This document shows positions 1 through 64,000 of a DNA stretch of 64,000 nt, one piece after another. The notes below the pieces were generated by a model. The model saw nothing but the letters and a program-made list of their open reading frames with translations, was not told the origin of the DNA and searched no databases. The DNA lies in the NCBI GenBank assembly GCA_900772775.1, contig CAAGRW010000134.1:6866-70865 (forward strand), given 5' to 3'. The first letter of the stretch is position 1; the number at the start of each line of letters is the position of its first letter. The position numbers and the translations under genes are program-made. The DNA is from Candidatus Rifleibacteriota bacterium (GTDB lineage Bacteria; Vulcanimicrobiota; Xenobia; Xenobiales; Xenobiaceae).

Positions 1-776
1 ATCTTGTCCAAAGTGTGGCGAGCGAACTCGTAGCCCAACAAAGTGGGATTGCACTTTACGAAAGTGTTGAGCTTTTTGGTTTCGATAAGGTAAGAAGCGA
101 TGCGCTCAATCTCTTGGGGCGGGCAGCCGTGCAAGGTGGAAAGAGTGATGGAGCGGCAAACGTGAGGATTGATTTTCTCGACATATTCGGCGCTGACATT
201 GGGCAAACGATCTAAATTATTTAAAGCCCACTGACGGCATTCTTGCCAAACTTCGGTCTTGGAAGCGTCTTTTAAACCTTCGATGAAGTTGTCGATCTTG
301 GGAGAGCAAATGCCTTTGAAGTCGTAGCCTACGCTCATATTGAAGACGAAGCCATTGGGATCGCCCCAGCCGAATTGAGCGCTTAAAAGTTTCAAAGCCC
401 ACCAAGCTTTGACATATTCGCCGAAAGCGTCTTGAACGCGAAGTTCGGTAGACCACTCGACGTTGTAGCACTCGTCGTTGGCGGCAATACAAGGCTTAGC
501 CACGGGCAAATCTTCGCCGTCCAAAGTCTGGACGGTCTTAAGCTCGAAGAAACGGCTGCCAGCGAAGTAAGCGGCGATAATATTTTGGCTCAGCTGGGTG
601 TGAGGGCCGGCGGCCGGGCCAAAGGGAGTCTCTAAGGATTCGCCAAAAATTTCCAACTTTTTGGCTGCAGGCTTAAAGGGGTGATTGATAGAGAAGACGG
701 TGCCCTTTTGCGCATACTCGCTGAGGATGCGGTTCATTAAGGGGCCAAAGGCCAAAGGCGTCATTCTGTCGGACAT
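1..776 (-). CDS. Partial CDS running off the window start; N-terminal part of a DHOD/DPD-like TIM-barrel oxidoreductase, possibly YgfK-like
   Basis: Manual minus-strand translation from the ATG at 776..774 gives MSDRMTPLAFGPLMNRILSEYAQKGTVFSINHPFKP...ETPFGPAAGPHTQLSQNIIAAYFAGSRFFELKTVQ..., a DHOD/DPD-like substrate-site pattern. I did not see stops reading through to position 1. The ORF track omits it because it is truncated. It sits next to an ssnA-like gene, as in the E. coli ygfK-ssnA region. Confidence 0.5.
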   Translation of the reverse strand, partial: MSDRMTPLAFGPLMNRILSEYAQKGTVFSINHPFKPAAKKLEIFGESLETPFGPAAGPHTQLSQNIIAAYFAGSRFFELKTVQTLDGEDLPVAKPCIAANDECYNVEWSTELRVQDAFGEYVKAWWALKLLSAQFGWGDPNGFVFNMSVGYDFKGICSPKIDNFIEGLKDASKTEVWQECRQWALNNLDRLPNVSAEYVEKINPHVCRSITLSTLHGCPPQEIERIASYLIETKKLNTFVKCNPTLLGYEFARHTLDK

Positions 777-830
777 GTAAGAAAACTCCTTAAATATTGG
801 TAGGTAGTAGATAAAAGATTAGGTGAAAAA

Positions 831-2159
831 TTAAGCGTTGACAGCTTCCCAAAGCTTAGCGGCGCTGGCGCGGCACTGCTTCATAAGGTCGGCTTCGTCG
901 GCCACCAAGATCTTGCGGTCGGCCATAAGCACTTTACCGTTGCAAATGGTGTGAGTTACGGAGCGACCGTTCATACCGAAGAGGATATGGCCATTGCAAT
1001 TGCTGCCATTCATGGGAGTGAGAGGATCGTAGTCGGTTACGATTACGTCGGCGTAAGCGCCCTCTTTGAGCACGCCCAAAGGTTTGCGGAAGAAGCGGGC
1101 AGCGATCTTAGCGTTGTTTTCAAAGAGCATAGCGGGAATTTCGCCCCAAGCTACGGTCGGATCGCCAAGGTGGTGTTTGTGGATAATATTGCCAACTTTG
1201 TAGCTTTCCAACATGTCGTTGGTGTAGCCGTCGGTACCTAAGCCTAAGGTGAGTCCTTCTTTGAAGAGTTGAATGACAGGGCCGCAACCTACAGCGTTAC
1301 CCATATTGGACTCGGGATTGTGTACAACCATGGTGTTGGTCTCTTTAAGCAAATGCATTTCGGCGGGACTGACGTGGACGCAGTGGATGGCCAAGGTCTT
1401 TTCGCCTAAAATGTTCTGCTCATAGAGGCGCTCGACGATACGTTTGCCATATTTGTGCAAGGAATCGGAAACGTCGGAGGGGCCTTCGGCTACGTGAATA
1501 TGATAACCAGCTTCGCGTCCTTTGTGGTCGGCGCAGAAAGCTAAAGTCTTGTCACTTAAAGTGAAAGCGGCGTGTAAGCCCATCATGGCGTGGATCATGT
1601 CGGAGTCGTCTTTGGCAGCTTCGTTGATCATGCGCTCATTTTCGAAAACGGATTCTTCCATTTTCTGCTGGCCGTCGCGATCGGACACTTCGTAGCATAC
1701 GCAAGCGCGTACGCCCAGCTCTTTGGCGGGTTTTACGATCTGATCGAGGCTGTAAGGAATGTCGCCATAGCTGGCATGGTGGTCGAAAATAGTGGTGACG
1801 CCATTTTTAATGCAATCGGTGAAAACAGCGTAAGCAGAAAGAAGATCGTTCTCTAAAGTGAGTTTACGGTCGATTCTCCACCACATTCCCTCGAGAATAT
1901 CGTTGAAGTTTTTAGGATTATAATTAGTAAGAGAGAGGCCGCGGGCGAAAGCACTGTAAATATGGTTGTGGGCATTGATAAGGCCGGGCATAATGACGCC
2001 ACCTTTGGCGTCGATAAACTGAGCGTCGCTATATTTGGCTTTAAGAGCCGCAAAATCGCCCACTTCTTTAATGATGTTTCCTTCGATGGCTACAGCGCCA
2101 TTCTCGTAGAAACCGTTGTTATCACGGGTGATAAGTCTTCCGTTACCAACTAAAAGCAT
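831..2159 (-). CDS. ssnA: Amidohydrolase-superfamily protein, SsnA-like (442 aa)
   Basis: 442 aa. It carries the metal-binding INAHNHIYSAF (HxH) motif and later HIHVAEG and TDGYTND-type motifs typical of the cytosine/guanine deaminase-like amidohydrolase fold. The length matches E. coli SsnA. RBS GGAGAGGA upstream (revcomp of 2163..2172). Confidence 0.75.
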   Translation of the reverse strand: MLLVGNGRLITRDNNGFYENGAVAIEGNIIKEVGDFAALKAKYSDAQFIDAKGGVIMPGLINAHNHIYSAFARGLSLTNYNPKNFNDILEGMWWRIDRKLTLENDLLSAYAVFTDCIKNGVTTIFDHHASYGDIPYSLDQIVKPAKELGVRACVCYEVSDRDGQQKMEESVFENERMINEAAKDDSDMIHAMMGLHAAFTLSDKTLAFCADHKGREAGYHIHVAEGPSDVSDSLHKYGKRIVERLYEQNILGEKTLAIHCVHVSPAEMHLLKETNTMVVHNPESNMGNAVGCGPVIQLFKEGLTLGLGTDGYTNDMLESYKVGNIIHKHHLGDPTVAWGEIPAMLFENNAKIAARFFRKPLGVLKEGAYADVIVTDYDPLTPMNGSNCNGHILFGMNGRSVTHTICNGKVLMADRKILVADEADLMKQCRASAAKLWEAVNA

Positions 2160-2290
2160 TTTTTATCCTCTCCATTGCGCAGATTGAACAGTTGGTATAA
2201 CTTCTAATATACTGCATCTTTATCCTGTTTTTTAGGGCAGTAAAAACATATCGAGACCGAAGGTGCACAGAAGAGAGGTTCAGTCAGTTA

Positions 2291-2319
2291 TTCTTTTTCA
2301 ACGTCTAATGTGGTACAAT
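2291..2319 (+). promoter_or_regulatory. Candidate sigma-70 promoter with an extended -10 (TGg TACAAT at 2311..2319) and a weak -35 (TTCTTT)
   Basis: TGnTACAAT match about 100 nt upstream of the 2422 start codon, in an AT-rich intergenic region. Confidence 0.3.
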
Positions 2320-2421
2320 ATAAACTGGTCAGTTATTTTTTTATTTGTAATTAAATTGAGCTGACGCCGCTGTGGCTGAAGCTGCCAACTAAAAATATTC
2401 GTCGGAGCGAAGATTTGAGCC

Positions 2422-3726
2422 ATGGCATATGATGAAAAACAAAATTCAGATCAGGGATGGAGTAAACCGCGCCTCAAGCCTAAAAAACAAGGCTCGGCCG
2501 AGGGTAAAACGGCTAAAGTAGGCGGCGAAAAAGGTGGCGGCCCTAGCTCTGTCGGCGGTGGACTCAAGGCCAAAATAAGGGCTCGGCGTGAGCAAGAACA
2601 GCTTAAAGACGTCTCTCAAGGTATAAAGGCTCGCTCCAAAGCTTTTAATCGAAAACAGGAAGAAAAGGCCGCTCAAGCAGAGGTTGGCAGTGAGGCCATA
2701 GGCAAAAAGCGCCCTGCCAACAAAAAAAAGTTTAAAAACAACAAATTGTTTGGCCTCACTTTGTTGGCGCCCGGCCTTGATGAGTGCGATCCTGAAGGTG
2801 TGGCCGCCTTAGATGGAACGTTAGCCGCTTGCTTGGGCCAAGCTCCAGCTGCCGCCCAGCCTATTGCCGCAAATGAAAGTTGCAGCGCTCGCCACCCAGC
2901 ACCAGGAGAGGCCGAGCCTTTGCCTATGGCTGCGCCCTCTGCGCCTATAGCTTCGGCGCCTGCACAATCGGTGGCCGCCTTGGCCGACAATGTTTCTGCA
3001 CAGCCGAACTTTGGTGCGCCGCCAGTGGCAGCGCCAGTTTCACCGCTGCGCCCCTATAAGCACCAGCCTCACGAAGCTGGGGGCGAGCTCGAGCCTTATA
3101 TTCCCGGTCGTCGTCCTGCAGCTTCAGCGCCTGCGGTTGCCCAAGGGCAGACATATGCTACATCCGGCGAGGTGTCGGAGGTCGCTGCACCGGCCAAGCC
3201 CGAGTCAAGTGGAGCGGCAGCCAAATTGCAATTGGCTATTCCTACTTCACCTCTTCGTCCTTATCGTGGGCAGCCTCGTGAAGCCGTTTCAGAGCGCAAG
3301 CCTTATATTCCCGGTGTACTCCATCCATCTACACATACTGCGGGCAACTTATCAGCTGCGCCCAACTTCGGAACAGGAACGGCTTCTGTGTACAGTGCCC
3401 CAGTTAGTGCCGCTCACTTGGGCTCCTCAGCTTCTAAAAATACGGTTTTGCCTTTGCCTGTTGGGCGTGCTCACAAAGCGGCCGCTCAAAAAAACAAGGT
3501 GCTTCATGAAGAAGGCGGCAGCTACCGATCATCGGCGCGAGCCAATTCAAATGATGATTTTGGTGGCCAAGCTCGCGAGGCTGCCGGTAAAAATGGCAAC
3601 CACAACCAAGAAACTATTCCTCCTGAAGAGGAAGAGTCCGAAACATCCACTGAAGGCAAATCACTTATAGAATTGTTGGAAAGTGTGCCAGTGGCCAAGC
3701 GCAAAGGCCCAAGTCGCTATGTTTAA
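2422..3726 (+). CDS. Low-complexity Ala/Pro/Gly-rich hypothetical protein with internal repeats (SPLRPY..QP..EPYIPG and SAQPNFG)
   Basis: 434-aa ORF with a very basic K/G-rich N-terminus, a repeated SPLRPY[KR]xQP[HR]EA...[EK]PYIPG motif, and an acidic C-terminus. Overlapping alternative-frame ORFs look like GC-skew artefacts. Confidence 0.5.
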   Translation: MAYDEKQNSDQGWSKPRLKPKKQGSAEGKTAKVGGEKGGGPSSVGGGLKAKIRARREQEQLKDVSQGIKARSKAFNRKQEEKAAQAEVGSEAIGKKRPANKKKFKNNKLFGLTLLAPGLDECDPEGVAALDGTLAACLGQAPAAAQPIAANESCSARHPAPGEAEPLPMAAPSAPIASAPAQSVAALADNVSAQPNFGAPPVAAPVSPLRPYKHQPHEAGGELEPYIPGRRPAASAPAVAQGQTYATSGEVSEVAAPAKPESSGAAAKLQLAIPTSPLRPYRGQPREAVSERKPYIPGVLHPSTHTAGNLSAAPNFGTGTASVYSAPVSAAHLGSSASKNTVLPLPVGRAHKAAAQKNKVLHEEGGSYRSSARANSNDDFGGQAREAAGKNGNHNQETIPPEEEESETSTEGKSLIELLESVPVAKRKGPSRYV

Positions 3727-3934
3727 TACAATATGGCCGCAGTGTGCACAACTAAGTGACATATTTAGGCTTCAATAGATAATTCTACCTTCTAAAAATT
3801 GCCCAAAGGCTGTGCTCTAAGTCGTTTTGAAAGGCAATCAAAGCCTACTTGTGGAAAAAAGTTGGCAAGAAGGATAACGCAAAAAATTTTAGGATACTAT
3901 AAACTAACATATCAGAGTTGATGGCGAGGGAGTT

Positions 3935-5398
3935 GTGAACAGCTCAGGTTATGACAACAAAAATGGAGGGCTAGGCGGCGGTGACGACGCCGGTCGCCTA
4001 GGTTTAAAGTTTGACAATGCCCTTAACGGCGATCATTTAGATCCTGCAACCGTAGTTCATCGTCGGCCTAGTGCTTTGGCTATGCGCCGTGGTACCAATA
4101 TTAGCCCTTACAGACGGGCCAAGCCTACGCCCACTTCTGCTGGCCGAACGGCTCCCAAAAAATACGATACTCCGCCCAGTTTGAGCGCTCAGGGCTACGG
4201 AGATGGTACTTCGGTAAATAGGAGTCCACAAGGCCCGTTCGGCACTACTTCTCAAAATTACGGCGGCGGCTTCCAAGGACAAAACCCTTACAGTGGCTAT
4301 CCAAACCAGCAGTCCGGCTTTGGCAATACCAATTTAGGCAATAGCGGTTTCCAAGGGCAAAATCCTTACGGCGGCTATCCAAATCAGCAGTCCGGTTTTG
4401 GCAATACCAATTTGGGCAATAGCGGCTTCCAAGGACAAAATCCTTACGGTGGCTATCCAAATCAGCAACCCGGTTTTGGCAATACCAATTTGGGTAATAG
4501 CGGTTTCCAAGGACAAAGCCCCTACGGCGGTTACCAAGGTCAACAGCCTGGCTTTGGCGCCAGGACTAATACTTTTTGTCAGACTGGCGGTTTTGGTGCC
4601 CAGACAAATTTAATGGGTCAAACCGGAGGTTTTGGCGCACAAAACAATTCGCCATTTTCCGGCTACGGTACCAATTCTGGAATAGATCGCCGCGAAGGCA
4701 GTTTGAGCGATGTCTTGTTAGCTTCGCGCCGCAGCTCCAATCCCAATGCCGGTTTAGGTGGAGGCATTGGCGGAAATGAATCCGGCGATCCTTCAGAGCC
4801 TTCCGGCCATTTGAGCCCGGCCGAAACTTATGCCAAATTGGTAGAAGAAAGCCAACAAGAGCGCAACTCTTGGCGCGGATTTGTGGCTTGGTTCCAAGGT
4901 GGAGGCAAATATACTGTTTTGAGCTTTATGATCGTAGTGGTGGCTCTTTCAGTCTTTGCTCTATTTTTGTTCCACCGTATCAATAAAGATAACGAAGAAA
5001 CCGCTGGAGAACAGGGCCGCCGCGTTACTGAGTCTGTCTCGGAAGCTGCGTCCGAAACGGATAGCTCCAGGCGCAAATCTCAAGAATACAAAGGCTCTGT
5101 TGTTTCTGGCAATAGCGATAAAAAGGCTGCCGAAGAATATAGTCCCAGAGCTGAGGCTTTGAAAAAGTCAGTTTCTTCTCAATCTAAGTCTCAAGCGGCA
5201 ACCAAGAGTCAGGCCAAAGCTACTACTAAAGCCAAGCCTACCAAGGCTGCTCCGGTCAAGAAAGCTGAACCTAAAGCTGCTCCTCCCAAAGAAGAAGCAT
5301 TTGACGACGAGCCTACCTACTATGGAGAAGAAGGAGACGATTCCGCTTTCCATATGGATGATAACGATTTCGCCCCTTCGGTAGATGTTGAATATTAA
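3935..5398 (+). CDS. Single-TM protein with an N-terminal Gly/Asn/Gln/Tyr-rich 26-aa tandem repeat (x3.5) and a C-terminal Lys/Ala/Pro-rich tail
   Basis: Repeats GFQGQNPYGGYPNQQSGFGNTNLGNS are encoded by imperfect 78-bp DNA repeats across 4268..4560. The differences between copies are mostly synonymous (the encoded 26-aa units are nearly identical), which fits selection on the protein. A single TM segment (YTVLSFMIVVVALSVFALFLF) is followed by a KSQAATKSQAKATTKAKPTKAAPVKK... tail and an acidic end. The GTG start at 3935 is uncertain. Confidence 0.55.
   Translation: MNSSGYDNKNGGLGGGDDAGRLGLKFDNALNGDHLDPATVVHRRPSALAMRRGTNISPYRRAKPTPTSAGRTAPKKYDTPPSLSAQGYGDGTSVNRSPQGPFGTTSQNYGGGFQGQNPYSGYPNQQSGFGNTNLGNSGFQGQNPYGGYPNQQSGFGNTNLGNSGFQGQNPYGGYPNQQPGFGNTNLGNSGFQGQSPYGGYQGQQPGFGARTNTFCQTGGFGAQTNLMGQTGGFGAQNNSPFSGYGTNSGIDRREGSLSDVLLASRRSSNPNAGLGGGIGGNESGDPSEPSGHLSPAETYAKLVEESQQERNSWRGFVAWFQGGGKYTVLSFMIVVVALSVFALFLFHRINKDNEETAGEQGRRVTESVSEAASETDSSRRKSQEYKGSVVSGNSDKKAAEEYSPRAEALKKSVSSQSKSQAATKSQAKATTKAKPTKAAPVKKAEPKAAPPKEEAFDDEPTYYGEEGDDSAFHMDDNDFAPSVDVEY
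4268..4560 (+). repeat. 78-bp imperfect tandem repeat (~3.5 copies) inside CDS 3935..5398
   Basis: Direct reading: ggcttccaaggacaaaacccttacagtggctatccaaaccagcagtccggctttggcaataccaatttaggcaatagc and variants. Confidence 0.8.
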
Positions 5399-5408
5399 TA
5401 TTGTGTAG

Positions 5409-5446
5409 TCGGCCTCAAGTTCTTGTAGCTTTAGGCCGATTTTTTT
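5409..5446 (+). terminator. Rho-independent terminator
   Basis: TCGGCCT...AGGCCGA stem followed by TTTTTTT, 11 nt after the stop codon at 5396..5398. Confidence 0.6.
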
Positions 5447-5585
5447 CGCCCTCTCTCTGGCTAATTGCCATTAAAACTCTTTGTACTTGGGAAGGTAAAA
5501 GGCCCACCTGTTCGAAAGGGTCACACTGTTTGTTTTTTTTGTCTTTTTAAAGGCAGACCTAGTTTTTTATGCGAGGTTTTTTATA

Positions 5586-6572
5586 ATGGTCGCTGCTCAG
5601 AATAAATTTGAGACGACTGGTAGTATTTTGGTTGCCGGCTCGTTGGCGTTCGATTTTATTATGCGCTATGCCGGGCTTTTCAAAGAGCACATTCTGCCTG
5701 AGCGTTTAGATTCTATAAATTTGTCGTTCTTGACTGAGCGAGCCCGCAAAGAGCGCGGCGGCTGCGCTGGCAATATTGCCAACGCTTTGGCTATGTTAGG
5801 AGAACATCCCCGCATAGTGGCTACTGCAGGCGGAGATTTTGAGCAGTATCGTTTCTACCTCGAAAACAGAGGAGTAGATACTTCTTGCATTGCTGTTTAT
5901 GAAGACGAATTGACCGCTACTTGCACAGTTTGTGCCGATAAATGCGACAATCAGCTCACTTTTGTTAGCGTCGGCGCCATGGCTGAAGCTCACAATTTAG
6001 ATTTGAGCAAGTTCGCTACCGAGCAAACTAAGTTGGCGATCATTTCACCCGACGATCCCAAGGCCATGAACCAGCATTGTGAAGAAGCTAGAAAAGCTGG
6101 TATTCCTTTTATTTACGATCCTTCTTTCCAAGTGATCGCTTTTTCCGGTGAGCAGCTTTTGACCGATGTTAAAGGCGCCAAAGCCTTAATTGTCAACGAC
6201 TACGAATTTTCGCTTTTCTTAGATAAGACCGGTTTAACTCAGCCGCAGCTTAATGAAATTGTAGAAGTAATTATTGTTACTAAAGGCGGCGAGGGCAGTA
6301 CCGTTTATACCAATAAAGGTGAAGTTTTACATATCGATCCTGTTAAAGTAGAAGCTGTCGATCCTACTGGCGCTGGCGATGCTTTCCGCGGTGGCTTAAT
6401 CTATGGTTTGCTTCACGGTTTGTCTTTAAAAACTTCCGCTCAATTGGGCAGTGTCTGTGGCGCTTACGCTGTCGAGCATTTAGGCACCCAAAATTACAGT
6501 TTTACTATGGACGCTTTTAAAAGGAGATACGAATCTACTTTTAATGAGCCTGCGCCTAGTTGCTTAGCTTAA
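5586..6572 (+). CDS. PfkB-family carbohydrate/nucleoside kinase (ribokinase-like)
   Basis: 328 aa. PfkB signature 2 DPTGAGDAFRGGLIYGL near the C-terminus, and an N-terminal GSLAFD motif. Confidence 0.8.
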   Translation: MVAAQNKFETTGSILVAGSLAFDFIMRYAGLFKEHILPERLDSINLSFLTERARKERGGCAGNIANALAMLGEHPRIVATAGGDFEQYRFYLENRGVDTSCIAVYEDELTATCTVCADKCDNQLTFVSVGAMAEAHNLDLSKFATEQTKLAIISPDDPKAMNQHCEEARKAGIPFIYDPSFQVIAFSGEQLLTDVKGAKALIVNDYEFSLFLDKTGLTQPQLNEIVEVIIVTKGGEGSTVYTNKGEVLHIDPVKVEAVDPTGAGDAFRGGLIYGLLHGLSLKTSAQLGSVCGAYAVEHLGTQNYSFTMDAFKRRYESTFNEPAPSCLA

Positions 6573-6602
6573 TTTAGTTTCAAGCATAAGGTTAAATATA
6601 GA

Positions 6603-6648
6603 AGAGCCCTCCCTTTTTGTGTAGTAAAAGGGAGGGCTCTTTGGCTTT
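6603..6648. terminator. Bidirectional rho-independent terminator between convergent genes
   Basis: Perfect 15-bp stem AGAGCCCTCCCTTTT/AAAAGGGAGGGCTCT followed by TTGGCTTT. Confidence 0.7.
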
Positions 6649-6718
6649 AGTTGTATGTGCTTGGTGAAAGAAAGTCGGGCCGCAGACATGCGTTTATGCC
6701 TGGGCCGACAAGTCTAAA

Positions 6719-8314
6719 CTAAGGACATACAGCGATACCCCAAGGAGTAGATTGGGGCATAGGTGAACTGGTGTTGATGACGCCGCCGCTGTGGCCGTCC
6801 AAAATGCTGATATTGCTGCTGCCGGTGCAAGCTACGAAAACTTTGTTGCCGTCAGAAGTGCAAGCAATACCTACAGGGCCTTTGCCTACGGGAACGGTGG
6901 CAATAGGCGATTGGTTTTGGCCATTAAGTACGGTGACGTTGTCGGAGCCTTTATTAGTAACAAACACTTTGGAGCCGTCAGGAGTAATGGCTACTCGCTG
7001 AGGGTTGACGCCTACGCGGACGCGGCCCATTTCTTGGAAAGTCCAAGCATCAATTACTGAAAGATCGCCGGAACCGGAATTGGCTACGTAAAGGAAGCGT
7101 CCGTCGGGAGAAAGTTCCATACCGCAAGGGTTGGCGCCTACAGGTAAAGCTTTTTCGGGAATGCCTGTAGAGAGGTTGATAGCTAAAAGCTCACCAGAAG
7201 AGGTGGTGCCCATAGTTACAAACATGCGAGTGCCTTCGCGATTGATAACGGCGGCGCGGGGCTGGCCAGCTTCACCGGTACGCATACGCGGCAATACAAT
7301 AGAGCGTTGGGGAGCGTTGCTGACTGGATCAATTAAAATGACGCTGGGTGAGGCGCTCATTACTGTAGCGATAATGTAGTTGCCATTCTGAGCCATACGT
7401 AAGTCGGTGACAATGCCGCCGGCGGGAATGGAAGTAAGCAACTGGTTGTCGTTAGCAGTATCGTAAATTTGGATCATACGATCGGAAGTGCTGACGTAAA
7501 GTCTGGTGCCCGAAGCATTAAAGGCAGACCAGAAGGGCTGACTGCCCAACGATTTGTAGTTGGGGTTGCCGGGAGCGTCGCCGTTCATGATCATTATGGA
7601 GTTGGGGTTGGCGCTGAAGGTTGAACCTTGCATGGCCGTCATCATATCGTGGGCGCTACCCAATTGGGTGGGCATTTGGGCATTTTGAGCCATAGTATTG
7701 TTGATACCGAAGGGGTTACCTTGGCCCAAAAGGAGCATTTGCGCATAGGATTGAGTGGTTGTTACTGGAGGTGCATTGTAGGAAGTGCTGCTGCCAGCAG
7801 GAGCGCCCTGACCGGCTTTGGCAGCTAAGCAAATGTAGGCTGTGCCAGGATCGATAGGGGCGCGTACGCCTTGCATACCGTTAGACATGGTATTGCCAGG
7901 ATTCATGCCCGGGTTGAGGATCACTGTCACCATGGCTCTTTCGCCAGGCCCTTTAGGCACGGTGACGCTTTTTGTTACCATACCTACGCCAGCTTTTTGT
8001 ACCATCAAGGTGTATTGACCAGGTTTTACAGTAAAGTAAAAGACGCCCTGAGAGTCGGTGACAGCTTTTTGTTTAGTTTCTTGTACAGTTACTTCGCAAG
8101 AATCTAAAGGCTCGTAGGGAACATCAATAGCACTGCGTCCGGGGCGGGAAGTGACTACGCTTCCGCACAAGTTGGGATCGCGATATTTATCAAATTTTTT
8201 ATCGTTATAGTCAGCTTTCTTTTTGGCTATGGCCGGGGCTGCCAAAAGTCCCGCGATAATGGCGGTAACTAAAAACAGCCAAAGAAAATTGACTTTTCCG
8301 GCATATTTGCGCAT
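6719..8314 (-). CDS. Secreted YVTN-type beta-propeller repeat protein with an N-proximal carboxypeptidase-regulatory-like (CarboxypepD_reg/Cna-B-like) domain
   Basis: Signal peptide MRKYAGKVNFLWLFLVTAIIAGLLAAPAIA. Repeated ...SPDGRFLYVANSGSGDLSVID..., ...TPDGSKVFVTNKGSDNVTVL... and ...TSDGNKVFVACTGSSNISILD units (YVTN 40-residue beta-propeller repeats). Confidence 0.7.
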   Translation of the reverse strand: MRKYAGKVNFLWLFLVTAIIAGLLAAPAIAKKKADYNDKKFDKYRDPNLCGSVVTSRPGRSAIDVPYEPLDSCEVTVQETKQKAVTDSQGVFYFTVKPGQYTLMVQKAGVGMVTKSVTVPKGPGERAMVTVILNPGMNPGNTMSNGMQGVRAPIDPGTAYICLAAKAGQGAPAGSSTSYNAPPVTTTQSYAQMLLLGQGNPFGINNTMAQNAQMPTQLGSAHDMMTAMQGSTFSANPNSIMIMNGDAPGNPNYKSLGSQPFWSAFNASGTRLYVSTSDRMIQIYDTANDNQLLTSIPAGGIVTDLRMAQNGNYIIATVMSASPSVILIDPVSNAPQRSIVLPRMRTGEAGQPRAAVINREGTRMFVTMGTTSSGELLAINLSTGIPEKALPVGANPCGMELSPDGRFLYVANSGSGDLSVIDAWTFQEMGRVRVGVNPQRVAITPDGSKVFVTNKGSDNVTVLNGQNQSPIATVPVGKGPVGIACTSDGNKVFVACTGSSNISILDGHSGGVINTSSPMPQSTPWGIAVCP

Positions 8315-8586
8315 CTTTACCTCGCTCTTTTTTTTGATAATTTTGGCTTGATTTTAGTACATAGGCGCCTTTGACTGCAACAAAGGTGCGTTTCGTTTTG
8401 CTTATTTAAGTTTAGAGTGCAAAATAGGCTTGGCATTTTCTTTGGCCAATATATTTTTTTACATATGCGAGATTGTGCCATTAAAAATAGTTTAATAAAG
8501 AGAGGGCTTTAAGCTTGTTGTTGTGAACTTTAAAAACACGGTTTCTTGGCGTTTTTCCCATACTTAAGAAAGTTTAGGTATAAGAA

Positions 8587-8823
8587 ATGACTGTAATGAC
8601 GGCTATTTTTATCTTGGCAGTTTGTGTTTTGCTGATCGTCAAGATGGTTTTTACCATAAAAGACTTACGGCGCCGACAGCGTGAAGGTGAAGAAGCTGAA
8701 GCTGCAGGCTTAAAAAAAGCTGAAAAAACAATGATTGTTATAGCTTCTGTGCTGGGAGTGGTAGCCATTCTCTGTGCGCTTTATGTTGGCGCTGCTTATA
8801 TTCTGGTTTCGGCTATAGACTAG
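8587..8823 (+). CDS. Small two-TM membrane protein, hypothetical
   Basis: 78 aa with two hydrophobic helices flanking a charged RRRQREGEEAEAAGLKKAEK loop. Weak RBS. Confidence 0.4.
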   Translation: MTVMTAIFILAVCVLLIVKMVFTIKDLRRRQREGEEAEAAGLKKAEKTMIVIASVLGVVAILCALYVGAAYILVSAID

Positions 8824-8859
8824 TTCATTTTTTTTGCCCCCCTTGTAAGGAGGTTTGCT

Positions 8860-9573
8860 ATGTTATTAAAACTCACACGTAGAAAAATTTTCAGCTTTTT
8901 AGCTTTACTTTTAATTGTTGGTATCTTTTGTCCTGAGCAAGCTTGGGCTGCTAAAGCCAAAGTCTCTCGCGGTAAAGTTAGCAAAAATGGTGATGCCGTT
9001 ACTTACAATTTAAAATATACGGCCGTTTCTAATTGCAATACTCGCTTCAAGACTAGTCTTATCAATGCTGATGGCTACGTTTTAGCTAGATGGGACGATA
9101 TTGATGTAGCTAAAGGCAAATCTCACAATGAGCCGCAAAGGATGACCAATGTGAGCAAATTGCCTCCTAAAGGCGATATTTTTATTGTAGTAAAAGCTCA
9201 GCCTGCTGCTGGTGGCAGCGAAGGTGAATTTGGTAGTTGGAAATTTGCTTTTAATCGCTCAGGCAAACCCGCTATTTACTGCACTTCCGTCAAGCGAGCC
9301 AATGACAATGGTGAAACTGTTCAGAAGTTCAAATTCCGCTTTGAGGGCGCTTATCCCAAGCATAGTAAAATACGCATAGAAATTTATAATTCTGATGGCA
9401 CTAAGTTAGTTTCGAAAAATCGTACGGCTGGCAAATTTAAAGGCAACTACACTCTCAAGTGGAATGGCTACCCCGATAAAGGTGGTGTGATGTGCAAAAA
9501 CGGCAAGTACATCGTAAAATACTGGATTGAAAATTCGAAGCCTAAGCAAAAAGAAGTCAACTTGAAGTTTTAG
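8860..9573 (+). CDS. Secreted hypothetical protein (signal peptide)
   Basis: Strong RBS AAGGAGG upstream of the ATG. Signal peptide LALLLIVGIFCPEQAWAA. Confidence 0.65.
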   Translation: MLLKLTRRKIFSFLALLLIVGIFCPEQAWAAKAKVSRGKVSKNGDAVTYNLKYTAVSNCNTRFKTSLINADGYVLARWDDIDVAKGKSHNEPQRMTNVSKLPPKGDIFIVVKAQPAAGGSEGEFGSWKFAFNRSGKPAIYCTSVKRANDNGETVQKFKFRFEGAYPKHSKIRIEIYNSDGTKLVSKNRTAGKFKGNYTLKWNGYPDKGGVMCKNGKYIVKYWIENSKPKQKEVNLKF

Positions 9574-9616
9574 TTTAGCGCAGTTTTGATGATTGATAGT
9601 TAAGGAGCTGATATTT

Positions 9617-10462
9617 ATGAATTATAAAGGTACTGTTTGTGCTTTAGCTTTAGTGGCTCTTTTTAGCGTCGGTTGTACAGCTAAAAATGGTAATCAAACT
9701 GCCCCGCAAGCTCAGCCTGTTGCCGCTCCATCTAGTGCGACTGCCGAAACTACAAGCGCTCAGTCTACTGCGGAAATTGCGCAAAATACCGCAACTGCTC
9801 AAGTTGGCGCAGCCGAAGTCAACCCTAATTTTAAGGGCGTCGGTTCTTATGCTAGAGAAAATAGCAGTCAATACAACAACGGCAATTTAGTTATTACAGA
9901 CTTTAAGGAAGGCTTAAAGATCTTCGAATTTAACATCCTTAGCGGCAATGAAGCTACCGATTCAGCTACTACTTATCGTCTGGCCGGCATCTTTAATGTA
10001 GATGCTGGTAAAACTGGCGTAGGCGAATTTGACAGCATTGTGGCTGGTTATGATGGCAAAATAAAATTTAAGCTCAGCGACGACGGCAAAATGATTAACG
10101 TCACTGCCGAAGGAGAAAAAAATCAGGTTTACGTGGGCAGCTACAGCTATACTCACTCTGATTTTGATATTAGCTTAGGCTTAGTAAAAGCAGTACTGGA
10201 AGAATTGCCAGGCGCAGTTACTGGTTTAACCAAAGAAGCTGGCAAATATACTATAAAATTGCTCGATAATGGCGAGCCTTTAGCTGGCGAATATTATGAA
10301 GCTGAAGCTGTCAACAAGCAAGGCCAAGTGATCGGCGCTTACGTTATTTCCAAAGATTTGCAATTGGTTTTGCGTACTGATATTGGTGCTTTAACAGCTA
10401 TTCACGGCCAGCTTACTCCCGAAGTTGAAGCTAAAATTGCTGAAGCTTTGCCTAAAGGCTAA
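9617..10462 (+). CDS. Lipoprotein, hypothetical
   Basis: RBS AAGGAG 8 nt upstream of the ATG at 9617. The ORF-track start at 9593 is an upstream extension. Lipobox-like ALFSVGC, then an Ala/Thr/Gln-rich linker. Confidence 0.65.
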   Translation: MNYKGTVCALALVALFSVGCTAKNGNQTAPQAQPVAAPSSATAETTSAQSTAEIAQNTATAQVGAAEVNPNFKGVGSYARENSSQYNNGNLVITDFKEGLKIFEFNILSGNEATDSATTYRLAGIFNVDAGKTGVGEFDSIVAGYDGKIKFKLSDDGKMINVTAEGEKNQVYVGSYSYTHSDFDISLGLVKAVLEELPGAVTGLTKEAGKYTIKLLDNGEPLAGEYYEAEAVNKQGQVIGAYVISKDLQLVLRTDIGALTAIHGQLTPEVEAKIAEALPKG

Positions 10463-10489
10463 ATTTTAGCTTCGCACTACTACAAAGGC

Positions 10490-10526
10490 TCCGCCGCACT
10501 TCAATTAAGTCGGCGGATTTTTTTTT
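10490..10526 (+). terminator. Rho-independent terminator
   Basis: TCCGCCG...CGGCGGA stem followed by a run of 9 T. Confidence 0.65.
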
Positions 10527-10539
10527 ATTGTAAAATGTG

Positions 10540-10569
10540 TTGACACCATATATGGTTCCATTGTATCGT
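10540..10569 (+). promoter_or_regulatory. Candidate hicAB promoter (TTGACA-N18-TATCGT) with an embedded 12-bp perfect palindrome ACCATATATGGT (10545..10556), a likely operator
   Basis: Consensus -35 TTGACA at 10540..10545. The palindrome lies between the -35 and -10 elements. TA operons are typically autorepressed at such sites. Confidence 0.45.
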
Positions 10570-10587
10570 GGCAGTGGGGGTGATTAC

Positions 10588-10833
10588 ATGTCAAAATGGG
10601 AAAAACTGTTAGCCCGCATTTGTTCTTTATCGAGAGGGCTTAGATTTGAAGAAATTCGTAAAGTGTTGGAAAGTTACGGATATACAATAAGTGGACGAAC
10701 TATTGGAAGTAGTCATTATACATTTCGTAAACCTGGGAAACAGCCTATCACGATACCTAGACATGAACCCATAAAAAGGGTTTATGTAGAAATTGTTAAG
10801 CAAGTTGTAGAAAGTGAGGTAAGCGATGATTAG
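10588..10833 (+). CDS. hicA: HicA-family mRNA interferase toxin
   Basis: 81 aa. The ...GYTISGRTIGSSHYTFRKPGKQPITIPRHEPIKRVYVEIVKQV... region matches the YcfA/HicA fold motif (GSHxxF...IPxH...lkkilkqag). GGGGG RBS 7 nt upstream of the ATG at 10588. The ORF-track TTG at 10537 is an extension. Confidence 0.8.
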   Translation: MSKWEKLLARICSLSRGLRFEEIRKVLESYGYTISGRTIGSSHYTFRKPGKQPITIPRHEPIKRVYVEIVKQVVESEVSDD

Positions 10834-11203
10834 TCAATTGAATGAGTATTTAGCTAAGCCTTACAAAATGGAAATAGTAGAAGATCCCTATGAGGGTGGC
10901 TTCGTAGTCTCTTTTCCTGAATTGCCAGGGTGTTTGACTTGCGGAGAAACGATAGAACAAGCTTTAGCTAATGCTGCTGATGCTAAAAAAGTGTGGCTTG
11001 AGGCGGCTTTAGAAGAGGGAATAAAAATAAACGAACCTGACAGCTTAAAGAGTTATTCCGGGCAGTTTAAATTGCGCATTCCCCGTAGTTTACACAAACT
11101 TTTGAGTGAGCATTCACGTGAGGAAGGAATAAGCTTAAATCAATATTGTGTTTACTTGCTCTCTAAGGCATTAGGTGAAACGGCGTCTGCAGCAGCGCTG
11201 TAA
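10826..11203 (+). CDS. hicB: HicB-family antitoxin (RNase-H-like N-domain plus C-terminal RHH/DNA-binding tail)
   Basis: 125 aa. ...EGGFVVSFPELPGCLTCGETIEQALANAADA... (HicB/UPF0150 core) and a C-terminal SGQFKLRIPRSLHKLLSEHSREEGISLNQYCVYLLSKAL. It overlaps hicA by 8 nt. RBS GAGG. Confidence 0.8.
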   Translation: MISQLNEYLAKPYKMEIVEDPYEGGFVVSFPELPGCLTCGETIEQALANAADAKKVWLEAALEEGIKINEPDSLKSYSGQFKLRIPRSLHKLLSEHSREEGISLNQYCVYLLSKALGETASAAAL

Positions 11204-11281
11204 AGTAATATTAACAGTGAATTTTCATCGTTTTTTTTAGCTTTGATAGCTTTTTTTTGCTAATCTTAAGCATTGCTTTCA

Positions 11282-11560
11282 ATGTCCGAATTAGTGTCCG
11301 AATCTATGTCCGAATTGGAAGAGCAGCGCTGGAAGATTGTGGCAGCGTATTTAGCCGAGCACGAGACTGTAAATAGCGCAGTAGCTGCTGAGCTTTTAGG
11401 CGTACATACAAAAACTGCTGCCAGGCTTTTGCTTAAAGCGGAAAATATTGGCTTGCTGCTCAGCTACGGCAAAACGCGGAATAAAATTTATAAAATAACT
11501 AAAAAGAGCCCCCGCTCGGTTGAGAGTGGGGGCTCCCTTTATTCAGCTAAGCTGTTCTAA
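11282..11560 (+). CDS. Small putative HTH-containing protein (doubtful ORF)
   Basis: 92 aa. AAELLGVHTKTAARLL is helix-turn-helix-like. There is no clear RBS. The 5' end carries three 12-nt direct repeats, and the 3' end runs through the terminator hairpin of the convergent porin gene. Confidence 0.3.
   Translation: MSELVSESMSELEEQRWKIVAAYLAEHETVNSAVAAELLGVHTKTAARLLLKAENIGLLLSYGKTRNKIYKITKKSPRSVESGGSLYSAKLF
11491..11535 (-). terminator. Rho-independent terminator of the porin gene (minus strand)
   Basis: GAGCCCCC...GGGGGCTC stem. On the minus strand it is followed by TTTTTAGTTATTTTA, about 37 nt after the porin stop codon. Confidence 0.65.
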
Positions 11561-11571
11561 CTAAGTGAAGA

Positions 11572-14034
11572 TTAGAACTTAACTTTGAACTGAGTGGTGA
11601 CCTGCCAGCCGTACCAGCTGAAAGGATGGTTGGTGTAACCAGGCTGAGTGTTATCAGCGCTCTGACCCAAACCGCTGAGGTCGGCGAAGGTAGCGGCATC
11701 AACCTTATCCTTGGTGTCGTAGTAACGGAAGTCCATGTTCCACTGAGTGTTGGCGCTCAAGTCGCAGTCGAAACCGATGAAAGGAATGGTCTGCTGAACG
11801 TCAATGTTCTTGAAGTCAATGGCGTTGACGGAAGCGGCGAACTGGTTGTAAGCACCGGAAGGATCCCAGTGACCATTGATGTTAACCATGTCGCAACCGG
11901 CGCGCAAGGTCCACTGATCGTTGGCTTCCCAGCCTAAACCGATGTGGAAGTTGTCGTTGTTTAGCTTGACGTAGTTCTGGCTACCACCATCGAGAGCGGC
12001 GAGGTCGCTATCACGTTTGAACTCATTGCGGTTGTAACCGAGGTCGAGTTTCAAACGAGGGTTGTCCCACTTGTAGCTGGCGCCGATACCGTACTGGGTC
12101 TGCTTACCTTTGTGATCTTCCATAGAGTTAAGATCGTCATTGAAAGAAAGGGCAGAGTAACCGTAGAAGACGGGATCCATGAAGCCAGGAGCAAAGCCGA
12201 GAACGGTGTTGCCAGCGGCATCTTTAGTGCGTACGTCGTACAAGCTGGACTCTTTCTGGTTCAAGAAAGCGGCCTTAGCCCATACTAAACCGTGACGATC
12301 ATCGAAGCGCCACTGACCGTTGAAGCGGATACCTTCGCGGTTGTGAGGATACACTTCAGTGTCGTGCAAGGACCACATATTGTCATAGTAGTTGGTGTTG
12401 AACACATTGAACACGCTATAACGATCAGTAGTACCGTTCAGATAGTAGGGGTTCATGTTTACGAAAGGATCGTAGTTAGGATCTACGGATACGTAAGCCA
12501 AGCTGAGGTCGAGGTCGCCCTCTAACAAGTTGGCACCAACTTCTACGCGGAAAGCGTTACCATCAGAGGTATAGTCGGAGTTCTTGTTAGCTTTGTATTC
12601 GGTGCGGGCATATTCACCGGCGGCGTAAATTTCGTTACCGGACTCGCCGATATCCCACTTGTAGTTGGCGCTGATGCCATAACCGAACATGCTCTGAGGA
12701 CCGAAAGCACCGATATCGGTTAAGGGGCGCTTATCAAATCCAGGAGTGTCGTAACCGGGAACGGTAGCCATGCTAGCGGCGGAATACTCAGAGGGGTTGA
12801 CCCACTGCATATCACCAGCAGCACCGGCGATCAAACCGGTAGCCAAGGTGTTACCGTTAGCGGCTTCGTTAGCAGCGCGCATGAAGTTGACTTTTACCTG
12901 GCCGCCGCCGAACTCGAAGGCGATGTCGCCACCGATGATGTCGGTATCGTAGCTGTAAAGAGCATCAGTTTCATTGTCCTGAATGCCACCGAAGGTAGAA
13001 ATACGAGAACCTAAAACTTCCCAACGAAGTACGCCAGCTTCGAAAGCGTGGCTGCCGCTCAGGTTGAAACCGAAGCGATCTAAGTAGTCGGGGCCGAAGG
13101 CGGAGAGGTTCTTCTGGCCGGCGAAGAGGATGTTGTCCATGTTGTCTTCGCTGTAAGCACCCAAGGTGAGCTTAATGCCGGAAGGATTGTGAATTACCCA
13201 GAAGTTGTCCAACACCATGCGGGTGTAGGGGGCGTTGTTCAAGCTGTTAACGGAAGTGGAGCCGCCAAACTGGTTGCAGAGGTAAGGAGCGGAGACACCC
13301 CAGAGGGAGTCAACCATGCTGTTACCAGCGGAAGTGTAAGCAGCGAACTCAGCGCCGGCGTCGATATCGTCGGAAACGCGGATGCGCATACCGAGGATAC
13401 CCTTCATGGTGAAGCCGGTACCATTGGTGAGGCCTACGCCGTTGCGATAGTCAGCAACGGGAAGTACGCCACCAAACTGAGGACGATAAGCTAATCCATC
13501 AACAGTGCCAACAGCAGAGTTGTAGTCATAAGCGCCGTTGAGGAGAGTATTGTTGTTGTTTGTCTGCATACCGTCAGCATCGTTGTGGAAGGACTGAGCG
13601 GTAACGCGGGCTTCCAAGGAGCCGTAGAAGGTGATTCTCTCGAGCTCGGAGACGCGGAGGTCGAGTTTGTCAACCTTGTCTTCCAAGGTGCCAACGCGGG
13701 CGCCGAGGGCGTCTAATTCGCTACGGAGAGCGTCCACCAATTTCTGGAGCTCAGCGAGCTCGGCCTTGGTGGCGAAAGTGGCGTGCTCCTGCTCCATCTG
13801 ACCGAGCAAGCGAGCAACCATCATAGCAACTTCCCAACGAGTGGCGTTTCTGTCACCCTTGAAAGTGCCATCGGGATAACCTTCGACAATACCTTTAGCA
13901 GCCAAGGTGGCTACGGCATCACGAGCCCAATGATTCTCGGGAACATCCGGGAATAAAGGAGCAGCGAATGCAGGGGCGGCTAGACCGAGTGTAAATACTG
14001 CGGCAGCAACCGTAGTTTTCATGCGTAAATTCAT
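11572..14034 (-). CDS. SLH-domain outer-membrane porin (SLH, coiled-coil, then C-terminal beta-barrel)
   Basis: Signal peptide MNLRMKTTVAAAVFTLGLAAPAFA. SLH motif FPDVPENHWARDAVATLAAKGIVEGYPDGTFKGDRNATRWEVAMMVARLL. Coiled coil AELQKLVDALRSELDALGARVGTLEDKVDKLDLRVSELE. The long remainder is rich in alternating amphipathic strands and ends ...QFKVKF (C-terminal Phe typical of OM barrels). RBS AAGGAG. Confidence 0.8.
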   Translation of the reverse strand: MNLRMKTTVAAAVFTLGLAAPAFAAPLFPDVPENHWARDAVATLAAKGIVEGYPDGTFKGDRNATRWEVAMMVARLLGQMEQEHATFATKAELAELQKLVDALRSELDALGARVGTLEDKVDKLDLRVSELERITFYGSLEARVTAQSFHNDADGMQTNNNNTLLNGAYDYNSAVGTVDGLAYRPQFGGVLPVADYRNGVGLTNGTGFTMKGILGMRIRVSDDIDAGAEFAAYTSAGNSMVDSLWGVSAPYLCNQFGGSTSVNSLNNAPYTRMVLDNFWVIHNPSGIKLTLGAYSEDNMDNILFAGQKNLSAFGPDYLDRFGFNLSGSHAFEAGVLRWEVLGSRISTFGGIQDNETDALYSYDTDIIGGDIAFEFGGGQVKVNFMRAANEAANGNTLATGLIAGAAGDMQWVNPSEYSAASMATVPGYDTPGFDKRPLTDIGAFGPQSMFGYGISANYKWDIGESGNEIYAAGEYARTEYKANKNSDYTSDGNAFRVEVGANLLEGDLDLSLAYVSVDPNYDPFVNMNPYYLNGTTDRYSVFNVFNTNYYDNMWSLHDTEVYPHNREGIRFNGQWRFDDRHGLVWAKAAFLNQKESSLYDVRTKDAAGNTVLGFAPGFMDPVFYGYSALSFNDDLNSMEDHKGKQTQYGIGASYKWDNPRLKLDLGYNRNEFKRDSDLAALDGGSQNYVKLNNDNFHIGLGWEANDQWTLRAGCDMVNINGHWDPSGAYNQFAASVNAIDFKNIDVQQTIPFIGFDCDLSANTQWNMDFRYYDTKDKVDAATFADLSGLGQSADNTQPGYTNHPFSWYGWQVTTQFKVKF

Positions 14035-14370
14035 TGCATGATCTCCTTATATTTTTTATATATATTAGTGATGGTAAAAACTCCGGAGTTATAATACTTT
14101 TTTCCCTGCCAGCCCGCGGCTCTAAAATGAGCTGTTCAAAGTTTCCTCAAGCTAGTTGACCGCTAACTCTCAGAGAGCGCGTACCGTTACCGGAGCGGTG
14201 TCAGCTTCGGCAAAAGATCTTTTCTCCTGCCGAAGGTCATAAAAAGCGGATAAAAATCCGTGAAGACTTGTGTTCTTTACTTATTAACGCAGCGGATCTT
14301 CTTCTCTAGTTTTTGTTCCCCTTCAAAAAGGAAAATATTTTCTTAAAAAAGATCCGTCACTTTTTTTAGC

Positions 14371-15240
14371 TTAGCATGCCAAAATGGCATCATTGGCTTG
14401 TAAAGTGCGCTTAGCCTTCCATTCTTTGGAAACCTTTGTTTTCAATTCGAAAGTCTCCAAATCGTCAGGCACAAAAAGGTGGCCGCTAAAATACGGCTTA
14501 CCTTCTTCAGTATATAAGCTCTTTCTTTGCTTTATGTTTCTATCTTCAGTGTGATAAATTATTAAATTTTTTACCTGAAGACTTTGAGCCAATTGGCAAG
14601 CCTCTTTTACTGTAGAATGATGTTTTTGATGAGGCTTAAAAATATCGGCTTGGCTATCTAAGCAAAAAGCTTCATGCAAGAGCCATTGGCTGCCTTGAGC
14701 GTACTTTCTGGTGCTTTCATTAAAAGGCTCGTCGCCGCAGCAAGTCAATTTTTCGCCATTGCCTAAATCCATAGAAAAGCCAAATTGTTTGGCTTTAGTA
14801 GACAAAATATCAAAAAATACTGTTTTGCAGCCTAAAATATTGATTTCTTGACCGTCTTTTACTTCCACTAAGTGCAAGCGCTCGTCTATATATTTTGTCT
14901 CTTTGGGTGTAAAAAGCTGCTCAGCCAAAAGGCGCAGACATTTTATAACTTCGTCGTGGCCGTAAATAGTGGCTTCGCCTTCATACTGGCCGCGAGCCAT
15001 ACCTTGGCAAATAAAGCGAATCATCCAGACAATACCTAAAATATGATCCACATGTTTGTGGGTCACAAAAATAGTGCGCAAATCTTGCCATTTTAAATTG
15101 GCTTGCTTCAATTGGCGGAAAAGCCCATTGCCTCCGCCGCCGTCTACCAAAAAGTTGCCTTGTTCGTTGCTAAGCACAAAGCAAGTATTATAACATTCTG
15201 TTACGCCGGCATTGCCGGTACCGAGAATAGTTAATTTCAT
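14371..15240 (-). CDS. MBL-fold metallo-hydrolase (RNase Z / beta-lactamase-like)
   Basis: THKHVDHILG (HxHxDH). The true start is probably the ATG at 15240 (MKLTILGTGNAGV...). The ORF-track extension to 15339 would overlap prfB. Confidence 0.75.
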   Translation of the reverse strand: MKLTILGTGNAGVTECYNTCFVLSNEQGNFLVDGGGGNGLFRQLKQANLKWQDLRTIFVTHKHVDHILGIVWMIRFICQGMARGQYEGEATIYGHDEVIKCLRLLAEQLFTPKETKYIDERLHLVEVKDGQEINILGCKTVFFDILSTKAKQFGFSMDLGNGEKLTCCGDEPFNESTRKYAQGSQWLLHEAFCLDSQADIFKPHQKHHSTVKEACQLAQSLQVKNLIIYHTEDRNIKQRKSLYTEEGKPYFSGHLFVPDDLETFELKTKVSKEWKAKRTLQANDAILAC

Positions 15241-15265
15241 AATCTTTTTCCTAAAAAACTGTAGC

Positions 15266-16394
15266 TTAGACGACGTCGCTAGTTTGCGGCTCGCGGCCCA
15301 AGCGGGCTCGAGCTTGCAACCAACTGCGCATAAAGCCATTGATGTCGCCTTCCAGCACTGCGCCTACGTTGGCATTTTCAAAGCCGGTACGTCTATCTTT
15401 AACCATAGTGTAGGGTTGCATAACGTAGTTGCGGATTTGGTTGGCCCAGGCCGCCTCGCGATTTTCGCCCTTTACATTATCTAAAGTGTCTTGGCGTTGC
15501 TCGCGTTTAAGCTCTAAAAGTTTGGCTTTAAGCATGCGCATAGCCGTCTCTTTATTGGAATGTTGGGAGCGCTCGTTCTGGCAAGCGGCCACTGTGCCGG
15601 TAGGAATGTGAGTAATGCGTACCGCCGATTCGGTCTTGTTGACATGCTGCCCGCCTGCGCCTTGGGAGCGATAGGTATCTATTTTTAAATCTTCGGGGCG
15701 CAGCTCAATATTGAGCTCTTCAGCTAGCTCCGGCACTACTTCTACTTTAGCAAAAGAAGTGTGGCGGCGGTGAGCAGCGTCGTAAGGAGAAATGCGCACT
15801 AAACGGTGCACGCCGTGCTCGGAACTGAGCATGCCGAAGGGATAGAAGCCTTCTATAATGAGGCTGGCCGAATGGATGCCGTCTTCTTCGGCAGGCGAAT
15901 ACTCTACTAAACTTACTTTGTAGCCTTCACTTTCGGCCCAGCGCATATACATGCGCAAGAGCATTTCTGTCCAGTCTTGGGCGTCTACTCCGCCGGCTCC
16001 GGCATGAAGAGTAACAATAGCGGCCGCTTTATCGTAAGGGCCGTTCAGTAAAGAAATAGTTTCGGCTCGCTCTAAACGGTGAGTAAGCTCGTCATAATAG
16101 CGCTGGGCTTCGTCTATTTCTTCTTGATTGTCGGGCGTGCCCAACTCGGCGGCCACTTCGGCTTCTTCTAGCGCAGAATTGAGTTCGTGCCACTGTTGAG
16201 CTATCGTTTTGTATTGAGCCAGCTCTTGGGTGAGGCGTTGGACGGCCTCGTTATCTTCCCACACTTGGCCAGAGCCAAATTGGGCTTCTATTTCCTGAAT
16301 TTTGCGTTCGATTGTTTCCAGGTCAAAGATAGTCGCGCATGCGTTCGACGCGGGCGCGGGCTTCGCTTAAAGGCTCGGCAAATTGGGAGAGCAT
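15266..16394 (-). CDS. prfB: Peptide chain release factor 2, expressed through a programmed +1 frameshift
   Basis: ORF0 (minus strand, from the ATG at 16394) reads MLSQFAEPLSEARARVERMRDYL and then TGA, within the canonical CTT TGA C shift site (plus coordinates 16322..16328). The +1 frame continues DLETIERKIQEIEAQFGSGQVWEDNE... into the 332-aa ORF. That ORF contains the SPYDAAHRRHTSFA (SPF-type motif variant) and GGQHVN (GGQ) motifs. Confidence 0.9.
16322..16328 (-). other. RF2 autoregulatory +1 frameshift site (CUU UGA C)
   Basis: Plus-strand GTCAAAG is the reverse complement of CTTTGAC. It sits 23 codons after the ORF0 start. Confidence 0.85.
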
Positions 16395-16439
16395 AACGAA
16401 GTGTTTTCCTTTCAAAGATATACTGTTGAGCAACAAAGC

Positions 16440-16477
16440 GGGCCCGCGCCTAAATAGAAAGTAAGGCGGACGGGCCC
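16440..16477 (-). promoter_or_regulatory. GC-rich stem-loop between secA and prfB (possible attenuator or partial terminator)
   Basis: GGGCCCG(UC)CGCC ... GGCG-CGGGCCC. On the minus strand it is followed by a moderately U-rich stretch. Confidence 0.3.
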
Positions 16478-16498
16478 GTGACTAAATAACACTAAAGA

Positions 16499-19090
16499 TT
16501 AGCGCTCTTCGGGATAGTGGCACTTCTTCCACTTTTTACCGCTGCCGCACCAACAAGGATCGTTGCGTCCCAATTTGGCTCCGGTGCGCTTAATGGGCTC
16601 GACGGGCATTTCGCTGTCGCGGTTGGTGGCCGTTTCGTGCATAGTCTCTTTTTGCTCAATCTGGTCGGGAGTTTGCACTTCCACACGGAAGAGATAATGC
16701 AAAGTATCGTCGCGTAAACGGCGTTTCAAGCCATCGAACTCTTCAGCAGCTTCGCGAATAAATTCAACTTGAGGATCTTTTTGACCATAACCGCGCAAAT
16801 GGATACCTTCGCGCAATAATTCGATATTGCTCAAGTGCTCAATCCACTTTTCGTCGGTGACGCGCAATAAAGTGAAACGCTCTAAGTCGGACATAAGCTG
16901 ATCGCCCAAAACTTCGATCTTTTTGTCGTAAACTTGGCGCAACCAACCGACGATAGTTTCTTTAATTTCGGCAGGCAATTTGCCACCTAAGTCGGCCTTG
17001 CTTACACCTTCGGGAAGCACTAATTGATCGTGCAAAGCTACCATCAAACCGTCGAAATCCCAAGTTTCCGGCGGAGCTTGCTCGTGCATATGCATATCGA
17101 CCAGATCGCTAACTGCGTCTTCAATGAAGCTGTAAATAGTCTCGCGCAAATCTTTGCCTTCCAAGATCTTGTCGCGGTCGGCATAGATAACGCGGCGCTG
17201 TTCGTTCATAGTATCGTCGTACTTGAGAACGTTTTTACGAATCTCGAAGTGATGGCTCTCTACCTTCATTTGGGCATTTTCGATACCGCGAGAGATCAGA
17301 GGATTCTCGATAACTTCATCTTCTAAGCCCAAAGTATCCATCAAGTTGCGGATTCTGTCGCTGGCGAAGAGGCGCATAAGCTCGTCGTCTAAAGCGACAT
17401 AGAAGCGGGAAGCACCAGGATCGCCCTGACGGCCGGCACGACCGCGCAACTGGTTGTCAATACGGCGAGATTCGTGGCGCTCGGTACCTAAAATATAGAG
17501 GCCGCCAGCTTCACGCACTTTCTTTTCTTCTTCGGGATCGGCAGGATCGCCGCCCAACTTAATGTCAACGCCTCGACCGGCCATATTGGTGGCGATAGTG
17601 ACAGCACCTAAACGTCCGGCTTGAGCGATAATGTGAGCTTCTTTTTCGTGATATTTGGCGTTAAGTACGTTGTGCTTAATGCCCATTTTGGTAAGAAGCT
17701 GGCTGAGCTCTTCCGATTTTTCGATAGAGCGAGTGCCTACCAAAATAGGTTGGCCCTTGGCATGGCGCTCGGCAATATCGGCACAGACGGCCTTAAATTT
17801 ATATTTTTCGTTTTTGTAAACTTGGTCGTGCAAGTCGATACGAGCCACTTTTACGTTGGTAGGAATGACCACTACGTCCAAATCGTAAATTTCGCGGAAT
17901 TCGCGCTCTTCGGTTAAAGCTGTACCGGTCATACCGGCCAACTTGTGGTAGAGCTTGAAGTAGTTCTGGAAAGTGATAGTAGCCAAAGTTTGGTCTTCTT
18001 GGCGGACTTTGACGTCTTCTTTGGCTTCGATAGCTTGGTGTAAGCCGTCGGAATAACGGCGACCGAACATTAAACGGCCGGTAAATTCGTCGACAATAAC
18101 GATTTCGCCATTTTTAACTACATACTCAATATCGTTGCGGTAGCATTCTTTGGCACGCAGAGCGTTATCTATAAAGTGGGCCGTCTCCATGTTGTCGGGA
18201 TCGAACAAGTTGCGCAAGCCTAAAAGTTGCTCAACTTTGGCCACGCCTTCTTCGGTTAAAGGAGCGGTTTTCGATTTCTCTTCCACTGTGTAGTGAACGT
18301 CTTTTTTGAGCTCGCGAGCTACTTGAGCGTAGCGGCCGTACATGTTGGTTGAGCCGGTACCGCGACCGGAAATAATTAACGGTGTGCGGGCTTCGTCAAT
18401 TAAAATGGAGTCGACTTCGTCTACAATAGCAAAGTTGAGCTCGCGTTGGACGCGCTGGTCTAAATCCATGACCATATTGTCGCGCAAATAATCGAAACCG
18501 TATTCATTATTAGTGCCGTAAGTAATATCGGCTTCGTAGGCTTGGCGGCGAGGTACGGGACGCAAGTGATTGTTGCTATCATCGCCAGTTTCAACTTCGG
18601 GATCGTATAAGTAGGCGGTATCGTGATTGATAATACCGACAGATAAGCCCAAGAAATGATAAATGGGAGCCATCCAGCGGCCGTCGCGTTTGGCCAAGTA
18701 GTCGTTTACAGTAACGACATGGACGCCGCGTCCAGTTAAAGCGTTGAGGTAAACTGGGCTGGTAGCTACCAAAGTTTTACCTTCACCGGTTTTCATCTCG
18801 GCAATACGTCCCTGATGGAGCACGACGCCGCCGATCATTTGTACATCGTAATGGCGCAAACCTAAAGTGCGTTTGGAAGCTTCGCGCACGGCGGCAAAAG
18901 CTTCTGGCAAAATATCGTCTAAAGTTTCTTTGCCTTGTAAACGCTGGCGGAAACTGTCTGTAAGAGCGCGCAGCTCTTCGTCAGAACGACTTTTCATGCT
19001 CTCTTCAAAGTCGTTGATCTTCTTGACGACCTTGCGGATTTTCCTAATTTCCCGCTCGTTGGGGTCGAAAAGCCATTCAATGAATCCCAT
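16499..19090 (-). CDS. secA: Preprotein translocase ATPase SecA
   Basis: 863 aa. Conserved ...MKTGEGKTLVATSPVYLNALTGRGVHVVTVNDYLAKRD... and ...LRGRAGRQGDPGASRFY..., plus a C-terminal zinc finger GRNDPCWCGSGKKWKKCH. Confidence 0.95.
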   Translation of the reverse strand: MGFIEWLFDPNEREIRKIRKVVKKINDFEESMKSRSDEELRALTDSFRQRLQGKETLDDILPEAFAAVREASKRTLGLRHYDVQMIGGVVLHQGRIAEMKTGEGKTLVATSPVYLNALTGRGVHVVTVNDYLAKRDGRWMAPIYHFLGLSVGIINHDTAYLYDPEVETGDDSNNHLRPVPRRQAYEADITYGTNNEYGFDYLRDNMVMDLDQRVQRELNFAIVDEVDSILIDEARTPLIISGRGTGSTNMYGRYAQVARELKKDVHYTVEEKSKTAPLTEEGVAKVEQLLGLRNLFDPDNMETAHFIDNALRAKECYRNDIEYVVKNGEIVIVDEFTGRLMFGRRYSDGLHQAIEAKEDVKVRQEDQTLATITFQNYFKLYHKLAGMTGTALTEEREFREIYDLDVVVIPTNVKVARIDLHDQVYKNEKYKFKAVCADIAERHAKGQPILVGTRSIEKSEELSQLLTKMGIKHNVLNAKYHEKEAHIIAQAGRLGAVTIATNMAGRGVDIKLGGDPADPEEEKKVREAGGLYILGTERHESRRIDNQLRGRAGRQGDPGASRFYVALDDELMRLFASDRIRNLMDTLGLEDEVIENPLISRGIENAQMKVESHHFEIRKNVLKYDDTMNEQRRVIYADRDKILEGKDLRETIYSFIEDAVSDLVDMHMHEQAPPETWDFDGLMVALHDQLVLPEGVSKADLGGKLPAEIKETIVGWLRQVYDKKIEVLGDQLMSDLERFTLLRVTDEKWIEHLSNIELLREGIHLRGYGQKDPQVEFIREAAEEFDGLKRRLRDDTLHYLFRVEVQTPDQIEQKETMHETATNRDSEMPVEPIKRTGAKLGRNDPCWCGSGKKWKKCHYPEER

Positions 19091-19334
19091 GTTATCGCAC
19101 TCCGATATTTGTAAACAAACTAAATCAAATTTTTCTTATAAAAAATTGAACAAACTGTCTTTTGCAGGCTGTTTTGTGGGGAAAACGGACGAGCACAAGG
19201 CGGCGGATGAGAAAGCGCATTCCCAAAAGTTGCCCAACGACAGCCTAGGTGGTTTCTATTATGAACGCTTGCTTCCTTCGCTTTTCCTATTTGTTTTCTA
19301 TCTGCCTTGTATATGCGTTGTGTTTGTACTCGAG

Positions 19335-20612
19335 CTAGTCTTGACGGTTACATTCGAGCACGTCTTTATGGAAGACGGTCTTCCACTGAATGTAAGTAAT
19401 CATAGCGCCGCCGACGATAAAGCAAAGAATTAGTAAAGTTTCCATAGCGGCCATACCCCAGCGCTCAGTAAAAACGCCTTGCAAAGCGGCAATAATACTC
19501 ATGGCTCCCCAAGCGGTAAAGGTATTGAGTGAGCCAAAAGCCGTCTTGTCACCTACACTAGGAAACATATCGGGCACACTAATTACTAAGGCCATAGAAT
19601 AAATACGATCTAAAGTCATAAAAATAGCAATGGCCGCTACGGCGGCGGTTAAATTTAATTTGCCATAGATAAAAATAGGCAGCAATACCAATGAAGAAAT
19701 AATGCTTACCAAAAATGTGGAGCGATGGCCAAAGCGCTTCATTATGCTGTTGGTAAAGAAATTGATAAGACAATCGGCTAAACCGATAATCAGAAGGGCT
19801 AAGCTAACTTCTTTAAGATCGAGATGATAATGGTAGGGAAACCAAAGGCCGCACAGAGAGTAAAAGCCAAAGTAGGCCATACGGTTGATGGTTGAGCCTA
19901 TATAGTAGGTGACGGCATGGGGCACGGCCAAAGCCTTTTGGTAAGGCTCGACAATGGCTTTACAAATGGAGAAAAGGCTCTTAAAAGTTAAATTTTGGCA
20001 TAAAGGAGAAGCTTTTTCTTCTTTATCTGGCTGGGGCGCATTGGGTTGGCTCGCTTCGTCTTTGTGTTCGGTTGGATAAAACCAAGCCAGAGCTAAACCG
20101 CTGGCCGCTGTAAGTAAAGCAATAATTAGGATCGGTACACGCCAATTGAAGTCGACCGTAAGCCAACCGGCCAGCGGTACGCCTATAGCTGTGGCTAAGG
20201 GGCGAGCTGACATTAAAACGGCGATCATAGCCGGGAAATAAGCTTTGGAGACGCCGTGGAAAGTTAGGCTCCACATAATGGAAGCTACAAAGCCTGCTCC
20301 CAAACCAGACAGAGCTCGCCAGACTAAGCCCAGCTCGAAGGAAGAAGAAAAAGCGAAGGCTGCTTGGGTGAGCGCCAAAAGAAGCGTACACCAAAAGAGC
20401 AATTTGCCGGGCTTAAACGCCGAAACTAGCGAAGGGCCGAACACCAGACCAGCTACAGTGCCGCCAGTACAAAACGAGATGAATAGTAAAGCAGTGTGGG
20501 CTGGAATGCTGAAGCTTTGGCCAATCACGTCGGCCATGGGAGAGATGGCGTTGTCGATTGAATTAAAAGCAAAAATTAAAATAAAAGCTAAAACGACAAC
20601 GACTCTCTCCAT
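19335..20612 (-). CDS. MFS-family transporter (12 predicted TM)
   Basis: 425 aa, hydrophobic throughout, with an MFS-like pattern and a central cytoplasmic loop. Last gene of the rSAM/ATP-grasp operon. Confidence 0.75.
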   Translation of the reverse strand: MERVVVVLAFILIFAFNSIDNAISPMADVIGQSFSIPAHTALLFISFCTGGTVAGLVFGPSLVSAFKPGKLLFWCTLLLALTQAAFAFSSSFELGLVWRALSGLGAGFVASIMWSLTFHGVSKAYFPAMIAVLMSARPLATAIGVPLAGWLTVDFNWRVPILIIALLTAASGLALAWFYPTEHKDEASQPNAPQPDKEEKASPLCQNLTFKSLFSICKAIVEPYQKALAVPHAVTYYIGSTINRMAYFGFYSLCGLWFPYHYHLDLKEVSLALLIIGLADCLINFFTNSIMKRFGHRSTFLVSIISSLVLLPIFIYGKLNLTAAVAAIAIFMTLDRIYSMALVISVPDMFPSVGDKTAFGSLNTFTAWGAMSIIAALQGVFTERWGMAAMETLLILCFIVGGAMITYIQWKTVFHKDVLECNRQD

Positions 20613-20637
20613 TGTTTCGAACCTCTAGTCTGCGAAA

Positions 20638-21960
20638 TTAGTGCAGCTCTTTCAAGGCTCGAGCGGCCAGGGCCAGAGCAGACTCCACATATTCTTCACT
20701 TTCGCCTAAAGCGGCCAAAGCTACGGTGCCATGAGCCGGCGGCGAAGTAATTATCAGTCCGCGTCTGCCCTTGGTTTTGTGCAAAAGGAGCGGTTCCCCT
20801 TCATAGGTGAGCGAGCCCAGCTTATCCAGCACTTCGTCGGTGGTAGTAGCTGCGGTAGGTAACGACTCTCGAGAACTTATATACAGGCTTGACCAATGGG
20901 GGCCAAAGAAGTGTTTGGCTATATCAACTACATAACCGAAACCGTTGTGACGGAAGTTGCATTCCAAAAAGATCGGCTCAAGTTGGCCGTGCTCGTTTCT
21001 AGTTAAGCCCCAGTCCATATTTAAATAGCCTCGGGCTCCAGTTAAGTATACTGAACGACCTAAGCGGTTTATATCGGCCAATAGCTTTGACATAGCTTCA
21101 TCGGCTTCCGAGCCGGTTAGGTTGGCCGGATAGTCAAAACCGCACCAACCTCCGTGAGTGTCAAACACTTGGCTGTCTAAGCCTACAAAATGGCAACCTT
21201 GATCGTCTATTAAGCTGAGCGAGCCGCAAACCGTTTCAAAATCTATAAATTGCTCAACTAACACTCTGCTGCCGCCGTACCATTGGGGCAAAGCCGTTTT
21301 CAATTCGTCGGCAGTGCCAGCTAAATTGCCAGCGCCGCCAGCCGATTGAATTTTGCGCAACATAAGTTTGGGCTGTTTTTGCTCATTTTGGGCTGAGAGC
21401 TGGGCCGAAACGGTGTCGATAAGCTGTTTCAGGCTGGAACTATTATCGGCACACATTCCCGGCGGCACTTGGCAACCCGCACCTATAGCCAAAGCTTTGC
21501 AAAAGTCTTTGCTATTTAAGTTGTCGATTAAGCCTAAAGCCAAGTATTTTTGGGCGGTGCCTTTTACGGGCAACTCCAATTGTTGGCCCAGCTCAAAAAT
21601 AGGCTCGGTCTGAATGTAGGGCTCGACAAACCAATCTTCACCTTGGCAGCGCTCTTTTATGGCTTGTAAAGCGGCGGCGTCGGCTTTAATAGCGTCGGTC
21701 AAGAGGCAACTTGCAGCCATTTTGACATTGATAACTGTTTGCTCGGGTGTTCCCAAATCGAGTAAAGAGCAAATATAGCTCTGGAAAGAAGGCTCGATTT
21801 GAGTAGGCGTTACCAACACATCACCTGGATTCAGTGAGCAAAGAAAGCGGGGGAAAACTTTCAAAGTTTTATGCTGAAAAAATTCACTAAAGCCGCCTTC
21901 AGAGGTTGGGATCACATTTTCGGCGTTGGGCAAAAATAGTTTAGGCATAGAACTTGCCAT
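20638..21960 (-). CDS. ATP-grasp-like ligase (hypothetical)
   Basis: 440 aa. Segments resemble ATP-grasp motifs: LMLRKIQSAGGAGNL (K-x-GSGG loop), VLVEQFID...GSLSL, and YLNMDWGLTRNEHGQLEPIFLECNFRHNG (the E-x-N Mg/ATP site). It overlaps the upstream rSAM gene by 20 nt. Confidence 0.5.
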   Translation of the reverse strand: MASSMPKLFLPNAENVIPTSEGGFSEFFQHKTLKVFPRFLCSLNPGDVLVTPTQIEPSFQSYICSLLDLGTPEQTVINVKMAASCLLTDAIKADAAALQAIKERCQGEDWFVEPYIQTEPIFELGQQLELPVKGTAQKYLALGLIDNLNSKDFCKALAIGAGCQVPPGMCADNSSSLKQLIDTVSAQLSAQNEQKQPKLMLRKIQSAGGAGNLAGTADELKTALPQWYGGSRVLVEQFIDFETVCGSLSLIDDQGCHFVGLDSQVFDTHGGWCGFDYPANLTGSEADEAMSKLLADINRLGRSVYLTGARGYLNMDWGLTRNEHGQLEPIFLECNFRHNGFGYVVDIAKHFFGPHWSSLYISSRESLPTAATTTDEVLDKLGSLTYEGEPLLLHKTKGRRGLIITSPPAHGTVALAALGESEEYVESALALAARALKELH

Positions 21961-22927
21961 CGCAGAGCATATTGCGAGGATATTTTTGCAAATTTAAGCC
22001 GCGAATGCTTTTTAAGGAGCAAAGCACAAATTGGAAATTGCGCTGCATAAGAGCTGTGGCCACTTTATCGACAGAAGCTAAAGCTACTTCGTTCTTTTGT
22101 GAAAAAGACACTGTGTCGTCTTGGCCAGGCAAAATTTTGCGACTAGCGTCAAAATTGTAGCGAGACAAGATCTTCTCCAATTCGGCTGGATCTAAAGCTT
22201 GGCGTATAGCATCCATAATGCCGGGCGAGAAGAGCAAGTACGACCACATGACGCGCTTTAAGTGGTGCTGCTCCAATAAATCGAGGAAAGGCAGCAATGC
22301 TTCGTCGCGGTCGTCAATTTGCGCAATAAAAGGATCGAGGTGAATTGTTGTCAGGCAACCGGCTTGGCAAATTTCTTCGGCTGCTTCTAAACGTGGTTGC
22401 AAAGGCTTTAAGTTTTTGACAAACTTGGCCAGCGGATTGGGATTGAGCATAACTGAAGGACTGAAGGCGGCGTTATAGGAGAACTTTTCGCGCCATTTGC
22501 TCATTAAATCGATAATTTCACGGCTGGGCAGTCCTTTAGTGGTAATAATTACTCGATTGACTTTGGAGGCGCTGAGAATTTTTAAAATTTCTAAACTCAG
22601 GCCGCTTTCTACAAACTTAGGCGTAAAAATATCGGTGTAGCGAGAAAGCTTTAATATGTTAATGTTGCCGGAGTTTACTTCTTCGTGGATGCGACGCAGC
22701 AATTCTTCTTCGGGATAGAGAAGGGCCGGATCGTCAAATTTGGCATTCAGTTCGTTTAAAGTATTGTTGACAGCTACGCGAGAGCGAGCGTAGCAATAAG
22801 GGCAATTGTGTTGGCAACCTACCCAAGGTTCCAAATAGTGATATTTTCCATACCAGCATGTTCCTAAAGAACCGGGAGCAAATAAAGTTACTTTTTCTTC
22901 CATTCGTAGATGTTCTCGTTTATTCAA
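21941..22927 (-). CDS. Radical SAM protein (SPL/COG1533-like)
   Basis: CQHNCPYCYA (CxxxCxxC) cluster at about residue 38. A 328-aa TIM-barrel-sized protein. Confidence 0.7.
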   Translation of the reverse strand: MNKREHLRMEEKVTLFAPGSLGTCWYGKYHYLEPWVGCQHNCPYCYARSRVAVNNTLNELNAKFDDPALLYPEEELLRRIHEEVNSGNINILKLSRYTDIFTPKFVESGLSLEILKILSASKVNRVIITTKGLPSREIIDLMSKWREKFSYNAAFSPSVMLNPNPLAKFVKNLKPLQPRLEAAEEICQAGCLTTIHLDPFIAQIDDRDEALLPFLDLLEQHHLKRVMWSYLLFSPGIMDAIRQALDPAELEKILSRYNFDASRKILPGQDDTVSFSQKNEVALASVDKVATALMQRNFQFVLCSLKSIRGLNLQKYPRNMLCDGKFYA

Positions 22928-23067
22928 AAATTATTTGCCAAAAAAGCAAAAACAGATCGAACCCAGAGGGAAAATACAGCATATAAGCGGCCTTTTTGAC
23001 AAAAAAACCAGCCACTCAAGCAATAAATAATAATGCTATTCCTGCTATTGTCTCACACAAATAATAA

Positions 23068-23095
23068 AGCCGCAAGCAAAAAAGTGCGGCTTCAG
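23068..23095 (-). terminator. Putative terminator downstream of the methyltransferase gene (minus strand)
   Basis: GCCGCA...TGCGGC hairpin. On the minus strand it is followed by TTTATTATTTGTGTG. Confidence 0.4.
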
Positions 23096-23125
23096 GTAGG
23101 GTGATAGGTTAAATACAGAGCGTCT

Positions 23126-23788
23126 TTATCTTTTTTGTAGCATTATACCGCCGTAAAAGGAACATTTAGGCATAAGGCCGATCAATTTGAAGCCGACTTC
23201 CTCTAGGCAGCTTTGCCAATATTTTACTCCGCAGGGAAATTCGTTGAGAAAGCTATTCATGACGTCGTGCTCTTTGGTTTTCCAGGCCTCGCCGTAATAT
23301 TGGGCGGCTTGTTTTTTCAATTTTTCCCAATTTTCTTGCAATTGCGGTCGCTCAAACTCAAAAAAGATACCGTCTTCTATATATAACAAGGCGCCGCTTT
23401 TAAAGGCCGGGCCGATATTTTGGGCAAAAATAGCTTTCTCGGCGTCGGTTAAGTGGTGCAAAGCTTTGCGGGAAAAGCCTTTACTAAATGTATTCGGCTG
23501 CGGCTTGTAAGCCGTAAAAGAGCTGCAAATAAGTTCTGTATTGGGGTAATGGTTTAAATTTTGGCTTGTCAGCTCAATTTGCAACTTGGAAATATCCAGC
23601 CCGTACACTTTTTGAGCTATGGGTGCAGCCAAACTTAAAAATTCGCCGTTGCCGCAACCGAAGTCTATTAAAGTGTCGTCGCTATTAATTTTAAGTAAGT
23701 TTAAACAGTGCTTAAAATATTCGGCTTCTGTGGCGTAGTTGCGGTTATAATAGGCTACATATTCGTCGTTTAACCAATTCTCTTCCAT
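23126..23788 (-). CDS. Class I SAM-dependent methyltransferase
   Basis: Motif I LIDFGCGNGEF and motif II-like VYGLDIS. 220 aa. Confidence 0.8.
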   Translation of the reverse strand: MEENWLNDEYVAYYNRNYATEAEYFKHCLNLLKINSDDTLIDFGCGNGEFLSLAAPIAQKVYGLDISKLQIELTSQNLNHYPNTELICSSFTAYKPQPNTFSKGFSRKALHHLTDAEKAIFAQNIGPAFKSGALLYIEDGIFFEFERPQLQENWEKLKKQAAQYYGEAWKTKEHDVMNSFLNEFPCGVKYWQSCLEEVGFKLIGLMPKCSFYGGIMLQKR

Positions 23789-23800
23789 AATAGCGACTCC

Positions 23801-24550
23801 TTAGTTCTTCCCCGGGAAGGGAGTGTAAGGCACTTTGGTGCGTTGAGGATGATTCTTTAGCCAATAGAGAGTGAGAGCCCACAGGTGCTTGAGATAATTT
23901 ACTATTTCACCGCCGCCGAATTTACTTTTGCCAGCTAAACGATCTTCAAAAATAAAAGGCACCTCAGTGACAGTTTTATAATGGCCTTTAATTAAAACTT
24001 CCAAATTGATCTTAAAGCCAATTGGATTTAACTCAGCGCCTTCAATTACTTGACGGCGCATAAGCATATAGCCGCTGGTAACGTCGTTGACTGGACAAAT
24101 CGGCCAGCCCATAGCTACGGCAGTTAGAGAAGTTATGCGTCTGTACCAAGGCCAATTGCGCACACCGCCGCCTTTTATGTAGCGACTGCCCATAGCAATG
24201 TCGGCGCCGCCATTAGTTATGGAGTAGACCATATCGGGCAATATGTTGGGATCGTGGGATAAATCGGCGTCGATTACTCCCAAAATTTCGCCCTCTCCGG
24301 CTTGCCAACCGGCAATAACGGCAGAAGAGAGGCCGAGCTTGCCGCTGCGTTTTACTACTTTTATGCGTCCTTGGTATTTTTCGCTAAGCTTTTCAGCTAA
24401 AGCGGCGGTGCCGTCGGGAGAATTATCGTCCACTACAACCAATTCTCCGCTAATAGAAGCTTTATCTAGGGCCGCAAATACTTTTTCCGCTAAAACTGGC
24501 AGGGTCTCTTTTTCGTTATAAGTGGGAACAATTAGTGAAAGCTGGATCAT
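23801..24550 (-). CDS. GT2 glycosyltransferase, polyprenol-phosphate sugar transferase (Dpm1/ArnC-like)
   Basis: LSLIVPTYNEKETL ... VVVDDNSPDGT ... IDADLSHDP (DxD/DAD). Start at the ATG at 24550; a TTG at 24556 also lies in frame. The upstream gene's stop codon lies 2 nt before it (TGACTATG). Confidence 0.8.
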   Translation of the reverse strand: MIQLSLIVPTYNEKETLPVLAEKVFAALDKASISGELVVVDDNSPDGTAALAEKLSEKYQGRIKVVKRSGKLGLSSAVIAGWQAGEGEILGVIDADLSHDPNILPDMVYSITNGGADIAMGSRYIKGGGVRNWPWYRRITSLTAVAMGWPICPVNDVTSGYMLMRRQVIEGAELNPIGFKINLEVLIKGHYKTVTEVPFIFEDRLAGKSKFGGGEIVNYLKHLWALTLYWLKNHPQRTKVPYTPFPGKN

Positions 24551-24552
24551 AG

Positions 24553-25017
24553 TCAAAAACGTATAACCTTTTCTGATTTAAGGCAAATTTCCAAAATAAG
24601 GTGGGCGGAAACCAAATGGCCGACTTTTATTTCGTCGCATAAGGACAATTTTTGAGCCGAATGCTCGCAAATACGCAGAGAACAGCCGCGCTTTTGCAAA
24701 AATTGCAAAATTGGCAACAATTCAGAAGTTTCGGTACATAGGCGCACCGCTTCGTGCATAAAAATTATAAATCTGGGCAATTCTTGTAAGTTGTTCAGCT
24801 CGGCAATAATGTTGTGCAAAAGTTCTTCGCCCAAAGCGTCGGGAGCTCCGATGTAGGGTTGGCAAAAAATAATGGTGCCGCGAAACTTGTGAGAATCCGA
24901 GCCTGCTAACGGGGAATATTCGGCAAAGGGGCGGCCGCTGCGCAAAGCGCCCAAATAGTATTGAAGATCTTTTTCTTCAAAACACTCAGGAGTAGTAAGA
25001 CTCAATTTTTCCTTCAA
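24553..25017 (-). CDS. Hypothetical protein, first gene of the GT2 operon
   Basis: 154 aa, Cys-containing (CQPYIG, RGCSLRICEH), tightly coupled to the GT2 gene. No confident family assignment. Confidence 0.45.
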   Translation of the reverse strand: MKEKLSLTTPECFEEKDLQYYLGALRSGRPFAEYSPLAGSDSHKFRGTIIFCQPYIGAPDALGEELLHNIIAELNNLQELPRFIIFMHEAVRLCTETSELLPILQFLQKRGCSLRICEHSAQKLSLCDEIKVGHLVSAHLILEICLKSEKVIRF

Positions 25018-25250
25018 CTCTCAAAACTTCTTTGCTATTCTGTCGGCCTTTCAAGTTCGGCGACCTTTACCCCTTCCCGGTTGTGGCTTTTAGCCACTCA
25101 AAGCCTCAGTATAGGCCGAGTGGGAAAGGCGCTTTTTCGGCAGGAATAGGCGATAAAAACAAGAATGCGCGACAGAATACGGCTCGGCAGAGGCATTTTT
25201 TTTTCTGGCTGGTGTACTGCCGCGCTTCTTGGGAAGGTTAGGCTGTCACC

Positions 25251-26645
25251 ATGAATTCATTTACGAGCGCGGAAATCAAAAACAGATTAAAGCGCTTGAT
25301 TGGCGGCTTCCGTTGGCGTGCTGTGGTTATGGTGGCCGTGATCTACCTATTCTCCTTCAGTATTGTGGCCTCTTCCGTGATCTACTTAGCCCGCACTAGA
25401 GGTGAAGGCGAACTTTCCGCCGCTTTAGTGCAAAGCGTAAAAGCTTTTGGCTATACGAGCACACGCGATTTTGACACTTCAGTTACGCAAGCCGAATTTT
25501 TAGCTGCCGATTCTTGCCTTGACGCCTACAGAAACAGCACCAATTTAAAGCAAAGTTTTGATTCTCTTTCCGAAGCCGACAAAAAAGCATTAAGCAGTGA
25601 CATGCTTACCGCTTTAGCCAACATCTCCAAAGATGCGGTAGCTATTGTCGATACCGAAGGCAATGTTTGCTTATTTACTGAGCGCACTGCTCCTAAAGAA
25701 AAAGGTGGCGGCACTCCTTCTGAAACCGACTTTGGCAAAGCGGAAACCCATGGCAAAAAAGGTGAATCTGGCGATAAAGCCGACTCGCTCAAAAGCCTTG
25801 ACAAGCTTGACGCTGATTTCCTCGATTCAGTATTTAAATTCGGGGAAGCCAGCAAAGGGTGCTTGCGCTTTTCTACTTCATCTTCTGCGCCTCTTTACAA
25901 CGTAGTGGCTGTAGCTCTCAATAAGGGGGCTAAAGACGAAAAAAAGAAAAACGGGGCTTTGCTTTTAGCTGAGCGTATAGACGACAAAGCGCTGGTCAAG
26001 TGGAGCCAAAATATGCCTCCCGGCCTTTTGGTGTTGGTTGCTCAAGGTAAAGTCGTTTCTGCTTACGACAAGCGTTCCGATTCGCGTCCCACTCCGACTA
26101 TCGCTGCCGAATTAGACAAAATGCTCAAATATTGGAGCCCGCGTCAAAATCTTGACGAGTCAGGCAAAGGCAGCTCCCAATTTAAGATCAGTAGTTCCGA
26201 CGTCAAGTTGGCTGGCAAGACTTGGAAAGCGGCTGTGGCCGAGCTGGATAGTAGCAAAAAACGTGAAGCGGCAGCTTATGTAGTCTTTTTGGCCGATCCT
26301 TTGAATCTGGAACAAGAAATAAGGCAGCATATTTGGGTTCTGGGTATTTGCTTGGCCGTCACTCTGGTTATGCAAAGCGTTTTAGTCTATTTCTTAAGTC
26401 CGGTTTGTTTGCGTTTTGCCCGAGCTCATTTGCAAGCTGGTTCGGCCCATTTAGTTTCTTTAGAAGTAAAATCGCGCCAGACACAAATTTTAGCCGCGCA
26501 AAATGCTGCCTCTTCAGAATCGGCTCCCCCTGTCGCGTCTACCAATCCGACGGCTTCATCTGTATCGGCTGCTGGAACTGAAGCTGCGACCGCGCCTACT
26601 GCGCCTCCTACGCCGTCGATTCCCGCTGACCAAACTCAAAAATAA
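25251..26645 (+). CDS. Membrane protein with two TM segments flanking an extracytoplasmic domain of about 330 aa and an Ala/Thr/Pro-rich C-terminal tail; no recognisable output domain
   Basis: N-terminal TM RAVVMVAVIYLFSFSIVASSVIYL, a second TM HIWVLGICLAVTLVMQSVLVYFL, and a C-terminus ...TEAATAPTAPPTPSIPADQTQK. Confidence 0.55.
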   Translation: MNSFTSAEIKNRLKRLIGGFRWRAVVMVAVIYLFSFSIVASSVIYLARTRGEGELSAALVQSVKAFGYTSTRDFDTSVTQAEFLAADSCLDAYRNSTNLKQSFDSLSEADKKALSSDMLTALANISKDAVAIVDTEGNVCLFTERTAPKEKGGGTPSETDFGKAETHGKKGESGDKADSLKSLDKLDADFLDSVFKFGEASKGCLRFSTSSSAPLYNVVAVALNKGAKDEKKKNGALLLAERIDDKALVKWSQNMPPGLLVLVAQGKVVSAYDKRSDSRPTPTIAAELDKMLKYWSPRQNLDESGKGSSQFKISSSDVKLAGKTWKAAVAELDSSKKREAAAYVVFLADPLNLEQEIRQHIWVLGICLAVTLVMQSVLVYFLSPVCLRFARAHLQAGSAHLVSLEVKSRQTQILAAQNAASSESAPPVASTNPTASSVSAAGTEAATAPTAPPTPSIPADQTQK

Positions 26646-26664
26646 AATTTGTTTAATTGCAACA

Positions 26665-26701
26665 GCCGGAAAAGGTCAAAGCTTGGCTCCGGCCTTTTTT
26701 C
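26665..26701 (+). terminator. Rho-independent terminator
   Basis: GCCGGA...TCCGGC stem followed by CTTTTTTC. Confidence 0.6.
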
Positions 26702-26727
26702 TTGAAATTAAAGAAAGCTGCTCCCCC

Positions 26728-27555
26728 ATGAAAAATCCTAAAGTGCGTCTCGATTTGCTTTTAGTGGAGCGAGCCTTGGCTCCCACTCGAGAAAAAGCCA
26801 AATCTCTTTTAATGACCGGTCAAATTTTCGTCAATGGTGTTCGCCGTGACAAAGCCGGTTTTTTAGTCGATGAAGAATCGGAAATAACTATTCAAGGACG
26901 AGGCATTCCTTTCTCCAGCCGCGGCGGCTTTAAGTTAGAAAAAGCTTTAAATACTTTTAATATCTCTCCCGAAGGCAAGGTTGTGGCCGATTTGGGAGCT
27001 TCTACCGGCGGTTTTACCGATTGCTTGCTTAAAGGTGGAGCGGCCAAAGTTTACGCTGTAGATGTAGGCAAGGGCCTTTTGGACTACAAGCTCACCCAAG
27101 ACAGTCGCGTGGTAGTTATGGATCGCACCAATGCTCGCTATTTAACTGCTGATATGTTTGCCGAGCCTTTAGACTTAGTGACTATGGACTTGTCTTTTAT
27201 CTCTTTGGAGCTTATTTTGCCGGCTGCTAAAGAACTTTTGGCTGCCAATGGTCAGATCGTTTGTCTAATTAAGCCTCAATTTGAAGCTGGCCCCAAAAAT
27301 ATTAAAGGCGGAGTAGTGCGCCGCCCTGAAGTGCACGAACAAGTTTTGACTAAGTTTATCGCTTTTTGTCAAAGTATTGGCTTGAGAGTTGAGCAACTTA
27401 CTTTTTCGCCTATTAAAGGGCCGGCTGGTAATATCGAATTTTTGGCTTGTTTAAGTAGTGCTGATAGAGTAAAAAGCGACTGTGAGTCTGAAATTGGCGA
27501 TCAAGCTTGGGATGTAAAAGAACTGGTTTCTCAAGCTTGGCAAGAAGCCAAGTAG
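26728..27555 (+). CDS. tlyA: TlyA-family rRNA 2'-O-methyltransferase (hemolysin A homologue)
   Basis: S4 domain VRLDLLLVERALAPTREKAKSLLMTGQIFVNGVRRDKAG, then an FtsJ-like domain VADLGASTGGFTDCLLKGGAAKVYAVDVG. True start is the ATG at 26728; the ORF track extends upstream into the previous gene. Confidence 0.85.
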   Translation: MKNPKVRLDLLLVERALAPTREKAKSLLMTGQIFVNGVRRDKAGFLVDEESEITIQGRGIPFSSRGGFKLEKALNTFNISPEGKVVADLGASTGGFTDCLLKGGAAKVYAVDVGKGLLDYKLTQDSRVVVMDRTNARYLTADMFAEPLDLVTMDLSFISLELILPAAKELLAANGQIVCLIKPQFEAGPKNIKGGVVRRPEVHEQVLTKFIAFCQSIGLRVEQLTFSPIKGPAGNIEFLACLSSADRVKSDCESEIGDQAWDVKELVSQAWQEAK

Positions 27556-27588
27556 TCCAACACAAAGCAAAATAAGGAGAAAGTTAGC

Positions 27589-28797
27589 TTGAGCAAAGAA
27601 TCGAAAATAGGGGCCTTATTGGTTCTGATGGTTGTTCTTTTGTTCATTTTCGCTCCCAGCAGCGAAACTAGGGACAGCCGTATCTTTGCCAACCAATATC
27701 GATTGATTTTTAAAGAGACTCCGGGTTTGGAAGAAAATTATGACGTCAAGATGGCCGGCGTCGATATTGGTTATGTTAAAGAGATCGATTTTTGCACCGC
27801 AGAAGACAAAGAGCGCTTTGGCCCGGATGCTAATATTGCTGTTACTGTAGCCACAGATTTTTCTGCTCGCATTCCCGAAGATAGCTCCGCTAGCGTCTTG
27901 GAAGCTTCCACAAGTTTGTTGTGGCTGGAAATTACTCCAGGAATTTCCGATACATTTTTGGAGAGCGGCTCTTGTGTGCGTTTGCGCACTCCGCTTTCTT
28001 CTGCGGCTTCTTACGATTCGGCTTTAGCTGGCTCTCCTTTTAAAGATCTTAATAAGCAAACTTTGGCTGTGCGCACTTTAATGACGGCTAAAGGTTTCTC
28101 TCGCAAAATATTAGATTTAGCTTCCAATTTGCGTTTTTACAGTAATGAATTGCGTATTGCTAGCAAAGATGCTCACAGTCAATTGGGGCAAATGCACTCT
28201 AAGCTTGATGAAGAAGAAAAAGCTATTTCTATGCAATTGGATCGCTTGGATAGGCAGCTTAGTCAAGCTGGAGTCAACTTGCAAAATACTTCAGCCGCTT
28301 TAAAAGATCAAAGCGCTCAACTTTCCGGTACAGTTTCCGATTATGAAACTAAGTTGCAGCAAATGAGCGCTTTGGCGGTAAGCGAAACTGAGCGCTTTAA
28401 GGCTTTAAGTGCCAGCGCCGAAAGCAAAATGAAGGCCAAATGCTCTCCCGAATTGGTGGAACGTTTGCACAAAGCCTCGCGCAAACTCAAAAGCTTTGCT
28501 CAGATTGCCGAAGATTTGCATTACATGACTCAAGAGCCAACCACGCAGCAAGCTCTTAAAGATGCTGCTCACAAATATAGGTTGCAATCTGAGCAAATTG
28601 ACAAACTGGTGCGCAAGGTTGAAAGCTTTGTGCCGGGCGACGCGCCCCAAGATAGCGCCGCTTCCGCCGCTACAGCAGCGCCTGCCGCTTCTGCGTCTGC
28701 TGCGCCAACGAGTGAGTCTACTTCCGCTGCGCCTGCCGCGCCGACCGACTCTGTTTTAGAAGCGCAGCCAGAGGCTGCGCCTACGCCTGCTTTGTAG
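27589..28797 (+). CDS. MCE/MlaD-domain protein with a long coiled-coil and an Ala/Ser/Pro-rich C-terminus
   Basis: TTG start with RBS AAGGAGA. N-terminal TM, then YRLIFKETPGLEENYDVKMAGVDIGYVKEIDF (MCE domain core). Confidence 0.6.
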   Translation: MSKESKIGALLVLMVVLLFIFAPSSETRDSRIFANQYRLIFKETPGLEENYDVKMAGVDIGYVKEIDFCTAEDKERFGPDANIAVTVATDFSARIPEDSSASVLEASTSLLWLEITPGISDTFLESGSCVRLRTPLSSAASYDSALAGSPFKDLNKQTLAVRTLMTAKGFSRKILDLASNLRFYSNELRIASKDAHSQLGQMHSKLDEEEKAISMQLDRLDRQLSQAGVNLQNTSAALKDQSAQLSGTVSDYETKLQQMSALAVSETERFKALSASAESKMKAKCSPELVERLHKASRKLKSFAQIAEDLHYMTQEPTTQQALKDAAHKYRLQSEQIDKLVRKVESFVPGDAPQDSAASAATAAPAASASAAPTSESTSAAPAAPTDSVLEAQPEAAPTPAL

Positions 28798-28856
28798 TCA
28801 GCGCCTAGGCAACACGCCAGCCGCCGCCGGGGGCGCTTTGCTTGAATTAGTTGGGC

Positions 28857-28906
28857 ATAAAAATAGCTCCGCTCTCTTCTTGCAAGAGAAGGCGGAGCTA
28901 TTTTTA
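28857..28906. terminator. Bidirectional rho-independent terminator (A-run, 17-bp stem, T-run) between the convergent MCE and PTS genes
   Basis: AAAAATAGCTCCGC...GCGGAGCTATTTTTAT. Confidence 0.7.
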
Positions 28907-28962
28907 TGTGTATAGGCTAGGCAAATGGCGCTGCGGCCTTGGCCGCAGCGCTTAGCTAAGCA

Positions 28963-30855
28963 CTACTTTTGAGCTTCAAGCAAAGCCTGGTTCATGGCGG
29001 CGGCTTCATCTAAAGCGCAAACCAAGTGGAATTTGCCTTGGCCCAAGTTCATGAGGTTAAAGCCTTTAGTAGCTAATTCTTCGGCTTTAACCTTAGAAGC
29101 GTCTTTTACTTGGAAAACCACTCGGGTTAAGGAAGCTAAATGGAGGTTTTCCAAGTTGCCAATACCGCCAACTAAAGAGGCAAATTCAGTCGCTTTGCTG
29201 CGTATAGTTGCGCTGACAACCACAGGCTCACTTGAGGCGGAGTCGGTCGGCGCGGCAGCAGGCAAGGGCGCGGCAGAAGCGTCGCCGTGAGCGCTGATAT
29301 ACTCTTCAATGTCGGATTTAAGATTTTCGGAAAGGGTTCCGAAAATAGCTTGCAAGTTGTTACCTACAGTGACTACACCGGCAGCGCCTAAGGCTTTGAG
29401 GGTGTCGGGGCTGGCTTTAGATATATCTTTTAAACCGACGCGCAAGCGAGTAATACAAGCGTCTAAACTTACCAAGTTGGTGCGACCGCCCAGAGCTTGA
29501 AGCACTTTACCGGCCAATTCGCTGCCAGTGCCTCCAGCTTCGGATCCGGCCATAGCTTCTTCGCGTCCAGGAGTTTTGAAGTTAAAGAACTCGATAGCCT
29601 TGCGGAAGACCACATAGTAGATAAGGGCGTAAATCGGGCCAAGCCAAAGTACGCAGCTGGGATTGGTGTCGTTGTGGAAATAGAGTAAGTAGTCGATACA
29701 ACCTTGGGAGAAGGTAAAGCCCATGTGAGCTCCCACTAAGTTCATGACATAGAAGGCGCTACCCACCAAAACAGCGTGAATGGCGTAAAGGGCCGGAGCT
29801 ACAAACAGGAAGGAAAACTCGATAGGCTCAGTGATACCGGTCAGGAAAGAAGTCAGGGCCGCCGACATCATAATGCCGCCAACTTGTACTCTGTTTTCGG
29901 GCTTGGCACTATGCCAAATAGCAATAGCTGCTGCGGGCAGACCCCACATCTTGAAGAGGAAACCGCCGCCCAAAATTCCGGCTGTAGGATCGCCGTTAAA
30001 GAAGCGGGTAATGTCACCTTGTACTACGTTGCCGTCAGGAGTGGTAAAGCTGCCCATTTGGAAGAAGAAGGGAGCGTTCCAAGCGTGGTGCAAACCGAAA
30101 GGCAGCAAAGCTCTTTCGACAACGCCGTACACAGTGGCGGCCAGAGAAGGATTTTCGTTGGCGGCCCAGTTGCCGGCTAAAGTAATGAAAGCGCCAATAG
30201 GCGGCCAGACGAAGCTAAGCACAATACCAGTAGCAATAGCAGCAAAGGCGGTCACAATGGGTACGAAGCGTTTGCCAGCAAAGAAGCCAAGATAGGGCGG
30301 CAGCGAAATTCGATAGTATTTATTAAACAGGTACGCTGTAATAATACCTATGACAATGCCGCCAAATACGCCCGTATCGACGCTCTTTATGCCCATTATC
30401 GTAGTAGTGGATAAAACCGATTGGTCGCTTAGCAAGCCTCCGCAATCGGGACAATACTTTAATACGTCTAGGCCGCGAATCGTGGCCATAACGCCCATAG
30501 TGGCATTCATGACCATATAGCCTACGACGGCTGCTAAGGCGGAAACGCCATCATTTTTGGTTAAACCTAAAGCTACACCAATAGCAAAAATTAAAGGCAA
30601 ATTGCTGAAAATTACTTGGCCGGAGTCGCCCATAATTTTCAAAATAGCTACACCCAAAGCCATAATGGTAGGCCAGCCTTGAGTGAAGATATTTACGCCA
30701 CTTTTGAGGACGGCGTCTAAATTGGCAGGCATCCAGCCGTACTTAGAAGCGCCCACGCCTAACAAAATACCTGCCACAGGCAGGACGGCTACCGGCAACA
30801 TTAGGGCTTTGCCTATTTGTTGCAAAATGCCGAAAGCTTTTTTGAAAAAGTTCAC
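28963..30855 (-). CDS. ptsG: PTS glucose-family EIICB component with an extra C-terminal EIIB-like domain
   Basis: 630 aa. The EIIC core carries the GITEPIEF motif. The EIIB domain has [19 protein letters not shown] further ~75-aa C-terminal domain ([19 protein letters not shown]) resembles EIIB but lacks the Cys. Confidence 0.85.
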
Positions 30856-33455
30856 CGCTCGATATCCTCCTGTAATTTGCGTACCGCTTCGGAACTTTCA
30901 CAGGCTAAAGCCCGCTCGGCTAATTGGCGGCATTCTTCCAGGCCAACTTGACGGATTCTGTCTTTGACGGCAGGAATGGCTGGAGCCGCTACGCTAAGCT
31001 CGTCTACGCCCAAGCCGACCAAAATAGCCGTAGCTTGCAAGTCACCGCCAATACCGCCGCAAATACCCACCTTGCGATTATGTTTGTGAGCTCCGTCGAC
31101 CGTCATTTTAATTAAGCGCAGAATAGAGGGATGGAGACTGTCTACCAAGTTGGCCAATTGAGGATGGCCGCGGTCGATAGCCGTAGTGTACTGAGTTAAA
31201 TCGTTAGTACCGATAGAGAAGAAGTCTACTTCTTTGGCTAAAGTTTCAGCCATTAAAGCGGCGGCGGGTACCTCGACCATAATGCCCAAAGGCACTTTTA
31301 CGCCTAAATTTTTGCATTCTTCATCGAAAATGGCTCTAGCTTGGCGATATTCGCCGATAGTAGTAACCATAGGTAACATAATTTGCAACTTGGCAAAGCC
31401 TGCTGCTCTTAAAATGGCGCGGAACTGAGTGCGCAATAAATCCGGACGCAGCAAAGAAATACGCAAACCGCGTTCGCCTAAGAAAGGATTGGCTTCTTGG
31501 GGAATAGGCAAATAAGGCAAAGGCTTGTCGCCGCCTACATCTAAAGTACGAATAATTAGCGTAGCTTTAGGGCCCAAAGTGCGGGCAATTTGGCCGTAAA
31601 TATCGGCTTGTTCATCTTCGGTAGGCGGAGTAGTGCGGGCTAAGAAGAGGAACTCGCTGCGCAAAAGGCCTACACCGTCTGCGCCTAAAGTGACCGCTTG
31701 TTCGGTATCGGCTACCGAGCCTACATTGGCAGCTACTTCTACGAGGCGACCGTCGGTAGTTTGGGCCGATTCTTTGGCTTTTTCTAATAACTGGCGGCGA
31801 CGTTCTTGCTGAAGTTTGAGCTTTTCTTTAGCTTCTTGGTAGCGCTTGTCGTCCGGATTGAGCTCCAAAGTGCCTTTGCTGCCGCTTAAAATGGCCCGCG
31901 TGCCGTTAGCTATAGTGAGAGCTCGAGCAGAAATGCCTGCCAAAGCTGGCAAATCGAGCGAACGCGCTAAAATAGCCACGTGGGAAGTAGAGCCGCCCAA
32001 CACGGTGGCAAAGCCGACTACTTTAGAGCGATCTAAAGCGGCCGTATCCGAAGGAGTTAAATCTTCGGCAATAAGGATCGTATTTTCGGGGAAGTTGTGA
32101 ATAGTGGGAGCTTCACCCATAAGCAAGCGCAGCACTCTTTCACCCACGTCTTTTAAGTCGACGGCGCGGGCGGCCATCAGTTGGTGGCTGAGCTGCGCTA
32201 AACGCTCCGCTTGGCCGGTGTAGGCTTGTTTCCAACTGTAAGCGGCGCTTTTACCTTTAGCTATGCCAGCTTCGGCTTGCTCAATTAAATCGGGATCGTC
32301 TAAAAGCTCGCGGTGAGCGGCGAAGATACCGGCTTTATTAGGATCGGCTTTGGCCTTCATGCTGACTTCTAAAAATTCCAGCTCATTTTGGCCTTTTTTC
32401 AGAGCTTCGCGCAATTTTTGCAACTCTTTTTCCCGGCCTTGGCCTTCTTCTTCTACTTCATATTCGGCTCGTTGCATTTGATAGATGCGCCCTACAGCTA
32501 AGCCTGGAGAAGCAGAAACTGCGTGCAACAAATTGTCTGTATCGGGAGTTTGTGGGTTGGGCAAAGCCGGAGTTAGAGGGCCGGGAGTAATCATGGGCTG
32601 GGCTTGCACATTTATATCGGGCCTGGCACTTACTCCAGAAACGCCGGGAACTTCAGGCTTTTCGCCTAAACCGCTGGCCAAAGCTTCACTTAACGCATCT
32701 AAAGCTTCTTGGGCCTCTTCGCCGCTAGCTCTAAAGCGCACTACTTCGTTGTGCAGCACTTGCAAGCTCATTAAAGCTACGACGCTTTTGCAATTGGCAA
32801 ATTGCTCGCCGCGTACAATTTGCAAGTTAGCTTTAAACTTTTTGGCTAAATTGGCTAATACGGCAGCTGGACGAGCATGCAAGCCTTGAGGATTGGGCAC
32901 CACGATAGGTTCGGACATTAAGCTCAGGCCGGAGGTAGTCTCTTTATCTTCTTCTTTTTGAGCTAAAGTGGCACTGATAAGCAGATCTTGACCAGCTTTC
33001 TTGTAGCCTGGTTTTATTTCTAAATTGCTGACGGCTTCGGTATTGGTAATTAAAACTAAAGTAATCAGGCTGCGGGCCTTTTCAGCGATAAGTCCTGCGT
33101 CAAAAGCAATAAGCTCTTGCCCTTTTTCCACCGAATCGCCTACTTTTACTTTGGGAGTAAAGCCTTCGCTCTTTAAGGCTACCGTGTCCAAGCCTATGTG
33201 CATAAGCACTTCCAAACCTGAAGGAGTCTCCAGAGTTAGAGCGTGACAGGAGGGATGAATTTGCTTGACGACTCCCGGACAAGGGGCCAACAAGACTTCT
33301 GAAGTTGGGTCTATAGCTACGCCGTCGCCTACCATTTTACCGGCGAAAACCGGATCGGGTACGCGTTCGAGCTCTACAGTCTGTCCCGAGAGGGGAGCAT
33401 ATAAAGCGACAGCATGATTGCTCACGTGAAACAGCACACTCCAAAAAAATATCAA
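30852..33455 (-). CDS. ptsI: Multiphosphoryl transfer protein: EIIA(Glc)-HPr-Enzyme I fusion
   Basis: N-terminal EIIA-Glc ([19 protein letters not shown]...[29 protein letters not shown]), then HPr ([15 protein letters not shown]...), then EI ([24 protein letters not shown]-utilising). It overlaps ptsG by 4 nt. The start codon is uncertain (TTG at 33455 or a GTG 30 nt downstream). Confidence 0.85.
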
Positions 33456-33479
33456 AAAGCCTGCAAAAATTCGACATTT

Positions 33480-33535
33480 TAGGCCGCCTCCCTTCGCTGC
33501 TTTGTTGTATCAGCACTTAAGAGGGAGGCGGCCTA
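33480..33535. promoter_or_regulatory. 14-bp perfect inverted repeat (TAGGCCGCCTCCCT / AGGGAGGCGGCCTA) with a 28-nt loop in the divergent ptsI-gdh intergenic region
   Basis: Direct reading. There is no U-tract on either strand, so it is not a canonical terminator. Confidence 0.45.
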
Positions 33536-33595
33536 AAAAAGCGAAACTCGCCGAATTAAGCAGCTTTTTAGACAGTGTGAACGGAGCTAACTTAT

Positions 33596-34948
33596 ATGGG
33601 TATGCGAACGACGACTCTAGATTTGATTATGGGCCAAGTTGCGGTGCGCAATCCTGGCGAACCTGAGTTTCTCCAGGCGGTAAGAGAAGTTTTCTCTTCA
33701 GTAGTGCCTGTAGTAGAAGCCAATCCAGTTTACAGGCGCATGAAAGTCTTAGAGCGCCTCGTTGAGCCGGAAAGAGTGATTATTTTTCGCGTCCCTTGGG
33801 TTGACGATTTAGGCAATATCCAAATCAACCGAGGCTACCGTGTAGAAATGTGTGGCGCTATCGGCCCCTTCCAAGGCGGTTTGCGTTTCCACCCCAGTGT
33901 AGATTTAAGTATCATCAAGTTTTTGGCTTTCGAACAAGTTTTTCGCAATTCTCTCACTTGTTTGCCTTTGGGCGGTGCCAAGGGCGGGGCCGATTTCGAT
34001 CCTAAGGGCAAATCTGATATGGAAGTGATGCGCTTTTGCCAATCCTTTATGGCTGAGTTGTTCCGCCATATTGGCCCTACAATTGATGTGGCTACCAGTG
34101 GTTTGGGCGTAAGTGGACGCGAAATAGGCTACTTGTTTGGCATGTACCGAAAGCTTTCCGGCCAATTCTCCGGCGCTCTAACCAATAAAGGCTTGGGCTG
34201 GGGCGGCTCAATGTTGCGTCCGGAAGCTACAGGTTTTGGCGTTATCTACTTTATCGAAAATATGCTACAGCGCCGCAGCGAATCTTTAGAAGATAAACGT
34301 ATTGTCATTTCCGGCTCCGGCAATGTGGCTCAATTTGCGGCCAAAAAGGCTATTGCGATGGGGGCCAAAGTGCTCACTATGTCCGATTCTTCCGGCATGA
34401 TTTACGATCCCGATGGCATTGATGAAGACAAGCTGGACTGGATTATGGAACTTAAAAATTTGCGTCGCGGTCGCATAAGAGAATATGTCGACGAATTTGA
34501 CGGCGCCGAATATATAGAAGGTGGCGCTCCTTGGAACATTCCTTGCGATGTAGCTATTCCGGCCGCTACCCAAAATGAAATTTTCTTAGAAGACGCACAA
34601 GCTTTGATTGCCAACGGTGTGACAGTAGTAGCAGAAGCGGCCGATATGCCTTGCATGCCGGAAGCCATTTCCGAATTTTTGCGCAACAAAGTGCTCTTTG
34701 GCCCCAGCAAAGCGGTCAATGCCGGCGGCGTAGCCACATCAGGATTGGAAATGTCGCAAAATGCTTCACATGAAAGTTGGAGCACTGAAGAAATAGAGCA
34801 GCGCTTGCGTCGCATTATGTCTTCTATACATGAAGCTTGTGTCCGTTATGGACGCAGTGACGATGGCTTTGTTAATTATGTGCGCGGCGCCAATGTAGCC
34901 GGTTTTGTTAAAGTAGCCGACGCTATGGTAGATCAGGGCATTATCTGA
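33596..34948 (+). CDS. gdhA: NADP-type glutamate dehydrogenase family protein (GdhA-like) with a Lys-to-Gln change at the conserved substrate-binding Lys
   Basis: 450 aa, collinear with E. coli GdhA from memory (GGAKGG, RFCQSFM, GSGNVAQ, ANAGGVATSGLEM). The canonical GPYKGG reads GPFQGG here (CAA at 33872..33874). Confidence 0.85.
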   Translation: MGMRTTTLDLIMGQVAVRNPGEPEFLQAVREVFSSVVPVVEANPVYRRMKVLERLVEPERVIIFRVPWVDDLGNIQINRGYRVEMCGAIGPFQGGLRFHPSVDLSIIKFLAFEQVFRNSLTCLPLGGAKGGADFDPKGKSDMEVMRFCQSFMAELFRHIGPTIDVATSGLGVSGREIGYLFGMYRKLSGQFSGALTNKGLGWGGSMLRPEATGFGVIYFIENMLQRRSESLEDKRIVISGSGNVAQFAAKKAIAMGAKVLTMSDSSGMIYDPDGIDEDKLDWIMELKNLRRGRIREYVDEFDGAEYIEGGAPWNIPCDVAIPAATQNEIFLEDAQALIANGVTVVAEAADMPCMPEAISEFLRNKVLFGPSKAVNAGGVATSGLEMSQNASHESWSTEEIEQRLRRIMSSIHEACVRYGRSDDGFVNYVRGANVAGFVKVADAMVDQGII

Positions 34949-35013
34949 GCGCTATAAGTAGGCTACCGGCTGAAAGGACGAGCTAAAAAAGAAAGAGAGA
35001 GGCCCAAAATAAA

Positions 35014-38000
35014 ATGAGATCGCTGGGGAAATTTTACGAATTGGCTTCCTATCGCGTGCGCGAGGTGCTGTTCATCTCTTCCGAATACGATGCTTTTATT
35101 TTGGAAACAGAAAATCAACTGGCTGAGCGTCTTTTTTATCGCTATTCCGAATTTTTTATGGTTGGCGTGCCTCGCATCAGCCACGCTTGTTCAGCCGATC
35201 GCGCTTTAGAAATTTTGGCCAGCCACCGCGTCGATCTAATAGTTATTGCCGTACGTGACGCCTCTTCGCTCAACACCGCTTTTTTGTCGCGTCTTCGTAA
35301 AAGCGCTCCTACAGTTCCGGTCATTTTGTTAATTTTAGACCCTGCTTGTTTGCATGGTTTAAATTGGAATCGCTTGCCTAAGTGGCTGGCCGGAACTTAT
35401 CTTTGGACAGGCGACTTAAGTTTGATTACGGCTATGTTTAATCAAATTGAAGATCGCTTTAATGTCGAGCGCGACACTACTTCCACAGGCGTGCAAGTTA
35501 TTATCACTGTAGAAGATACGGTAGCAGACTATTCAGTCTTTTTGCCCCATCTCTATGATGAATTATTTGAGCAAAGTCGCTCTATTTCTGGTGAAGGTGT
35601 AAATTTCACTCAGCGCACCTTGCGCATGCTGGCTCGCCCTAAAATATTATTGGCTTCCAATTACGAGTCGGCCCAAGCTCTTTTTGATAAATATCAGCGC
35701 TATGTTTTAGCTTTAATTAGCGATGTAAGTTTCAGAGTAAAAGGCAAGCAAGATACTAAAGCCGGCTTCAAATTGGCCGCTTATTGCTCTGAGCGCAAGC
35801 CTAAATTGCCTATTTTACTCCAATCGTCAGATTCTTCCAATTCTCAAAATGCCTCAGAAAAAGGCTGGCACTTTGCCAACAAAAAACCGGAAATTTTCCG
35901 TCCCGCTTTGCATCTTTTTTTAGAAGAGAGCTTGGGCTTTGGCAATTTTGTCTTCCGTATGCCCGATCGCACCGAAGTAGCTAGGGCTCGCGACACTTAC
36001 GAACTAGAGCGCTTATTGCACACTGTCGATTTGCGCTCGTTTTGCTACCATGCCGTCAACAATAATTTTAGCGTCTGGTTGCGAGCTCGCAATTATTTCA
36101 ATTTAGCTAATGTGGTAGAAAATCTCAATTTAGCCGATTTCTCCAGCCCTGAAGAGATGCGGCAGCGCCTTATTCGCATTTTGCAAGATTCGGCCCGCGA
36201 AGAGCGTCAAGGAGTAGTAGCCGATTTTTCCGTTCATCGCAGTGACAATTCTGCTCACAATTTTTTCCGTGTAGGTCGAGGCTCCATTGGAGGTAAGGGG
36301 CGCGGTATAGCTTTTATAAATTCGCTCTTAGCTAAAGAAGATTTTATTACCGAGCGCCATGGCTTAAAAGTGGCTATTCCGCGTACTTTGGTCTTGGGCG
36401 TCGATGTTTACGATCGCTTTATGGAGCTAAATAATTTTAGCGTTAAAGCGCAGCGCGGTTTTACCGACGAAGAATTGACCGATATCTACTTAAAAGCCAA
36501 GCTGCCGTCGGAAATGATAGAAGAATTGCGAGCGGCTTTTTCTCTCTTGCACGGCCCTTTGGCGGTGCGCTCTTCAAGTTTGTTGGAAGATTCGCAAAAT
36601 CAATCTTGCGCCGGCATCTACGCTACTTACATGATCCCCGACAATCACGAAGACTCACCGCACCGCTTTGAGTTAATATGCCAAGCTATCAAGCGAGTTT
36701 ATATGTCGGCTGTCTCTTCTCGCGCTCAAGCTTATTTAGCTAGCGCTCAATATTTGGGAGCTGAAGAAAAAATGGCCGTGATTTTGCAAGAAACGGTGGG
36801 CTCGGTGCACGGTCGCTACTTCTATCCCAGTTTTTCCGGCGTGGCCATGTCGGTCAATTATTATCCTATGGGGCCGCAGCATATCGATGACGGTATTGCG
36901 GCTATGGCTTTGGGCTTAGGCAACACTGTAGCCGATGGCGGCAGTTGTATGCGCTTTTCTCCCAAGTGGCCCAAAGTTTTGCCTCACCAATACTACCAAG
37001 AACTTTATTTAAATTATTCTCAGCGTGACTTCTACGCTATCGAATTGGACGCTTCCACCAAAGAAAATCCCAGCGGTTTAGTTAAACTTAAATTGAAGCA
37101 AGCTGAAGAAGATGGAACCTTGGCGCCTATAGGTTCGGTTTTTTCTCTTGAAAGCAATACTTGGCGCGATTCTTTAGACTACAAGGGACCGCGAGCTGTA
37201 ACTTTTAGCAATATTTTGCAAAATGGCGAAGTGCCTTTAGCTCAATGTTTGGAAGAATTGTTGGAGCGTTTTAAAGTGGCTATTGGCTGTCCTGTAGAAG
37301 TTGAATTCGCTGTCGAATTGGGGCCGTCTTTCACTAAAGGCAGTGATTTTCTCTATTCAGTACAGAGCGATCCCGCGCCGGAAGAAGCCAATCAAGACGA
37401 GCCTACCCTTTATATTTTACAACTTCGTCCTCTTACTAGCTTGGCTGTGGGAGAAGAAATTCACGCTTGTGGTTATAATCAACAAGATATTGTTTGCACT
37501 GGTGATTCTTTAGGCCACGGATCTGCTGATGATATTTATGATCTAATTTTTGTGGCTGGCTCCAATTTAAGCGCCCGTGAAGCGCGTTTGGCTGCAGCCA
37601 GAATTGCTCGTTTTAACGCCGCTTTAGTTAAAGAAAAACGCCCCTATTTATTGATAGGGCCGGGCCGTTGGGGTTCACTAGATCCAAATTTGGGTATTCC
37701 TGTGCAAATTAGTCAAGTTATGGGAGCTAGAGCTATCGTAGAATTGCCCTACGGAGATCGCTTTGTCGAACCGTCCATGGGCTCTCATTTCTTCCATGAA
37801 TTGGCAGCCATGCATATTTTTTATATGAATTTATGCTTTGATGGACAGGAGCGAGCTATTAATCAGGGAATCCGCGGCGGAATTTGTCGGGACGATACTT
37901 CGGTAAAGTGTGCTGACAAAATTACTAAAGATTATATAGATGTAGACTGGCTTAAGGCTTTGCCTGTCTTGGGCGAAGCTGATGGAGTCAGACATATACG

Positions 38001-38139
38001 CTTAGAACGACCTGTGCATGTGCGCGTTAATGGACGTTGCTGTCGTGGAGTCGTTCTAAAAAATTATGTTAAAGAGTTGGCCGATCAGGAAGATAAATTG
38101 AATTTTTCTCTACCTCCGGCCGAATCTTCGATTTGGTAA
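35014..38139 (+). CDS. Large multidomain protein: N-terminal receiver-like domain plus a PPDK_N-type PEP/pyruvate-binding (ATP-grasp) domain; no phosphohistidine swivel domain seen
   Basis: 1041 aa. ...FRVGRGSIGGKGRGIAFINSLL... matches the GGKxxxL ATP-binding motif of PEP synthase / PPDK N-domains. I found no GGxTSHAAI motif. Confidence 0.6.
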   Translation: MRSLGKFYELASYRVREVLFISSEYDAFILETENQLAERLFYRYSEFFMVGVPRISHACSADRALEILASHRVDLIVIAVRDASSLNTAFLSRLRKSAPTVPVILLILDPACLHGLNWNRLPKWLAGTYLWTGDLSLITAMFNQIEDRFNVERDTTSTGVQVIITVEDTVADYSVFLPHLYDELFEQSRSISGEGVNFTQRTLRMLARPKILLASNYESAQALFDKYQRYVLALISDVSFRVKGKQDTKAGFKLAAYCSERKPKLPILLQSSDSSNSQNASEKGWHFANKKPEIFRPALHLFLEESLGFGNFVFRMPDRTEVARARDTYELERLLHTVDLRSFCYHAVNNNFSVWLRARNYFNLANVVENLNLADFSSPEEMRQRLIRILQDSAREERQGVVADFSVHRSDNSAHNFFRVGRGSIGGKGRGIAFINSLLAKEDFITERHGLKVAIPRTLVLGVDVYDRFMELNNFSVKAQRGFTDEELTDIYLKAKLPSEMIEELRAAFSLLHGPLAVRSSSLLEDSQNQSCAGIYATYMIPDNHEDSPHRFELICQAIKRVYMSAVSSRAQAYLASAQYLGAEEKMAVILQETVGSVHGRYFYPSFSGVAMSVNYYPMGPQHIDDGIAAMALGLGNTVADGGSCMRFSPKWPKVLPHQYYQELYLNYSQRDFYAIELDASTKENPSGLVKLKLKQAEEDGTLAPIGSVFSLESNTWRDSLDYKGPRAVTFSNILQNGEVPLAQCLEELLERFKVAIGCPVEVEFAVELGPSFTKGSDFLYSVQSDPAPEEANQDEPTLYILQLRPLTSLAVGEEIHACGYNQQDIVCTGDSLGHGSADDIYDLIFVAGSNLSAREARLAAARIARFNAALVKEKRPYLLIGPGRWGSLDPNLGIPVQISQVMGARAIVELPYGDRFVEPSMGSHFFHELAAMHIFYMNLCFDGQERAINQGIRGGICRDDTSVKCADKITKDYIDVDWLKALPVLGEADGVRHIRLERPVHVRVNGRCCRGVVLKNYVKELADQEDKLNFSLPPAESSIW

Positions 38140-38146
38140 AAAAACA

Positions 38147-39229
38147 ATGACTTCAGAACAAGAACACACCAACCCCCAAGCGGATCGTCACAGTAAGCCC
38201 TTGGGGTTGATTTTGGCCTTCAGCGTATTGAGTTTGCTGGGCCAATATTTTTTTAAATTGGGTATGGAAAGCGAATGGGCTAAACAACTCGTCTTCTCTT
38301 TAGGTAGTGAAACCGGAGCTTTTATACATGGCAACCTTTGGGAAGGCTTTAAGCTCGTTTGGCATAGCATTATCCTTTTCTTCCAGCCCATGATCTTTGT
38401 AGGCATGATAGCTTACGGTTTGTCGGCTGTTTGCTGGCTCTCTATTCTCAGCAAAGTCGATCTCAGCTTCGCTTATCCTATGATCAGTATCGGCTATGTG
38501 GCCATTTTACTTATGGGCTGGTTAGGCTTTGGCGAGCATGTCTCTTGGTTGCGTTGGATGGGCGTTTTTCTCATCTCTTTGGGCATTTTGGCCATCTATT
38601 CGGAGAAAGCTTTTGTGAGTCGCAGCGGCGTAGTAGCTGCGTTTCTTTTAGCTCTGGCGATGGCGGTTCTTATTTTCACTAATGGTGGGGCAAGCGCTGT
38701 TGCCGATTTTGATAAACCGGTGCTTTTAATTGTTTGCACTATACCTTTGGGAGTAATAGGCCAAATATTGCTTAAAGCCGGCATGAATTTAGCTATAAAT
38801 AAGGAGCGCGTACAAAAAATAGGCTCAGCTTGTGGTCAAATAAAAGAAAAATTGCTCGCCTCCGTAGGTCAAGCTTTGCTTAACGCTTGTACTTTATGTT
38901 TAAGTCCCCGAGTTTTTTGCGGCTTGTGCGTTTATGTGCTCTCTACTGTACTTTGGCTAGTTTTACTTACCAAGGTGCCGATTAGCTTTTTATATCCTTT
39001 GCTCAGCTTCGGTTATGTTTTGGTTTTGCTTATCGGTTGGTTGGGCTTTGGCGAAAAGGTAAGCTTTGTGCGCTGGTACGGCGTGTTAGTTATTTGCTTA
39101 GGCATAGTGTTTATCTATTCGGAAGCTTTAGTTAATACTCACGCTTTCCTTTTTGGCGCCACTTTAGTTGCCTTAGCCGCCTCTATCCTTAGCGCCAAGC
39201 ATTTTGTCAAATTGCAACCACTTGCCTAA
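38147..39229 (+). CDS. DMT-superfamily transporter made of two tandem 4-TM SMR/EamA-like repeats (ArnE/ArnF-like fusion)
   Basis: Internal duplication: YPMISIGYVAILLMGWLGFGEHVSWLRWMGVFLISLGILAIYSE versus YPLLSFGYVLVLLIGWLGFGEKVSFVRWYGVLVICLGIVFIYSE. Confidence 0.7.
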   Translation: MTSEQEHTNPQADRHSKPLGLILAFSVLSLLGQYFFKLGMESEWAKQLVFSLGSETGAFIHGNLWEGFKLVWHSIILFFQPMIFVGMIAYGLSAVCWLSILSKVDLSFAYPMISIGYVAILLMGWLGFGEHVSWLRWMGVFLISLGILAIYSEKAFVSRSGVVAAFLLALAMAVLIFTNGGASAVADFDKPVLLIVCTIPLGVIGQILLKAGMNLAINKERVQKIGSACGQIKEKLLASVGQALLNACTLCLSPRVFCGLCVYVLSTVLWLVLLTKVPISFLYPLLSFGYVLVLLIGWLGFGEKVSFVRWYGVLVICLGIVFIYSEALVNTHAFLFGATLVALAASILSAKHFVKLQPLA

Positions 39230-39273
39230 ATTGAATATTATTGTCAGCTGTTGTTGACAAGTTGTAGATCTGT

Positions 39274-39316
39274 AGAAAAATGGGCTTTTCTCAACTATTT
39301 TGAGAAAAGCCCATTT
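39274..39316. terminator. Bidirectional terminator (perfect 17-bp stem AAATGGGCTTTTCTCAA/TTGAGAAAAGCCCATTT)
   Basis: Between the convergent DMT transporter and hisS genes. The A/T flanks fit both strands. Confidence 0.7.
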
Positions 39317-39365
39317 GGCTTAAAAACGATTGCCAATCGCCACTATTTACTGATTTAGCTAGCGC

Positions 39366-40676
39366 CTATTTCTGTTGACTTTTAATCCAATCTTGCAAAG
39401 GCATTTGCACTTGCTCGCCGGTTTTTAAGTCTTTAACTTCAACCAGTTGAGCTTCCTCTGTATATTGGTGGGGGAAGAGCATGAAAGGAATACCTTTGCG
39501 ATCGGCGTAGCGAATTTGCTTTTTCAAAGCGGCTACTTCGTGGAAAATTTCCGTAGGAATATTGTGCTCACGCAAAGTGGCGGCTATAGCGCGGCAAGCG
39601 GGGCGCAATTCTTCGCTGGGCCAGCTAATAAGCACTTGAGTGGGAGTCTGGCGCGAGCAATCCAAAGCATTTTGAGCGAATAAGTGAGAGATAAGGCGGC
39701 TAAGGCCGATACTTATACCCACACCGGGCAACTTACGATTGATAAATTGGGAAGCTAAGTTCTCATAACGTCCGCCGGAGCAAATACTGCCTAAGCTAGG
39801 ATAGTCTGGCAACATAGTTTCGTAGATCGTGCCAGTGTAATAGTCTAAGCCTCGCACAATACCCAAATTAAAGATTAAATTTTCGCTGCCGATATGGGAA
39901 AGTTCATCAGCGACAAAGGCCAATTCTTCCAAGCCTTTTTGGAAAATTTCGTTGTCGGTGCCCAACTCTTTAGCTTTAGCTAAAACTTCTTGAGGAGCGC
40001 CTTTTAATGAACACAAAGCCAAGCACTTATCGGCTGTCGCTTCGTCAATTTCCAATTTAGTAAGAGCTTCTCGGACTTTATCGGCGCCAATTTTGTCAAT
40101 TTTGTCAACTTCGCGCAAAACGTCGGCACTCTTAGCTTCATCTAAACCTAAGCTTTGGTAGTAGCCTAAAAGCACTTTGCGGTTGTTGATATTGATTTGG
40201 GCGCGAATGCCTAATTTTTGGAAAATTTCGTGAATAACGGCGGGCAACTCGGCGTCGAAACTTAAAGGCAATTCGCCGTCGCCGATAACGTCGATGTCAG
40301 CTTGGTAAAATTCACGGAAGCGCCCTTCCTGGGGACGTTCGCCGCGCCAAACTTTTTGAATTTGCCAGCGCTTGAAGGGGAAATTAACCGCACCGCTATT
40401 TTGAGCTACGTAACGAGCTAAAGGTACGGTTAAATCAAAATGCAAAGCCATCTCCCAGCGGCCGGGAGTACCCTGCAAACGGCCTAAACCGTATATTTCT
40501 TTGTTTATTTCGCCTTTGGCGGCCAATATAGAGACGCGCTCTACAGCGCTAGTTTCGAGGCGGGAGAAACCATGTAACTCATATACGCTGCGGATAATAT
40601 CTATCACACGCTGTTCGGCAATTTGCTGGCCGGGGAGCCATTCGGGAAAACCGCTTAAAGGAGTAGGTTTGATCAT
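39366..40676 (-). CDS. hisS: Histidine--tRNA ligase
   Basis: Class II motifs (...FRGERPQEGRFREFYQADIDVIG..., ...CSGGRYENLASQF...) plus a C-terminal anticodon-binding domain. Start at the ATG at 40676 (MIKPTPLSGFPEWLPG) with a GAGAG RBS. The ORF track adds 17 codons upstream. Confidence 0.9.
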   Translation of the reverse strand: MIKPTPLSGFPEWLPGQQIAEQRVIDIIRSVYELHGFSRLETSAVERVSILAAKGEINKEIYGLGRLQGTPGRWEMALHFDLTVPLARYVAQNSGAVNFPFKRWQIQKVWRGERPQEGRFREFYQADIDVIGDGELPLSFDAELPAVIHEIFQKLGIRAQININNRKVLLGYYQSLGLDEAKSADVLREVDKIDKIGADKVREALTKLEIDEATADKCLALCSLKGAPQEVLAKAKELGTDNEIFQKGLEELAFVADELSHIGSENLIFNLGIVRGLDYYTGTIYETMLPDYPSLGSICSGGRYENLASQFINRKLPGVGISIGLSRLISHLFAQNALDCSRQTPTQVLISWPSEELRPACRAIAATLREHNIPTEIFHEVAALKKQIRYADRKGIPFMLFPHQYTEEAQLVEVKDLKTGEQVQMPLQDWIKSQQK

Positions 40677-40764
40677 ATATTTATTTCTCTCTAAATGCAA
40701 AAAAACAGCCTCAAGGAAAAATTCCACGAGGCTGCTGTTCTAAAATCCAGAAATAAGAAGCAGA

Positions 40765-41193
40765 TTACTTCTCAGACTGGTTCTCCAACCACTGGTAGAA
40801 CGGGATCGTGCGAGCTGAACGTACGCGGTTGCGGTTGTCAGCGCGGACTTCGATCTTGGAACCAACGCGGATAGCGTCGAAGGAAGGAGTGTACTGAGTC
40901 AAGTTTTCGTACAGGTAGAAGTTGGCAATGTCATCTTCAGAACCGTCGATATCGACGCTCATGTACTTACCGTCGACGTACACGACTTCGCCGGTGAAAT
41001 CCTTCTGCCAGGTTACGCCGGCGTCAGGAGTACCGAACTCCAAGTTCTCGGGACCCATCCAAGTAGTATACCATACGCCAGGAGCCATCTGATGATTAGA
41101 CTGGACGTCTGTTTCCGCTGTTGCGACACCAGCCGAAGCGCAGATTACGGCCGCCATGAACGCGGTGCAAGCTAAATTACGGAGAGCCTTCAT
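40765..41193 (-). CDS. Small secreted hypothetical protein
   Basis: Perfect RBS AAGGAGGTG 8 nt upstream of the ATG at 41193. Signal peptide MKALRNLACTAFMAAVICASAGVATA. The ORF-track extension to 41352 is unlikely. Confidence 0.65.
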   Translation of the reverse strand: MKALRNLACTAFMAAVICASAGVATAETDVQSNHQMAPGVWYTTWMGPENLEFGTPDAGVTWQKDFTGEVVYVDGKYMSVDIDGSEDDIANFYLYENLTQYTPSFDAIRVGSKIEVRADNRNRVRSARTIPFYQWLENQSEK

Positions 41194-41566
41194 TTCGTGT
41201 TTCACCTCCTTGATTAAGAACTCAACCGCAACGGCTATGCAGCCAACTGCGGCGGGGCGATCTCTGGTCTGAGACCTAAGATTATGCTGGCAAGTTCGCC
41301 TAAAATCTTTCTTACCCTGCCCGAACCCAGGAATATTTTCGCGTCTGCACATCTGAAAATCCGGGGCAGGCCAAAATCTTTCAAAAGGTTGGGAGTTCTC
41401 ACAGTCCCACCTTATGCGCCGACCTAAAAATAATTCCTTCCTGAGCCTATCTTTTTTTTATAATTTTTAGCAAGTTGAGGTTAAAAAATGCGGATTTTGT
41501 GGCCATATTGAAAAAAAAACTTATTTTTGCTAGTTTGAAGCTGAAGTTTTTTTTCAGGTGATCTTT

Positions 41567-42571
41567 ATGTTTTGGCAATCTTTAGGCGTCGGTTCTCTAA
41601 TAAATTTAGTCGGTGACAATAATCAAAAGCGTGACGTTAGTCTCATTCAGCAGCAAAGTTTAGTCTCTTTGCGCGATGAATTAAACAAACTTTTGGCTTC
41701 CAGTCAAAATGATATTGACGCCGATTTTGAAGAAGATGGTTCTTTGGAGGCTAAAGCCCAATTAGCTGAAGCCTTAAATCAATTTACTTCTCCGGAAGAA
41801 AGCAATGAAGCTGTAGCTCAAATGCAAAGCAACTATTATGCCGAAAAACAGCGGCTCAGCTCCAATCTAAGCGCTCGTTTGGCCGACTTAAAAGCAGATT
41901 TTTACGATCAATATTGTCTGAAAAATCGCGAATTGCCCAGCGGAGCTGTCGAGCTTGTATTAGATGAAAATGATCAGCCCGAATTAGTAGAAGGCTACGA
42001 AACGCCAGAACTTAAGATCTTGCGCGGCAAGTGGGAAGCTGAGCAACGTCGCCGTCTGATTGAAAAGCAAGATTTAGAGCGTGATGAATTTTTAGCTCAG
42101 TGGAAAAGCAAGCTTTTGGAATTTTTGCAAGACAATAAAAGGCGCTTTATTGTCGATAGAGTTTATAACGAATTATTTGAGATGCTTATGGAAATGCGCT
42201 CGGCGGCTGTAGAAATTGTTTTGCGCCAAGATAGAGAGCGCTGGATGTTAGAAATACCTCATGAAGAGGAAATTCAGGCTGTAGCTGAAGCTGGCCTAAA
42301 TGAATTGGAAGAGTTGTGTCGTCAAGAAGCGGCCTTAGAGCGTGAATCTCCCGATATGCAAGAAATTCTCAATTTTGAACGGGAGCTGGCTGCTTATATC
42401 TATCAGTGCCGTCACGAATTGCGCCGCAAACACTACGACGATAGCGATTTCCTCGATTTGCGCGGCGGTTTGCAAGCTCGTCAAGAAGAATATATCGATT
42501 TTACTGAAGCTCTGCCAGCCCATATTGTCAGTTGTTTGGACGATTTGGGTTTAGATAATGACAGCTTATAA
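41567..42571 (+). CDS. Acidic coiled-coil hypothetical protein
   Basis: GGTGA RBS 5 nt before the ATG at 41567. E/D/Q/L-rich helical repeats with no hydrophobic segments. Confidence 0.55.
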   Translation: MFWQSLGVGSLINLVGDNNQKRDVSLIQQQSLVSLRDELNKLLASSQNDIDADFEEDGSLEAKAQLAEALNQFTSPEESNEAVAQMQSNYYAEKQRLSSNLSARLADLKADFYDQYCLKNRELPSGAVELVLDENDQPELVEGYETPELKILRGKWEAEQRRRLIEKQDLERDEFLAQWKSKLLEFLQDNKRRFIVDRVYNELFEMLMEMRSAAVEIVLRQDRERWMLEIPHEEEIQAVAEAGLNELEELCRQEAALERESPDMQEILNFERELAAYIYQCRHELRRKHYDDSDFLDLRGGLQARQEEYIDFTEALPAHIVSCLDDLGLDNDSL

Positions 42572-42629
42572 ATCGGCTTTTGGGGGTTGACGCCAAGTTG
42601 AGTGAGGCTTGGCGCCAACTTTAGTTATA

Positions 42630-43922
42630 TTAGGAGCGGCCTACGCCATAGTAGCGGAAATTGTGTTCGGCCATACGTTTAGGCTCAAAGAGATTGCGTC
42701 CATCTAATACTATCGGAGCGGCCATATAGCGGTGCACCTTCAGTAAATCGGTGCTCTTAAACTGAGGCCATTCGGTGCAAATAATAAGAGCTTGAGCTTG
42801 CTTGCAAGCTTCTAAAGCACTTTCACACATGATCGCTTCGGGAAGTAGTTGGGCCGCTTTTTCCATAGCCGCTGGATCGTAACACTTCACTTGAGCGCCT
42901 TCTTGGATAAGGGCTTGGATTATTTCTACTGCCGGAGCAAAACGCAAGTCGTCGGTATGGGGCTTAAAAGACAAGCCCCACACCGCTAGGCGTAAACCGC
43001 GCAAGTTGGGATAGAGCTTTTGCAATTGCTCCAAAGCCCAGCGGCGCTGAGCATTATTTACTTTTTCTACAGCTTCCAGCAACTCAAAATTGTAACCTAA
43101 ATCCTTGGCTATTCTAATATAGGCCGCCACATCTTTAGGTAAACACATACCGCCGTAGCCTATGCCCGCTTCCATAGAGGCCATACCAATACGATGGTCA
43201 AGGCCGATACCTTTGGCTACTTTTTTTATATCTGCTCCGGAGCGCTGGCAAACTTGGGCCACAGAATTGATAAAAGATATTTTTAGAGCCAAAAAAGCAT
43301 TGGCCGAGTGTTTAATAAGTTCGGCTGAATTTATATCGGTAATGAGCAACGGAGCATTTAAGGGCTCGTAAAGCTCCACCAATAAAGAGGAAGCCTTTTG
43401 GGAAGAAACGCCTATAACTACTCTATCAGGGTGCAAAAAGTCGCTAATAGCTGTGCCTTCGCGCAAAAATTCCGGATTGGAAGCGACGTCAAATTCGACA
43501 CCTTTGGCGGCATAAGTGCTTATGGTACGCTTAACCCATTCGCCGGTACGCACAGGCACGGTGCTTTTTTCCACAATAAGGCGATAACTATCCATATTGC
43601 CGGCGATTTCTTTGGAAACTGCTTCTACAAAAGAAAGATCGGCCCGCCCGTCTGGCAAAGGCGGCGTATTGACACATATAAAAATGATTTGGCTACAGCG
43701 CACCGCTTCGGCAATACTGGAAGAAAAACGCAAACGTCCTTCGGCAGTATAAATTTTTATCAGTTGCTCTAGGCCGGGCTCGTAAATAGGACACTCCTGG
43801 CGTTGCAAGCGGGCCAACTTTTCTAAATCATTATCTACCGCTACAATGTTGTGCCCCAATTCGGCCAGACAGGCACTGGTTACCAGACCGACATAACCAC
43901 AGCCTATAATACTTATGTCCAT
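42630..43922 (-). CDS. ugd: Nucleotide-sugar (UDP-glucose-type) 6-dehydrogenase
   Basis: N-terminal GCGYVGLVTSACLAELGH Rossmann motif, catalytic GYGGMCLPKDV, and a central dimerisation and C-terminal UDP-binding layout. 430 aa. Confidence 0.85.
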   Translation of the reverse strand: MDISIIGCGYVGLVTSACLAELGHNIVAVDNDLEKLARLQRQECPIYEPGLEQLIKIYTAEGRLRFSSSIAEAVRCSQIIFICVNTPPLPDGRADLSFVEAVSKEIAGNMDSYRLIVEKSTVPVRTGEWVKRTISTYAAKGVEFDVASNPEFLREGTAISDFLHPDRVVIGVSSQKASSLLVELYEPLNAPLLITDINSAELIKHSANAFLALKISFINSVAQVCQRSGADIKKVAKGIGLDHRIGMASMEAGIGYGGMCLPKDVAAYIRIAKDLGYNFELLEAVEKVNNAQRRWALEQLQKLYPNLRGLRLAVWGLSFKPHTDDLRFAPAVEIIQALIQEGAQVKCYDPAAMEKAAQLLPEAIMCESALEACKQAQALIICTEWPQFKSTDLLKVHRYMAAPIVLDGRNLFEPKRMAEHNFRYYGVGRS

Positions 43923-44101
43923 TTTGTTTCTCTCCTAAAACGGCGCTTGTGTCCGCCCAGCGCATTTTGCTAAAACAATAGGCTTTCACCTTCTCAAAAA
44001 GGCCACAAAATGCGCTTTTTAGGGCAGAAAAATATTCCGCTTCGGCGCAAAATCAGGCAAAGCCGCTTTGTCGGCAGCTCAAAGATAAAGTAGCCGAAGC
44101 T

Positions 44102-46234
44102 CTATTTGGCAAAATGGGGTTGCTCGCCCAGCTCTAGAGTGAGCGTTTTTAATTTGGGACTCTTTATAAAGATGCGAGCATTATCGGCGGCCGTTTCCAA
44201 ATTGAAGCAAGCTGCACCGCGTCTGTCGGTCTGGCCTTGATAAAGAACTTGCCCTTGCGCATCTTCTACACTAAATGGCGACAAAGGTAAAGCGTTGTGC
44301 CACTCGTCCTCAACTAACACCTTTAAGGTTAAAGCCAACTTGGAAGAAGCTGGCGTAGTAGCCTCTTGTACACGCAAGCTAGGCACCGGAGAAGCTGGCG
44401 AAGCCTCGCTCGGTTTCGAAGTTTCCGCTTCGCCCAAATCGATTAGACCTTTTAAAGGCTGCTCTGGAATGGGCGCTTCCAAGTTGTCCTCGTCGGGCTG
44501 GGCCTGAGCCAGGGTTTGGCTGGTGGACGGGCAAGCGGTAGGCTGAGCTAATGTCGAAGTTTGGCTACTGCTAGCCGATAAAGCAGTGGTGCGTCGGACA
44601 CAGTCGCTCAGCTGGACGATTAGCTTATGTGGCTCTCCGCTCTCCAGGCGCATATTGGCCGTGCCTTTAGAAAACAAGCCACAAGCGGTGAGGTTAGCTG
44701 TACCTGGAGAGCGCAAAGAATGCACTTCAAATTCGGCCCGCCCATCTTTAGTAACCACCTGACTAGGGCAGCTCAGGCCCAGCCCGTAAAGCTCGAGCAC
44801 CGTACCGTCGGGCACAGGGTTGCCTTTAGAATTTAAAGCCAAAATGGAAGCTTGGCCTTTGTCGCGACCGTCGCTTTTTAAGGTTTTGGGCAAGTCGATC
44901 TTAATTAAACTTGGGTAAGCGGTGCCGCGACTGTCTTTTAGCACTAAAGCGTCGCCAATGGGACGTTGGTAAGTGCCTGCCTGGGGGCCGTTGCCTACGA
45001 TATTGGGGCCTATAGCCATGCCTACGGAGCCGCCGCCATCGAGGTTGAGCGCTTCAGTCATGCCTTTTTTCTGCAAATATTTGGCCAAGACGGGCAGCTT
45101 CCAGCCTTGACTGTGACTGTCGCGGGCGCCGGATAAGGTGGCCAGCATCATTTGGTCTTTGTTGTAGGCAATAAGGCTGCGACCGCAGGCTCTAGTAATA
45201 TCGTTGCCTTTGGGCCCCAGCTCTTCAGCGTCGGCAGTAATATAAAGTTGGCCGTTTTTTAATAAAGTGGGGCCCGCTCCCAAAGCCATACGCAAGGGAG
45301 GAGTAGGCTGGCCATTGAGGCGCACTACTTGGCCCTTTATAGCTTTAAGGCGATCAATAAAAGGCTGCCCGTCTTTAGTAAAGGCAATCACGCTGCGGGC
45401 GGGGCGGCGGCCTACGTGGGGCGAAATGAGCTTGCCGTCTTTGACTACTAAGCCGAGCAAGCCGCCGTTAGGCATGTTGAAAAAACCGCCGTTAATGCCA
45501 GCAACGGCCCCTTCTTCTTGGGGCACGATCTTGCTTAGCACAGCTACTGTGTGGGGATTGTTGTTATTAGCTAAAGCCACATCTACACTTACATGTGGAT
45601 CGGAACGATCAAAAAGAAGCTGGTTCCAAAGCAAAGTGCCAAAGGTTGGATCTTTGATAAGTTGGCGGCTCCAAGTTATGCCTGGAGAAATTTTGTAAGT
45701 TGAAGGCAGTGGCTTAGGAGTAGTGTCTATATCTACTACCAGGCGATGGGGCTCTTTAAGCTTAAAAAATGAGACTTTATCTGTTTGTAAAGCTGAAGCA
45801 AAATTTATAGTAAAGCGGCTGCGGTTTAAATCGGGCCAGCTAACTTGCCAACTTTTGATAGCTTTGCTTTTGGGGGCGCCTTCCGGCTTTACATTACTTT
45901 GACGGGTATTTATTAAGTCTATAATTAAACTTTTACCTTGGTTGCTGAAACTGTAATCAAAAACTGGCTCGGCTTGGGTATTGAGTACTAAACGCACTTT
46001 AGAGCCGGAAGCTGAATGGCGTATAGCTTCCAAACTATTGAATTTGCCTGCGTCAGAATTGAGTGGCTCGCTAATAAGGCTATTCTCAGCTACAGCCGGA
46101 GTGGCCGCAGCCGGGCGCAGACGATTATTTTCAGCTTTAGCCGCTTGGGCTGTTTGCAAAGTAGTGGGCAACCATAAACCGACACTTAAAGTGGCTGCCA
46201 ATATAAGGATGTAAGAAAAACGATGGCTATTCAT
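44102..46234 (-). CDS. Secreted phosphodiester-glycosidase family protein (NAGPA/DUF2233-like) with an N-terminal AMIN-like domain and C-terminal Ig-like/low-complexity regions
   Basis: Signal peptide. ...GGFFNMPNGGLLGLVVKDGKL... and the hallmark ...ALNLDGGGSVGMA... of phosphodiester glycosidases. Confidence 0.65.
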   Translation of the reverse strand: MNSHRFSYILILAATLSVGLWLPTTLQTAQAAKAENNRLRPAAATPAVAENSLISEPLNSDAGKFNSLEAIRHSASGSKVRLVLNTQAEPVFDYSFSNQGKSLIIDLINTRQSNVKPEGAPKSKAIKSWQVSWPDLNRSRFTINFASALQTDKVSFFKLKEPHRLVVDIDTTPKPLPSTYKISPGITWSRQLIKDPTFGTLLWNQLLFDRSDPHVSVDVALANNNNPHTVAVLSKIVPQEEGAVAGINGGFFNMPNGGLLGLVVKDGKLISPHVGRRPARSVIAFTKDGQPFIDRLKAIKGQVVRLNGQPTPPLRMALGAGPTLLKNGQLYITADAEELGPKGNDITRACGRSLIAYNKDQMMLATLSGARDSHSQGWKLPVLAKYLQKKGMTEALNLDGGGSVGMAIGPNIVGNGPQAGTYQRPIGDALVLKDSRGTAYPSLIKIDLPKTLKSDGRDKGQASILALNSKGNPVPDGTVLELYGLGLSCPSQVVTKDGRAEFEVHSLRSPGTANLTACGLFSKGTANMRLESGEPHKLIVQLSDCVRRTTALSASSSQTSTLAQPTACPSTSQTLAQAQPDEDNLEAPIPEQPLKGLIDLGEAETSKPSEASPASPVPSLRVQEATTPASSKLALTLKVLVEDEWHNALPLSPFSVEDAQGQVLYQGQTDRRGAACFNLETAADNARIFIKSPKLKTLTLELGEQPHFAK

Positions 46235-46383
46235 AATTTGTCTTTGTCTATTTGGGGGAAGTTAAAAAGAACAACAGCCCCCTCAGCTTAAGCGAAGGAG
46301 GCTGAATTTAATTTAAAGCGAGCTTAATTTTGACCAATTAAGCATACGCTTTTATCAATTATCATTTAGACATAGAGTACAAT

Positions 46384-47094
46384 CTAAAATGGTTTATTGC
46401 CTTCGCATTCATAAATATCGCCGGCAGCCATTACTTGCACTTTTTTGCCTGTCTCTTCTTCAACTAAGCGCTTAAATTCTTGCGGATCGGCTTTGACGAC
46501 CGGGAAAGTATTAAAGTGCATAGGTATCACTTCTTTGGGCTTAAGCATTTTGACCGCTTCTACGGCTTCTTCTATATCCATAGTGAAAGTACCGCCGATA
46601 GGTAAAAGGGCCAAATCTAAATCGTAGCGCTTGCCAATAAGTTCCATGTCGCCGAAAAGTCCGGTGTCACCGGAATGATAAATAGTTACGCCGCCTATAT
46701 TAAGCACGATACCTACGGAAGCGCCGGCGTATTTGCCTTCGAAAGAAGAACTATGCGTAGCTGGAACTAAGCGCATCCAGCCCCAGGAAAAATGTAATTT
46801 GCCACCCAGAGCGCAAGGGAAAGTTTTTACGCCTTTGGCTGCTAAAAGATTGGCCAATTCAAAAGGAGCTACTACAGTTGCACCGTGTAATTTTGCCAAA
46901 GATTCGGCGTCGCCGCTATGATCGCCGTGGCCGTGAGTCAGCAAAATGTGAGAAAAGACCAACCCTTTGGGTAAGCTTTGGCCTTGCATATGAGGGTTGC
47001 CTGTAATAAAAGGATCGATAATAACGGCTTGCTTATCTTCTGTTTCTAAAGCAAAAGCGGAATGGCCGAAGTAATGGACGCGAATTTTGGACAC
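46384..47094 (-). CDS. MBL-fold metal-dependent hydrolase (UPF0173-like)
   Basis: HILLTHGHGDHSGD motif. 236 aa. Confidence 0.8.
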   Translation of the reverse strand: MSKIRVHYFGHSAFALETEDKQAVIIDPFITGNPHMQGQSLPKGLVFSHILLTHGHGDHSGDAESLAKLHGATVVAPFELANLLAAKGVKTFPCALGGKLHFSWGWMRLVPATHSSSFEGKYAGASVGIVLNIGGVTIYHSGDTGLFGDMELIGKRYDLDLALLPIGGTFTMDIEEAVEAVKMLKPKEVIPMHFNTFPVVKADPQEFKRLVEEETGKKVQVMAAGDIYECEGNKPF

Positions 47095-47154
47095 GATTTT
47101 CCCTCCTTGACTACTTATCTAAAAGTATTAAACAGCGAGTCTATTGCAAAATAG

Positions 47155-47562
47155 CTAACCGAGGTGGGTCAGTTTAAGGAAATTTTCCAGGCGCTTTTGA
47201 GAGCAGCTCTTTAAGTAGTTGTCGAGTTGACGTTTTTCTTTGGCTTTGCGCTCTAAAAGAAGCCTAAACTCGCGATAGGGGGCCGGGCTAGACAGGGCGT
47301 CGGTAAGCCTGGAGGCCAAAGCTTTGTCAGCTACAATTTTAATAAATCCTTGTAACTCGGCATAACGCTCAGGGCCGGTCTTTTTGGGGATTTGTACAAA
47401 ACGCTTGGCGTCGGCAGCCATATCGCGTTTGAATCTTTCAATGCCTTGCGGATCTTGCAAACTGACTTTGCGTACAGTTTGTAATTTTATATCGGCAAAC
47501 CACTGTACGCCGGGATCGCTTTCATTTAAAGCCTCGATGAGTTTGGCATGATCTATGGCCAT
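47155..47562 (-). CDS. Hypothetical cytoplasmic protein
   Basis: 135-aa ORF in an operon-like position. No recognisable motif. Confidence 0.5.
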   Translation of the reverse strand: MAIDHAKLIEALNESDPGVQWFADIKLQTVRKVSLQDPQGIERFKRDMAADAKRFVQIPKKTGPERYAELQGFIKIVADKALASRLTDALSSPAPYREFRLLLERKAKEKRQLDNYLKSCSQKRLENFLKLTHLG

Positions 47563-47656
47563 TATTGCTTAGCCCTCCTTTGTTGCTGCACTGCCGATCT
47601 TGATATTCGGCGTCTTTGACTATTCCAATTGCTTAAGCTTGGCCCCTTCTCCCTTT

Positions 47657-48181
47657 CTATTTAGCTAGACGGCGCAACAAAGCGGAAGCGGAAGCGGCCA
47701 TGCCCTCACCTTGGCCACAAAATCCCATCTTTTCTGTGGTAGTAGCTTTTACACTGACGGCTGCGTCGGCTACACCCAAGGCGGTGGCAATATTGTGAGC
47801 CATAGTGGCAAAATAAGGAGAGATTTTGGGCTTTTGAGCGATTAAAATTGCGTCAATATTGACAATTTCGTAACCTTCGCGCTTAACCAAATCGGCTACG
47901 GCGGCGGCCAATTTTAAAGAATCGGCTCCTTTCCACTTAGGATCCGTGTCGGGGAAATGGACGCCAATATCAGCCAGTTTGGCTGCACCTAAAAGGGCGT
48001 CCATAACGGCATGTACCAAAACATCGGCGTCAGAATGGCCCAAAAGACCAAGCTCGTAAGGGATATTAACACCGCCAACTATTAAAGGGCGTCCTTCGAC
48101 AAGCCTGTGCACATCAAAGCCTAAACCGGTGCGGAATTGAGTCTGTTCTCTGATAAGTTCGATTATGTCTTGTCTATCCAT
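47657..48181 (-). CDS. ispF: 2-C-methyl-D-erythritol 2,4-cyclodiphosphate synthase
   Basis: [70 protein letters not shown]... is collinear with IspF. Start at the ATG at 48181 with an AGGAAAGG RBS. Confidence 0.9.
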
Positions 48182-48237
48182 AGAGGAGAGCCTTTCCTGA
48201 AAAACAACCGCCATCTAAACGGTATCTATTTTTGGCG

Positions 48238-48280
48238 AAAAAAAAGAGACGTAGAGTCAAAAAATTCGACGCTTCGTCTC
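48238..48280 (-). terminator. Rho-independent terminator (minus strand) after the 48339..48881 gene
   Basis: AGAGACG...CGTCTCT stem followed on the minus strand by 7 T plus T-rich sequence. Confidence 0.6.
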
Positions 48281-48338
48281 TCTTAGCCTTAATATATCTT
48301 CCTGTTGAGGAAAACAAACTAAAAAAACTTTATAAAAA

Positions 48339-48881
48339 TTAAGCGATGCGCACACCGTCTGTGTTGTAAATACCTTCGCTGATAGTAGAGGGACCATTAA
48401 GGAACATTTCTACTCCGGCCACTTGTTCAGTTTGAGCATCGTCGACAGCTGCCGTAGAGCTTACGGAAGAGGAATGCAAATCGGAAGGTTGCTGTATATC
48501 ATCTATCAGAGCGATAGTACCTAAGCTGGAAACAGCTAATTCTTTAACTTGGTTCTGCGTATTGACAGAAGCTGAAGAAGCATCGGCAATTAAGAAACCG
48601 TCAAATTCACTGCTGGTTAAGCCGTGCTTGGCGGAAGCTGTAGCCGAAGTAAAACTATCAACACTTACAGAGGGCTTAGAATCTGTTTGCTCGGAGGCGA
48701 GAGTAACGGACTCCAGCGAATCGGTATAGGTGAGATCCGAACCGATATTTACTTGATCAAGCTGCTGCTCGGGTTCGACATTGACGGAGGGGCGCTCGCG
48801 CTGAGCGGAAGCTGCTTGACCGTAGCTTAAAGCGCCCGCAGAACGGACGGTGTGCATTCCAGCCAAATTGATCTCGTTCAT
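48339..48881 (-). CDS. Ser/Thr/Asp-rich hypothetical protein
   Basis: GGAGGG RBS 8 nt before the ATG at 48881 (MNEINLAGMHT...). Low-complexity S/T-rich body. Confidence 0.5.
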   Translation of the reverse strand: MNEINLAGMHTVRSAGALSYGQAASAQRERPSVNVEPEQQLDQVNIGSDLTYTDSLESVTLASEQTDSKPSVSVDSFTSATASAKHGLTSSEFDGFLIADASSASVNTQNQVKELAVSSLGTIALIDDIQQPSDLHSSSVSSTAAVDDAQTEQVAGVEMFLNGPSTISEGIYNTDGVRIA

Positions 48882-49345
48882 ATAAATAACCCTCCAAAGG
48901 CTGAGCCCCATTTCTCAGGGTGCAGCCACAAAGACGCAGTCTCGCTGCTTACTTAATCCTTACTCGGAAATATATCTGAAAGTACCCGACAGCCAAACCA
49001 AAAGAGCTGCCAGGCCTATCAAAACTTCAGCCATGCCGAAAGATAACAAACTCAAAAAAGCTTTAAAACAGTAGTTAAAAACTTCAAATGAGAGCTTTTC
49101 GGGCATAGCCGAAAGTAAAATTCTGTTCTTTTGGTTCGCAAGGATATATTAGAAACAGGAGCTCTTAAAGTCAACGAACATAATGGGCCGTTTTGTTAAA
49201 ATCTGGTAGGAAAGGCTGTAAAGGTTTTGCCGCTCAAAAAATAGAAAATCGGCCTCGCGTTTGGTTGTGCAGCCCAGAATAGTTCTTAAACTTTTTTTTC
49301 GGCTGAAAGCAGCCAATTCTTTCGTATTCGGAGAAGGCTAAAATT

Positions 49346-49660
49346 ATGGAGATTACCACTAAGATCGTCCCTCAACCCGAAGTCGGAGGCAATGAAGTTA
49401 CTCTGGCTCTAAACGGGCGCTTCGGCAACAATTCCGCTTCCGAAGTAGAGAGTGCTGTTCAGGAAATTATCGGCTCGTGCCGCAGATTGGTTTTTGATTT
49501 TGCGGGTGTGGATTATATTTCCAGTGCCGGTTTGCGCGTTTTACTTATGGCCAAGAAAAAATTGGGCTCGGGGGTTGAAGTTAGCGTAATTAACGCCAAT
49601 GATGTTGTCAAAGAAATTTTCGATATTTCCGGCTTTTCCAAAATATTGCAAGTTCAATAA
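49346..49660 (+). CDS. STAS-domain anti-sigma-factor antagonist (SpoIIAA/RsbV-like)
   Basis: 104 aa. ...DFAGVDYISSAGLRVLL... carries the phosphorylatable Ser in its canonical position. Confidence 0.8.
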   Translation: MEITTKIVPQPEVGGNEVTLALNGRFGNNSASEVESAVQEIIGSCRRLVFDFAGVDYISSAGLRVLLMAKKKLGSGVEVSVINANDVVKEIFDISGFSKILQVQ

Positions 49661-49690
49661 ATAAGTACCTAAGCTCCTAAACTGAACAAT

Positions 49691-52012
49691 ATGCGCACCG
49701 CTATTCGCAAAAAGCTCTTAATCGTAGTTTCCTTGGCTGCTTTGATTGTCTCTTGGCTGGCTTTGGATTTGGTAGATCGCAACTGTCGCTTGCACGTGAG
49801 CAAGCTATTTAATGAAGCGGGCAAAGATACAGCCCGCGCTTTAGCTACTAGCGATAAACGCGCCTATGATATGCGTTCGAGCATGATGCATACGGTGCTG
49901 ACTTCTTTGGAAACTGTCACTGAAGTAGTCAATTCTTTTCCCGGCATAGAAAAGAATCACGCTGCTTTGGACGGCTTGCGCAGCAGTTTAGGTATCAGTC
50001 GTATCGATATTATCGATGCGGCTCAATGGAAAATTATAGTTAGCTCCGATAAGCAATTAGATGGAGCCCCTGTACAAGTTGACAGGCCCGCCCCTTTGCA
50101 AGATAGCAATCCCGATTTTAGCGCTTTTGTCAGCAGTATGGGCAGTTACCATCCGGTCGATTATGTTACCGATAGACACAATCGCGACTTGTTGCTTTTC
50201 TATAGCGAACTTAAGCGCAAAGGGCGAGTCTTGCGTTTGGGCTTCAATGCCGTCAGTTTTAAAAATACCTACAATGTGGCCGAACACGAGTTGGTAACAG
50301 GCAGCTTGCCGCTGGGCGAGCATGGCGGCGTCGATGTCGTTTCCCAAAATGGTGTGATCGTCAATTGCGTAAATAAAGAATTTATCGGCACGCCCTTTGC
50401 CGAAGTCTACCCAGGGCTTGATTTCAGCCATTTCAAGGCCGGCCAATTGATAAAAGCCAACCGTCGCGGCACGGTGAGCTATTGCACTTTCTACACTACG
50501 CAATACGGCTACATTATGGTGCCCTTTATGCCTGCGGCGGAAGTTTATGCCACGCGAACGACCATTTTGGAAGTTATGCTTACCGGCTTTTTGATTATTT
50601 TGGCCGCTATCTTTTTTAGCACTTCCCGCATTGTCAAAAAGGTTATTCTGGATGGTTTAGAGCGTATCAATGCTTCCTTAGCCAAAATTGAAGCTGGCGA
50701 TTTGGAAGAAAAAGTAAACGAAACGAGTTATCCTGAGTTTTGTGTGCTAAGCCAAGGTATCAATTCCACAGTAGATGCTTTGAAGCAACTTATGGAAAGC
50801 CAGTCGGCCTACGACGCCGAGCAAATGAATTTGGCGCGCACTATTCAGCTCTCTTGTTTGCCCAAGTTTTTCCCCACTTATCCCGAGCTTAAACAGCTTG
50901 ATCTTTGTGCTCGTACTTCACCAGCTCAAGAAGTAGGCGGAGATTTTTACGATTATTTCCGCATTAAAGACAATTTGTATTGCGTCATTATTGCCGATGT
51001 TTCCGAACATGGCATTCCGGCCGCTCTAATGATGATGACAGCCAAAACTGCTTTGCATGATGCTATTTTATCTGGCGATACGCTCGAACACTGTATGGAG
51101 AGTGTCAACTTCTCACTGTGTGAAAATAACAGCACTTGCATGTTCGTGACCGCTTTTGCCGCTACCGTCAATACCGAAACTGGCGAATTTCGCTTTGTCA
51201 ATGCTGGCCACTGTCGCCCTCTGTTGCGCCGTCGCGACGGCATTTGGCATTCGGTAAAGATTGGCTCCGGCATGGTGCTTGGCGGTATGGACAATTTGAG
51301 CTATTCGGCCGAGAGTTGGTTCCTGGAAGAAGGCGATCGTGTTTTCTTATATACAGATGGCGTTACCGAAGCTATTAACGAAAAAGGCGAGATGTTCGGT
51401 TTGGGTGGCTTAGAGGTAGTATTAAATCGCCCTGCTTGCGACAATTACGATCCCGCTTCTCTAATAAATTTAGTGCACGACGAATTGGACAAGTTTGCTC
51501 AAAATTCCACTTTGGAAGATGATGTGACTATGGTGGCCTTGGAATATTATGGCCGCCGCCCTCGGGCTCGTTTCCTTCAGGTGCCGGCTTTAAGTGAAAA
51601 GTTGGACGATGTACTCAACTTTATAGACAATTTGTTGGACGAAACAGAACTTGATTTAGAAACTCTCAAACAAGTAAAAAGCTCTATGGCTACTGCAGTT
51701 GACGATATTTTTACCAATATCGTGAATTATGCCGGCCAGGGACGTCAGGAAACGGTCACTGTCACTGTGCGAGCCGAAATTCAAGCCTATCCTTACCAAT
51801 TGGTCGTGCACTTTATAGATAATGGCCATCCTTACGATCCTACGGCTGTTTCCGCTCCCAATGTAGATTTAGGTTTCCAAGAGCGTTGCTGCGGCGGTTT
51901 GGGCATATTCTTGGTGAAAAAGCTGACCGATCAAATGACTTATCGCTATACGGAAGGTTGCAACATCCTTCGTTTAGCTAAAAAATTAGAAAAAGCGGAA
52001 GAAAAAAACTAG
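49691..52012 (+). CDS. Membrane sensor: TM / extracytoplasmic domain / TM, then HAMP, a PP2C (SpoIIE/RsbU-type) phosphatase, and a C-terminal GHKL (RsbW/SpoIIAB-like) serine-kinase domain
   Basis: HAMP: LERINASLAKIEAGDLEEKVNETSYPEFCVLSQGINSTVDALKQL. PP2C: QEVGGDFYDYF...VIIADVSEHGIPAALMM...FLYTDGVTEA. HATPase_c: ...VRAEIQAYPYQLVVHFIDNGHPYDP...CCGGLGIFLVKKLTDQMTY... Confidence 0.75.
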   Translation: MRTAIRKKLLIVVSLAALIVSWLALDLVDRNCRLHVSKLFNEAGKDTARALATSDKRAYDMRSSMMHTVLTSLETVTEVVNSFPGIEKNHAALDGLRSSLGISRIDIIDAAQWKIIVSSDKQLDGAPVQVDRPAPLQDSNPDFSAFVSSMGSYHPVDYVTDRHNRDLLLFYSELKRKGRVLRLGFNAVSFKNTYNVAEHELVTGSLPLGEHGGVDVVSQNGVIVNCVNKEFIGTPFAEVYPGLDFSHFKAGQLIKANRRGTVSYCTFYTTQYGYIMVPFMPAAEVYATRTTILEVMLTGFLIILAAIFFSTSRIVKKVILDGLERINASLAKIEAGDLEEKVNETSYPEFCVLSQGINSTVDALKQLMESQSAYDAEQMNLARTIQLSCLPKFFPTYPELKQLDLCARTSPAQEVGGDFYDYFRIKDNLYCVIIADVSEHGIPAALMMMTAKTALHDAILSGDTLEHCMESVNFSLCENNSTCMFVTAFAATVNTETGEFRFVNAGHCRPLLRRRDGIWHSVKIGSGMVLGGMDNLSYSAESWFLEEGDRVFLYTDGVTEAINEKGEMFGLGGLEVVLNRPACDNYDPASLINLVHDELDKFAQNSTLEDDVTMVALEYYGRRPRARFLQVPALSEKLDDVLNFIDNLLDETELDLETLKQVKSSMATAVDDIFTNIVNYAGQGRQETVTVTVRAEIQAYPYQLVVHFIDNGHPYDPTAVSAPNVDLGFQERCCGGLGIFLVKKLTDQMTYRYTEGCNILRLAKKLEKAEEKN

Positions 52013-52030
52013 CCGCACTTTGTCAAAAAT

Positions 52031-53323
52031 ATGGCTTCAGAAGATAATTATAACGAAAACAATGTCTCTCCCTTGACGGCGGCTTTGCTTACTTTGCTTA
52101 TTGGAGGCTTAGTCTGGTTGGGAGCTTCATTTTTTGATAATCTCACCAATTATGGCAGTCAGCCCCAGCCTGATCCTGTCAATTTGATGGCTTCGGGCAA
52201 TACTGAAGAAAATTTCTATAGTCCTGGACGGGCCAAGAGACGAGCCAATTTTTTCTTGCGCCGTCAAGGCGACGAAGCAGAAATGTCCTCTGCAGAAAAA
52301 GAACTTTTGGAAGAAGAAGATCGCACTAAAGAGCGCGATAAAGAAGATAGAGAAGAAGCTAGGCAAGGGCAAAATAGCAGCTCCGGTAATGACGACTTAG
52401 CTCAATCTCTCCAAGCTGTGCAATCTTCTGGAGCCGGTTGGGGAGAAGGTGGAGGGACTACTTCCGCTATTAGTCCTGTTTCTCCCGACGGTTTGAAACT
52501 TTCCGGCATTATGTTGGGTAGCGGCTCTGGCATTGCCGTTATCGAATATAACGGCACTTCCTACACAAAATCGGAAGGGCAAAAGATTGGCCGTTACACT
52601 GTGTCCAAAATTCTTTCTGACCGGGTAGTTGTAGAAGATGGAGTCAACAATTTTACTTTGGGGCTTAGCTCTTCCGGAAGTTCCGATTTAGCTTCTTCGG
52701 CAGGCGCAAGCCTTTCTTCAAACGGCCATCCTGTTTTGCCCGATCCCGGACAAGTGCCGCCACCTTCAGCACCGGTAGTAAAAGCCAAAACTGCTTTCAA
52801 AAATGAAGCTTCCTTAGCGCCTTCAGCTCTTTCAGAATACGAAGAAGAAAATGTTGAAACTGCCTCCGGAAATGCGTCTTCAGTGCCTGTGCCCAGCAAA
52901 ATTGATGTTTACGATTTAGCTCAAGAGCGCCGCGCCGAAGAAGAAAAAAAAGCTGACAGTTTGTATGCGCCTAAGGGAGCGGCCAAGGCTAAAGTAAAAT
53001 TGCCTAAAGCTAACCCTACGCCTGTGCGTCCTACTCGCGAAGAAATTGAAAAATATTTGCAGCGCGGCGCGGCCATCATTTCTGAAATTAAAGTGCAACC
53101 CGATGCCAGCGGTTTAGGCGTCAAAGTTAAGTTTGTACAAGAAGATAACGTATTGCACCGTTTAGGCATAAAAGATGGCGACGTTATCACCAGAGTAAAT
53201 AATAAAACTATTTTAAATAGCGAAGAATTGTTTAATTCAGTGCTCAATATTAGCGAAATGCCTTTCGTCAATATTGAATACAAACGCCAAGGCCAAACTG
53301 ATACTTTAATTTACGATTTATAA
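52031..53323 (+). CDS. gspC: GspC-like T2SS inner-membrane protein (TM, HR/PilP-like domain, C-terminal PDZ-like domain)
   Basis: TM LTAALLTLLIGGLVWLGASFF. HR-like LKLSGIMLGSGSGIAVIEYNGTSYTKSEGQKIGRYTVSKILSDRVVVEDG. C-terminal GVKVKFVQEDNVLHRLGIKDGDVITRVNNKTILNSEELFNSVL (PDZ-like). Confidence 0.55.
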   Translation: MASEDNYNENNVSPLTAALLTLLIGGLVWLGASFFDNLTNYGSQPQPDPVNLMASGNTEENFYSPGRAKRRANFFLRRQGDEAEMSSAEKELLEEEDRTKERDKEDREEARQGQNSSSGNDDLAQSLQAVQSSGAGWGEGGGTTSAISPVSPDGLKLSGIMLGSGSGIAVIEYNGTSYTKSEGQKIGRYTVSKILSDRVVVEDGVNNFTLGLSSSGSSDLASSAGASLSSNGHPVLPDPGQVPPPSAPVVKAKTAFKNEASLAPSALSEYEEENVETASGNASSVPVPSKIDVYDLAQERRAEEEKKADSLYAPKGAAKAKVKLPKANPTPVRPTREEIEKYLQRGAAIISEIKVQPDASGLGVKVKFVQEDNVLHRLGIKDGDVITRVNNKTILNSEELFNSVLNISEMPFVNIEYKRQGQTDTLIYDL

Positions 53324-53432
53324 AACGGGCCGCGTCGCTAGCAGCTTTGGGCCGCTACTCATTTAGGCTCACTCAAAATGGACGGGCTTTTTAGCAGGAG
53401 CCGCCCCTTGAAAGACAAATTACCTACGCCCT

Positions 53433-54722
53433 ATGGGTACGTTTTATAAGACAGCTCTCAGCCTGGCCGTTACAGCCGGCATTGGTTTCTCTCTCTGCGC
53501 TCCTTGTTTGGCCGAGCCTTGCGTTTCGGCTGAAGGACGTCTTGTAGCCGCTTCTTACGGCGTGAAAAAATACGATCGCGCTTCCAAAGCTAAAAAGGCG
53601 CCTAATTCAGCCAAGAAAAATATTGCACAAGATCAGTCGGTGCAAGCTTTAAACGAGATGCGTTTAGTCTCGCGTTGGTTTGCTGCTGCTTACGATATTC
53701 CGGCTCGCGTGCCCGAAGAAATGTTTTTAGCTGGCTATACCTATAGCGACGCTATTGTGGCTCTTTCGCTGATGGATGCGGGCGCTTCCTTAAATGAAGT
53801 ATTGGAGCAAAGGCGCAACCATCGCTGGGATGAAGTAGCCGCTTCAGTTGGTATCGAGCCTTCTTCTTTACCTAAGCCGGTCATCAAAGTAATGAATACT
53901 CAAAATGGCAATAGACCTTTAGAGTATGTCCATTTTACTCCCGATGTTCGCTCCGGCTTAGCTAGTCGTTTGCATTTGCCTTCTTTTTCTCCCACTGTGC
54001 CGGATCCCGTAGCTGTCGAACGTTTCCGTCTGTCTAAGAGCGATATTGCCAATATCAGAAAAGCCTTAGAAAATGTCAACGACTTAGATGAAGCCACTTT
54101 GCGCTTGCCTGCCGGTCGCTCTTTAAAAGTGGGCGATTGGGTCATTGCCGGCGTTCTCTCTAAATATAAGCCTTTCCCTATAGATACTATTCTCTCAGTT
54201 CGCACTGGCGAAGTAGTAGAGTGGGGCGATGTGGCCGCTATGTTTAGCGTCGATCCCAGCATTTTTGTAGAAGGCCCCTTGGCTCCCATTTATGGCGCTT
54301 TAGTCGAAGGTGAAAATTATGCTACTTTGTCGAGCTTGCGTCGCTCTTCTTATCCAGATGCCCTTAACAATATCTATGCCTTAAACAATGTAGAAGGCGC
54401 CGAGTTGCAAGCTTTGGGCTGGCTCATGAGTCTCTACTACAAAGAAACCGACGAAGAGAGGGCTTTACTCAATTCTTACGGCCTTTCTTTTGCCGATCAG
54501 GCTTTGTCTTTAGCTGTAGCTCGTATGGCTTTTGCCGATGTTAACGAAATCGCCAACCGTATTCGTCATGGAGCCAATTGGCAATATTTAATCGACTACT
54601 ATAAGTTAGACATGACCGGCCAAGATGTAGTGATGGCTGCTGCCGTAAGTCGCGACCAAGCTCGTTTCCCCGAAACTCCTTCGACAGATTCTAAGTCTGT
54701 GCGCAGTAAGCGCTTCAATTAG
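53433..54722 (+). CDS. Secreted hypothetical protein inside the T2SS-like cluster
   Basis: Signal peptide ALSLAVTAGIGFSLCAPCLAEP. 429 aa with no recognisable family. Confidence 0.5.
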   Translation: MGTFYKTALSLAVTAGIGFSLCAPCLAEPCVSAEGRLVAASYGVKKYDRASKAKKAPNSAKKNIAQDQSVQALNEMRLVSRWFAAAYDIPARVPEEMFLAGYTYSDAIVALSLMDAGASLNEVLEQRRNHRWDEVAASVGIEPSSLPKPVIKVMNTQNGNRPLEYVHFTPDVRSGLASRLHLPSFSPTVPDPVAVERFRLSKSDIANIRKALENVNDLDEATLRLPAGRSLKVGDWVIAGVLSKYKPFPIDTILSVRTGEVVEWGDVAAMFSVDPSIFVEGPLAPIYGALVEGENYATLSSLRRSSYPDALNNIYALNNVEGAELQALGWLMSLYYKETDEERALLNSYGLSFADQALSLAVARMAFADVNEIANRIRHGANWQYLIDYYKLDMTGQDVVMAAAVSRDQARFPETPSTDSKSVRSKRFN

Positions 54723-54730
54723 GAAAGACC

Positions 54731-55144
54731 TTGAACAGGCTGCTAACTAGAAAAAATAGTGAAAGGGGAGGCAAGCTGGGCTTTTCGCTTTTGGAAGTGC
54801 TCATTTCGTTAGGCTTGGTCTCTATGGTCTTCGGCAGCTTAATTGGGGGCTTTTGCCAGCATGTGCAGCGTGTCGCTCGCCTGGGCCCCTTCTATCGCAA
54901 TCTGATCGTGGCTTCCGTAGGTTTGGAAAAAAGCATGGCCAAGAGAAATGACGGCGAGACCGATTCTATAGATGATATTGAATATAAAGTCACCGTCGGA
55001 GCCATGCCTTCCGATCCGCGTATCGACCAGATAGAAAGCAAAGTTAGCAGCAATCGTCCGGGACATAGCGCTGTAGTTAAGGCTTATCGCTTGCGTCAGG
55101 TCAGTTCTGCTTCATCTTCTTCGGGCACTTCTTCCGGCACCTAG
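54731..55144 (+). CDS. Minor pseudopilin (GspI/GspH-like) with a type IV prepilin leader
   Basis: ...GGKLG|FSLLEVLISLGLVSMVFG: Gly-Phe cleavage site, Glu+5, hydrophobic helix. TTG start with AGGAAAG RBS. Confidence 0.65.
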   Translation: MNRLLTRKNSERGGKLGFSLLEVLISLGLVSMVFGSLIGGFCQHVQRVARLGPFYRNLIVASVGLEKSMAKRNDGETDSIDDIEYKVTVGAMPSDPRIDQIESKVSSNRPGHSAVVKAYRLRQVSSASSSSGTSSGT

Positions 55145-55162
55145 TCAGAAATTTTTTTATTC

Positions 55163-55966
55163 ATGTTTAAAGCCAGCTTCAGTGCAAAAAATACAGCCTT
55201 GCTTTTAAGACGACATTCCGGCGGCTTCACTTTGCTTGAACTTATGCTGGTTATGGGGCTGGCCACTTTAGTTTATTCACTGATTTCCTACATGACCATT
55301 CAGATGAATAATACGGTGCGCCATTCGCAAGTAGCTTTCAAACGCCAAGAATTGATTATCGAAACGGCTGAGCGTTTGCGCTGGCAATTGCGTTGTCTTT
55401 ATGATCGCGTACCGGAAAGCTCTTCTTCTGAAGCTCCTGCCAGCCATACCAATCCTCCCACTTTGCTTAAATCGGCTCTCTATGGCAAAAGCCTAGGTGA
55501 AAAAGGGAAAGATGTACTCCTTTTCAAGACTACCTATTTCCCTTTGCGAGTTAAAAACAGCGGTACTGCTGAAGTGGGCTACAAAATTATGAGCGATTCT
55601 TCCGGAAGCTTCTCTCTTACCGAGCCGGTAAAAACAGATGACGATAAGTTGCGCTCTCTGGAAGCTGCCGATTTTATTAGCTCTAATCAAAACGCTGAAA
55701 GTAAAAACTACTTGGCTTACCGGCAGTACCCTTGGGCCGATCCTTTGGGCTTACACGATGTTGGCGACGATAGTCAGGTGCCTTGGGAAAAGTTAAGCTC
55801 AGAAATTATCGGTATGGAAATACGCTTTTCCGATGATTTAGAAATTTGGCAGCAAGATTGGACAGGCGAAGGGGTGCCCAAGTGGGTGGAAGTTACTTTT
55901 GAACTTAAACGCGGCGAGCCTTTAGTCTTCATTACCGGCCCTGTAGTAGCGGCCGATCGCTGGTAG
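55163..55966 (+). CDS. Minor pseudopilin (GspJ-like)
   Basis: ...RRHSGG|FTLLELMLVMGLATLVYSLISY prepilin signal. The start is either the ATG at 55163 or the in-frame TTG at 55199. Confidence 0.6.
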   Translation: MFKASFSAKNTALLLRRHSGGFTLLELMLVMGLATLVYSLISYMTIQMNNTVRHSQVAFKRQELIIETAERLRWQLRCLYDRVPESSSSEAPASHTNPPTLLKSALYGKSLGEKGKDVLLFKTTYFPLRVKNSGTAEVGYKIMSDSSGSFSLTEPVKTDDDKLRSLEAADFISSNQNAESKNYLAYRQYPWADPLGLHDVGDDSQVPWEKLSSEIIGMEIRFSDDLEIWQQDWTGEGVPKWVEVTFELKRGEPLVFITGPVVAADRW

Positions 55967-55978
55967 GGGGCAACGATT

Positions 55979-57118
55979 ATGGTTTTAATGGCAGTTTTGG
56001 GAGCTATTTTGGTCGCTTTAGTTATTGCTGCCAAAATGAGCGAAGTGGGCGTCGACGCCCAAAACCTAATAAACTACACTTCAGCTAGAGAAAACAATTA
56101 CCAGATCGCTCGTTCGGCTGCCGAAATGGGCTTCGAGCTTCTTAAAGCCGACAATGGCGATACCGACAGCTTAAACGATATGTGGGCTGCTGGTTCCGTC
56201 ACTATGGAGTGGGAAGGCAAAAACGTTATCATCAGTATCATTGACGAAGAGAGCAAGTTTCCTCTCAGCGCTATGCAAAAAGCTCCTGATAATTGCGAAT
56301 ATTTGGAAAAAGGCTTGGTGCGTCTTTTTGAAAATGGCGGTTTGGGCTGCGGCGAAGAAGCCAAAGATCGCTTTCTCGATTGGGTAGATCCCGATTCTCA
56401 AAGGCGCAACCAAGGCGGCGAAGTTAGCGATTATGATGAACTGACTATAAAAGATGCTCCGGTCGATTCTTTGCAAGAAATTTTGAATTTGCCCGGTTGG
56501 GATAAAGGCCCCTCGTATGCTTCGGCCCGAGCTCAAAACAGTTTGCAAAGCGTTATGGGATCTGTTTCCGCTGGTAGTTCAGCTACTTTAAGCCAGGCGG
56601 CCGCCCAATCTTCAACCGAGAGCCAAAATACGGCTGCAAGCAATACCTCTGCCAACAACGGCCAATTTAGCAAGTTCGGATCTGACAATTCAAGCCAAAC
56701 TACTGCCAATTCAGAAGATGAAGGCTACAAATTAGATGTACCTTCAGCCCAAACTCAAGGCGGCACTGCCACTACTCCCTGGGAAGAATGGGTCAGCGTC
56801 GATTCTAATGGCAAAATCAATATCAATACCGCTCCCAAAGAAGTGCTTCTGGCTTTGGATGAAAGTATGAGCCAAGTGTTGGTAGATGAAATCGACTCTA
56901 AGCGCCGCTCTGAAGCTTTCAAAAAAGTAGACGATTTGCACAACGTTACCGGCATGGACGCCGATTTGCTTTTCCGTATCCAGGATTATTTGTGCGTTAA
57001 AAGTTCTACTTTTAGTATCGATGTAACGGTTCTGTCCACTCCCGGACGCATAAAGTTGCACAGTGTAGTCAGCCGTGAAAGCGGCGCTATAAAAATTTTG
57101 CGCTGGGAAATACGCTAA
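55979..57118 (+). CDS. gspK: GspK-like pseudopilin
   Basis: Non-canonical N-terminal hydrophobic segment AVLGAILVALVIAAKMSE and a C-terminal helix-hairpin-helix KININTAPKEVLLAL characteristic of GspK. TAGGGGG RBS. Confidence 0.6.
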   Translation: MVLMAVLGAILVALVIAAKMSEVGVDAQNLINYTSARENNYQIARSAAEMGFELLKADNGDTDSLNDMWAAGSVTMEWEGKNVIISIIDEESKFPLSAMQKAPDNCEYLEKGLVRLFENGGLGCGEEAKDRFLDWVDPDSQRRNQGGEVSDYDELTIKDAPVDSLQEILNLPGWDKGPSYASARAQNSLQSVMGSVSAGSSATLSQAAAQSSTESQNTAASNTSANNGQFSKFGSDNSSQTTANSEDEGYKLDVPSAQTQGGTATTPWEEWVSVDSNGKININTAPKEVLLALDESMSQVLVDEIDSKRRSEAFKKVDDLHNVTGMDADLLFRIQDYLCVKSSTFSIDVTVLSTPGRIKLHSVVSRESGAIKILRWEIR

Positions 57119-57416
57119 AAATTTCTTGGCGCTGGATCTTTTTGCCATTAGGCAAAAAATAGGGCAGGAAGGGAAACAATCGGGGAGAACCAAGGCCATG
57201 TAGAATAAAGTCTGCACGCCATATTGTTTAACTTTCTTTATATAACCAACTTCAGGTTCTCTTCACGGAAGTACATTTTTTTTACTATGTGGAGGAACTT
57301 GTTATCTTACATGGAAAAACCGCTGGAAATAAGGCTGATGTTCTCGCAAAGCATCTCCTTGAAGTAAACCCTACAAACTTTCAAAGGTTTTTCTCGAAAG
57401 GGATTTGTTACTAAAC

Positions 57417-58922
57417 ATGACTAACAAGAACACGTTTCGTTTTGCTACTTTCGCTGCAGTAGCCAGCTTAGGTTTAGGCTTGATGATCTCCGGCTGCGGT
57501 GATGGCGGCTCCACTACTCCTAACCCCTTAAACGCCAAATTCGGCCAAGTCACTTTCAACTACAACGTATTGGCTCAGACCACTGCTAGAGCCGATATCG
57601 CTGAAAATATCGCCACTGTAAAATACGTTTTCTTCGGTGTAGAAAATGGCGCTCGCTTCATGGAAGAGCCCGTTGCTTACAATTTCACTCACGGTGAAAA
57701 AGATGCCGAGACCGATGTTACCGTTAAGAACGTCAATCTCGATGCTTCCGGCGTAATCGCTGCCTACTACGACAAAGATGGCAACCTCGTTGCTATGGGC
57801 GAAGATGTTATCGAATTCGATGCCGAAGGTAAAGAAGTTGTCGAGACTCCCGAAGTAACCGACTTCGCTAACGCTACCTACAGCATGACCGCTAGCCAGT
57901 ACGTTATCGCTCCTAAGGACGAAACCGTTATCGGTCTTACCGCCGTTGCCGGTGACAAGACTTACAACGTAACTCCTTTCGTAACCATCAGTGGTATCGA
58001 CGAAGCTATCTTGGCTTATGTCCAGGATACCAACCAAGGCGCTACCTACCAGGGCGCTGAGTACGGCACCATCGCCGCCAACACCATTAAGGCTACTGTA
58101 AACGGCACCGAGTATGCTATCGACAAGCCCATCTACGTAACCGACCAGACCCCCAACGCCATCAAGATTGTGGCCGACCAGGTTGACGGTAAAGACGTAA
58201 CCACCGTTGCCGCTACCGAAGAAGCCAACGAAGCCCTCACCGTAGTATTGGCCGGTGAAAAGAGCATTCTCGCTAACGAGAAAGCCGTAGAGCTCACTGC
58301 TGAAGGCAAAGACGCTCTCTACTATGCCGTAAACGAGCAGCCTATCGCCGTTATCGCTACCGGTTACACCAACGTAGAGGGTAAAGGCCCGCAGCCCGAA
58401 GGTATTGAGAGCGAAATCGAAGACCTCAGCAAGATCACCCTCGTTTCCGGCACCGAAGCTACCGCTAAGGCCGAAGGTTTGAACCTCATCGCCGCTGCCG
58501 AAGGTAACACCGTCGTCACCGCTACTTACAAAGTAGACGACGAAACCACCGTCGAGAGCACCAACAAGTTGGACGTCAAAGTTGTCGGCGCTGACGAGAA
58601 CCTCGCTTTCTCCAACACTGAGACCAAAGCTTTCATGACTGATGTCAAAGTAGACGCTGAAAAAGACCAGACCTTCACCATGGCTGTTGCCGGTAAAGCT
58701 ACTTTAGACGTAGACGCTACTTCTTACGTCAGCGCTCCTATCGAGTACACCGCTGAGGAGTATCCCGCCATCGTAGCCGTTACCGAAGAAGGTATCACTT
58801 ACGCTCAGACCGAGGGTAAGAACGAGTACACTCTCACCGTGGCCAAGACCGCTGCTCCTGAAGAAGCTGTCGAAATCACCGTTGATGCTACTTCCTTCGA
58901 CTCTATCGAAGTTACCAAGTAG
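57417..58922 (+). CDS. Surface lipoprotein, paralog 1 of a four-member tandem family
   Basis: Lipobox LMISGC, then conserved FNYNVLA, TVKYVFFG and AAYYDKDGNLVAMG motifs shared with the downstream paralogs. ATG at 57417; an in-frame TTG at 57405 is also possible. Confidence 0.7.
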   Translation: MTNKNTFRFATFAAVASLGLGLMISGCGDGGSTTPNPLNAKFGQVTFNYNVLAQTTARADIAENIATVKYVFFGVENGARFMEEPVAYNFTHGEKDAETDVTVKNVNLDASGVIAAYYDKDGNLVAMGEDVIEFDAEGKEVVETPEVTDFANATYSMTASQYVIAPKDETVIGLTAVAGDKTYNVTPFVTISGIDEAILAYVQDTNQGATYQGAEYGTIAANTIKATVNGTEYAIDKPIYVTDQTPNAIKIVADQVDGKDVTTVAATEEANEALTVVLAGEKSILANEKAVELTAEGKDALYYAVNEQPIAVIATGYTNVEGKGPQPEGIESEIEDLSKITLVSGTEATAKAEGLNLIAAAEGNTVVTATYKVDDETTVESTNKLDVKVVGADENLAFSNTETKAFMTDVKVDAEKDQTFTMAVAGKATLDVDATSYVSAPIEYTAEEYPAIVAVTEEGITYAQTEGKNEYTLTVAKTAAPEEAVEITVDATSFDSIEVTK

Positions 58923-58983
58923 TAATTTCTACTTACACTTCATCTAGGTTGAGTTTGTAGCTTAGCCTAGTTTGAACTGAGAA

Positions 58984-59022
58984 TAGCCTCCGGCTTCTAC
59001 TGAAGCTGGAGGCTATTTTTTT
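58984..59022 (+). terminator. Rho-independent terminator
   Basis: 14-bp stem TAGCCTCCGGCTTC/GAAGCTGGAGGCTA followed by TTTTTTT. Confidence 0.7.
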
Positions 59023-59168
59023 GCTTTATTGTGTGAAGTTTTTTTTATAAAAAAGTAAAAAATGCCGAAAAAAGGACGTTTCTCTTTTGCTGGTGAAAAA
59101 AGCTAGGAGCGTCCGCTGTGAAGCGGTTCTGGCTATTTTTTCTAACGAAAGGTTTTGTCTTTTTACAT

Positions 59169-60842
59169 ATGCTTAACAAAAACACGTTTTGTTTTACTGC
59201 TTTTGCAGCGGTCGCTAGCTTAGGTTTAGGCTTATTCGTTTCCGGTTGCGGCGACAGCGGCTCTACTAGCCCCAACCCTTTAACGCCGACAACTAAAACT
59301 TATAAGGCCGTTTTTAATTACAATGTGTTGGCTGCTTCAACCGCTAAGGCTACTGATATAAAATCCGAAATCGTTACTGTCAAATATGCTTTTTATGGCC
59401 AAATTGACGGCCAAAACTTTATAAACGGCCCCGAAACCGATCCTTCTTATATTCAAACTTTTACTCACGGCGCAGAAGCTGTAGAAAAAGAATTTACAGT
59501 CAATAATGTCGATCCGCAAGCTACTTCAGTAGTGGCAGCTTACTATGACGCTGAAGGCAACTTAGTGGCTGTTGGTCAAAACGATATTTCTTTTAACGAA
59601 GATAAGGTTGCTATCGTAGCTGAACCTGAATTAGACGAAGTCGCTGACGATAGCATAACTTTTACCGCTAGCAAATACGTTATACCTTTGCAAGATACTG
59701 TGCTAATGTCTCTTAAAGCTATAGCTGCCAATAAATAATACGATTTGAGCGCTTTTGCCGAAATTAGCGGTATAGACGAGGCGGTGCTCGAAAAGCAAGA
59801 GGGCAGCTTAGAGGGCCTTACTTACAAGGGCATAAAATATGGCACTATTGAAGGTGGTACTATTACTGCTACTATTGGCAACACTAAGACCGTTATCGCC
59901 GATCCTATTTATGTTACCGACCAAACCCCCTCTGCTATTAGGGTAAAGCCTGCTTCAGTTGAGGGCCATGATATTTTTGCCGATAGTGATTACAATGGCC
60001 AAAAGTATTATATGCAATACGTTGACGAGAAGTGTTTACTTAGCCATTACCCGTACATAAAGTACCACGCCAATTCTTCCAAGAAACAATACGATCCAAT
60101 CTACTATTACATTAACGATCAACCTTTTATCGTTTATGCCACCGCTTACACTTCCGAAGATCCTACCAAAGGGCCTACTCCCACTATTAAAGATGGACAA
60201 ATTGGTATCAATATTACCGACGATCCTAACGTTAAGCTTTTAGATGTAGAATTTTCCGATCCCGAGTATATGAAAGCGCTTGGTTTCAAAATTCAGGCTA
60301 GTATAGTCGATAAAACTAAAGTGCATGCTAGTGGCGTAAACTCTTATAACTATGGTGACGATTACCAAATAACTGCCCAATATGGACAAGGCGACCAAGC
60401 TATAAAGAGCGATCCTATAAGGTTAATCGTCGAAGCTGAAGGCGTGAATAATGAAGTTATTCAGTTTGCGGCTATAGAGGAAGGCCAAGAACCTACTTTC
60501 TTTGTTCCTTATACTATCGAGGCTAAGAAAACTAAGATCGACTTTAAGATGAAACTTATGGGCATTTCTAGTGTGCTTATTAGCTTTGATGGAGGAGAAT
60601 CGGTGCCTTTTTATACCGATCCTTTGGAAATTCCCACCGATGTAATTGCACCTGATCAGTATCCTGATGTTGTCAAGCAAACTGAGTTCTCCAACTTGAT
60701 TTATAAACAAGATGAACCTGGACTTAATGCCTACACCTTAAAAGCTGAAGGTGAGCTGGAAGCTAATAAAATAGTTAAGCTTTACGTTGAAGATGTGGAA
60801 AGCGCTCCGCAATACTCTTTCATATCTATTACCACTTATTAG
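59169..60842 (+). pseudogene. Lipoprotein paralog 2, interrupted by an in-frame TAA at 59736..59738 (the ORF track splits it into 59118..59738 and 59745..60842, same frame)
   Basis: ...LKAIAANK * YDLSAFAEISGIDEAVL... aligns residue for residue with paralog 1 ...TAVAGDKTYNVTPFVTISGIDEAIL... across the stop. The 5' UTR and signal peptide are also homologous to paralog 1. Confidence 0.6.
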
Positions 60843-60867
60843 AGTGATAGTTCGCTAAATTAACTAT

Positions 60868-60907
60868 AAGCGGTTGTACTTCTTGTAAGTACAGCCGCTT
60901 TTTTTAT
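60868..60907 (+). terminator. Rho-independent terminator
   Basis: AAGCGGTTGTACTT/AAGTACAGCCGCTT stem followed by TTTTTTTATT. Confidence 0.65.
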
Positions 60908-61117
60908 TGGAAGGCTTGGCAGGAGGGAGGGCGCCTTGTTTGAAAATGTATCGGTTATTATTTATAAATTGCCCCGGGGTGGCTTTTTTTTGCCAAGTCG
61001 GCGGCGCTTGTCTCTTGTAAGCTATTTTTCTGGCTGAAAGGCTGAGAAACGGTTCACGAATTTTTCGCGTCAAAAGCGCGGTTCAACTCTTTCTATCTCT
61101 GAGAGGAACAAATAAAT

Positions 61118-62731
61118 ATGGCTAAGTCCGCCTATAAGAATCTATACGGCTTTACTGCTTTTGCGGCTGCCGCCGGTTTGGCTTTGTGCTTAACTGCTTC
61201 CGGTTGCAGTGATGATACTTCCGATCCCAATCCTTTTGCGGCCAACCTCGGTACTGTCACCTATAACTATACTAAAGCCGTAGCTAAAGCTGCCGAGCTT
61301 CCTTCTACTGCTGTTAAAGCTACTTACACTTTTAGTGCCGGCGACGCTTTAGTCTATACTACCAGCGCTCCTATCGATACTATTACTGACGAAGAAGCCG
61401 CTGCTGGCGAATCGGTTGTCCGTACAGTTACTATCGAACAAGTACCTGCTAGTGCTGACAAAGTTTCCGTTATGTACTTTAATAGCGAGGGCACTCCCGT
61501 TGGTTTGGGCGTAGATAGCCTCGACTGGACTTCCACTACTACAGGTAAAGCCGCTGTTGTAGATCAGCCCGATGTCATAGACAGCACAACTATCGCTGCT
61601 CAAATTGTGGCCAAGCAAATTGTTCCCCAATTAGTAGCTTCCGCTCCTTGCGTAGACAAGGGCAACTACGTTTGGGTAAAGCCTGTTATGGCTTACACTA
61701 ATAGTTTAGGTCAGTCCGTCACCTTTGATCTTAGCGGTTTTGCTACCTATTCTTTGAATAAAAAATATGCCGATCAGCCCACTTATTTAGAAGAAGCCAA
61801 ATATGCCTATTATATGGGCAACAAGGCCGATTCTTTAGTAGCTGACGAAGACACTACCGAAGATGATACTACTGGCGAAGACACTGAAGCTACTGCTAAA
61901 GTAAGCGCTGCCGAAGCTACTCCCGGCTATTATAAAGCTGTTGAATATGGCCAGCAGGAAGTTAGCGTATCTCTGACCGGTTTGGAAGCTTTGGGCGAAT
62001 TGGCTCCTCTTACTGTCTATATTAGCGACGCCAAACTTGCTGGTGTAACTATCGATGGTGAAGATGATGTTTACGTTATCGCTCCCGATTACGATTTCGG
62101 TCAGGAATCTGTGACTGTCTCCGGCGTAAGCACTGCTGCTATTCCTTTTAATACTGCATCTTTCCAAGCTGTCGGCGAATATGTTGGCACCAACGGCCCT
62201 AGCTTCACTACCGATGCCAGCCAGTATGTCAACTGGAATATTGAACAGAGCGAAGGCGTTACCGCTACTCAAGACGCTTTGGGTCACTATGTAGTTACTT
62301 CCAAAGCTACTTCTTTGAAAGATATTGCTATAACCGCTCAGTCTAAAGGTACTTCCGACAAAGTCACTTTGCACTCTCTGCCCGCTAAAGCCGATATTAA
62401 AGTCAATATCGATAAAGAAATGACCTTGGATACCGTAGAAAATGGTACCGTTGAAGGTTTCTTCAAAGTTACGACTGCTGAAGGAGAAGTAGAAACTTCC
62501 AGCTTCAATGTTCCCAACTATGGTAAAGTCAAGATCAAAAATGTCGAGTCTGATAGAGCCGAGAGCAAACCTGAAGTAGCTAAAAATGAAAATGCTAACG
62601 GCATTTACATTAGTCTTGACAAAGAAGAGCCCGGAAACGAGGTTTCTTTCGACGTTATTTACAAAGATGGTAAGAAAATCAACAAGACAGTTTCCACTAC
62701 CGTAACTGTTGTTGACGTCGAAGATGTATAG
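61118..62731 (+). CDS. Surface lipoprotein, paralog 3
   Basis: GAGAGGA RBS. Lipobox LTASGC, with VTYNYTKAVA, ATYTFSAG and VMYFNSEGTPVGLG motifs homologous to paralogs 1 and 2. Confidence 0.7.
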   Translation: MAKSAYKNLYGFTAFAAAAGLALCLTASGCSDDTSDPNPFAANLGTVTYNYTKAVAKAAELPSTAVKATYTFSAGDALVYTTSAPIDTITDEEAAAGESVVRTVTIEQVPASADKVSVMYFNSEGTPVGLGVDSLDWTSTTTGKAAVVDQPDVIDSTTIAAQIVAKQIVPQLVASAPCVDKGNYVWVKPVMAYTNSLGQSVTFDLSGFATYSLNKKYADQPTYLEEAKYAYYMGNKADSLVADEDTTEDDTTGEDTEATAKVSAAEATPGYYKAVEYGQQEVSVSLTGLEALGELAPLTVYISDAKLAGVTIDGEDDVYVIAPDYDFGQESVTVSGVSTAAIPFNTASFQAVGEYVGTNGPSFTTDASQYVNWNIEQSEGVTATQDALGHYVVTSKATSLKDIAITAQSKGTSDKVTLHSLPAKADIKVNIDKEMTLDTVENGTVEGFFKVTTAEGEVETSSFNVPNYGKVKIKNVESDRAESKPEVAKNENANGIYISLDKEEPGNEVSFDVIYKDGKKINKTVSTTVTVVDVEDV

Positions 62732-62895
62732 TTTCTTGTAATTCTTACGATATAAAAGGTGGCTGTCTCAGCTCTAACAATCTGGGGCTGCCCCTTTTTT
62801 TTAGGCTAACATTATTTTGTTAAAGGCGGAAAAATATCTGCTTTAGCAAAATTTGAGGGGCTTTGATACTACATTTTCACCAGAAAGGAATATCT

Positions 62896-64000
62896 ATGCG
62901 CAAGTTTTTTCTTAACAAACGCTCTTGGAAAGTTTTAGTAGCTTTTCTTATGGTGTTGGGCTTTTGCACTGTCTTAAGCGCTTGCTCCGACGATGATGAG
63001 CTGGCTAATCCTTCTCGCGCTTCTATTTTGGTAACTCACGAAATTTCTTCCGGTAAAGTAGCGGCTTCGGCTCGTGCTTTAGGTTCCGATATTCACAGTG
63101 TGATTTACTATTGCTACAACAGCCAGGGCGTGCGTACTTTTGGACCGGCTCAGTTGGTAAAAGCTCACCAAGTGCTTTTGCAAGCTGTTCCGGTAGAATC
63201 TACCTCTATTGGTATGACCTACTACAATAGTGATGGTAAAGCTTTGGCTTACTACAGCCAGCCTGTCAGCTTAAAAGTAGGCCAAGTCTACGAAGTGACC
63301 AATCCCGAGTGGAAATACCTTGACGAAATCGACAATATGGTCGGCTTAGAAATTGCTCAAGACGAGATGCGTTTGCATACTGGCGACGAGGCTATTTTCT
63401 ACGCTTTGGCTTTATTTAAAGATGCTGAAAGTGGCAAAATCTATCCTCAGCTTTTCACCGGTATGTGTGATTGGAAGAGCAGCAATACTAAAGTTGCTTC
63501 TTTAACTAAACAAACCGATGACGGCGAGAGCACTTTAGGCAATGGTAAGTTCTATACTTTGGCTGCTGGCAGCGCCGACATTAGCGCTTCTTTCCAGAAA
63601 TATACTGATACCGTAACTTTAAATGTTACTGACGCTGATATTACTGAAGTTAAATTTGCGGAAACTGACATTACTTTGCCTTTAGGTTTGCCTTCTTACG
63701 AGTGTCCTTTGATGGCTACTTGGTCTGATGGCGAAACTACCGACGTAAGTTATCAGAGCAACTGGAGCTCTAGCAATATTGATCGCGTTTTGGCTAGCTA
63801 TGGCGCTATCTTCCCTAAAGCTTGCCACGAAGAAGAGGAACAGCCTACTACTATTACCGCTACTTGCACTTCCAATGGCAATAGTTATCAGGCTCAGTGC
63901 AAAGTAACTGTAGTTGAAGGCACTTTCAAAGGTTTAAGCGTCTCTCTCGACCCGGAAACTCTCTATGTTGGTGGATCTAGCTTCATTGATGTCTTTGCTA
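62896..64000 (+). CDS. Surface lipoprotein, paralog 4 (partial, runs off the window end)
   Basis: AAAGGAA RBS. Lipobox VLSACSDDD with YYCYNSQG and MTYYNSDGKALAYY motifs. No stop before 64000. Confidence 0.65.
   Translation, partial: MRKFFLNKRSWKVLVAFLMVLGFCTVLSACSDDDELANPSRASILVTHEISSGKVAASARALGSDIHSVIYYCYNSQGVRTFGPAQLVKAHQVLLQAVPVESTSIGMTYYNSDGKALAYYSQPVSLKVGQVYEVTNPEWKYLDEIDNMVGLEIAQDEMRLHTGDEAIFYALALFKDAESGKIYPQLFTGMCDWKSSNTKVASLTKQTDDGESTLGNGKFYTLAAGSADISASFQKYTDTVTLNVTDADITEVKFAETDITLPLGLPSYECPLMATWSDGETTDVSYQSNWSSSNIDRVLASYGAIFPKACHEEEEQPTTITATCTSNGNSYQAQCKVTVVEGTFKGLSVSLDPETLYVGGSSFIDVFA

Follow-up and report, generated by a model that had tools for sequence, protein, structure and literature searches.

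A predicted membrane-tethered, almost wholly disordered protein with aromatic tandem repeats in Candidatus Bruticola, and its possible role as a scaffold

Comparison of codon substitutions identifies the open reading frame at 3935..5398 of the window (the whole stretch of DNA analysed, 64,000 nucleotides) as a real, conserved gene under purifying selection in Candidatus Bruticola (Vulcanimicrobiota/Eremiobacterota, class Xenobia), an uncultured bacterium of the primate gut, and structure prediction describes its product as an almost wholly disordered single-pass membrane protein. We propose, with a probability of roughly 35%, that this product is a bitopic, nearly all-disordered inner-membrane protein with its N-terminus in and its C-terminus out, and that, paired with the protein encoded upstream, it builds a membrane-tethered scaffold peculiar to this lineage. 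The 325-aa N-terminal part would lie in the cytoplasm, where invariant motifs would dock partners, the upstream protein among them, and an uncharged region, in which aromatic residues recur at even intervals within a Gly/Asn/Gln/Ser/Pro spacer, would undergo weak multivalent self-association, for example into a two-dimensional condensate or meshwork that lines the membrane from within, the number of repeats tuning the valency and reach of this low-complexity region. Past the membrane helix, a Lys/Ala/Pro/Ser-rich stretch would serve in the periplasm as an extended spacer that presents an invariant acidic/aromatic C-terminal peptide to a partner in the wall or outer membrane. The features on which the argument draws are as follows.

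2422..3726, + strand: upstream partner gene, 434 aa, product almost fully disordered by prediction (AlphaFold mean pLDDT 46)
3756..3783, + strand: putative promoter-like site GTGACA-16-GATAAT, 10/12 consensus matches, a consensus match alone
3921..3938, + strand: conserved Shine-Dalgarno region GAGGGAG and mini-ORF; the 25 nt preceding the start do not vary among six species
3935..5398, + strand: target coding sequence, 487 aa; start GTG, or TTG in the Bruticola species most distantly related
3998..4228, + strand: invariant N-terminal short motifs LGLKFDNALNGDHLDPATVVHRRPSALAMRRGT..PYRRAK and APKKYDTPPSLSAQGYGDGTSVNRSP, aa 22-98
4268..4501, + strand: three near-identical 78-bp (26-aa) tandem units, GFQGQNPYGGYPNQQSGFGNTNLGNS
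4502..4672, + strand: degenerate unit 4, then a second repeat type, QTGGFGAQTN-x3; ends the uncharged G/N/Q/F/Y region, aa 112-246
4688..4732, + strand: conserved RREGSLSDVLLASRR motif, aa 252-266, short helix predicted
4808..4909, + strand: family-defining juxtamembrane helix, aa 292-325, HL(S/T)P(A/S)ETYA(K/R)..., then SW.GF..WF.GGGKY
4910..4975, + strand: single transmembrane helix, aa 326-347
4976..5299, + strand: post-membrane spacer, predicted periplasmic, aa 348-455, acidic/Ser-rich first, then Lys/Ala/Pro/Ser-rich
5300..5395, + strand: invariant acidic and aromatic C-terminal peptide DDEPTYYGEEGDDSAFHMDDNDFAPSVDVEY
5407..5448, + strand: intrinsic terminator, hairpin dG -17.4 kcal/mol, z -4.2, then U7

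The tandem repeat and the uncharged region

The 78-bp, 26-aa tandem repeat reported in the initial annotation was recovered by TRF at 4266-4537 (3.5 copies, 89% matches), and in codon register it consists of three near-identical units (4268-4345, 4346-4423 and 4424-4501), each encoding GFQGQNPY(S/G)GYPNQQ(S/P)GFGNTNLGNS, followed by a degenerate fourth unit at 4502-4579. Pairwise, units 1-3 differ at 6-8 nucleotides, equivalent to 5-6 synonymous versus 1-2 non-synonymous codons (NG86 dN 0.016-0.033, dS 0.39-0.66), and the three together require at least nine synonymous and two non-synonymous changes, a clear synonymous excess (binomial p = 3.9e-5 with an expected synonymous fraction of 0.22). 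This count bears out the earlier view that the repeat is functional rather than a product of recent slippage, the encoded peptide being under purifying selection. Among orthologues, dN/dS in the repeat region is 0.03-0.16, and the units group partly by lineage.

The wider region of residues 112-246 is made up largely of glycine (27%), glutamine (16%), asparagine (14%), phenylalanine (9%), tyrosine (7%) and proline (7%), with a single charged residue and ten prolines in 135 positions and with 21 aromatic residues spaced 6.5 apart on average (largest gap 13); AlphaFold assigns it a pLDDT below 50. Its best 80-aa window holds 62 G+N+Q+Y+F, as against at most 39 in the other ORFs of the 64-kb window. 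The aromatic, low-charge composition is retained across Bruticola species although the repeats themselves differ.

In a rival reading, possible if doubtful, the region would be no more than a flexible tether, a passive entropic linker that fixes how far the N-terminal docking motifs stand from the membrane and does not associate with itself. The units are held at a dN/dS of ~0.03-0.06, whereas a pure spacer should tolerate substitutions; the F and Y positions are kept in every unit in all Bruticola species; and charge is almost wholly excluded, which is typical of cohesive rather than merely flexible regions. A tether would nonetheless accommodate the ten prolines and the full disorder predicted by AlphaFold, and two further observations in its favour count directly against a scaffold. 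First, near-identical strains carry anywhere from 1 to 4 copies of the repeat (as assembled), so length is tolerated. Second, the P0028 lineage has at the equivalent place a sequence rich in Pro, Ser, Thr and Ala, with 4% aromatics, P0027 and P0029 being intermediate, so the aromatic-rich character is not family-wide and a flexible spacer alone may be the ancestral requirement.

A domain that counts as prion-like by the Michelitsch-Weissman criterion reportedly reaches 30 or more Q+N within 80 residues, and the maximum in the target, from residue 125, is a borderline 28. The label "prion-like" that had been given to the repeat thus holds for the composition of residues 112-246 (disordered, low in charge, rich in G/S/Y/N/Q) and falls short on the classical Q/N count. 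"FG-like", likewise, is apt for composition and goes no further: the 135 aa contain FG six times and GF ten times, separated by short uncharged polar spacers, with evenly spaced aromatics and hardly any charge, and no pore component was detectable in the target or its neighbours. Of the (G/S)Y(G/S) triads that are repeated in FUS, one strict example was found, at residue 243, and the tyrosines lie mostly within PYGGYP or PYGGYQ.

A genuine prion or functional amyloid domain, one that switches to a self-propagating cross-beta state, is a very improbable reading of the repeat. The PYGGYQGQQ-like units, which we take to recall Sup35 oligopeptide repeats, would suit such a domain, as would the uncharged, Q/N/G/Y-rich composition with its 28 Q/N in the top 80-aa window; proline, however, recurs every 5-8 residues, Q/N content stays under the classical value, the domain is predicted to be cytoplasmic and membrane-tethered, and AlphaFold gives it no beta structure. 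In Pfam at E <= 0.1, neither Curlin nor any other amyloid family matched the target, the only matches being two noise ones, and the features of a CsgA-type curli subunit are missing, since there is neither a Sec signal peptide nor a Curlin repeat and the N-terminus is not hydrophobic. The repeat had also been likened to amyloid-prone sequences, a comparison against which the frequency of proline argues, as it disfavours a stable amyloid core; amyloid formation is unlikely. Bacterial prion-forming domains have been described, for example in Clostridium botulinum Rho (PMC4703818), which lends the prion reading some precedent, and the statement that such repeats are very unusual for a bacterial membrane protein was overstated, since a survey found predicted bacterial prion-like domains to be enriched in envelope proteins (PMC4606120).

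Motifs, membrane helix and topology

The membrane anchor noted earlier corresponds to one strong transmembrane helix, residues 326-347, the lone strong hydrophobic segment of the protein (Kyte-Doolittle mean 2.9 over 19 residues) and helical in AlphaFold. The AlphaFold model of the target (mean pLDDT 40) has its sole helices at residues 257-266, 296-322 and 324-364 and predicts no folded domain or beta structure anywhere in the protein.

Alignments show that what is conserved in the protein is its composition and a set of short linear motifs. The conserved blocks are invariant across 13 sequences of just 59-97% overall identity, and a core of HLSPxETYA...SW.GF..WF.GGKY, the transmembrane helix and FxMDDNxFAP persists in distant relatives at ~30% identity, the C-terminal peptide retaining the form F(H/K)MDDN(D/E)FAP in distant lineages. 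The N-terminal motif stretch (aa 22-98) is disordered in AlphaFold and shows a dN/dS of 0.00-0.08 within the genus; the N-terminal RLGLKFDNALNG may resemble the ParB-like peptide "GLGRGLxALL", a reading that was considered and not adopted. The fastest-evolving part of the protein is the post-membrane spacer (aa 348-455, dN/dS 0.16-0.47), which includes the Lys/Ala/Pro/Ser-rich tail at aa 395-452 (nt 5117-5290; K 24%, A 24%, S 12%, P 10%), poorly conserved in sequence and retaining its basic character alone.

From these data we infer an N-in, C-out topology, with the repeat in the cytoplasm and the Lys/Ala/Pro tail in the periplasm. Net charge beside the membrane helix is +2 to +3 on the N-side and -3 to +2 on the C-side, a balance that favours N-in in 7/7 homologues tested and answers the call for a topology prediction in the initial annotation. 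Neither a signal peptide nor a hydrophobic N-terminus was found in the target, and fused homologues, in which the pre-membrane part reaches ~930 aa, likewise have no signal peptide. Because the tail lies past the sole membrane helix of a protein that has no signal peptide, the periplasm is its predicted location; its description as histone-H1-like is thus accurate for K/A/P composition and misleading as to place, since the tail would lie outside the DNA compartment.

The reverse orientation, in which the repeats would form an adhesive or matrix element at the surface and the tail would bind DNA or a cytoplasmic partner, is very improbable: with neither a signal peptide nor an alternative upstream start, 325 aa (~930 aa in fused homologues) with 23 Lys/Arg would need to be moved across the membrane without a signal sequence in front, and the charge balance runs the other way in all homologues. 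We count in its favour the K/A/P composition of the tail, which we assume to recall the DNA-binding tails of histone H1, AlgP and HupB. The enrichment of predicted bacterial prion-like domains in surface proteins also speaks for it (PMC4606120).

The gene, its upstream partner and its relatives

The initial annotation had chosen the conserved frame, as dN/dS in that frame is 0.07-0.21 against seven orthologues. There is no in-frame start codon earlier than the GTG, which overlaps the stop codon of a 5-codon mini-ORF (ATG GCG AGG GAG TTG TGA), and the 208-nt spacer between the upstream gene and the target contains the putative promoter-like site. The possibility that the ORF is not genuine, or that the functional frame is a different one, is effectively refuted by sequence comparison already, since the one generic point for it, that repeats yield long shadow ORFs on either strand (4245-4460, 4334-4543 and 4398-4613), is met by a dN/dS far below 1 in seven orthologues, a conserved start context, a gene-specific terminator and protein homologues that reach down to ~30% identity.

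The upstream ORF, which had been described as a low-complexity protein with SPLRPY...PYIPG repeats, contains two such units. Its other elements are a basic helix at aa 48-86, the motif KLFGLTLLAPGLDE, which is invariant and lies at aa 108-121, the stretch SVYSAPVSA...SKNTVLPLPVGR and, at the C-terminus, the motif SLIELLESVPVAKR; a PDB profile search with this protein returned nothing. In all three non-Bruticola lineages (P0027, P0029 and P0028), the upstream and target sequences are fused as a single in-frame ORF. Residues 211-261 of P0027 match the upstream-family profile (93.7%, E 1.8e-7) and residues 905-1100 match the target profile (99.8%, E 8e-28); the P0027 cluster has 34 members from many independent assemblies, the full-length ones being listed at 1104 or 1124 aa. 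P0029 alone occupies the interval between the amidohydrolase and PfkB genes that also flank the Bruticola pair, and in the P0028 lineage the frame, which encodes the motifs of the upstream protein, is open up to the contig end in 4/4 contigs. Since three related lineages make a single polypeptide, the Bruticola form is a split version of a protein of ~650-1100 aa, and because the target is fused to its upstream neighbour in these relatives, both proteins probably act together. The earlier guess that the two form a functional pair is strongly supported by these fusions.

Homologue searches, which had been suggested at the outset, yielded the seven orthologues and distant relatives at ~30% identity, a tiny family. 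An exhaustive search of 1.84 billion proteins, with a profile built from an alignment of short-repeat variants, recovered only four clusters (50% identity) and one fragment; a word-based search with the C-terminal module added P0030 alone, which was rejected as a relative as it joins an ABC-ATPase fragment to a P0028-type tail and is probably a misassembly; and scans of genome and metagenome contigs returned close relatives only. No relatives of the target were found in Pfam, NCBIfam or the PDB, and P0024, P0027, P0028 and P0029 had no match in Pfam. Sub-threshold matches in Pfam, NCBIfam, PHROGs and PADLOC (PFF1_TM, ECSCR, YidC, DnaX, phrog_6631 and PD-T4-6) were set aside as noise, being compositional matches to the membrane helix or the Lys-rich tail, and the top PDB profile match, to a Bcl-2 BH1 region (NWGRIVAFFEFGG against NSWRGFVAWFQGGG), is not significant (E 0.39) and was taken as chance.

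The pair is flanked by an amidohydrolase and a PfkB kinase, both metabolic-looking, and no known polarity, division or envelope machine gene adjoins it, which counts against a scaffold. Adjacency to the downstream PfkB gene is conserved in all lineages; as the target has its own terminator and the whole neighbourhood is syntenic, we rejected a functional link and did not count this adjacency as evidence.

The proposed scaffold beside known systems

The membrane-tethered scaffold that we favour has a more specific form, which we consider rather unlikely as a whole: a natural bacterial, membrane-tethered aromatic sticker-and-spacer domain of FUS/GLFG type that would form a two-dimensional condensate or cohesive meshwork along the cytoplasmic side of the inner membrane, as part of a scaffold split in Bruticola by gene fission into soluble and anchored halves and coupled across the membrane to the envelope through a periplasmic spacer and docking peptide. 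If true, it would provide a compact model in which a eukaryote-like aromatic low-complexity repeat is naturally membrane-anchored with no folded domain, and natural variants with 1-4 repeats, in split and fused forms, would serve to study valency, tethering and gene fission in disordered scaffolds. A 2026 paper, in which LacY condensation had to be induced artificially, describes membrane-protein phase separation as a subject on which little is known (PMC13046807). A phylum with a single cultivated representative (PMC9758169) further gains, with this finding, a gene pair that is conserved and defines a clade. As a model it would be limited by an uncultured host, a tiny family and a role proposed by inference.

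With the low-complexity domains of FUS/hnRNPA1, the Sup35 repeats and the GLFG nucleoporins, the target shares a Gly/Asn/Gln/Ser/Pro-rich composition with regular Tyr/Phe and hardly any charge, GFG/GFQ motifs and tandem oligopeptide units; unlike them it is bacterial, membrane-tethered and has no RNA-binding or pore-anchoring domain, and the resemblance is compositional, without homology. TonB and TolA possess periplasm-spanning spacers, and the target resembles them in a Lys/Ala/Pro/Glu-rich low-complexity stretch, predicted to be periplasmic, that follows a single membrane helix. It differs from them in that the helix lies at residues 326-347 instead of forming an N-terminal anchor, no TonB_C or TolA domain was found in Pfam or NCBIfam, and the stretch is closed by an acidic peptide of 30 aa where TonB and TolA have a folded domain. 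Relative to bacterial prion-like domains (Clostridium botulinum Rho and the envelope proteins of PMC4606120), the target is proline-rich, slightly sub-threshold in Q/N and devoid of a folded catalytic or binding domain, and it shares with them a Q/N-rich disordered segment in an envelope-associated protein.

PodJ of Caulobacter crescentus, which consists of a cytoplasmic part with coiled coils and disorder, a membrane span and a periplasmic part, forms condensates (PMC9684454), which gives the proposed scaffold a precedent. The target has no sequence similarity to hubs of this type, nor their coiled-coil, TPR, peptidoglycan-binding, LysM or FimV domains, nor indeed any folded domain, and uncharged, aromatic sequence makes up its low-complexity region instead of acidic or Pro-rich sequence. 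In predicted architecture it nevertheless fits PodJ, and more loosely SpmX, HubP and FimV, with a bitopic plan in which a large N-terminal part, containing disorder, putatively cytoplasmic and possibly carrying docking sites for partners, is followed by one span and a putatively periplasmic C-terminal part; with PodJ it shares a lineage-specific distribution and a multivalent hub role, which for the target is the one proposed here.

The open reading frame and its tandem repeat

The open reading frame at 3935-5398 (+), which starts with GTG and encodes 487 amino acids, was taken in the initial annotation to be translated, and it is this frame rather than another that is conserved: compared with seven orthologous genes, dN/dS is 0.07-0.21 overall and, by region, 0.03-0.16 for the repeats, 0.01-0.04 for the juxtamembrane and membrane part and 0.16-0.47 for the spacer beyond the membrane, and within the genus the N-terminal part stands at 0.00-0.08. 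We regard it as next to inconceivable that the frame is not a gene. The exact protein is carried by 15 contigs of human-gut assemblies, Hadza samples among them, and its named homologues come from Candidatus Bruticola (class Xenobia of the Vulcanimicrobiota, formerly Eremiobacterota). All species start with GTG or TTG and none with ATG; the 25 nt ahead of the start codon, GAGGGAG included, do not vary among six Bruticola species, in contrast to the rest of the spacer, which diverges. The TGA stop of a 5-codon mini-ORF (ATG GCG AGG GAG TTG TGA, 3921-3938) overlaps the GTG start; this arrangement, together with the invariant 25 nt, may reflect translational coupling or control, or simply a constrained ribosome-binding site.

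Features of the gene (window coordinates)
3756-3783: promoter-like site ahead of the gene
4268-4345, 4346-4423 and 4424-4501: three near-identical 26-aa units, in codon register
4502-4579: degenerate fourth unit, after the three near-identical ones
Directly 3' of the stop codon: terminator, a hairpin of -17.4 kcal/mol (z -4.2), then U7

Tandem Repeats Finder reported the 78-bp repeat at 4266-4537 (3.5 copies, 89% matches). Units 1-3 each encode GFQGQNPY(S/G)GYPNQQ(S/P)GFGNTNLGNS, and a second short repeat type, QTGGFGAQTN, follows the degenerate fourth unit. The count of synonymous against non-synonymous differences that the initial annotation had proposed bears out its view that synonymous changes dominate: any two of the three good units are 6-8 nt apart (5-6 synonymous and 1-2 non-synonymous codons; NG86 dN 0.016-0.033, dS 0.39-0.66), and the minimal changes across all three amount to 9 synonymous and 2 non-synonymous (binomial p 3.9e-5 against a null of 22% synonymous under random substitution). 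These units are old enough to have reached a dS of 0.4-0.7 among themselves without protein change, a value comparable with or above that to the closest species (0.25).

TNLGN-containing units number 1, 2, 3 and 4 in 10, 8, 5 and 2 protein clusters, respectively, and four proteins with no more than 1-6 differences among 369 non-repeat residues carry 1, 2, 4 and 4 units, a variation that may be part artefact because short-read assemblies can merge near-identical 78-bp units. Units from the same species are often mutually closest at the DNA level, as at the compared locus L012; those of the window are no closer to one another than to units of the sister locus L011. Frequent within-species kinship and variable copy number show that the array grows and shrinks within lineages. 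We conclude that the unit peptide is under selection and that unit number is not fixed.

Anatomy and predicted topology of the protein

The membrane anchor, the G/N/Q/Y low-complexity region and the Lys/Ala/Pro tail described in the initial annotation were all recovered from composition and hydrophobicity. Residues 112-246 (G 27%, Q 16%, N 14%, F 9%, Y 7%, P 7%) include one charged residue, the one strong hydrophobic segment spans residues 326-347, residues 395-452 are rich in K (24%), A (24%), S (12%) and P (10%), and the final 32 residues hold 12 acidic and no basic ones. AlphaFold, run with a 13-sequence alignment, returned a mean pLDDT of 40 and predicted only short helices (48-51, 257-266, 476-478), a juxtamembrane helix (296-322) and a membrane helix (324-364). 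In the alignment, conservation is restricted to short blocks, elsewhere composition being kept and sequence not.

Conserved blocks of the protein
Residues 22-98: LGLKFDNALNGDHLDPATVVHRRPSALAMRRGT, PYRRAK and APKKYDTPPSLSAQGYGDGTSVNRSP
Residues 252-266: RREGSLSDVLLASRR
Residues 292-347: HLSPAETYAKLVEESQQER..W.GFVAWF.GGGKYT and the membrane helix
Residues 457-482: DDEPTYYGEEGDDSAFHMDDNDFAPS

The juxtamembrane motif NSWRGFVAWFQGGG (4868-4909, aa 312-325) resembles the Bcl-2 BH1 motif NWGRIVAFFEFGG, a likeness that was not significant in a PDB profile search (E 0.39).

The frame has neither an earlier in-frame start nor a hydrophobic N-terminus, the membrane helix in seven homologues is flanked by a net charge of +2 to +3 on the N-side and -3 to +2 on the C-side, and fused relatives (see below) place up to ~930 residues ahead of it. 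From these features and established membrane-insertion rules we infer an N-in, C-out topology, which would place the G/N/Q/F/Y region in the cytoplasm and the Lys/Ala/Pro tail, acidic tip included, in the periplasm; the reversed orientation is poorly supported by the same features and very improbable.

The family, the upstream gene and fused relatives

A word-seeded search retrieved 25 homologues of 409-525 aa, every named one from Bruticola, and HMMER, searching 1.84 billion representative proteins exhaustively with a profile, returned six matches, made up of two clusters from Bruticola, a fragment and three distant proteins from other lineages (P0027, P0028 and P0029). One genome per species and JGI metagenomes, when scanned, yielded nothing beyond close relatives, and no significant match came from sequence searches of Pfam, NCBIfam, PHROGs, PADLOC or PDB. 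Judged by these searches, the family is a small, clade-restricted orphan. Its alignable C-terminal module retains only ~30% identity across lineages, compared with 69-78% for the neighbouring PfkB kinase, so the protein evolves fast except at its motifs. A further 227-aa protein, P0030, joins an ABC-transporter ATPase N-terminal fragment to a P0028-type C-terminal tail and is probably a chimeric assembly.

The upstream frame (2422-3726, +) contains the SPLRPY...PYIPG repeats noted initially, as two units. Its product is almost fully disordered by prediction (AlphaFold mean pLDDT 46; helices: a basic one at 48-86 and short ones at 128-137 and 415-420) and is conserved mainly at short motifs. 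In P0027 (1104 aa), residues 211-261, with RLLGLTLLAPGLEE, match the upstream-protein profile (hhalign, 93.7%, E 1.8e-7) and residues 905-1100 match that of the repeat protein (99.8%, E 7.9e-28); LDLNYNHGLNGKTIGDDATIPMNRRRS lies between the two, colinear with LGLKFDNALNGDHLDPATVVHRRPS of the repeat protein, and the same PfkB gene comes next downstream. The 90% cluster of P0027 has 34 members; many assemblies and one NCBI MAG contribute the full-length ones listed, which are 1104 or 1124 aa long, so the fusion is not an assembly accident. P0029 (641 aa), flanked by the same amidohydrolase and PfkB genes with no other gene between them, has the F-L-G-x-x-L-L-A-P-G-L-N-[DE] motif twice; its independent match to the upstream-protein profile is weak (E 0.002), and its strong profile score is circular, P0029 having been part of the query. 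In the P0028 lineage the called 508-aa protein begins at an internal Met, and in all four contigs the frame runs on without a stop as far as the 5' end, encoding KSLPLPPPKR in the longest (L026), which matches VLPLPVGR of the upstream protein, and RLSELLDSLPAQRRKPKPRRY in three of the four, which matches its SLIELLESVPVAKRKGPSRYV. In each of these contigs (L021, L024, L025 and L026) the break falls ~200-560 nt before the called start, inside a stretch coding for GGAPRP-type repeats or just upstream of it, and gene callers therefore report a truncated protein. Taken together, all three non-Bruticola lineages have one open reading frame where Bruticola has a split version, and the pairing of the two genes, which the initial annotation suggested might be functional, is well supported.

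The PfkB-family gene (5586-6572 in the window) lies directly downstream of the repeat-protein or fusion gene in every lineage examined, at a gap of 35-203 nt at non-Bruticola loci and 106-187 nt in Bruticola; in the window the terminator stands between the two genes, and one lineage has a PNP_UDP_1 nucleoside phosphorylase gene after the PfkB gene. Further along, a 531-aa protein (6719-8314, -) has a Met/Asn/Gln/Gly/Pro-rich low-complexity insert between its CarboxypepD_reg domain and its lactonase/YVTN-type beta-propeller, and an 820-aa protein (11572-14034, -) with an N-terminal SLH domain is consistent with a diderm-Terrabacteria-type envelope, whose outer membrane/S-layer is tethered via SLH domains. 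A HicA/HicB toxin-antitoxin pair lies amid housekeeping genes (16654-17269 of locus L001, ~10.6-11.3 kb in the window), near whose position the lineage of P0016, another compared protein, has a Schlafen/AlbA_2-HATPase gene and a RelB/ParE pair inserted. Adjacent pre-ATP-grasp domain and radical-SAM protein genes beside an MFS transporter gene (20638-22927, -) could form a small peptide-modification cluster.

Possible roles and comparison with known systems

The gene is thus real and somewhat unusual: its product is selected and membrane-anchored, has no folded domain, combines invariant short motifs with a conserved, uncharged, aromatic low-complexity region, and is covalently joined to its partner in relatives. 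Its mechanism is inferential. The reading we prefer, with a confidence near 0.35, is that the protein serves as a membrane-tethered multivalent scaffold. Partners would dock on the short motifs, the low-complexity region (21 aromatic residues at ~6.5-residue spacing in a Gly/Asn/Gln/Ser/Pro background) would make weak cohesive contacts, for example in a condensate or meshwork at the membrane, and the periplasmic Lys-rich spacer would hold out the C-terminal peptide, acidic and aromatic, to a partner in the envelope. A precedent for such a scaffold is PodJ of Caulobacter, a bitopic protein whose disordered cytoplasmic part forms condensates (PMC9684454). The main rival, a low-complexity region that serves as a passive flexible tether, is a tentative second choice: the tolerated changes in copy number and the aromatic-poor region of the P0028 lineage favour it, but the units have a very low dN/dS and charge is strictly excluded, which argues against it. 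A true amyloid or prion is unlikely, given prolines every 5-8 residues, 28 Q/N in the best 80-aa window and no predicted beta structure.

The prion-like and FG-like character claimed initially holds for composition only. In composition the protein is like GLFG-type FG repeats and Sup35/FUS-type low-complexity domains, although a strict [G/S]Y[G/S] triad occurs only once. The description of such repeats as very unusual for a bacterial membrane protein was too strong, since predicted prion-like domains of bacteria are enriched in envelope proteins (PMC4606120), which makes the feature uncommon but not unprecedented. Pfam and NCBIfam detected no curli, TonB/TolA, SPOR/FtsN-type or PodJ/HubP/FimV domain, so the protein fails the defining features of these modules, and by sequence it lies outside every known family. 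We rate it as a disordered bitopic scaffold or envelope protein of prion-like composition, from an orphan family.

Follow-up and report, generated by a model that had tools for sequence, protein, structure and literature searches.

A radical SAM, ATP-grasp ligase, methyltransferase and MFS cassette that may build and export a small amide-linked metabolite in Xenobia and other bacteria

The ATP-grasp ligases PGM1 (pheganomycin peptide ligase), 8ynd (a Streptomyces "ATP-grasp peptide ligase") and BesA (L-propargylglycine--L-glutamate ligase) are actinomycete enzymes that form amide bonds at the expense of ATP in small-molecule pathways. Ligases of this type join the carboxylate of an amidino or amino acid to the amine of a peptide or amino acid. 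Bacilysin-type clusters (bacD/bacE), which are responsible for a dipeptide antimetabolite, combine warhead-forming enzymes with an ATP-grasp ligase and an adjacent MFS self-resistance exporter. This logic is common to the cassette described here, but the ligase of the bacilysin type is an L-amino-acid ligase while that of the cassette is PGM1-type, and the cassette's tailoring enzymes, a radical SAM enzyme and a methyltransferase, are unlike those of the bacilysin type. The characterized enzymes with the fold of spore photoproduct lyase (SPL) are SPL and phage M6 gp53, a radical SAM isomerase of N-alpha-glycinylthymidine in DNA, both acting on DNA (PMC8989533). The ligase of the cassette always has an SPL-fold radical SAM enzyme as neighbour, whereas no such pairing has been reported for PGM1 or BesA. 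No description of the cassette was found in the searchable literature.

The locus is part of a 64,000-nucleotide stretch of a Xenobia genome, hereafter the window, and comprises six open reading frames (ORFs) between positions 19335 and 25017, all on the minus strand and at the coordinates given by an earlier note on this DNA, whose domain assignments are all confirmed. Homologues of each ORF (23-100% identity) were found in dozens of genomes, and the six are therefore real genes and not chance ORFs. The features are:

19335..20612, minus strand: MFS transporter, 425 aa (PF07690, E 1e-26); core cassette gene 4
20638..21948, minus strand: PGM1/BesA-type ATP-grasp amide ligase (predicted), 436 aa (PF18604); core cassette gene 3
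21941..22903, minus strand: SPL-fold radical SAM enzyme, 320 aa (PF04055); core cassette gene 2
23055..23094, minus strand: terminator-like hairpin by RNA folding, 10-bp stem and U-rich tail
23126..23788, minus strand: class I SAM methyltransferase, 220 aa (Methyltransf_25/31/11/23); core cassette gene 1
23801..24550, minus strand: GT2 protein, polyprenyl-phosphate mannose synthase-like, 249 aa (PF00535); Xenobia-specific neighbour
24553..25017, minus strand: Cys-containing DsrE-like protein, 150-154 aa; Xenobia-specific neighbour

For two genes the start supported by homologues lies inside the longest ORF, namely MPKLF at 21948 for the ligase (longest ORF 20638-21960, 440 aa) and MEEKV at 22903 for the radical SAM enzyme (longest ORF 21941-22927). 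The 20-nt overlap described earlier between them holds for the longest ORFs, while the homologue-supported starts reduce it to 8 nt, as in most relatives. The longest GT2 ORF spans 23801-24556 (251 residues), and with its ATG start at 24550 the 2-nt gap to the Cys-containing protein is correct.

The methyltransferase, radical SAM, ATP-grasp and MFS genes occur together in 52 of 65 species-level loci, and where the set is incomplete (13 loci), nine times the contig ends there. These loci, syntenic in many relatives, belong to Xenobia/Eremiobacterota, Elusimicrobiota, Riflebacteria/Ozemobacteraceae, Wallbacteria and Oligoflexia, and their flanks vary (FTHFS, OMP, response regulators, TrkH, ankyrin, NTP transferase, M16 peptidase, HEAT repeats). 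The earlier note had placed the methyltransferase with the Cys-containing protein and GT2, apart from the radical SAM, ligase and MFS genes, a division that these 52 loci do not support. Linkage of the methyltransferase is kept even when it lies on the opposite strand or at the far end; it is divergent together with the MFS gene on the other strand in eight loci, and the order in L075 is radical SAM-ligase-MFS-methyltransferase. About half of the loci have radical SAM and ligase genes that share 8 nt; the MFS gene adjoins the ligase gene in 51 of the 65, with an overlap that is often 4 nt. It appears from this gene content that the functional unit conserved in several phyla of uncultivated bacteria is the set of four, with the GT2 pair as a lineage-specific neighbour. 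In one population with locus L084 the ligase is broken into two ORFs, indicating that the cassette is dispensable, which counts against the pathway proposed below.

The Cys-containing protein and GT2 adjoin the cassette in only eight of the 65 loci, all of them in Xenobia. The assignment of the latter as a GT2 polyprenol-phosphate sugar transferase is well founded (PF00535, E 2.6e-30, 106 bits), as its residues 4-229 match residues 23-247 of Pyrococcus furiosus DPMS (5mlz, E 3.8e-62), covering the full catalytic domain. Archaeal DPMS has 374 aa and a C-terminal transmembrane domain, whereas the GT2 of 251 aa has no transmembrane or membrane anchor domain and, unlike DPMS, is translationally coupled to the DsrE-like protein; anchor-less Ppm1 enzymes do exist. 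The Cys-containing protein has no Pfam match. Its similarity to TIGR03527 (YedF; E 3.8e-14, 53 bits, cut-off 110) is confined to the C-terminal half of the profile (positions 85-193), and classification as a YedF selenium-metabolism protein was rejected, the score being below the cut-off and the N-terminal TusA-like domain unmatched. Its relatives match PF02635 (DsrE) at E 0.003-0.05, and only nine homologues were present among 5.8 billion proteins, all beside the same GT2.

All six genes could in principle form one Xenobia-specific pathway, in which sulfur from a DsrE-like carrier or sugar from the GT2 would enter the same product, for example a thio- or glyco-conjugate. The block is contiguous in Xenobia at 49-100% ligase identity, has different flanks in L004 and, beside a transposase, was inverted as a whole (L081-L086); since it stays intact through both changes, the GT2 pair may be functionally tied to the cassette. 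Moreover, in the window 12 nt separate GT2 from the methyltransferase, and three extra invariant cysteines of the radical SAM enzyme could form an auxiliary cluster as in sulfur insertion. However, none of the 44 four-gene loci outside Xenobia has the pair, the GT2-methyltransferase gap grows to 240-470 nt in L004 and L081, and GT2, with its strong mannose synthase match, is conserved far above the cassette genes in a housekeeping-like manner (80% versus 49-67%; the L004 copy is 80% identical where the ligase is 49% identical). A six-gene pathway is thus quite unlikely in our view, and the term glycoconjugate used earlier for the locus finds no support for the cassette. GT2 probably belongs outside the cassette pathway, and the DsrE-like protein and GT2 most likely form a separate, Xenobia-confined module serving envelope glycosylation.

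A terminator-like hairpin lies directly 3' of the methyltransferase gene in the window; its 10-bp stem on AAGCCGC/GCGGCTT is followed by a U-rich tail, and a simple scan did not pick it up because its loop is 10 nt. The hairpin is kept in L017-L019 and partly in L022; relatives have methyltransferase-to-radical SAM gaps of 4-50 nt (median 21). Only in this genus would it separate the cassette into two transcription units, and here the methyltransferase now seems to be transcribed with the DsrE-like/GT2 module. Such a hairpin between the methyltransferase and its partners accounts for the two operons described earlier. A riboswitch was looked for and not found.

The 440-aa protein had been proposed to be ATP-grasp-like, and the AF2 model (pLDDT 91.8) has that fold, the Foldseek matches being 8ynd (E 1.4e-26), PGM1 (3wvq, 1e-23) and BesA (8yi6, 1.7e-21), with TM scores of 0.70-0.79. 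In common with these three, the ligase carries an N-terminal PF18604 pre-ATP-grasp domain (residues 37-129, 54.6 bits against a cut-off of 27.5, E 1.7e-14). Its invariant residues are K203, the glycine-rich loop AGGAGN (207-212), D316 and E333-x-N335-x-R337; all of these align with the solved enzymes, among them the glycine-rich loop and the Mg/ATP-binding E-x-N-x-R shared by the three. Identity to them is only 18-20%, and they are actinomycete proteins whereas the window ligase belongs to a small subfamily from Gram-negative candidate phyla (79 representative clusters at E<1e-30 among 1.84 billion). Assignment to the LAL family (PF02222/ATP-grasp_4 with LAL_C2) was rejected, as the window ligase matches PF18604 only. 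Fold and motif suggest an active enzyme, for which ATP-dependent amide bond formation is predicted.

Given that PGM1 and 8ynd, the closest solved relatives, are both called peptide ligases, a pheganomycin-like hybrid or RiPP has to be considered, in which the ligase would join a modified acid to a ribosomal peptide at its N-terminus, the peptide being encoded remotely or too short to detect, and the radical SAM enzyme and methyltransferase would tailor acid or peptide. The pheganomycin cluster also has a radical SAM enzyme and a C-methyltransferase (PMC8939145). Against this, a scan of the gathered loci for ORFs of 15-120 aa around the cassette turned up nothing but shadow ORFs, which lie within genes conserved among close relatives, and no small ORF of at least 15 aa is conserved across phyla near the cassette. 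The earlier failure to see a precursor-peptide ORF is therefore confirmed, and the suggestion of RiPP-like modification loses ground, as the genes abut or overlap in most loci and leave no room for a small ORF inside the operon (upstream gaps in L037 are zero-length). In addition, there is no leader peptidase, the exporter is of the MFS and not the ABC/peptidase type, and the ligase is only about 20% identical to PGM1. We consider a ribosomal peptide product unlikely.

Variants of the cassette touch on dipeptides, and dipeptidases beside some cassettes fit the dipeptide theme of bacilysin-type clusters. A VanX-like D-Ala-D-Ala dipeptidase occupies the methyltransferase position in L071, and an extra gene for an L-amino-acid-ligase-type ATP-grasp protein is seen in L072 and only there. 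M20 peptidases are found near the cassette in 13 loci; the PRK13983 M20 hydrolase occurs in Elusimicrobiales (L037) and, in the other orientation, near L046, whose cassette groups with the Ozemobacteraceae/Riflebacteria loci, while that of L007 belongs to a different family, YgeY.

The radical SAM enzyme has the CxxxCxxC motif expected by the earlier note (C38xxxC42xxC45; PF04055, 30.3 bits, cut-off 29.5) on an SPL-type partial TIM barrel with a C-terminal extension. The term SPL-like is right at the level of fold. Membership of the SPL sequence families was rejected (NCBIfam PA0069, 42 bits against a cut-off of 360; Rv2578c, 26 against 430), no NCBIfam SPL model matched, and the family profile retrieved no PDB sequence at E<0.1. 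SPL and gp53 are 13-15% identical to it, with no sequence-level match, and whereas they act in DNA, the gene context here is an exporter and a ligase and not DNA metabolism. No cysteine is invariant between positions 45 and 303, where the SPL H-donor Cys would be expected; three others are (C24, C303 and C322), and these could be ligands of an additional Fe-S cluster or metal. Cluster motif and fold are those of a probably active enzyme. It counts against the pathway proposed below that this enzyme is without a sequence-level relative of known function and that characterized SPL-fold enzymes use DNA, not free metabolites.

Regarding the methyltransferase, the best PDB matches of its family profile are phosphoethanolamine N-methyltransferases (PMT, E 1e-17), with an alignment spanning only the Rossmann core (residues 25-144). 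Its invariant residues are DxGCGxG (DFGCGNG in the window), D65, R107, H111 and H112. In an alignment with Plasmodium PMT, SRKALHHL falls on SRDxxLHL, placing R107 and H112 on the PMT arginine and histidine, the latter presumably the catalytic His132. Full-length PMT family membership, including the C-terminal lid and the Tyr19 partner, was rejected, the alignment being limited to the core and no curated model being passed. The SAM motif and the PMT-like SRxxxxHL stretch suggest that the enzyme is active, and this one aligned motif, together with core similarity at the 1e-17 level, hints at N-methylation.

The family profile of the methyltransferase also resembles cyclopropane-fatty-acid synthases and gives a weak PrmA match. 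Taken with the DNA substrates of both characterized SPL-fold enzymes (PMC8989533), these likenesses would fit modification of a macromolecule or lipid, such as a ribosomal protein (RimK/RimO/PrmA-like logic), a nucleic acid or a phospholipid head group, with the MFS protein as lipid flippase. We regard this as very improbable, since the invariant MFS pairing and the PGM1/BesA clade of the ligase indicate soluble small substrates; furthermore, PADLOC gave no defence or DNA-modification match except a generic methyltransferase domain, and no phage or plasmid copies of the cassette were found.

The MFS protein is most similar to drug/metabolite exporter families, with weak NCBIfam matches to AraJ, the MxcK myxochelin exporter, Cmx/CmrA and Bcr/CflA efflux families. 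Sequence cannot give the direction of transport, and the protein might import an environmental or host compound for the three enzymes to repair, detoxify or salvage; SPL itself is a repair lyase, and the cassette hosts are host-associated and sediment anaerobes with reduced metabolism. However, the nearest MFS families are efflux pumps, PGM1/BesA-type ligases are biosynthetic, and ATP-consuming amide formation and methylation would be unusual in catabolism. Uptake and conversion are thus rather improbable, and the MFS protein is a putative exporter.

The reading that we prefer, and to which we give an even chance, is that a self-contained four-gene cassette uses primary metabolites to make a small amide-linked compound, which it then exports, in support of the earlier view of an uncharacterized small-molecule biosynthesis and export locus. 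The ligase would activate a carboxylate as acyl-phosphate and join it to an amine, its partner being an amino acid or amino-acid-like compound, so that a (pseudo)dipeptide-type conjugate would result. The 5'-deoxyadenosyl radical of the radical SAM enzyme, whose gene appears translationally coupled to that of the ligase, would remove a hydrogen, leading to rearrangement or cross-linking of the amino-acid moiety, for which gp53, isomerizing an amino-acid conjugate, would be the precedent (PMC8989533). The PMT-like enzyme would methylate an amine and the MFS protein would send the product out, while the peptidases beside some cassettes (M20 hydrolase, VanX-like dipeptidase) might recycle or detoxify it. 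The folds, the conserved catalytic motifs and the linkage of the four genes are shown by the data, whereas on our best reading we infer this order of steps, the substrates, export as the direction of transport and, as product, an N-methylated, radical-modified, amide-linked amino-acid-derived metabolite.

More tentatively, and with somewhat more doubt than belief, we suggest that an SPL-fold radical SAM enzyme acts on a free amino-acid conjugate and not on DNA, and that, coupled to a PGM1/BesA-type ligase and an N-methyltransferase, it would define a new metabolite class, that of secreted N-methylated pseudodipeptides. If true, members of this class might be antimetabolites or signals, for example, made by uncultivated bacteria of the Elusimicrobiota, the Riflebacteria and the Xenobia of the human gut.

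The earlier note had placed six genes between 19335 and 25017 of the window, and all six ORFs were found at those coordinates on the minus strand. Its domain assignments were also borne out by Pfam matches for the genes it had named. The starts of the radical SAM enzyme (rSAM) and of the ligase are those set by homologue alignment:

19335-20612, minus strand: MFS transporter (MFS_1, E 1e-26)
20638-21948, minus strand: ligase (Pre-ATP-grasp domain PF18604, E 1.7e-14)
21941-22903, minus strand: rSAM (Radical_SAM, barely over threshold; motif C38xxxC42xxC45)
23126-23788, minus strand: methyltransferase (several class I methyltransferase models)
23801-24550, minus strand: GT2 glycosyltransferase (Glycos_transf_2, E 2.6e-30)
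24553-25017, minus strand: 154-aa DsrE-like protein (no match in Pfam)

The gene spacings reported earlier are correct for the longest ORFs. By the alignment, however, the ligase begins at MPKLF (21948) and the rSAM at MEEKV (22903), and the two genes then overlap by 8 nt, which is typical of the family, rather than by 20 nt. The rSAM locus is 100% identical to contig CAKUBG010000001.1 of an uncultured gut bacterium from a Hadza metagenome, whose relatives are labeled UBP9 or Candidatus Bruticola (Xenobia, Vulcanimicrobiota/Eremiobacterota). A 188-aa ORF on the plus strand (18867-19433) lies antisense to the SecA start and the MFS end. The equivalent stretch in close relatives holds only similar low-complexity shadow ORFs, with one gene caller giving an 85-aa product, and the ORF is probably not a gene. 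Elsewhere in the window, a metallo-beta-lactamase-fold protein (14371-15339, minus strand) is encoded downstream of the release-factor gene; its relatives carry precomputed matches to PF23023 (Anti-Pycsar Apyc1) and Lactamase_B, and its probable identity is a generic MBL hydrolase.

The search with the rSAM yielded 65 distinct species-level genome loci, on which the six window proteins were run by tblastn. Methyltransferase, rSAM, ligase and MFS were found together in 52 of the 65, and contig ends account for nine of the 13 loci lacking the full set. Median identity to the window was 38% for the methyltransferase, 45% for the rSAM, 32% for the ligase and 42% for the MFS. The hosts are labeled Xenobia/UBP9, Elusimicrobiota, Riflebacteria/Ozemobacteraceae, Wallbacteria and Oligoflexia, besides a few other labels that may reflect mis-binning. 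Different loci have different flanks (FTHFS, outer-membrane proteins, response regulators, TrkH, ankyrin proteins, a nucleotidyltransferase, an M16 peptidase, HEAT-repeat proteins). In eight loci the methyltransferase and the MFS are divergent on the opposite strand, yet still abut the rSAM, and one Oligoflexia locus has the methyltransferase after the MFS. The 8-nt overlap at the rSAM-ligase junction recurs in about half of the loci, and a 4-nt overlap at the ligase-MFS junction is frequent. Taken together, the varied flanks, the divergent and reordered loci and the overlapping junctions are strong evidence that the four genes of this cassette, only ~4.4 kb in size and self-contained, function jointly without need of another dedicated partner. 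Clustering and Pfam/NCBIfam annotation of ~35 neighbors revealed no further universal partner, recurrent neighbors being limited to an M20 hydrolase, a pyruvate-kinase-like barrel and a few dipeptidase/ligase variants.

The earlier note had also split the six genes into two operons. Regarding transcription units this is probably right for this genus, but it does not describe the functional partition, given that the methyltransferase belongs with rSAM, ligase and MFS in relatives. In the window, 12 nt lie between GT2 and the start of the methyltransferase, and after the methyltransferase comes a GC-rich hairpin (10 bp; 23055-23094, including a U-rich tail), which is kept in the closest species; 198 nt separate the methyltransferase from the longest rSAM ORF. 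Elsewhere the median distance is 21 nt, with 30 and 42 nt in the Xenobia relatives L004 and L081. The hairpin was found by reading, folding and comparison with relatives and not by the promoter/terminator scan, whose counts were not above those of shuffled sequence. The two-operon arrangement is a local rewiring.

The ATP-grasp fold of the ligase, proposed earlier for the 440-aa ORF, held up in an AlphaFold2 model built from 15 homologues (mean pLDDT 91.8), in Foldseek searches and at the level of the family profile. The first match in PDB was a Streptomyces 'ATP-grasp peptide ligase' (8ynd, E 1.4e-26, TM 0.75-0.79), followed by PGM1 of pheganomycin biosynthesis (E 1e-23) and BesA, the L-propargylglycine--L-glutamate ligase (E 1.7e-21), with PurK and biotin carboxylases lower down (E ~1e-15). 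The family profile recovers 8ynd, PGM1 and BesA by sequence as well, aligning the invariant LECNFRHNG of the family to their E-x-N-x-R. These top matches and the aligned motif bear out the predicted fold, whose absence would have counted against the earlier reading. The family is small: a word-index search of 5.8 billion proteins gave only 15 homologues, a full HMM scan across 1.84 billion representatives gave 79 clusters at E<1e-30, and an exact-sequence look-up of the window ligase returned no record. In one population (L084) the ATP-grasp gene is broken up, apparently by a frameshift or as a pseudogene, leaving one ORF of 264 aa and one of 166 aa, which agrees with an accessory, dispensable function.

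Given that PGM1 is a close structural relative, the ligase could instead act as in pheganomycin biosynthesis, on a very short or remotely encoded peptide, and the pheganomycin cluster too contains an rSAM and a C-methyltransferase (PMC8939145). The gene spacing in the cassette and its lack of peptide-export machinery speak against this, and we consider it unlikely. Clustering of small ORFs around all cassettes produced only shadow ORFs and no conserved precursor-peptide gene, in agreement with the earlier remark that no precursor-peptide ORF was apparent.

The structure of the rSAM was modeled from 39 homologues (pLDDT 92.1). Its nearest solved structure, by a clear margin, is spore photoproduct lyase (SPL; Foldseek E 6e-8), although identity to SPL is just 13-15%. 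Against PDB sequences the family profile gave no match, single-sequence or profile searches returning only chance-level TYW1 fragments, and in NCBIfam only the PA0069 and Rv2578c families appeared, far below threshold. Apart from the CxxxCxxC motif, C24, C303 and C322 are invariant in the 39 sequences, 13 of which have a fourth cysteine at position 319 (CxxC with C322). This pattern suggests a putative auxiliary Fe-S or metal (e.g., zinc) site. At least 154 close homologues exist. In the source records, proteins of the cassette are called 'radical SAM protein', 'DNA repair photolyase' or simply hypothetical. To date the SPL fold has been associated only with DNA repair and one phage DNA-modification enzyme (PMC8989533). 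The latter, gp53 of phage M6, is the sole characterized SPL-fold enzyme besides SPL and acts as an isomerase on a glycine conjugate, changing its linkage from N to C (PMC8989533), so the fold is able to rearrange amino-acid conjugates.

Concerning the methyltransferase, the best matches of its family profile are phosphoethanolamine N-methyltransferases (PMT; E 1e-17). The invariant SRKALHHL aligns to SRDxxLHL of Plasmodium PMT, and the alignment puts the invariant H112 onto a PMT histidine that we take to be the catalytic His132. At the sequence level this is a hint of amine N-methylation.

The two remaining genes, for the DsrE-like protein and GT2, adjoin the cassette only in Xenobia (8/65 species loci). 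GT2 matches the catalytic domain of Pyrococcus dolichol-phosphate mannose synthase (E 3.8e-62) but ends ahead of the membrane domain of that enzyme. Just nine homologues of the DsrE-like protein turned up among 5.8 billion proteins, all within the Xenobia clade; its similarity to YedF is confined to the DsrE-like C-terminal half and stays below threshold. Likewise conserved in this clade only is a divergent gene:

25251-26645, plus strand: 464-aa membrane protein (no Pfam family)

This protein has an N-terminal TM helix, a ~300-aa extracytoplasmic domain, a second TM helix and an Ala/Pro/Thr/Ser-rich tail. Its gene is transcribed divergently from the DsrE-like gene, and a response-regulator gene stands between the two in L004 and L081. 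Its end is overlapped for ~140 nt by the longest ORF (350 aa; 26503-27555, plus strand) of a TlyA-like gene (S4 + FtsJ). Since relatives call a 275-aa product, the true start of the latter is probably ~75 codons downstream.

An attractive though rather unlikely alternative is that all six genes form one Xenobia pathway in which the DsrE-like protein would donate sulfur to an auxiliary-cluster rSAM. The six genes are contiguous in a relative with 49% ligase identity, despite different flanks, and remain so through an inversion between the same SecA and MlaD neighbors, beside a transposase gene; because they stay together in Xenobia, a functional tie between the pair and the cassette is possible. 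In the gut Xenobia species L081-L086 (4564-14068) the inverted block takes in a response regulator and an unknown 403-aa protein besides the six genes, with the same SecA/PrfB and MlaD/TlyA/PTS neighbors as the window and a Transposase_31 gene at its side. However, the six-gene arrangement is limited to one clade. Moreover, in L004 GT2 is conserved at 80% compared with 49-67% for the cassette genes, and GT2 lies 240-470 nt from the methyltransferase in Xenobia relatives (L004, L081). Together with the clear polyprenyl-phosphate mannose synthase identity of GT2, these observations argue that the pair is a housekeeping envelope module and a mere neighbor of the cassette.

The four-gene cassette itself combines three catalytically intact predicted enzymes with an efflux-type MFS and has no further invariable companion, which implies that primary metabolites are turned, in a few steps, into a product that is secreted. 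The ligase would form an amide at the expense of ATP, the SPL-fold rSAM would abstract a hydrogen and bring about a rearrangement or cross-linking, the methyltransferase would methylate an amine and the MFS would export the product. We infer what the substrates and the product are, in which order the steps occur and which way the MFS transports. Import and salvage instead of biosynthesis and export would use the same MFS in the other direction, a reading we regard as quite improbable. Modification of a macromolecule or lipid fits poorly with the constant MFS/PGM1-type context and is very improbable. The overall logic is similar to that of bacilysin-type clusters, in which an ATP-grasp ligase is paired with an MFS exporter. 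Variant loci also point to dipeptide-like chemistry (the first three entries below; the fourth is another recurrent neighbor):

L071, 6198-6968: VanX/DdpX-like D-Ala-D-Ala dipeptidase in the position of the methyltransferase
L072, 286-4516: extra LAL-type (L-amino-acid-ligase) ATP-grasp preceding the pre-ATP-grasp ligase, and downstream another radical SAM gene
L037, 5082-6320: M20 family hydrolase, also by or near the cassette in L036, L051, L026, L011/L025, L035, L047, L046 and L061
L014, 11476-12483: truncated pyruvate-kinase-like barrel of ~330 aa (PF00224, under all pyruvate-kinase cut-offs), also in L045, L046, L049, L061 and L062

No MFS was found in the rest of the available L071 sequence. 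In L036, L037 and L051 the M20 hydrolase directly precedes the methyltransferase; in L026 it lies within ~125 nt, and in L046 and L061 it is on the opposite strand. The cassette genes of L037 are contiguous (6321-10345). In L037 (Elusimicrobiales) and L046 (a MAG of the Ozemobacteraceae/Riflebacteria group), where orientations differ, it exceeds the NCBIfam PRK13983 cut-off of 333 with 550 and 535 bits, respectively. The barrel gene follows the MFS in six loci of the Ozemobacteraceae/Riflebacteria group, overlapping the MFS end by a few nt in L014, L046 and L049; this could be a fifth gene particular to the lineage, and would then hint at a substrate derived from PEP or pyruvate.

Other searches named neither a ligand nor a known system. 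Rfam gave no riboswitch or other RNA family naming a ligand in the window and six diverse loci, PADLOC assigned no defense system, and phage and plasmid collections yielded no close copy, the best matches being fragments of 20-26% identity and Streptomyces PGM1-like genes. Arsinothricin-like (ArsL/ArsM/ArsQ), mycosporine, wybutosine, cyclopropanase (C10P/C10Q, YtkW) and phosphonate pathways were considered and rejected, no defining enzyme of theirs being matched in the cassette.

No description of the cassette was found in the literature searched. Each of its enzymes is from a known superfamily, and tailoring enzymes with an ATP-grasp ligase and an exporter follow a familiar logic; therefore the cassette is not categorically new. 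The point of interest is the conserved coupling of an SPL-fold rSAM to small-molecule machinery, confined to poorly known phyla, human-gut Xenobia among them. If the proposed model is true, this would be the first small-molecule role for the SPL fold, and a compact, transplantable four-gene pathway from phyla with almost no characterized natural products, including Xenobia of Hadza and non-human primate guts; at ~4.4 kb it would be easily tested. If the cassette serves a housekeeping metabolite pathway instead, it would still provide context for ~150 orphan radical SAM proteins now named 'DNA repair photolyase' or 'hypothetical'.

Follow-up and report, generated by a model that had tools for sequence, protein, structure and literature searches.

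The window, as we call the whole 64,000-nt stretch of DNA analysed here, carries on its + strand at positions 49346-57118 seven co-directional, closely packed ORFs in the order STAS, PP2C-GHKL sensor, gspC, X, gspI, gspJ and gspK, separated by gaps of 30, 18, 109, 8, 18 and 12 nt, respectively. A first-pass annotation had described a tightly spaced co-directional gene set at this place, and its ORFs with their coordinates are confirmed. Purifying selection on each of the seven genes is strong (dN/dS 0.03-0.13), and from their spacing we infer that they form one operon. The operon promoter is likely to be positioned within the 434-nt divergent intergenic region 5' of the STAS gene (48912..49345). 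A consensus promoter scan remained at background level (8 sites as compared to 10.7 ± 2.9 expected). The sequence GGAGAAGG is situated 8 nt 5' of the STAS ATG at 49346. The gap between the sensor gene and gspC, read directly in the sequence (52013-52030, 18 nt), has no terminator and is too short to hold one. The sole promoter-like match in it has its −10 hexamer within gspC, 3' of the ATG.

The first gene (49346-49660, +) encodes a STAS protein (Pfam STAS, 1.3e-13; TIGR00377, 54.6 bits with a cut-off of 53.45; dN/dS 0.09), in which the phosphorylatable serine in the motif D-Y-I-S-S-A-G-L is invariant in 7 orthologues. The second gene (49691-52012, +) encodes a membrane sensor of 773 aa. Its two TM helices flank an extracytoplasmic domain of ~255 aa, and TM2 is followed by a HAMP-like segment, a PP2C (SpoIIE) phosphatase and, last, a GHKL domain, which by its class is a serine kinase or anti-sigma-type domain. 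The SpoIIE/PP2C match (1.5e-42) spans 191 of the 192 profile positions and the HATPase_c_2 match (2.6e-13) the full profile, with RsbW models at 1.4e-5. Both the PP2C motifs GGDFYDYF, ADVSEHG, LYTDGV.E and DD.TM, including the metal-binding aspartates, and the N, G1 and G2 boxes of the GHKL domain are invariant among orthologues. Judged by sequence, the STAS serine, the phosphatase and the GHKL domain are all features of partner switching of the RsbU/V/W and SpoIIE/AA/AB type. The fastest-diverging part of the sensor is its extracytoplasmic domain (39-49% identity versus 66-72% for PP2C). The HAMP-like segment (residues 319-366) is a weak Pfam HAMP match (E 0.0086; 16.8 bits with a cut-off of 25), shows weak matches to the TM2-HAMP regions of NarQ, BarA and WalK, and is 67-97% conserved between orthologues. 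The sensor has no Response_reg match; its N-terminus consists of the TM, extracytoplasmic, TM and HAMP-like parts. No sigma-factor domain was found by Pfam in window ORFs of at least 120 aa or at the locus in 7 genomes, and these window scans revealed no other output partner either.

The third gene (52031-53323, +) encodes a GspC paralogue of 430 aa, designated GspC-A, with an N-terminal TM anchor recognised by inspection, an HR domain at residues ~150-215, long low-complexity linkers and a C-terminal PDZ domain (PDZ_2, 3.2e-6). In canonical systems HR is the part of GspC that binds the secretin, contacting its N0 domain. A profile of 17 HR sequences matches the known GspC HR structures (2lnv, 2.3e-5; OutC 6hcg_e, 6e-4; 3oss_C, 7e-4). 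Pfam T2SSC matches 11 of the 17 GspC family members, with the window copy at 0.0034, and the whole-protein NCBIfam GspC models TIGR01713 (1.3e-13) and NF041515 (7.9e-13) both score below their cut-offs. At dN/dS 0.13 gspC-A is the fastest-evolving of the seven genes.

Protein X (53433-54722, +; 429 aa) is secreted or periplasmic, with a Sec-type signal peptide recognised by inspection. It has no Pfam, NCBIfam or PDB match, also when searched as a 14-sequence profile, and contains three internal repeats of ~50 aa each (hhalign). [quoted passage not shown] Specifically, X adjoins gspC/gspI in all T2SS loci of Vulcanimicrobiota that we examined (homologues in L009-L043, L085 and L102), its gene has a dN/dS of 0.03, and only 15 representative clusters are present among 1.84 billion proteins.

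The next two genes encode minor pseudopilins: a GspI-like protein of 137 aa (54731-55144, +; leader ...GGKLG/FSLLEVL, the slash marking the cleavage position; N_methyl, 4.6e-4; TIGR01707 gspI, 0.0019) and a GspJ-like protein of 267 aa (55163-55966, +; leader ...RHSGG/FTLLELM; N_methyl, 3.4e-4; T2SSJ, 0.0062). Both carry the prepilin motif G-F-[ST]-L-L-E, including Glu+5, followed by a hydrophobic helix, while the family-specific models score below cut-off. They are told apart as I and J because of their size, their order, with gspI 5' of gspJ in all loci, and the precomputed T2SSJ matches of the GspJ orthologues in L009 and L010. GspK (55979-57118, +; 379 aa) matches T2SSK (PF03934, 5.6e-8; 33.5 bits with a gathering score of 24.2), T2SSK_1st (PF21687, 9.8e-8; 33.1 bits with 26.2), NF037980 (2.3e-27) and, as a profile, XcpX (5vtm, 5.3e-7), and 108 of its homologues carry the name GspK in their sources. 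Its N-terminus starts directly with the hydrophobic helix, without a prepilin leader. Thus in profile searches the proposed GspC and GspK assignments hold (HR, PDZ_2, T2SSK), and GspI and GspJ match N_methyl at ~4e-4 as prepilin-type proteins.

The first-pass annotation found no GspD, GspE, GspF or GspG in the 64 kb, and our searches agree with this. Pfam, run on every ORF of 120 aa or longer, revealed no secretin, T2SSE or T2SSF elsewhere in the window, a motif scan of every ORF from 50 aa upward revealed no further prepilin-type ORF there, and there is no gspD/E/F/G within 10 kb past either window end on the source contigs. A complete gspD-G set directly beyond the window was thus not encountered on either side. 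Instead, a core locus with gspC2 and gspL-M-N-D-E-F, adjoining the suf operon, is found in the same lineage. GspD, which has an N0 domain, GspE, GspF and GspL/M are all encoded at this locus (L104); the second GspC paralogue had previously been overlooked. L104 has a GC content of 44.5% and a tetranucleotide correlation with the window of 0.951 as compared to 0.957-0.963 within the window, and its secretin shares 82% identity with the Ca. Bruticola one, in parallel with how far the genes of the window itself have diverged. By this composition and parallel divergence, rather than by a shared contig, L104 is assigned to the lineage of the window, so that the secretin, ATPase, platform and GspL/M of the T2SS would be present in the same genome. 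Split core loci occur also in gut relatives (L012-L021), and in one relative both modules are on a single 26.6-kb contig (SRR5891506_3747). Since a gspC2-L-M-N-D-E-F locus is present in the lineage, the first of the two explanations put forward initially is supported: the tip module lies apart from a complete core, and it is not an orphan. The genes gspG, gspH and gspO were not located: none is near either locus in ~29 loci of the phylum, and no further prepilin-type ORF was seen in the window, its flanks or these loci.

Among named homologues, those of Ca. Bruticola are the closest, and a Hadza MAG (L022) has a GspK 98% identical to the window copy. By these relationships the organism, which is a bacterium of the human gut, is placed in the gut Vulcanimicrobiota (formerly Eremiobacterota), class Xenobia, as an uncultured sister to Ca. 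Bruticola. Environmental relatives have a single cluster X-I-J-K-L-M-N-D-E-F, contiguous in 13 loci that are environmental or deep-branching (L009, L031-L035, L037-L043), whereas the gut clade has it in separate parts. The contiguous form, accompanied by gspC and a TPR gene, was the ancestral state. Both GspC paralogues are already together in the unsplit clusters L031 and L035.

The order STAS, PP2C-GHKL, gspC, X, I, J, K is conserved in L022, L023 and L025-L029, so that the pair is directly 5' of gspC in 7 species-level genomes from human, baboon and goat rumen. This order is held while PP2C-GHKL identity drops to 55%, and the gaps from sensor to gspC are 10-109 nt between co-directional genes. 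In L027 the seven-gene block is intact with a different upstream neighbourhood. The pair holds the slot beside gspC that is filled by the conserved TPR gene in the ancestral arrangement. It is important to note that upstream synteny (IspF and neighbours) is common to most of the seven genomes, and the conservation is therefore partly simple descent. The operon-like link to a partner switch is borne out, and it is kept in one gut sub-clade: STAS/PP2C-GHKL is not linked to gspC in sister gut lineages or in any of the environmental relatives. Four gut relatives (L010, L011, L030 and L102; GspK identity 47-62%) have this X-I-J-K module but lack the cassette, so that the T2SS as such can do without the switch. 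Among 80 distant PP2C(-GHKL) loci, GHKL is fused in 52 and a STAS gene is present in 39, and none has a T2SS gene. STAS/PP2C-GHKL is a widespread two-gene cassette that in one gut sub-clade came to occupy the place 5' of gspC and has remained there with its catalytic residues intact.

Regarding known systems, the locus resembles the canonical Gsp/Pul/Xcp operon (gspC-D-E-F-G-H-I-J-K-L-M-N-O) in having a GspC with TM, HR and PDZ, prepilin-type GspI and GspJ and a GspK with both T2SSK domains, and the lineage has GspL/M, GspD with N0, the GspE ATPase and the GspF platform. It differs from it in the order X-I-J-K-L-M-N-D-E-F, split over at least two loci in the gut clade, in having two GspC paralogues and the extra conserved component X, in the leaderless GspK, and in the absence of gspG, gspH and gspO near either locus in ~29 loci of the phylum. 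SiaA of the Pseudomonas SiaA/SiaB/SiaC system is a membrane HAMP-PP2C sensor; in the window sensor HAMP is a weak match. We rejected the sensor as a SiaA orthologue, as it matches NF038263 (SiaA) at 1.8e-13 with 49.9 bits and the cut-off is 700. In Vibrio fischeri, the STAS protein SypA is acted on by SypE, which unites kinase and PP2C activities. The output is a diguanylate cyclase for SiaA/SiaB/SiaC and polysaccharide for SypE/SypA, and neither is known to be linked to a T2SS.

In HsbR/HsbA of Pseudomonas aeruginosa and CrsR/CrsA of Shewanella oneidensis, PP2C is followed by a GHKL kinase/anti-sigma domain in one polypeptide that acts on a separate STAS antagonist encoded alongside (PMC6482189). 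The window sensor shares this fusion and the adjoining STAS gene, but the input of HsbR/CrsR is a receiver domain via phosphorelay, in place of two TM helices, an extracytoplasmic domain and a HAMP-like segment, and FlgM/FliA, HsbD and RpoS are known as outputs in place of a secretion system. A secretion-system locus encoding PP2C phosphatase, serine kinase and STAS is known from Bordetella, where BtrU/W/V are needed for type III secretion by serine (de)phosphorylation, post-transcriptionally and by a still unknown mechanism (PMC7498569). Unlike at the type II locus of the window, these are three separate proteins with a cytoplasmic phosphatase, serving type III secretion in a proteobacterial pathogen. 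The Lsp T2SS genes of Legionella pneumophila are scattered over several loci: lspC shares its own two-gene operon with the gene for a secreted protein, and lspFGHIJK is at a different locus (PMC6617341). Dispersal is thus common to both, but here I-J-K and not F-K accompany gspC, and none of the lsp loci is reported to have partner-switching genes. The suggestion that the arrangement is undescribed therefore stands for the adjacency of T2SS and partner switch, which we did not find in the literature searched, and not for scattered T2SS loci.

Our results suggest, with somewhat better than even confidence, a T2SS whose genes are distributed over at least three separate loci, the present region among them, and whose output is adjusted by the switch. 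The window locus encodes GspC-A, protein X and the pseudopilus tip GspI/GspJ/GspK; the core locus by the suf operon encodes the second GspC, GspL, M, N, GspD, GspE and GspF; and the major pseudopilin, GspH and prepilin peptidase would be encoded at yet another place, as in the environmental relatives examined. Regulatory coupling of the switch to the T2SS is a plausible possibility. The sensor would detect an extracytoplasmic signal via its variable outer domain and HAMP, and its PP2C phosphatase and GHKL kinase would determine whether the conserved serine of STAS is phosphorylated. T2SS output could then be tuned by STAS, or by GHKL as an anti-sigma factor as in HsbR/CrsR, either post-translationally, on assembly or secretion, like BtrU/W/V for type III, or via a sigma factor. 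If this is true, the split locus behind a serine-phosphorylation switch hints at an undescribed way of controlling secretion. It is rather unlikely that the switch gates the T2SS directly, with STAS binding GspE, GspL or the GspC N-terminus and so licensing tip-complex/pseudopilus assembly, and with X as a structural component of a Terrabacteria-type T2SS. A gut commensal from an uncultured phylum would then have a T2SS variant that is controlled post-translationally in response to a signal.

The cassette may also be just a neighbour, that is, an ordinary stress or lifestyle regulator (sigma factor, biofilm, motility) kept by descent and having no role in secretion. We regard this as a serious, though not a likely, possibility. 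It would agree with the wide occurrence of the cassette without a T2SS (0 of the 80 distant loci), with sister gut lineages having X-I-J-K without it, with the broader synteny of most of the seven genomes, and with HsbR and CrsR fusions acting on sigma factors and c-di-GMP and not on secretion machines (PMC6482189). However, the adjacency persists to 55% protein identity across human, baboon and goat rumen hosts, with 10-109 nt gaps between co-directional genes, and it outlasts the changed upstream neighbourhood in L027. The cassette moreover occupies the gspC-adjoining slot of the ancestral TPR gene, and the 18-nt gap holds no terminator.

The remaining explanations deny the module its place in a T2SS. 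GspC-A, X and GspI/J/K could have been co-opted, as was also proposed initially, to form or serve another envelope structure under the partner switch. The module is indeed physically apart from the core, which has its own GspC paralogue, and GspC-A, the fastest-evolving of the seven, has gained long inserts of low complexity. We consider co-option very improbable nevertheless: environmental relatives keep the same genes contiguous with L-M-N-D-E-F, selection on them is purifying, each locus family has one I/J/K set only, the HR domain is kept in GspC-A, both GspC paralogues coexist in the unsplit L031 and L035, and no other ATPase, platform or secretin is near the module (window and 10-kb flanks). 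That the partial set is a decaying remnant of T2SS loss during gut adaptation is contradicted by the data and hardly credible. The cluster is fragmented as compared to environmental relatives and one downstream lipoprotein gene of the window has a nonsense change, but none of the genomes examined has a defect in any of the seven ORFs, their dN/dS is 0.03-0.13, and the core loci are intact in the same lineages.

After a gap of 286 nt past gspK follows an array of lipoprotein genes with lipoboxes read in the sequence (57405..64000, +). Its members are at 57405-58922, 59118-60842, 61118-62731 and 62896 to past the window end; the second is interrupted in this window by a stop codon (nonsense change at 59736). 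The array lipoproteins are paralogous and fast-evolving (dN/dS 0.26). They are found 3' of gspK in L022-L027 and L029, while L028 ends 67 nt past gspK and is uninformative in this respect. By their position these lipoproteins are possible candidates for T2SS cargo.

The seven genes between 49346 and 57118 of the window (forward strand) had been described as a tightly spaced, co-directional set, and the sequence bears this out: all seven ORFs run in one direction, with intergenic gaps of 30, 18, 109, 8, 18 and 12 nt. In order, they encode a STAS protein (profile searches, 1.3e-13), a 773-aa sensor, GspC, a secreted protein without a family (X, 53433-54722), GspI, GspJ and GspK. In the sensor, SpoIIE/PP2C (1.5e-42), HATPase_c_2 (2.6e-13) and weak HAMP (0.0086) matches lie behind two TM helices. 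The GspC and pseudopilin assignments of the first-pass annotation also withstood profile searches. GspC is a PDZ protein; the NCBIfam profiles that it matches best are three GspC models, none of which reaches its cut-off. More specifically, a 17-sequence profile of its central ~65 residues matches the HR-domain structures 2lnv, 6hcg_e and 3oss_C (GspC/OutC), and 11 of the 17 sequences behind the profile are hit by Pfam T2SSC. GspI and GspJ have prepilin N-termini, and GspK passes both Pfam GspK models. The locus contains T2SS components and the three catalytic partner-switch parts; an identified output partner is not among its genes. A promoter and terminator scan of 48800-57500 returned counts at or below shuffle expectation. 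The sole promoter-like site near 52020 has its −10 hexamer within gspC and counts neither for nor against co-transcription. Note that GspK (start 55979) opens at once with a hydrophobic helix (MV[LI]MAVLG...), as do its orthologues in the related loci L009-L043. In Vulcanimicrobiota it carries no prepilin leader or cleavage motif, in contrast to GspI and GspJ from the same operon.

Proteins of the window have exact copies on long metagenome contigs from the human gut. Among named GspK homologues, the nearest (74-75% identity) come from Candidatus Bruticola of the class Xenobia in Vulcanimicrobiota (formerly Eremiobacterota/WPS-2), and a scan of species representatives with GspK gave a Hadza MAG at 98% identity together with older UBP9 bins. 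Contig CAKUBG010000001.1 of the MAG CAKUBG01 carries the locus, with GspK 98% identical.

Regarding the rest of the secretion machine, gspD, gspE, gspF and gspG are indeed missing from the 64 kb. When all remaining ORFs of 120 aa or longer were scanned with Pfam, only housekeeping genes were matched (SecA, RF, HisRS, PTS, GDH, IspF, an SLH protein), and secretin, T2SSE and T2SSF did not appear. Prepilin signatures occurred in GspI and GspJ only among all window ORFs of at least 50 aa. Nor does a full gspD-G set lie just outside, since on the source contigs the 10 kb past either window end hold nothing T2SS-like. Small genes upstream of the window (16.4-21.2 kb of contig L005) were considered as pilins and rejected, being lipoproteins without prepilin motifs.

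Loci were fetched from species-representative genomes with an 18-sequence GspK alignment, and their components were mapped by tblastn. Among Vulcanimicrobiota loci of environmental or deep-branching origin, the 13 that are long enough (L009, L031-L035, L037-L043) have a contiguous gspI-J-K-L-M-N-D-E-F cluster; the shortest of these loci stop at gspD. Outside this count, L036 breaks off past gspM and L085 spans the gspC-X-I-J end only. X lies directly upstream of the contiguous clusters, usually in divergent orientation, and is followed by gspC and a conserved ~720-aa TPR gene. Gut-clade genomes have this cluster in broken form. With the L009 secretin as the first query and a secretin of the gut clade as the second, separate loci with gspC2 (a second GspC paralogue) and gspL-M-N-D-E-F turned up beside the suf operon in several gut lineages, Ca. 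Bruticola among them. One 26.6-kb contig carries both modules, mutually inverted and with the suf genes between them. The cluster appears to have been split upon entry into the gut clade. One such split core locus, L104, resembles the window in composition (GC 44.5%, tetranucleotide correlation 0.951, with window-internal controls at 0.957-0.963 and Bruticola at 0.787). Its secretin is 82% identical to that of Bruticola, which parallels the divergence of the window genes from Bruticola. Both properties fit the window, and therefore the core machine exists and is encoded elsewhere. It is important to note that gspG, gspH and gspO were not found in ~29 loci of Vulcanimicrobiota, so their absence here is a phylum-wide habit and not a peculiarity of the window. 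The first abundant human-gut core locus (P0237/L016-L021) was rejected as the core of the window (GC 57%, tetranucleotide correlation 0.165); its composition places it in the L027 species instead (correlation 0.94).

The second GspC paralogue consists of HR and PDZ domains and has about 310-340 aa (L104 6144-7112, L016 6347-7288, L012 6184-7197, all on the reverse strand). In the gut clade it is divergent and adjoins gspL, and in two deep-branching genomes both paralogues stand in tandem (L031 5772-6734 and 6746-7627, reverse strand). With this paralogue present, the T2SS of the phylum seems to use two GspC proteins.

The order STAS, PP2C-GHKL, gspC, X, gspI, gspJ, gspK is kept in seven species-level genomes, namely three human-gut species, Ca. 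Bruticola, the BRZ_DV bin and two goat-rumen MAGs. Across them the identity of the sensor goes from 96% down to 55% and the sensor-to-gspC gap is 10-109 nt. In L027 the block is intact despite a different upstream neighbourhood. The PP2C metal-binding motifs, the N, G1 and G2 boxes of GHKL and the STAS serine motif DYISSAGL are all invariant among orthologues. The fastest-evolving part of the sensor is its extracytoplasmic domain, as would be expected of a ligand-sensing input.

The first-pass annotation had proposed that the tip module is either encoded apart from the T2SS core or co-opted, and that its expression is wired to the partner switch. Separation from the core stands, with the core at L104. 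Co-option of the tip module, as well as its decay, is contradicted by the contiguous ancestral cluster, by the retained HR domain of GspC and by purifying selection, dN/dS being 0.03-0.13 in all seven genes between the window and L025. As for the wiring, the parts are present and intact, the architecture is split and the adjacency is conserved; regulatory coupling of the T2SS tip genes to the switch is plausible. The main competing explanation, which we regard as rather unlikely, is that the STAS-sensor cassette lies beside the T2SS genes without being coupled to them. It draws support from the gut relatives L010, L011, L030 and L102 (47-62% GspK identity) and from all environmental relatives examined, in which the cassette is missing; with sister lineages lacking it, the switch is dispensable. 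Moreover, at 80 distant PP2C(-GHKL) metagenome loci (52 with fused GHKL) a STAS gene is often near and T2SS genes never are (0/80). Close orthologues of the sensor were not found in JGI metagenomes, which gave relatives at 27-41% identity only, in other contexts. Its absence from relatives and its frequency at T2SS-free loci suggest that the cassette is a common mobile regulatory unit, apparently recruited once to the site where ancestors have the TPR gene by gspC and kept since.

In the proposed mechanism the seven genes would be co-transcribed, the sensor would toggle kinase/phosphatase activity on the STAS serine upon an outside signal, and the phospho-state of this serine would adjust the T2SS. 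One possible route is the holding of a sigma factor by the GHKL domain, by analogy with HsbR/CrsR, where the equivalent domain holds RpoS (PMC6482189). Alternatively, STAS could act on the secretion machine itself, similarly to Bordetella BtrU/W/V, whose control of type III secretion is post-transcriptional by an unresolved route (PMC7498569). Among window ORFs of at least 120 aa none near the locus encodes a sigma factor, so both routes remain. There are precedents for PP2C-kinase fusions that act on a STAS protein next to them (HsbR/HsbA, CrsR/CrsA); the window sensor is neither of the receiver-domain HsbR type nor a SiaA orthologue. The partner switch known at a secretion locus in Bordetella likewise differs, serving type III secretion. 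Dispersed T2SS loci are known from Legionella, with lspC in its own two-gene operon together with a secreted protein (PMC6617341). The literature searched did not link partner switching to T2SS and described neither a T2SS of Eremiobacterota/Vulcanimicrobiota nor protein X.

This is apparently the first account of T2SS make-up and evolution in Vulcanimicrobiota, including gut Xenobia, and it documents an unusual gene order, two GspC paralogues, the lineage-restricted X and adjacent fast-evolving surface lipoproteins. Post-transcriptional on/off switching of T2SS activity is poorly understood. If the operon-level link holds, the locus would be a concrete candidate for T2SS control with a defined sensor, a phospho-serine and few possible targets; with mere adjacency, the finding is a lineage-specific rearrangement of known genes. 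For this uncultured gut phylum the locus offers a clean, conserved gene-neighbourhood hypothesis.

The TPR protein shows a weak C-terminal match to an adenylate/guanylate cyclase domain (E 0.015). Its gene (L009 4552-6711; counterparts in L031, L033-L035, L037-L041, L085 and L102) is convergent on gspC and is absent from the ancestral position by gspC in the genomes with the cassette, which may represent a swap of regulators. The 57%-GC gut species has a second PP2C gene near a T2SS, in the region 15434-19928 (reverse strand) of L016-L021, downstream of gspF. It encodes a 390-aa SpoIIE/PP2C, is flanked on both sides by [FeFe]-hydrogenase-like genes (one with a PAS domain) and probably belongs to a sensory-hydrogenase unit.

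Protein X has 429 aa without any match in the profile searches, and a 14-sequence profile of its family matched nothing in PDB sequences or Pfam. The single-sequence AlphaFold model (pLDDT 35.8) is unusable. X contains three mutually similar ~50-aa segments (residues 88-150, 225-282 and 340-400) with hhalign probabilities of 87%, 62% and 53%, compared to at most 2% with control segments. X belongs to a tiny family, with 15 representative clusters in a set of 1.84 billion proteins, which was seen in Vulcanimicrobiota T2SS loci only.

Tandem paralogous lipoproteins follow gspK at 57405-58922, 59118-60842, 61118-62731 and 62896-64000, the last running past the window end (lipoboxes ISGC, VSGC, ASGC). 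In those genomes of the cassette clade that have sequence downstream of gspK (L022-L027 and L029), homologues follow it as well; L028 stops just past gspK. The first copy is 92%, 67% and 48% identical where GspK is 98%, 96% and 95% identical, and its dN/dS is 0.26 as compared to the lower values of the operon. A role as surface antigens or as cargo of the T2SS is possible for these lipoproteins. At 59736 the window has T (TAA) and four near-identical metagenome contigs (L001-L004) have G (GAA). The TAA interrupts a lipoprotein gene of 574 aa, leaving ORFs of 206 and 365 aa, and reflects either a nonsense mutation of this strain or an error in sequencing; window and contigs differ by 2 mismatches in the 12.9 kb overlap.

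On the reverse strand, an 820-aa protein with an N-terminal SLH domain (11572-14034) is consistent with outer-membrane tethering as in diderm Terrabacteria, which bears on the seating of a secretin-based T2SS in this envelope. A 710-aa protein with AMIN and phosphodiester-glycosidase (NAGPA) domains is encoded at 44102-46234, also on the reverse strand. A HicB antitoxin (10826-11203, forward strand; Pfam 3e-13) adjoins a small ORF that is HicA-like on the source contigs. Its surroundings vary among strains, and L008 has a DNA methylase instead of the SLH gene.
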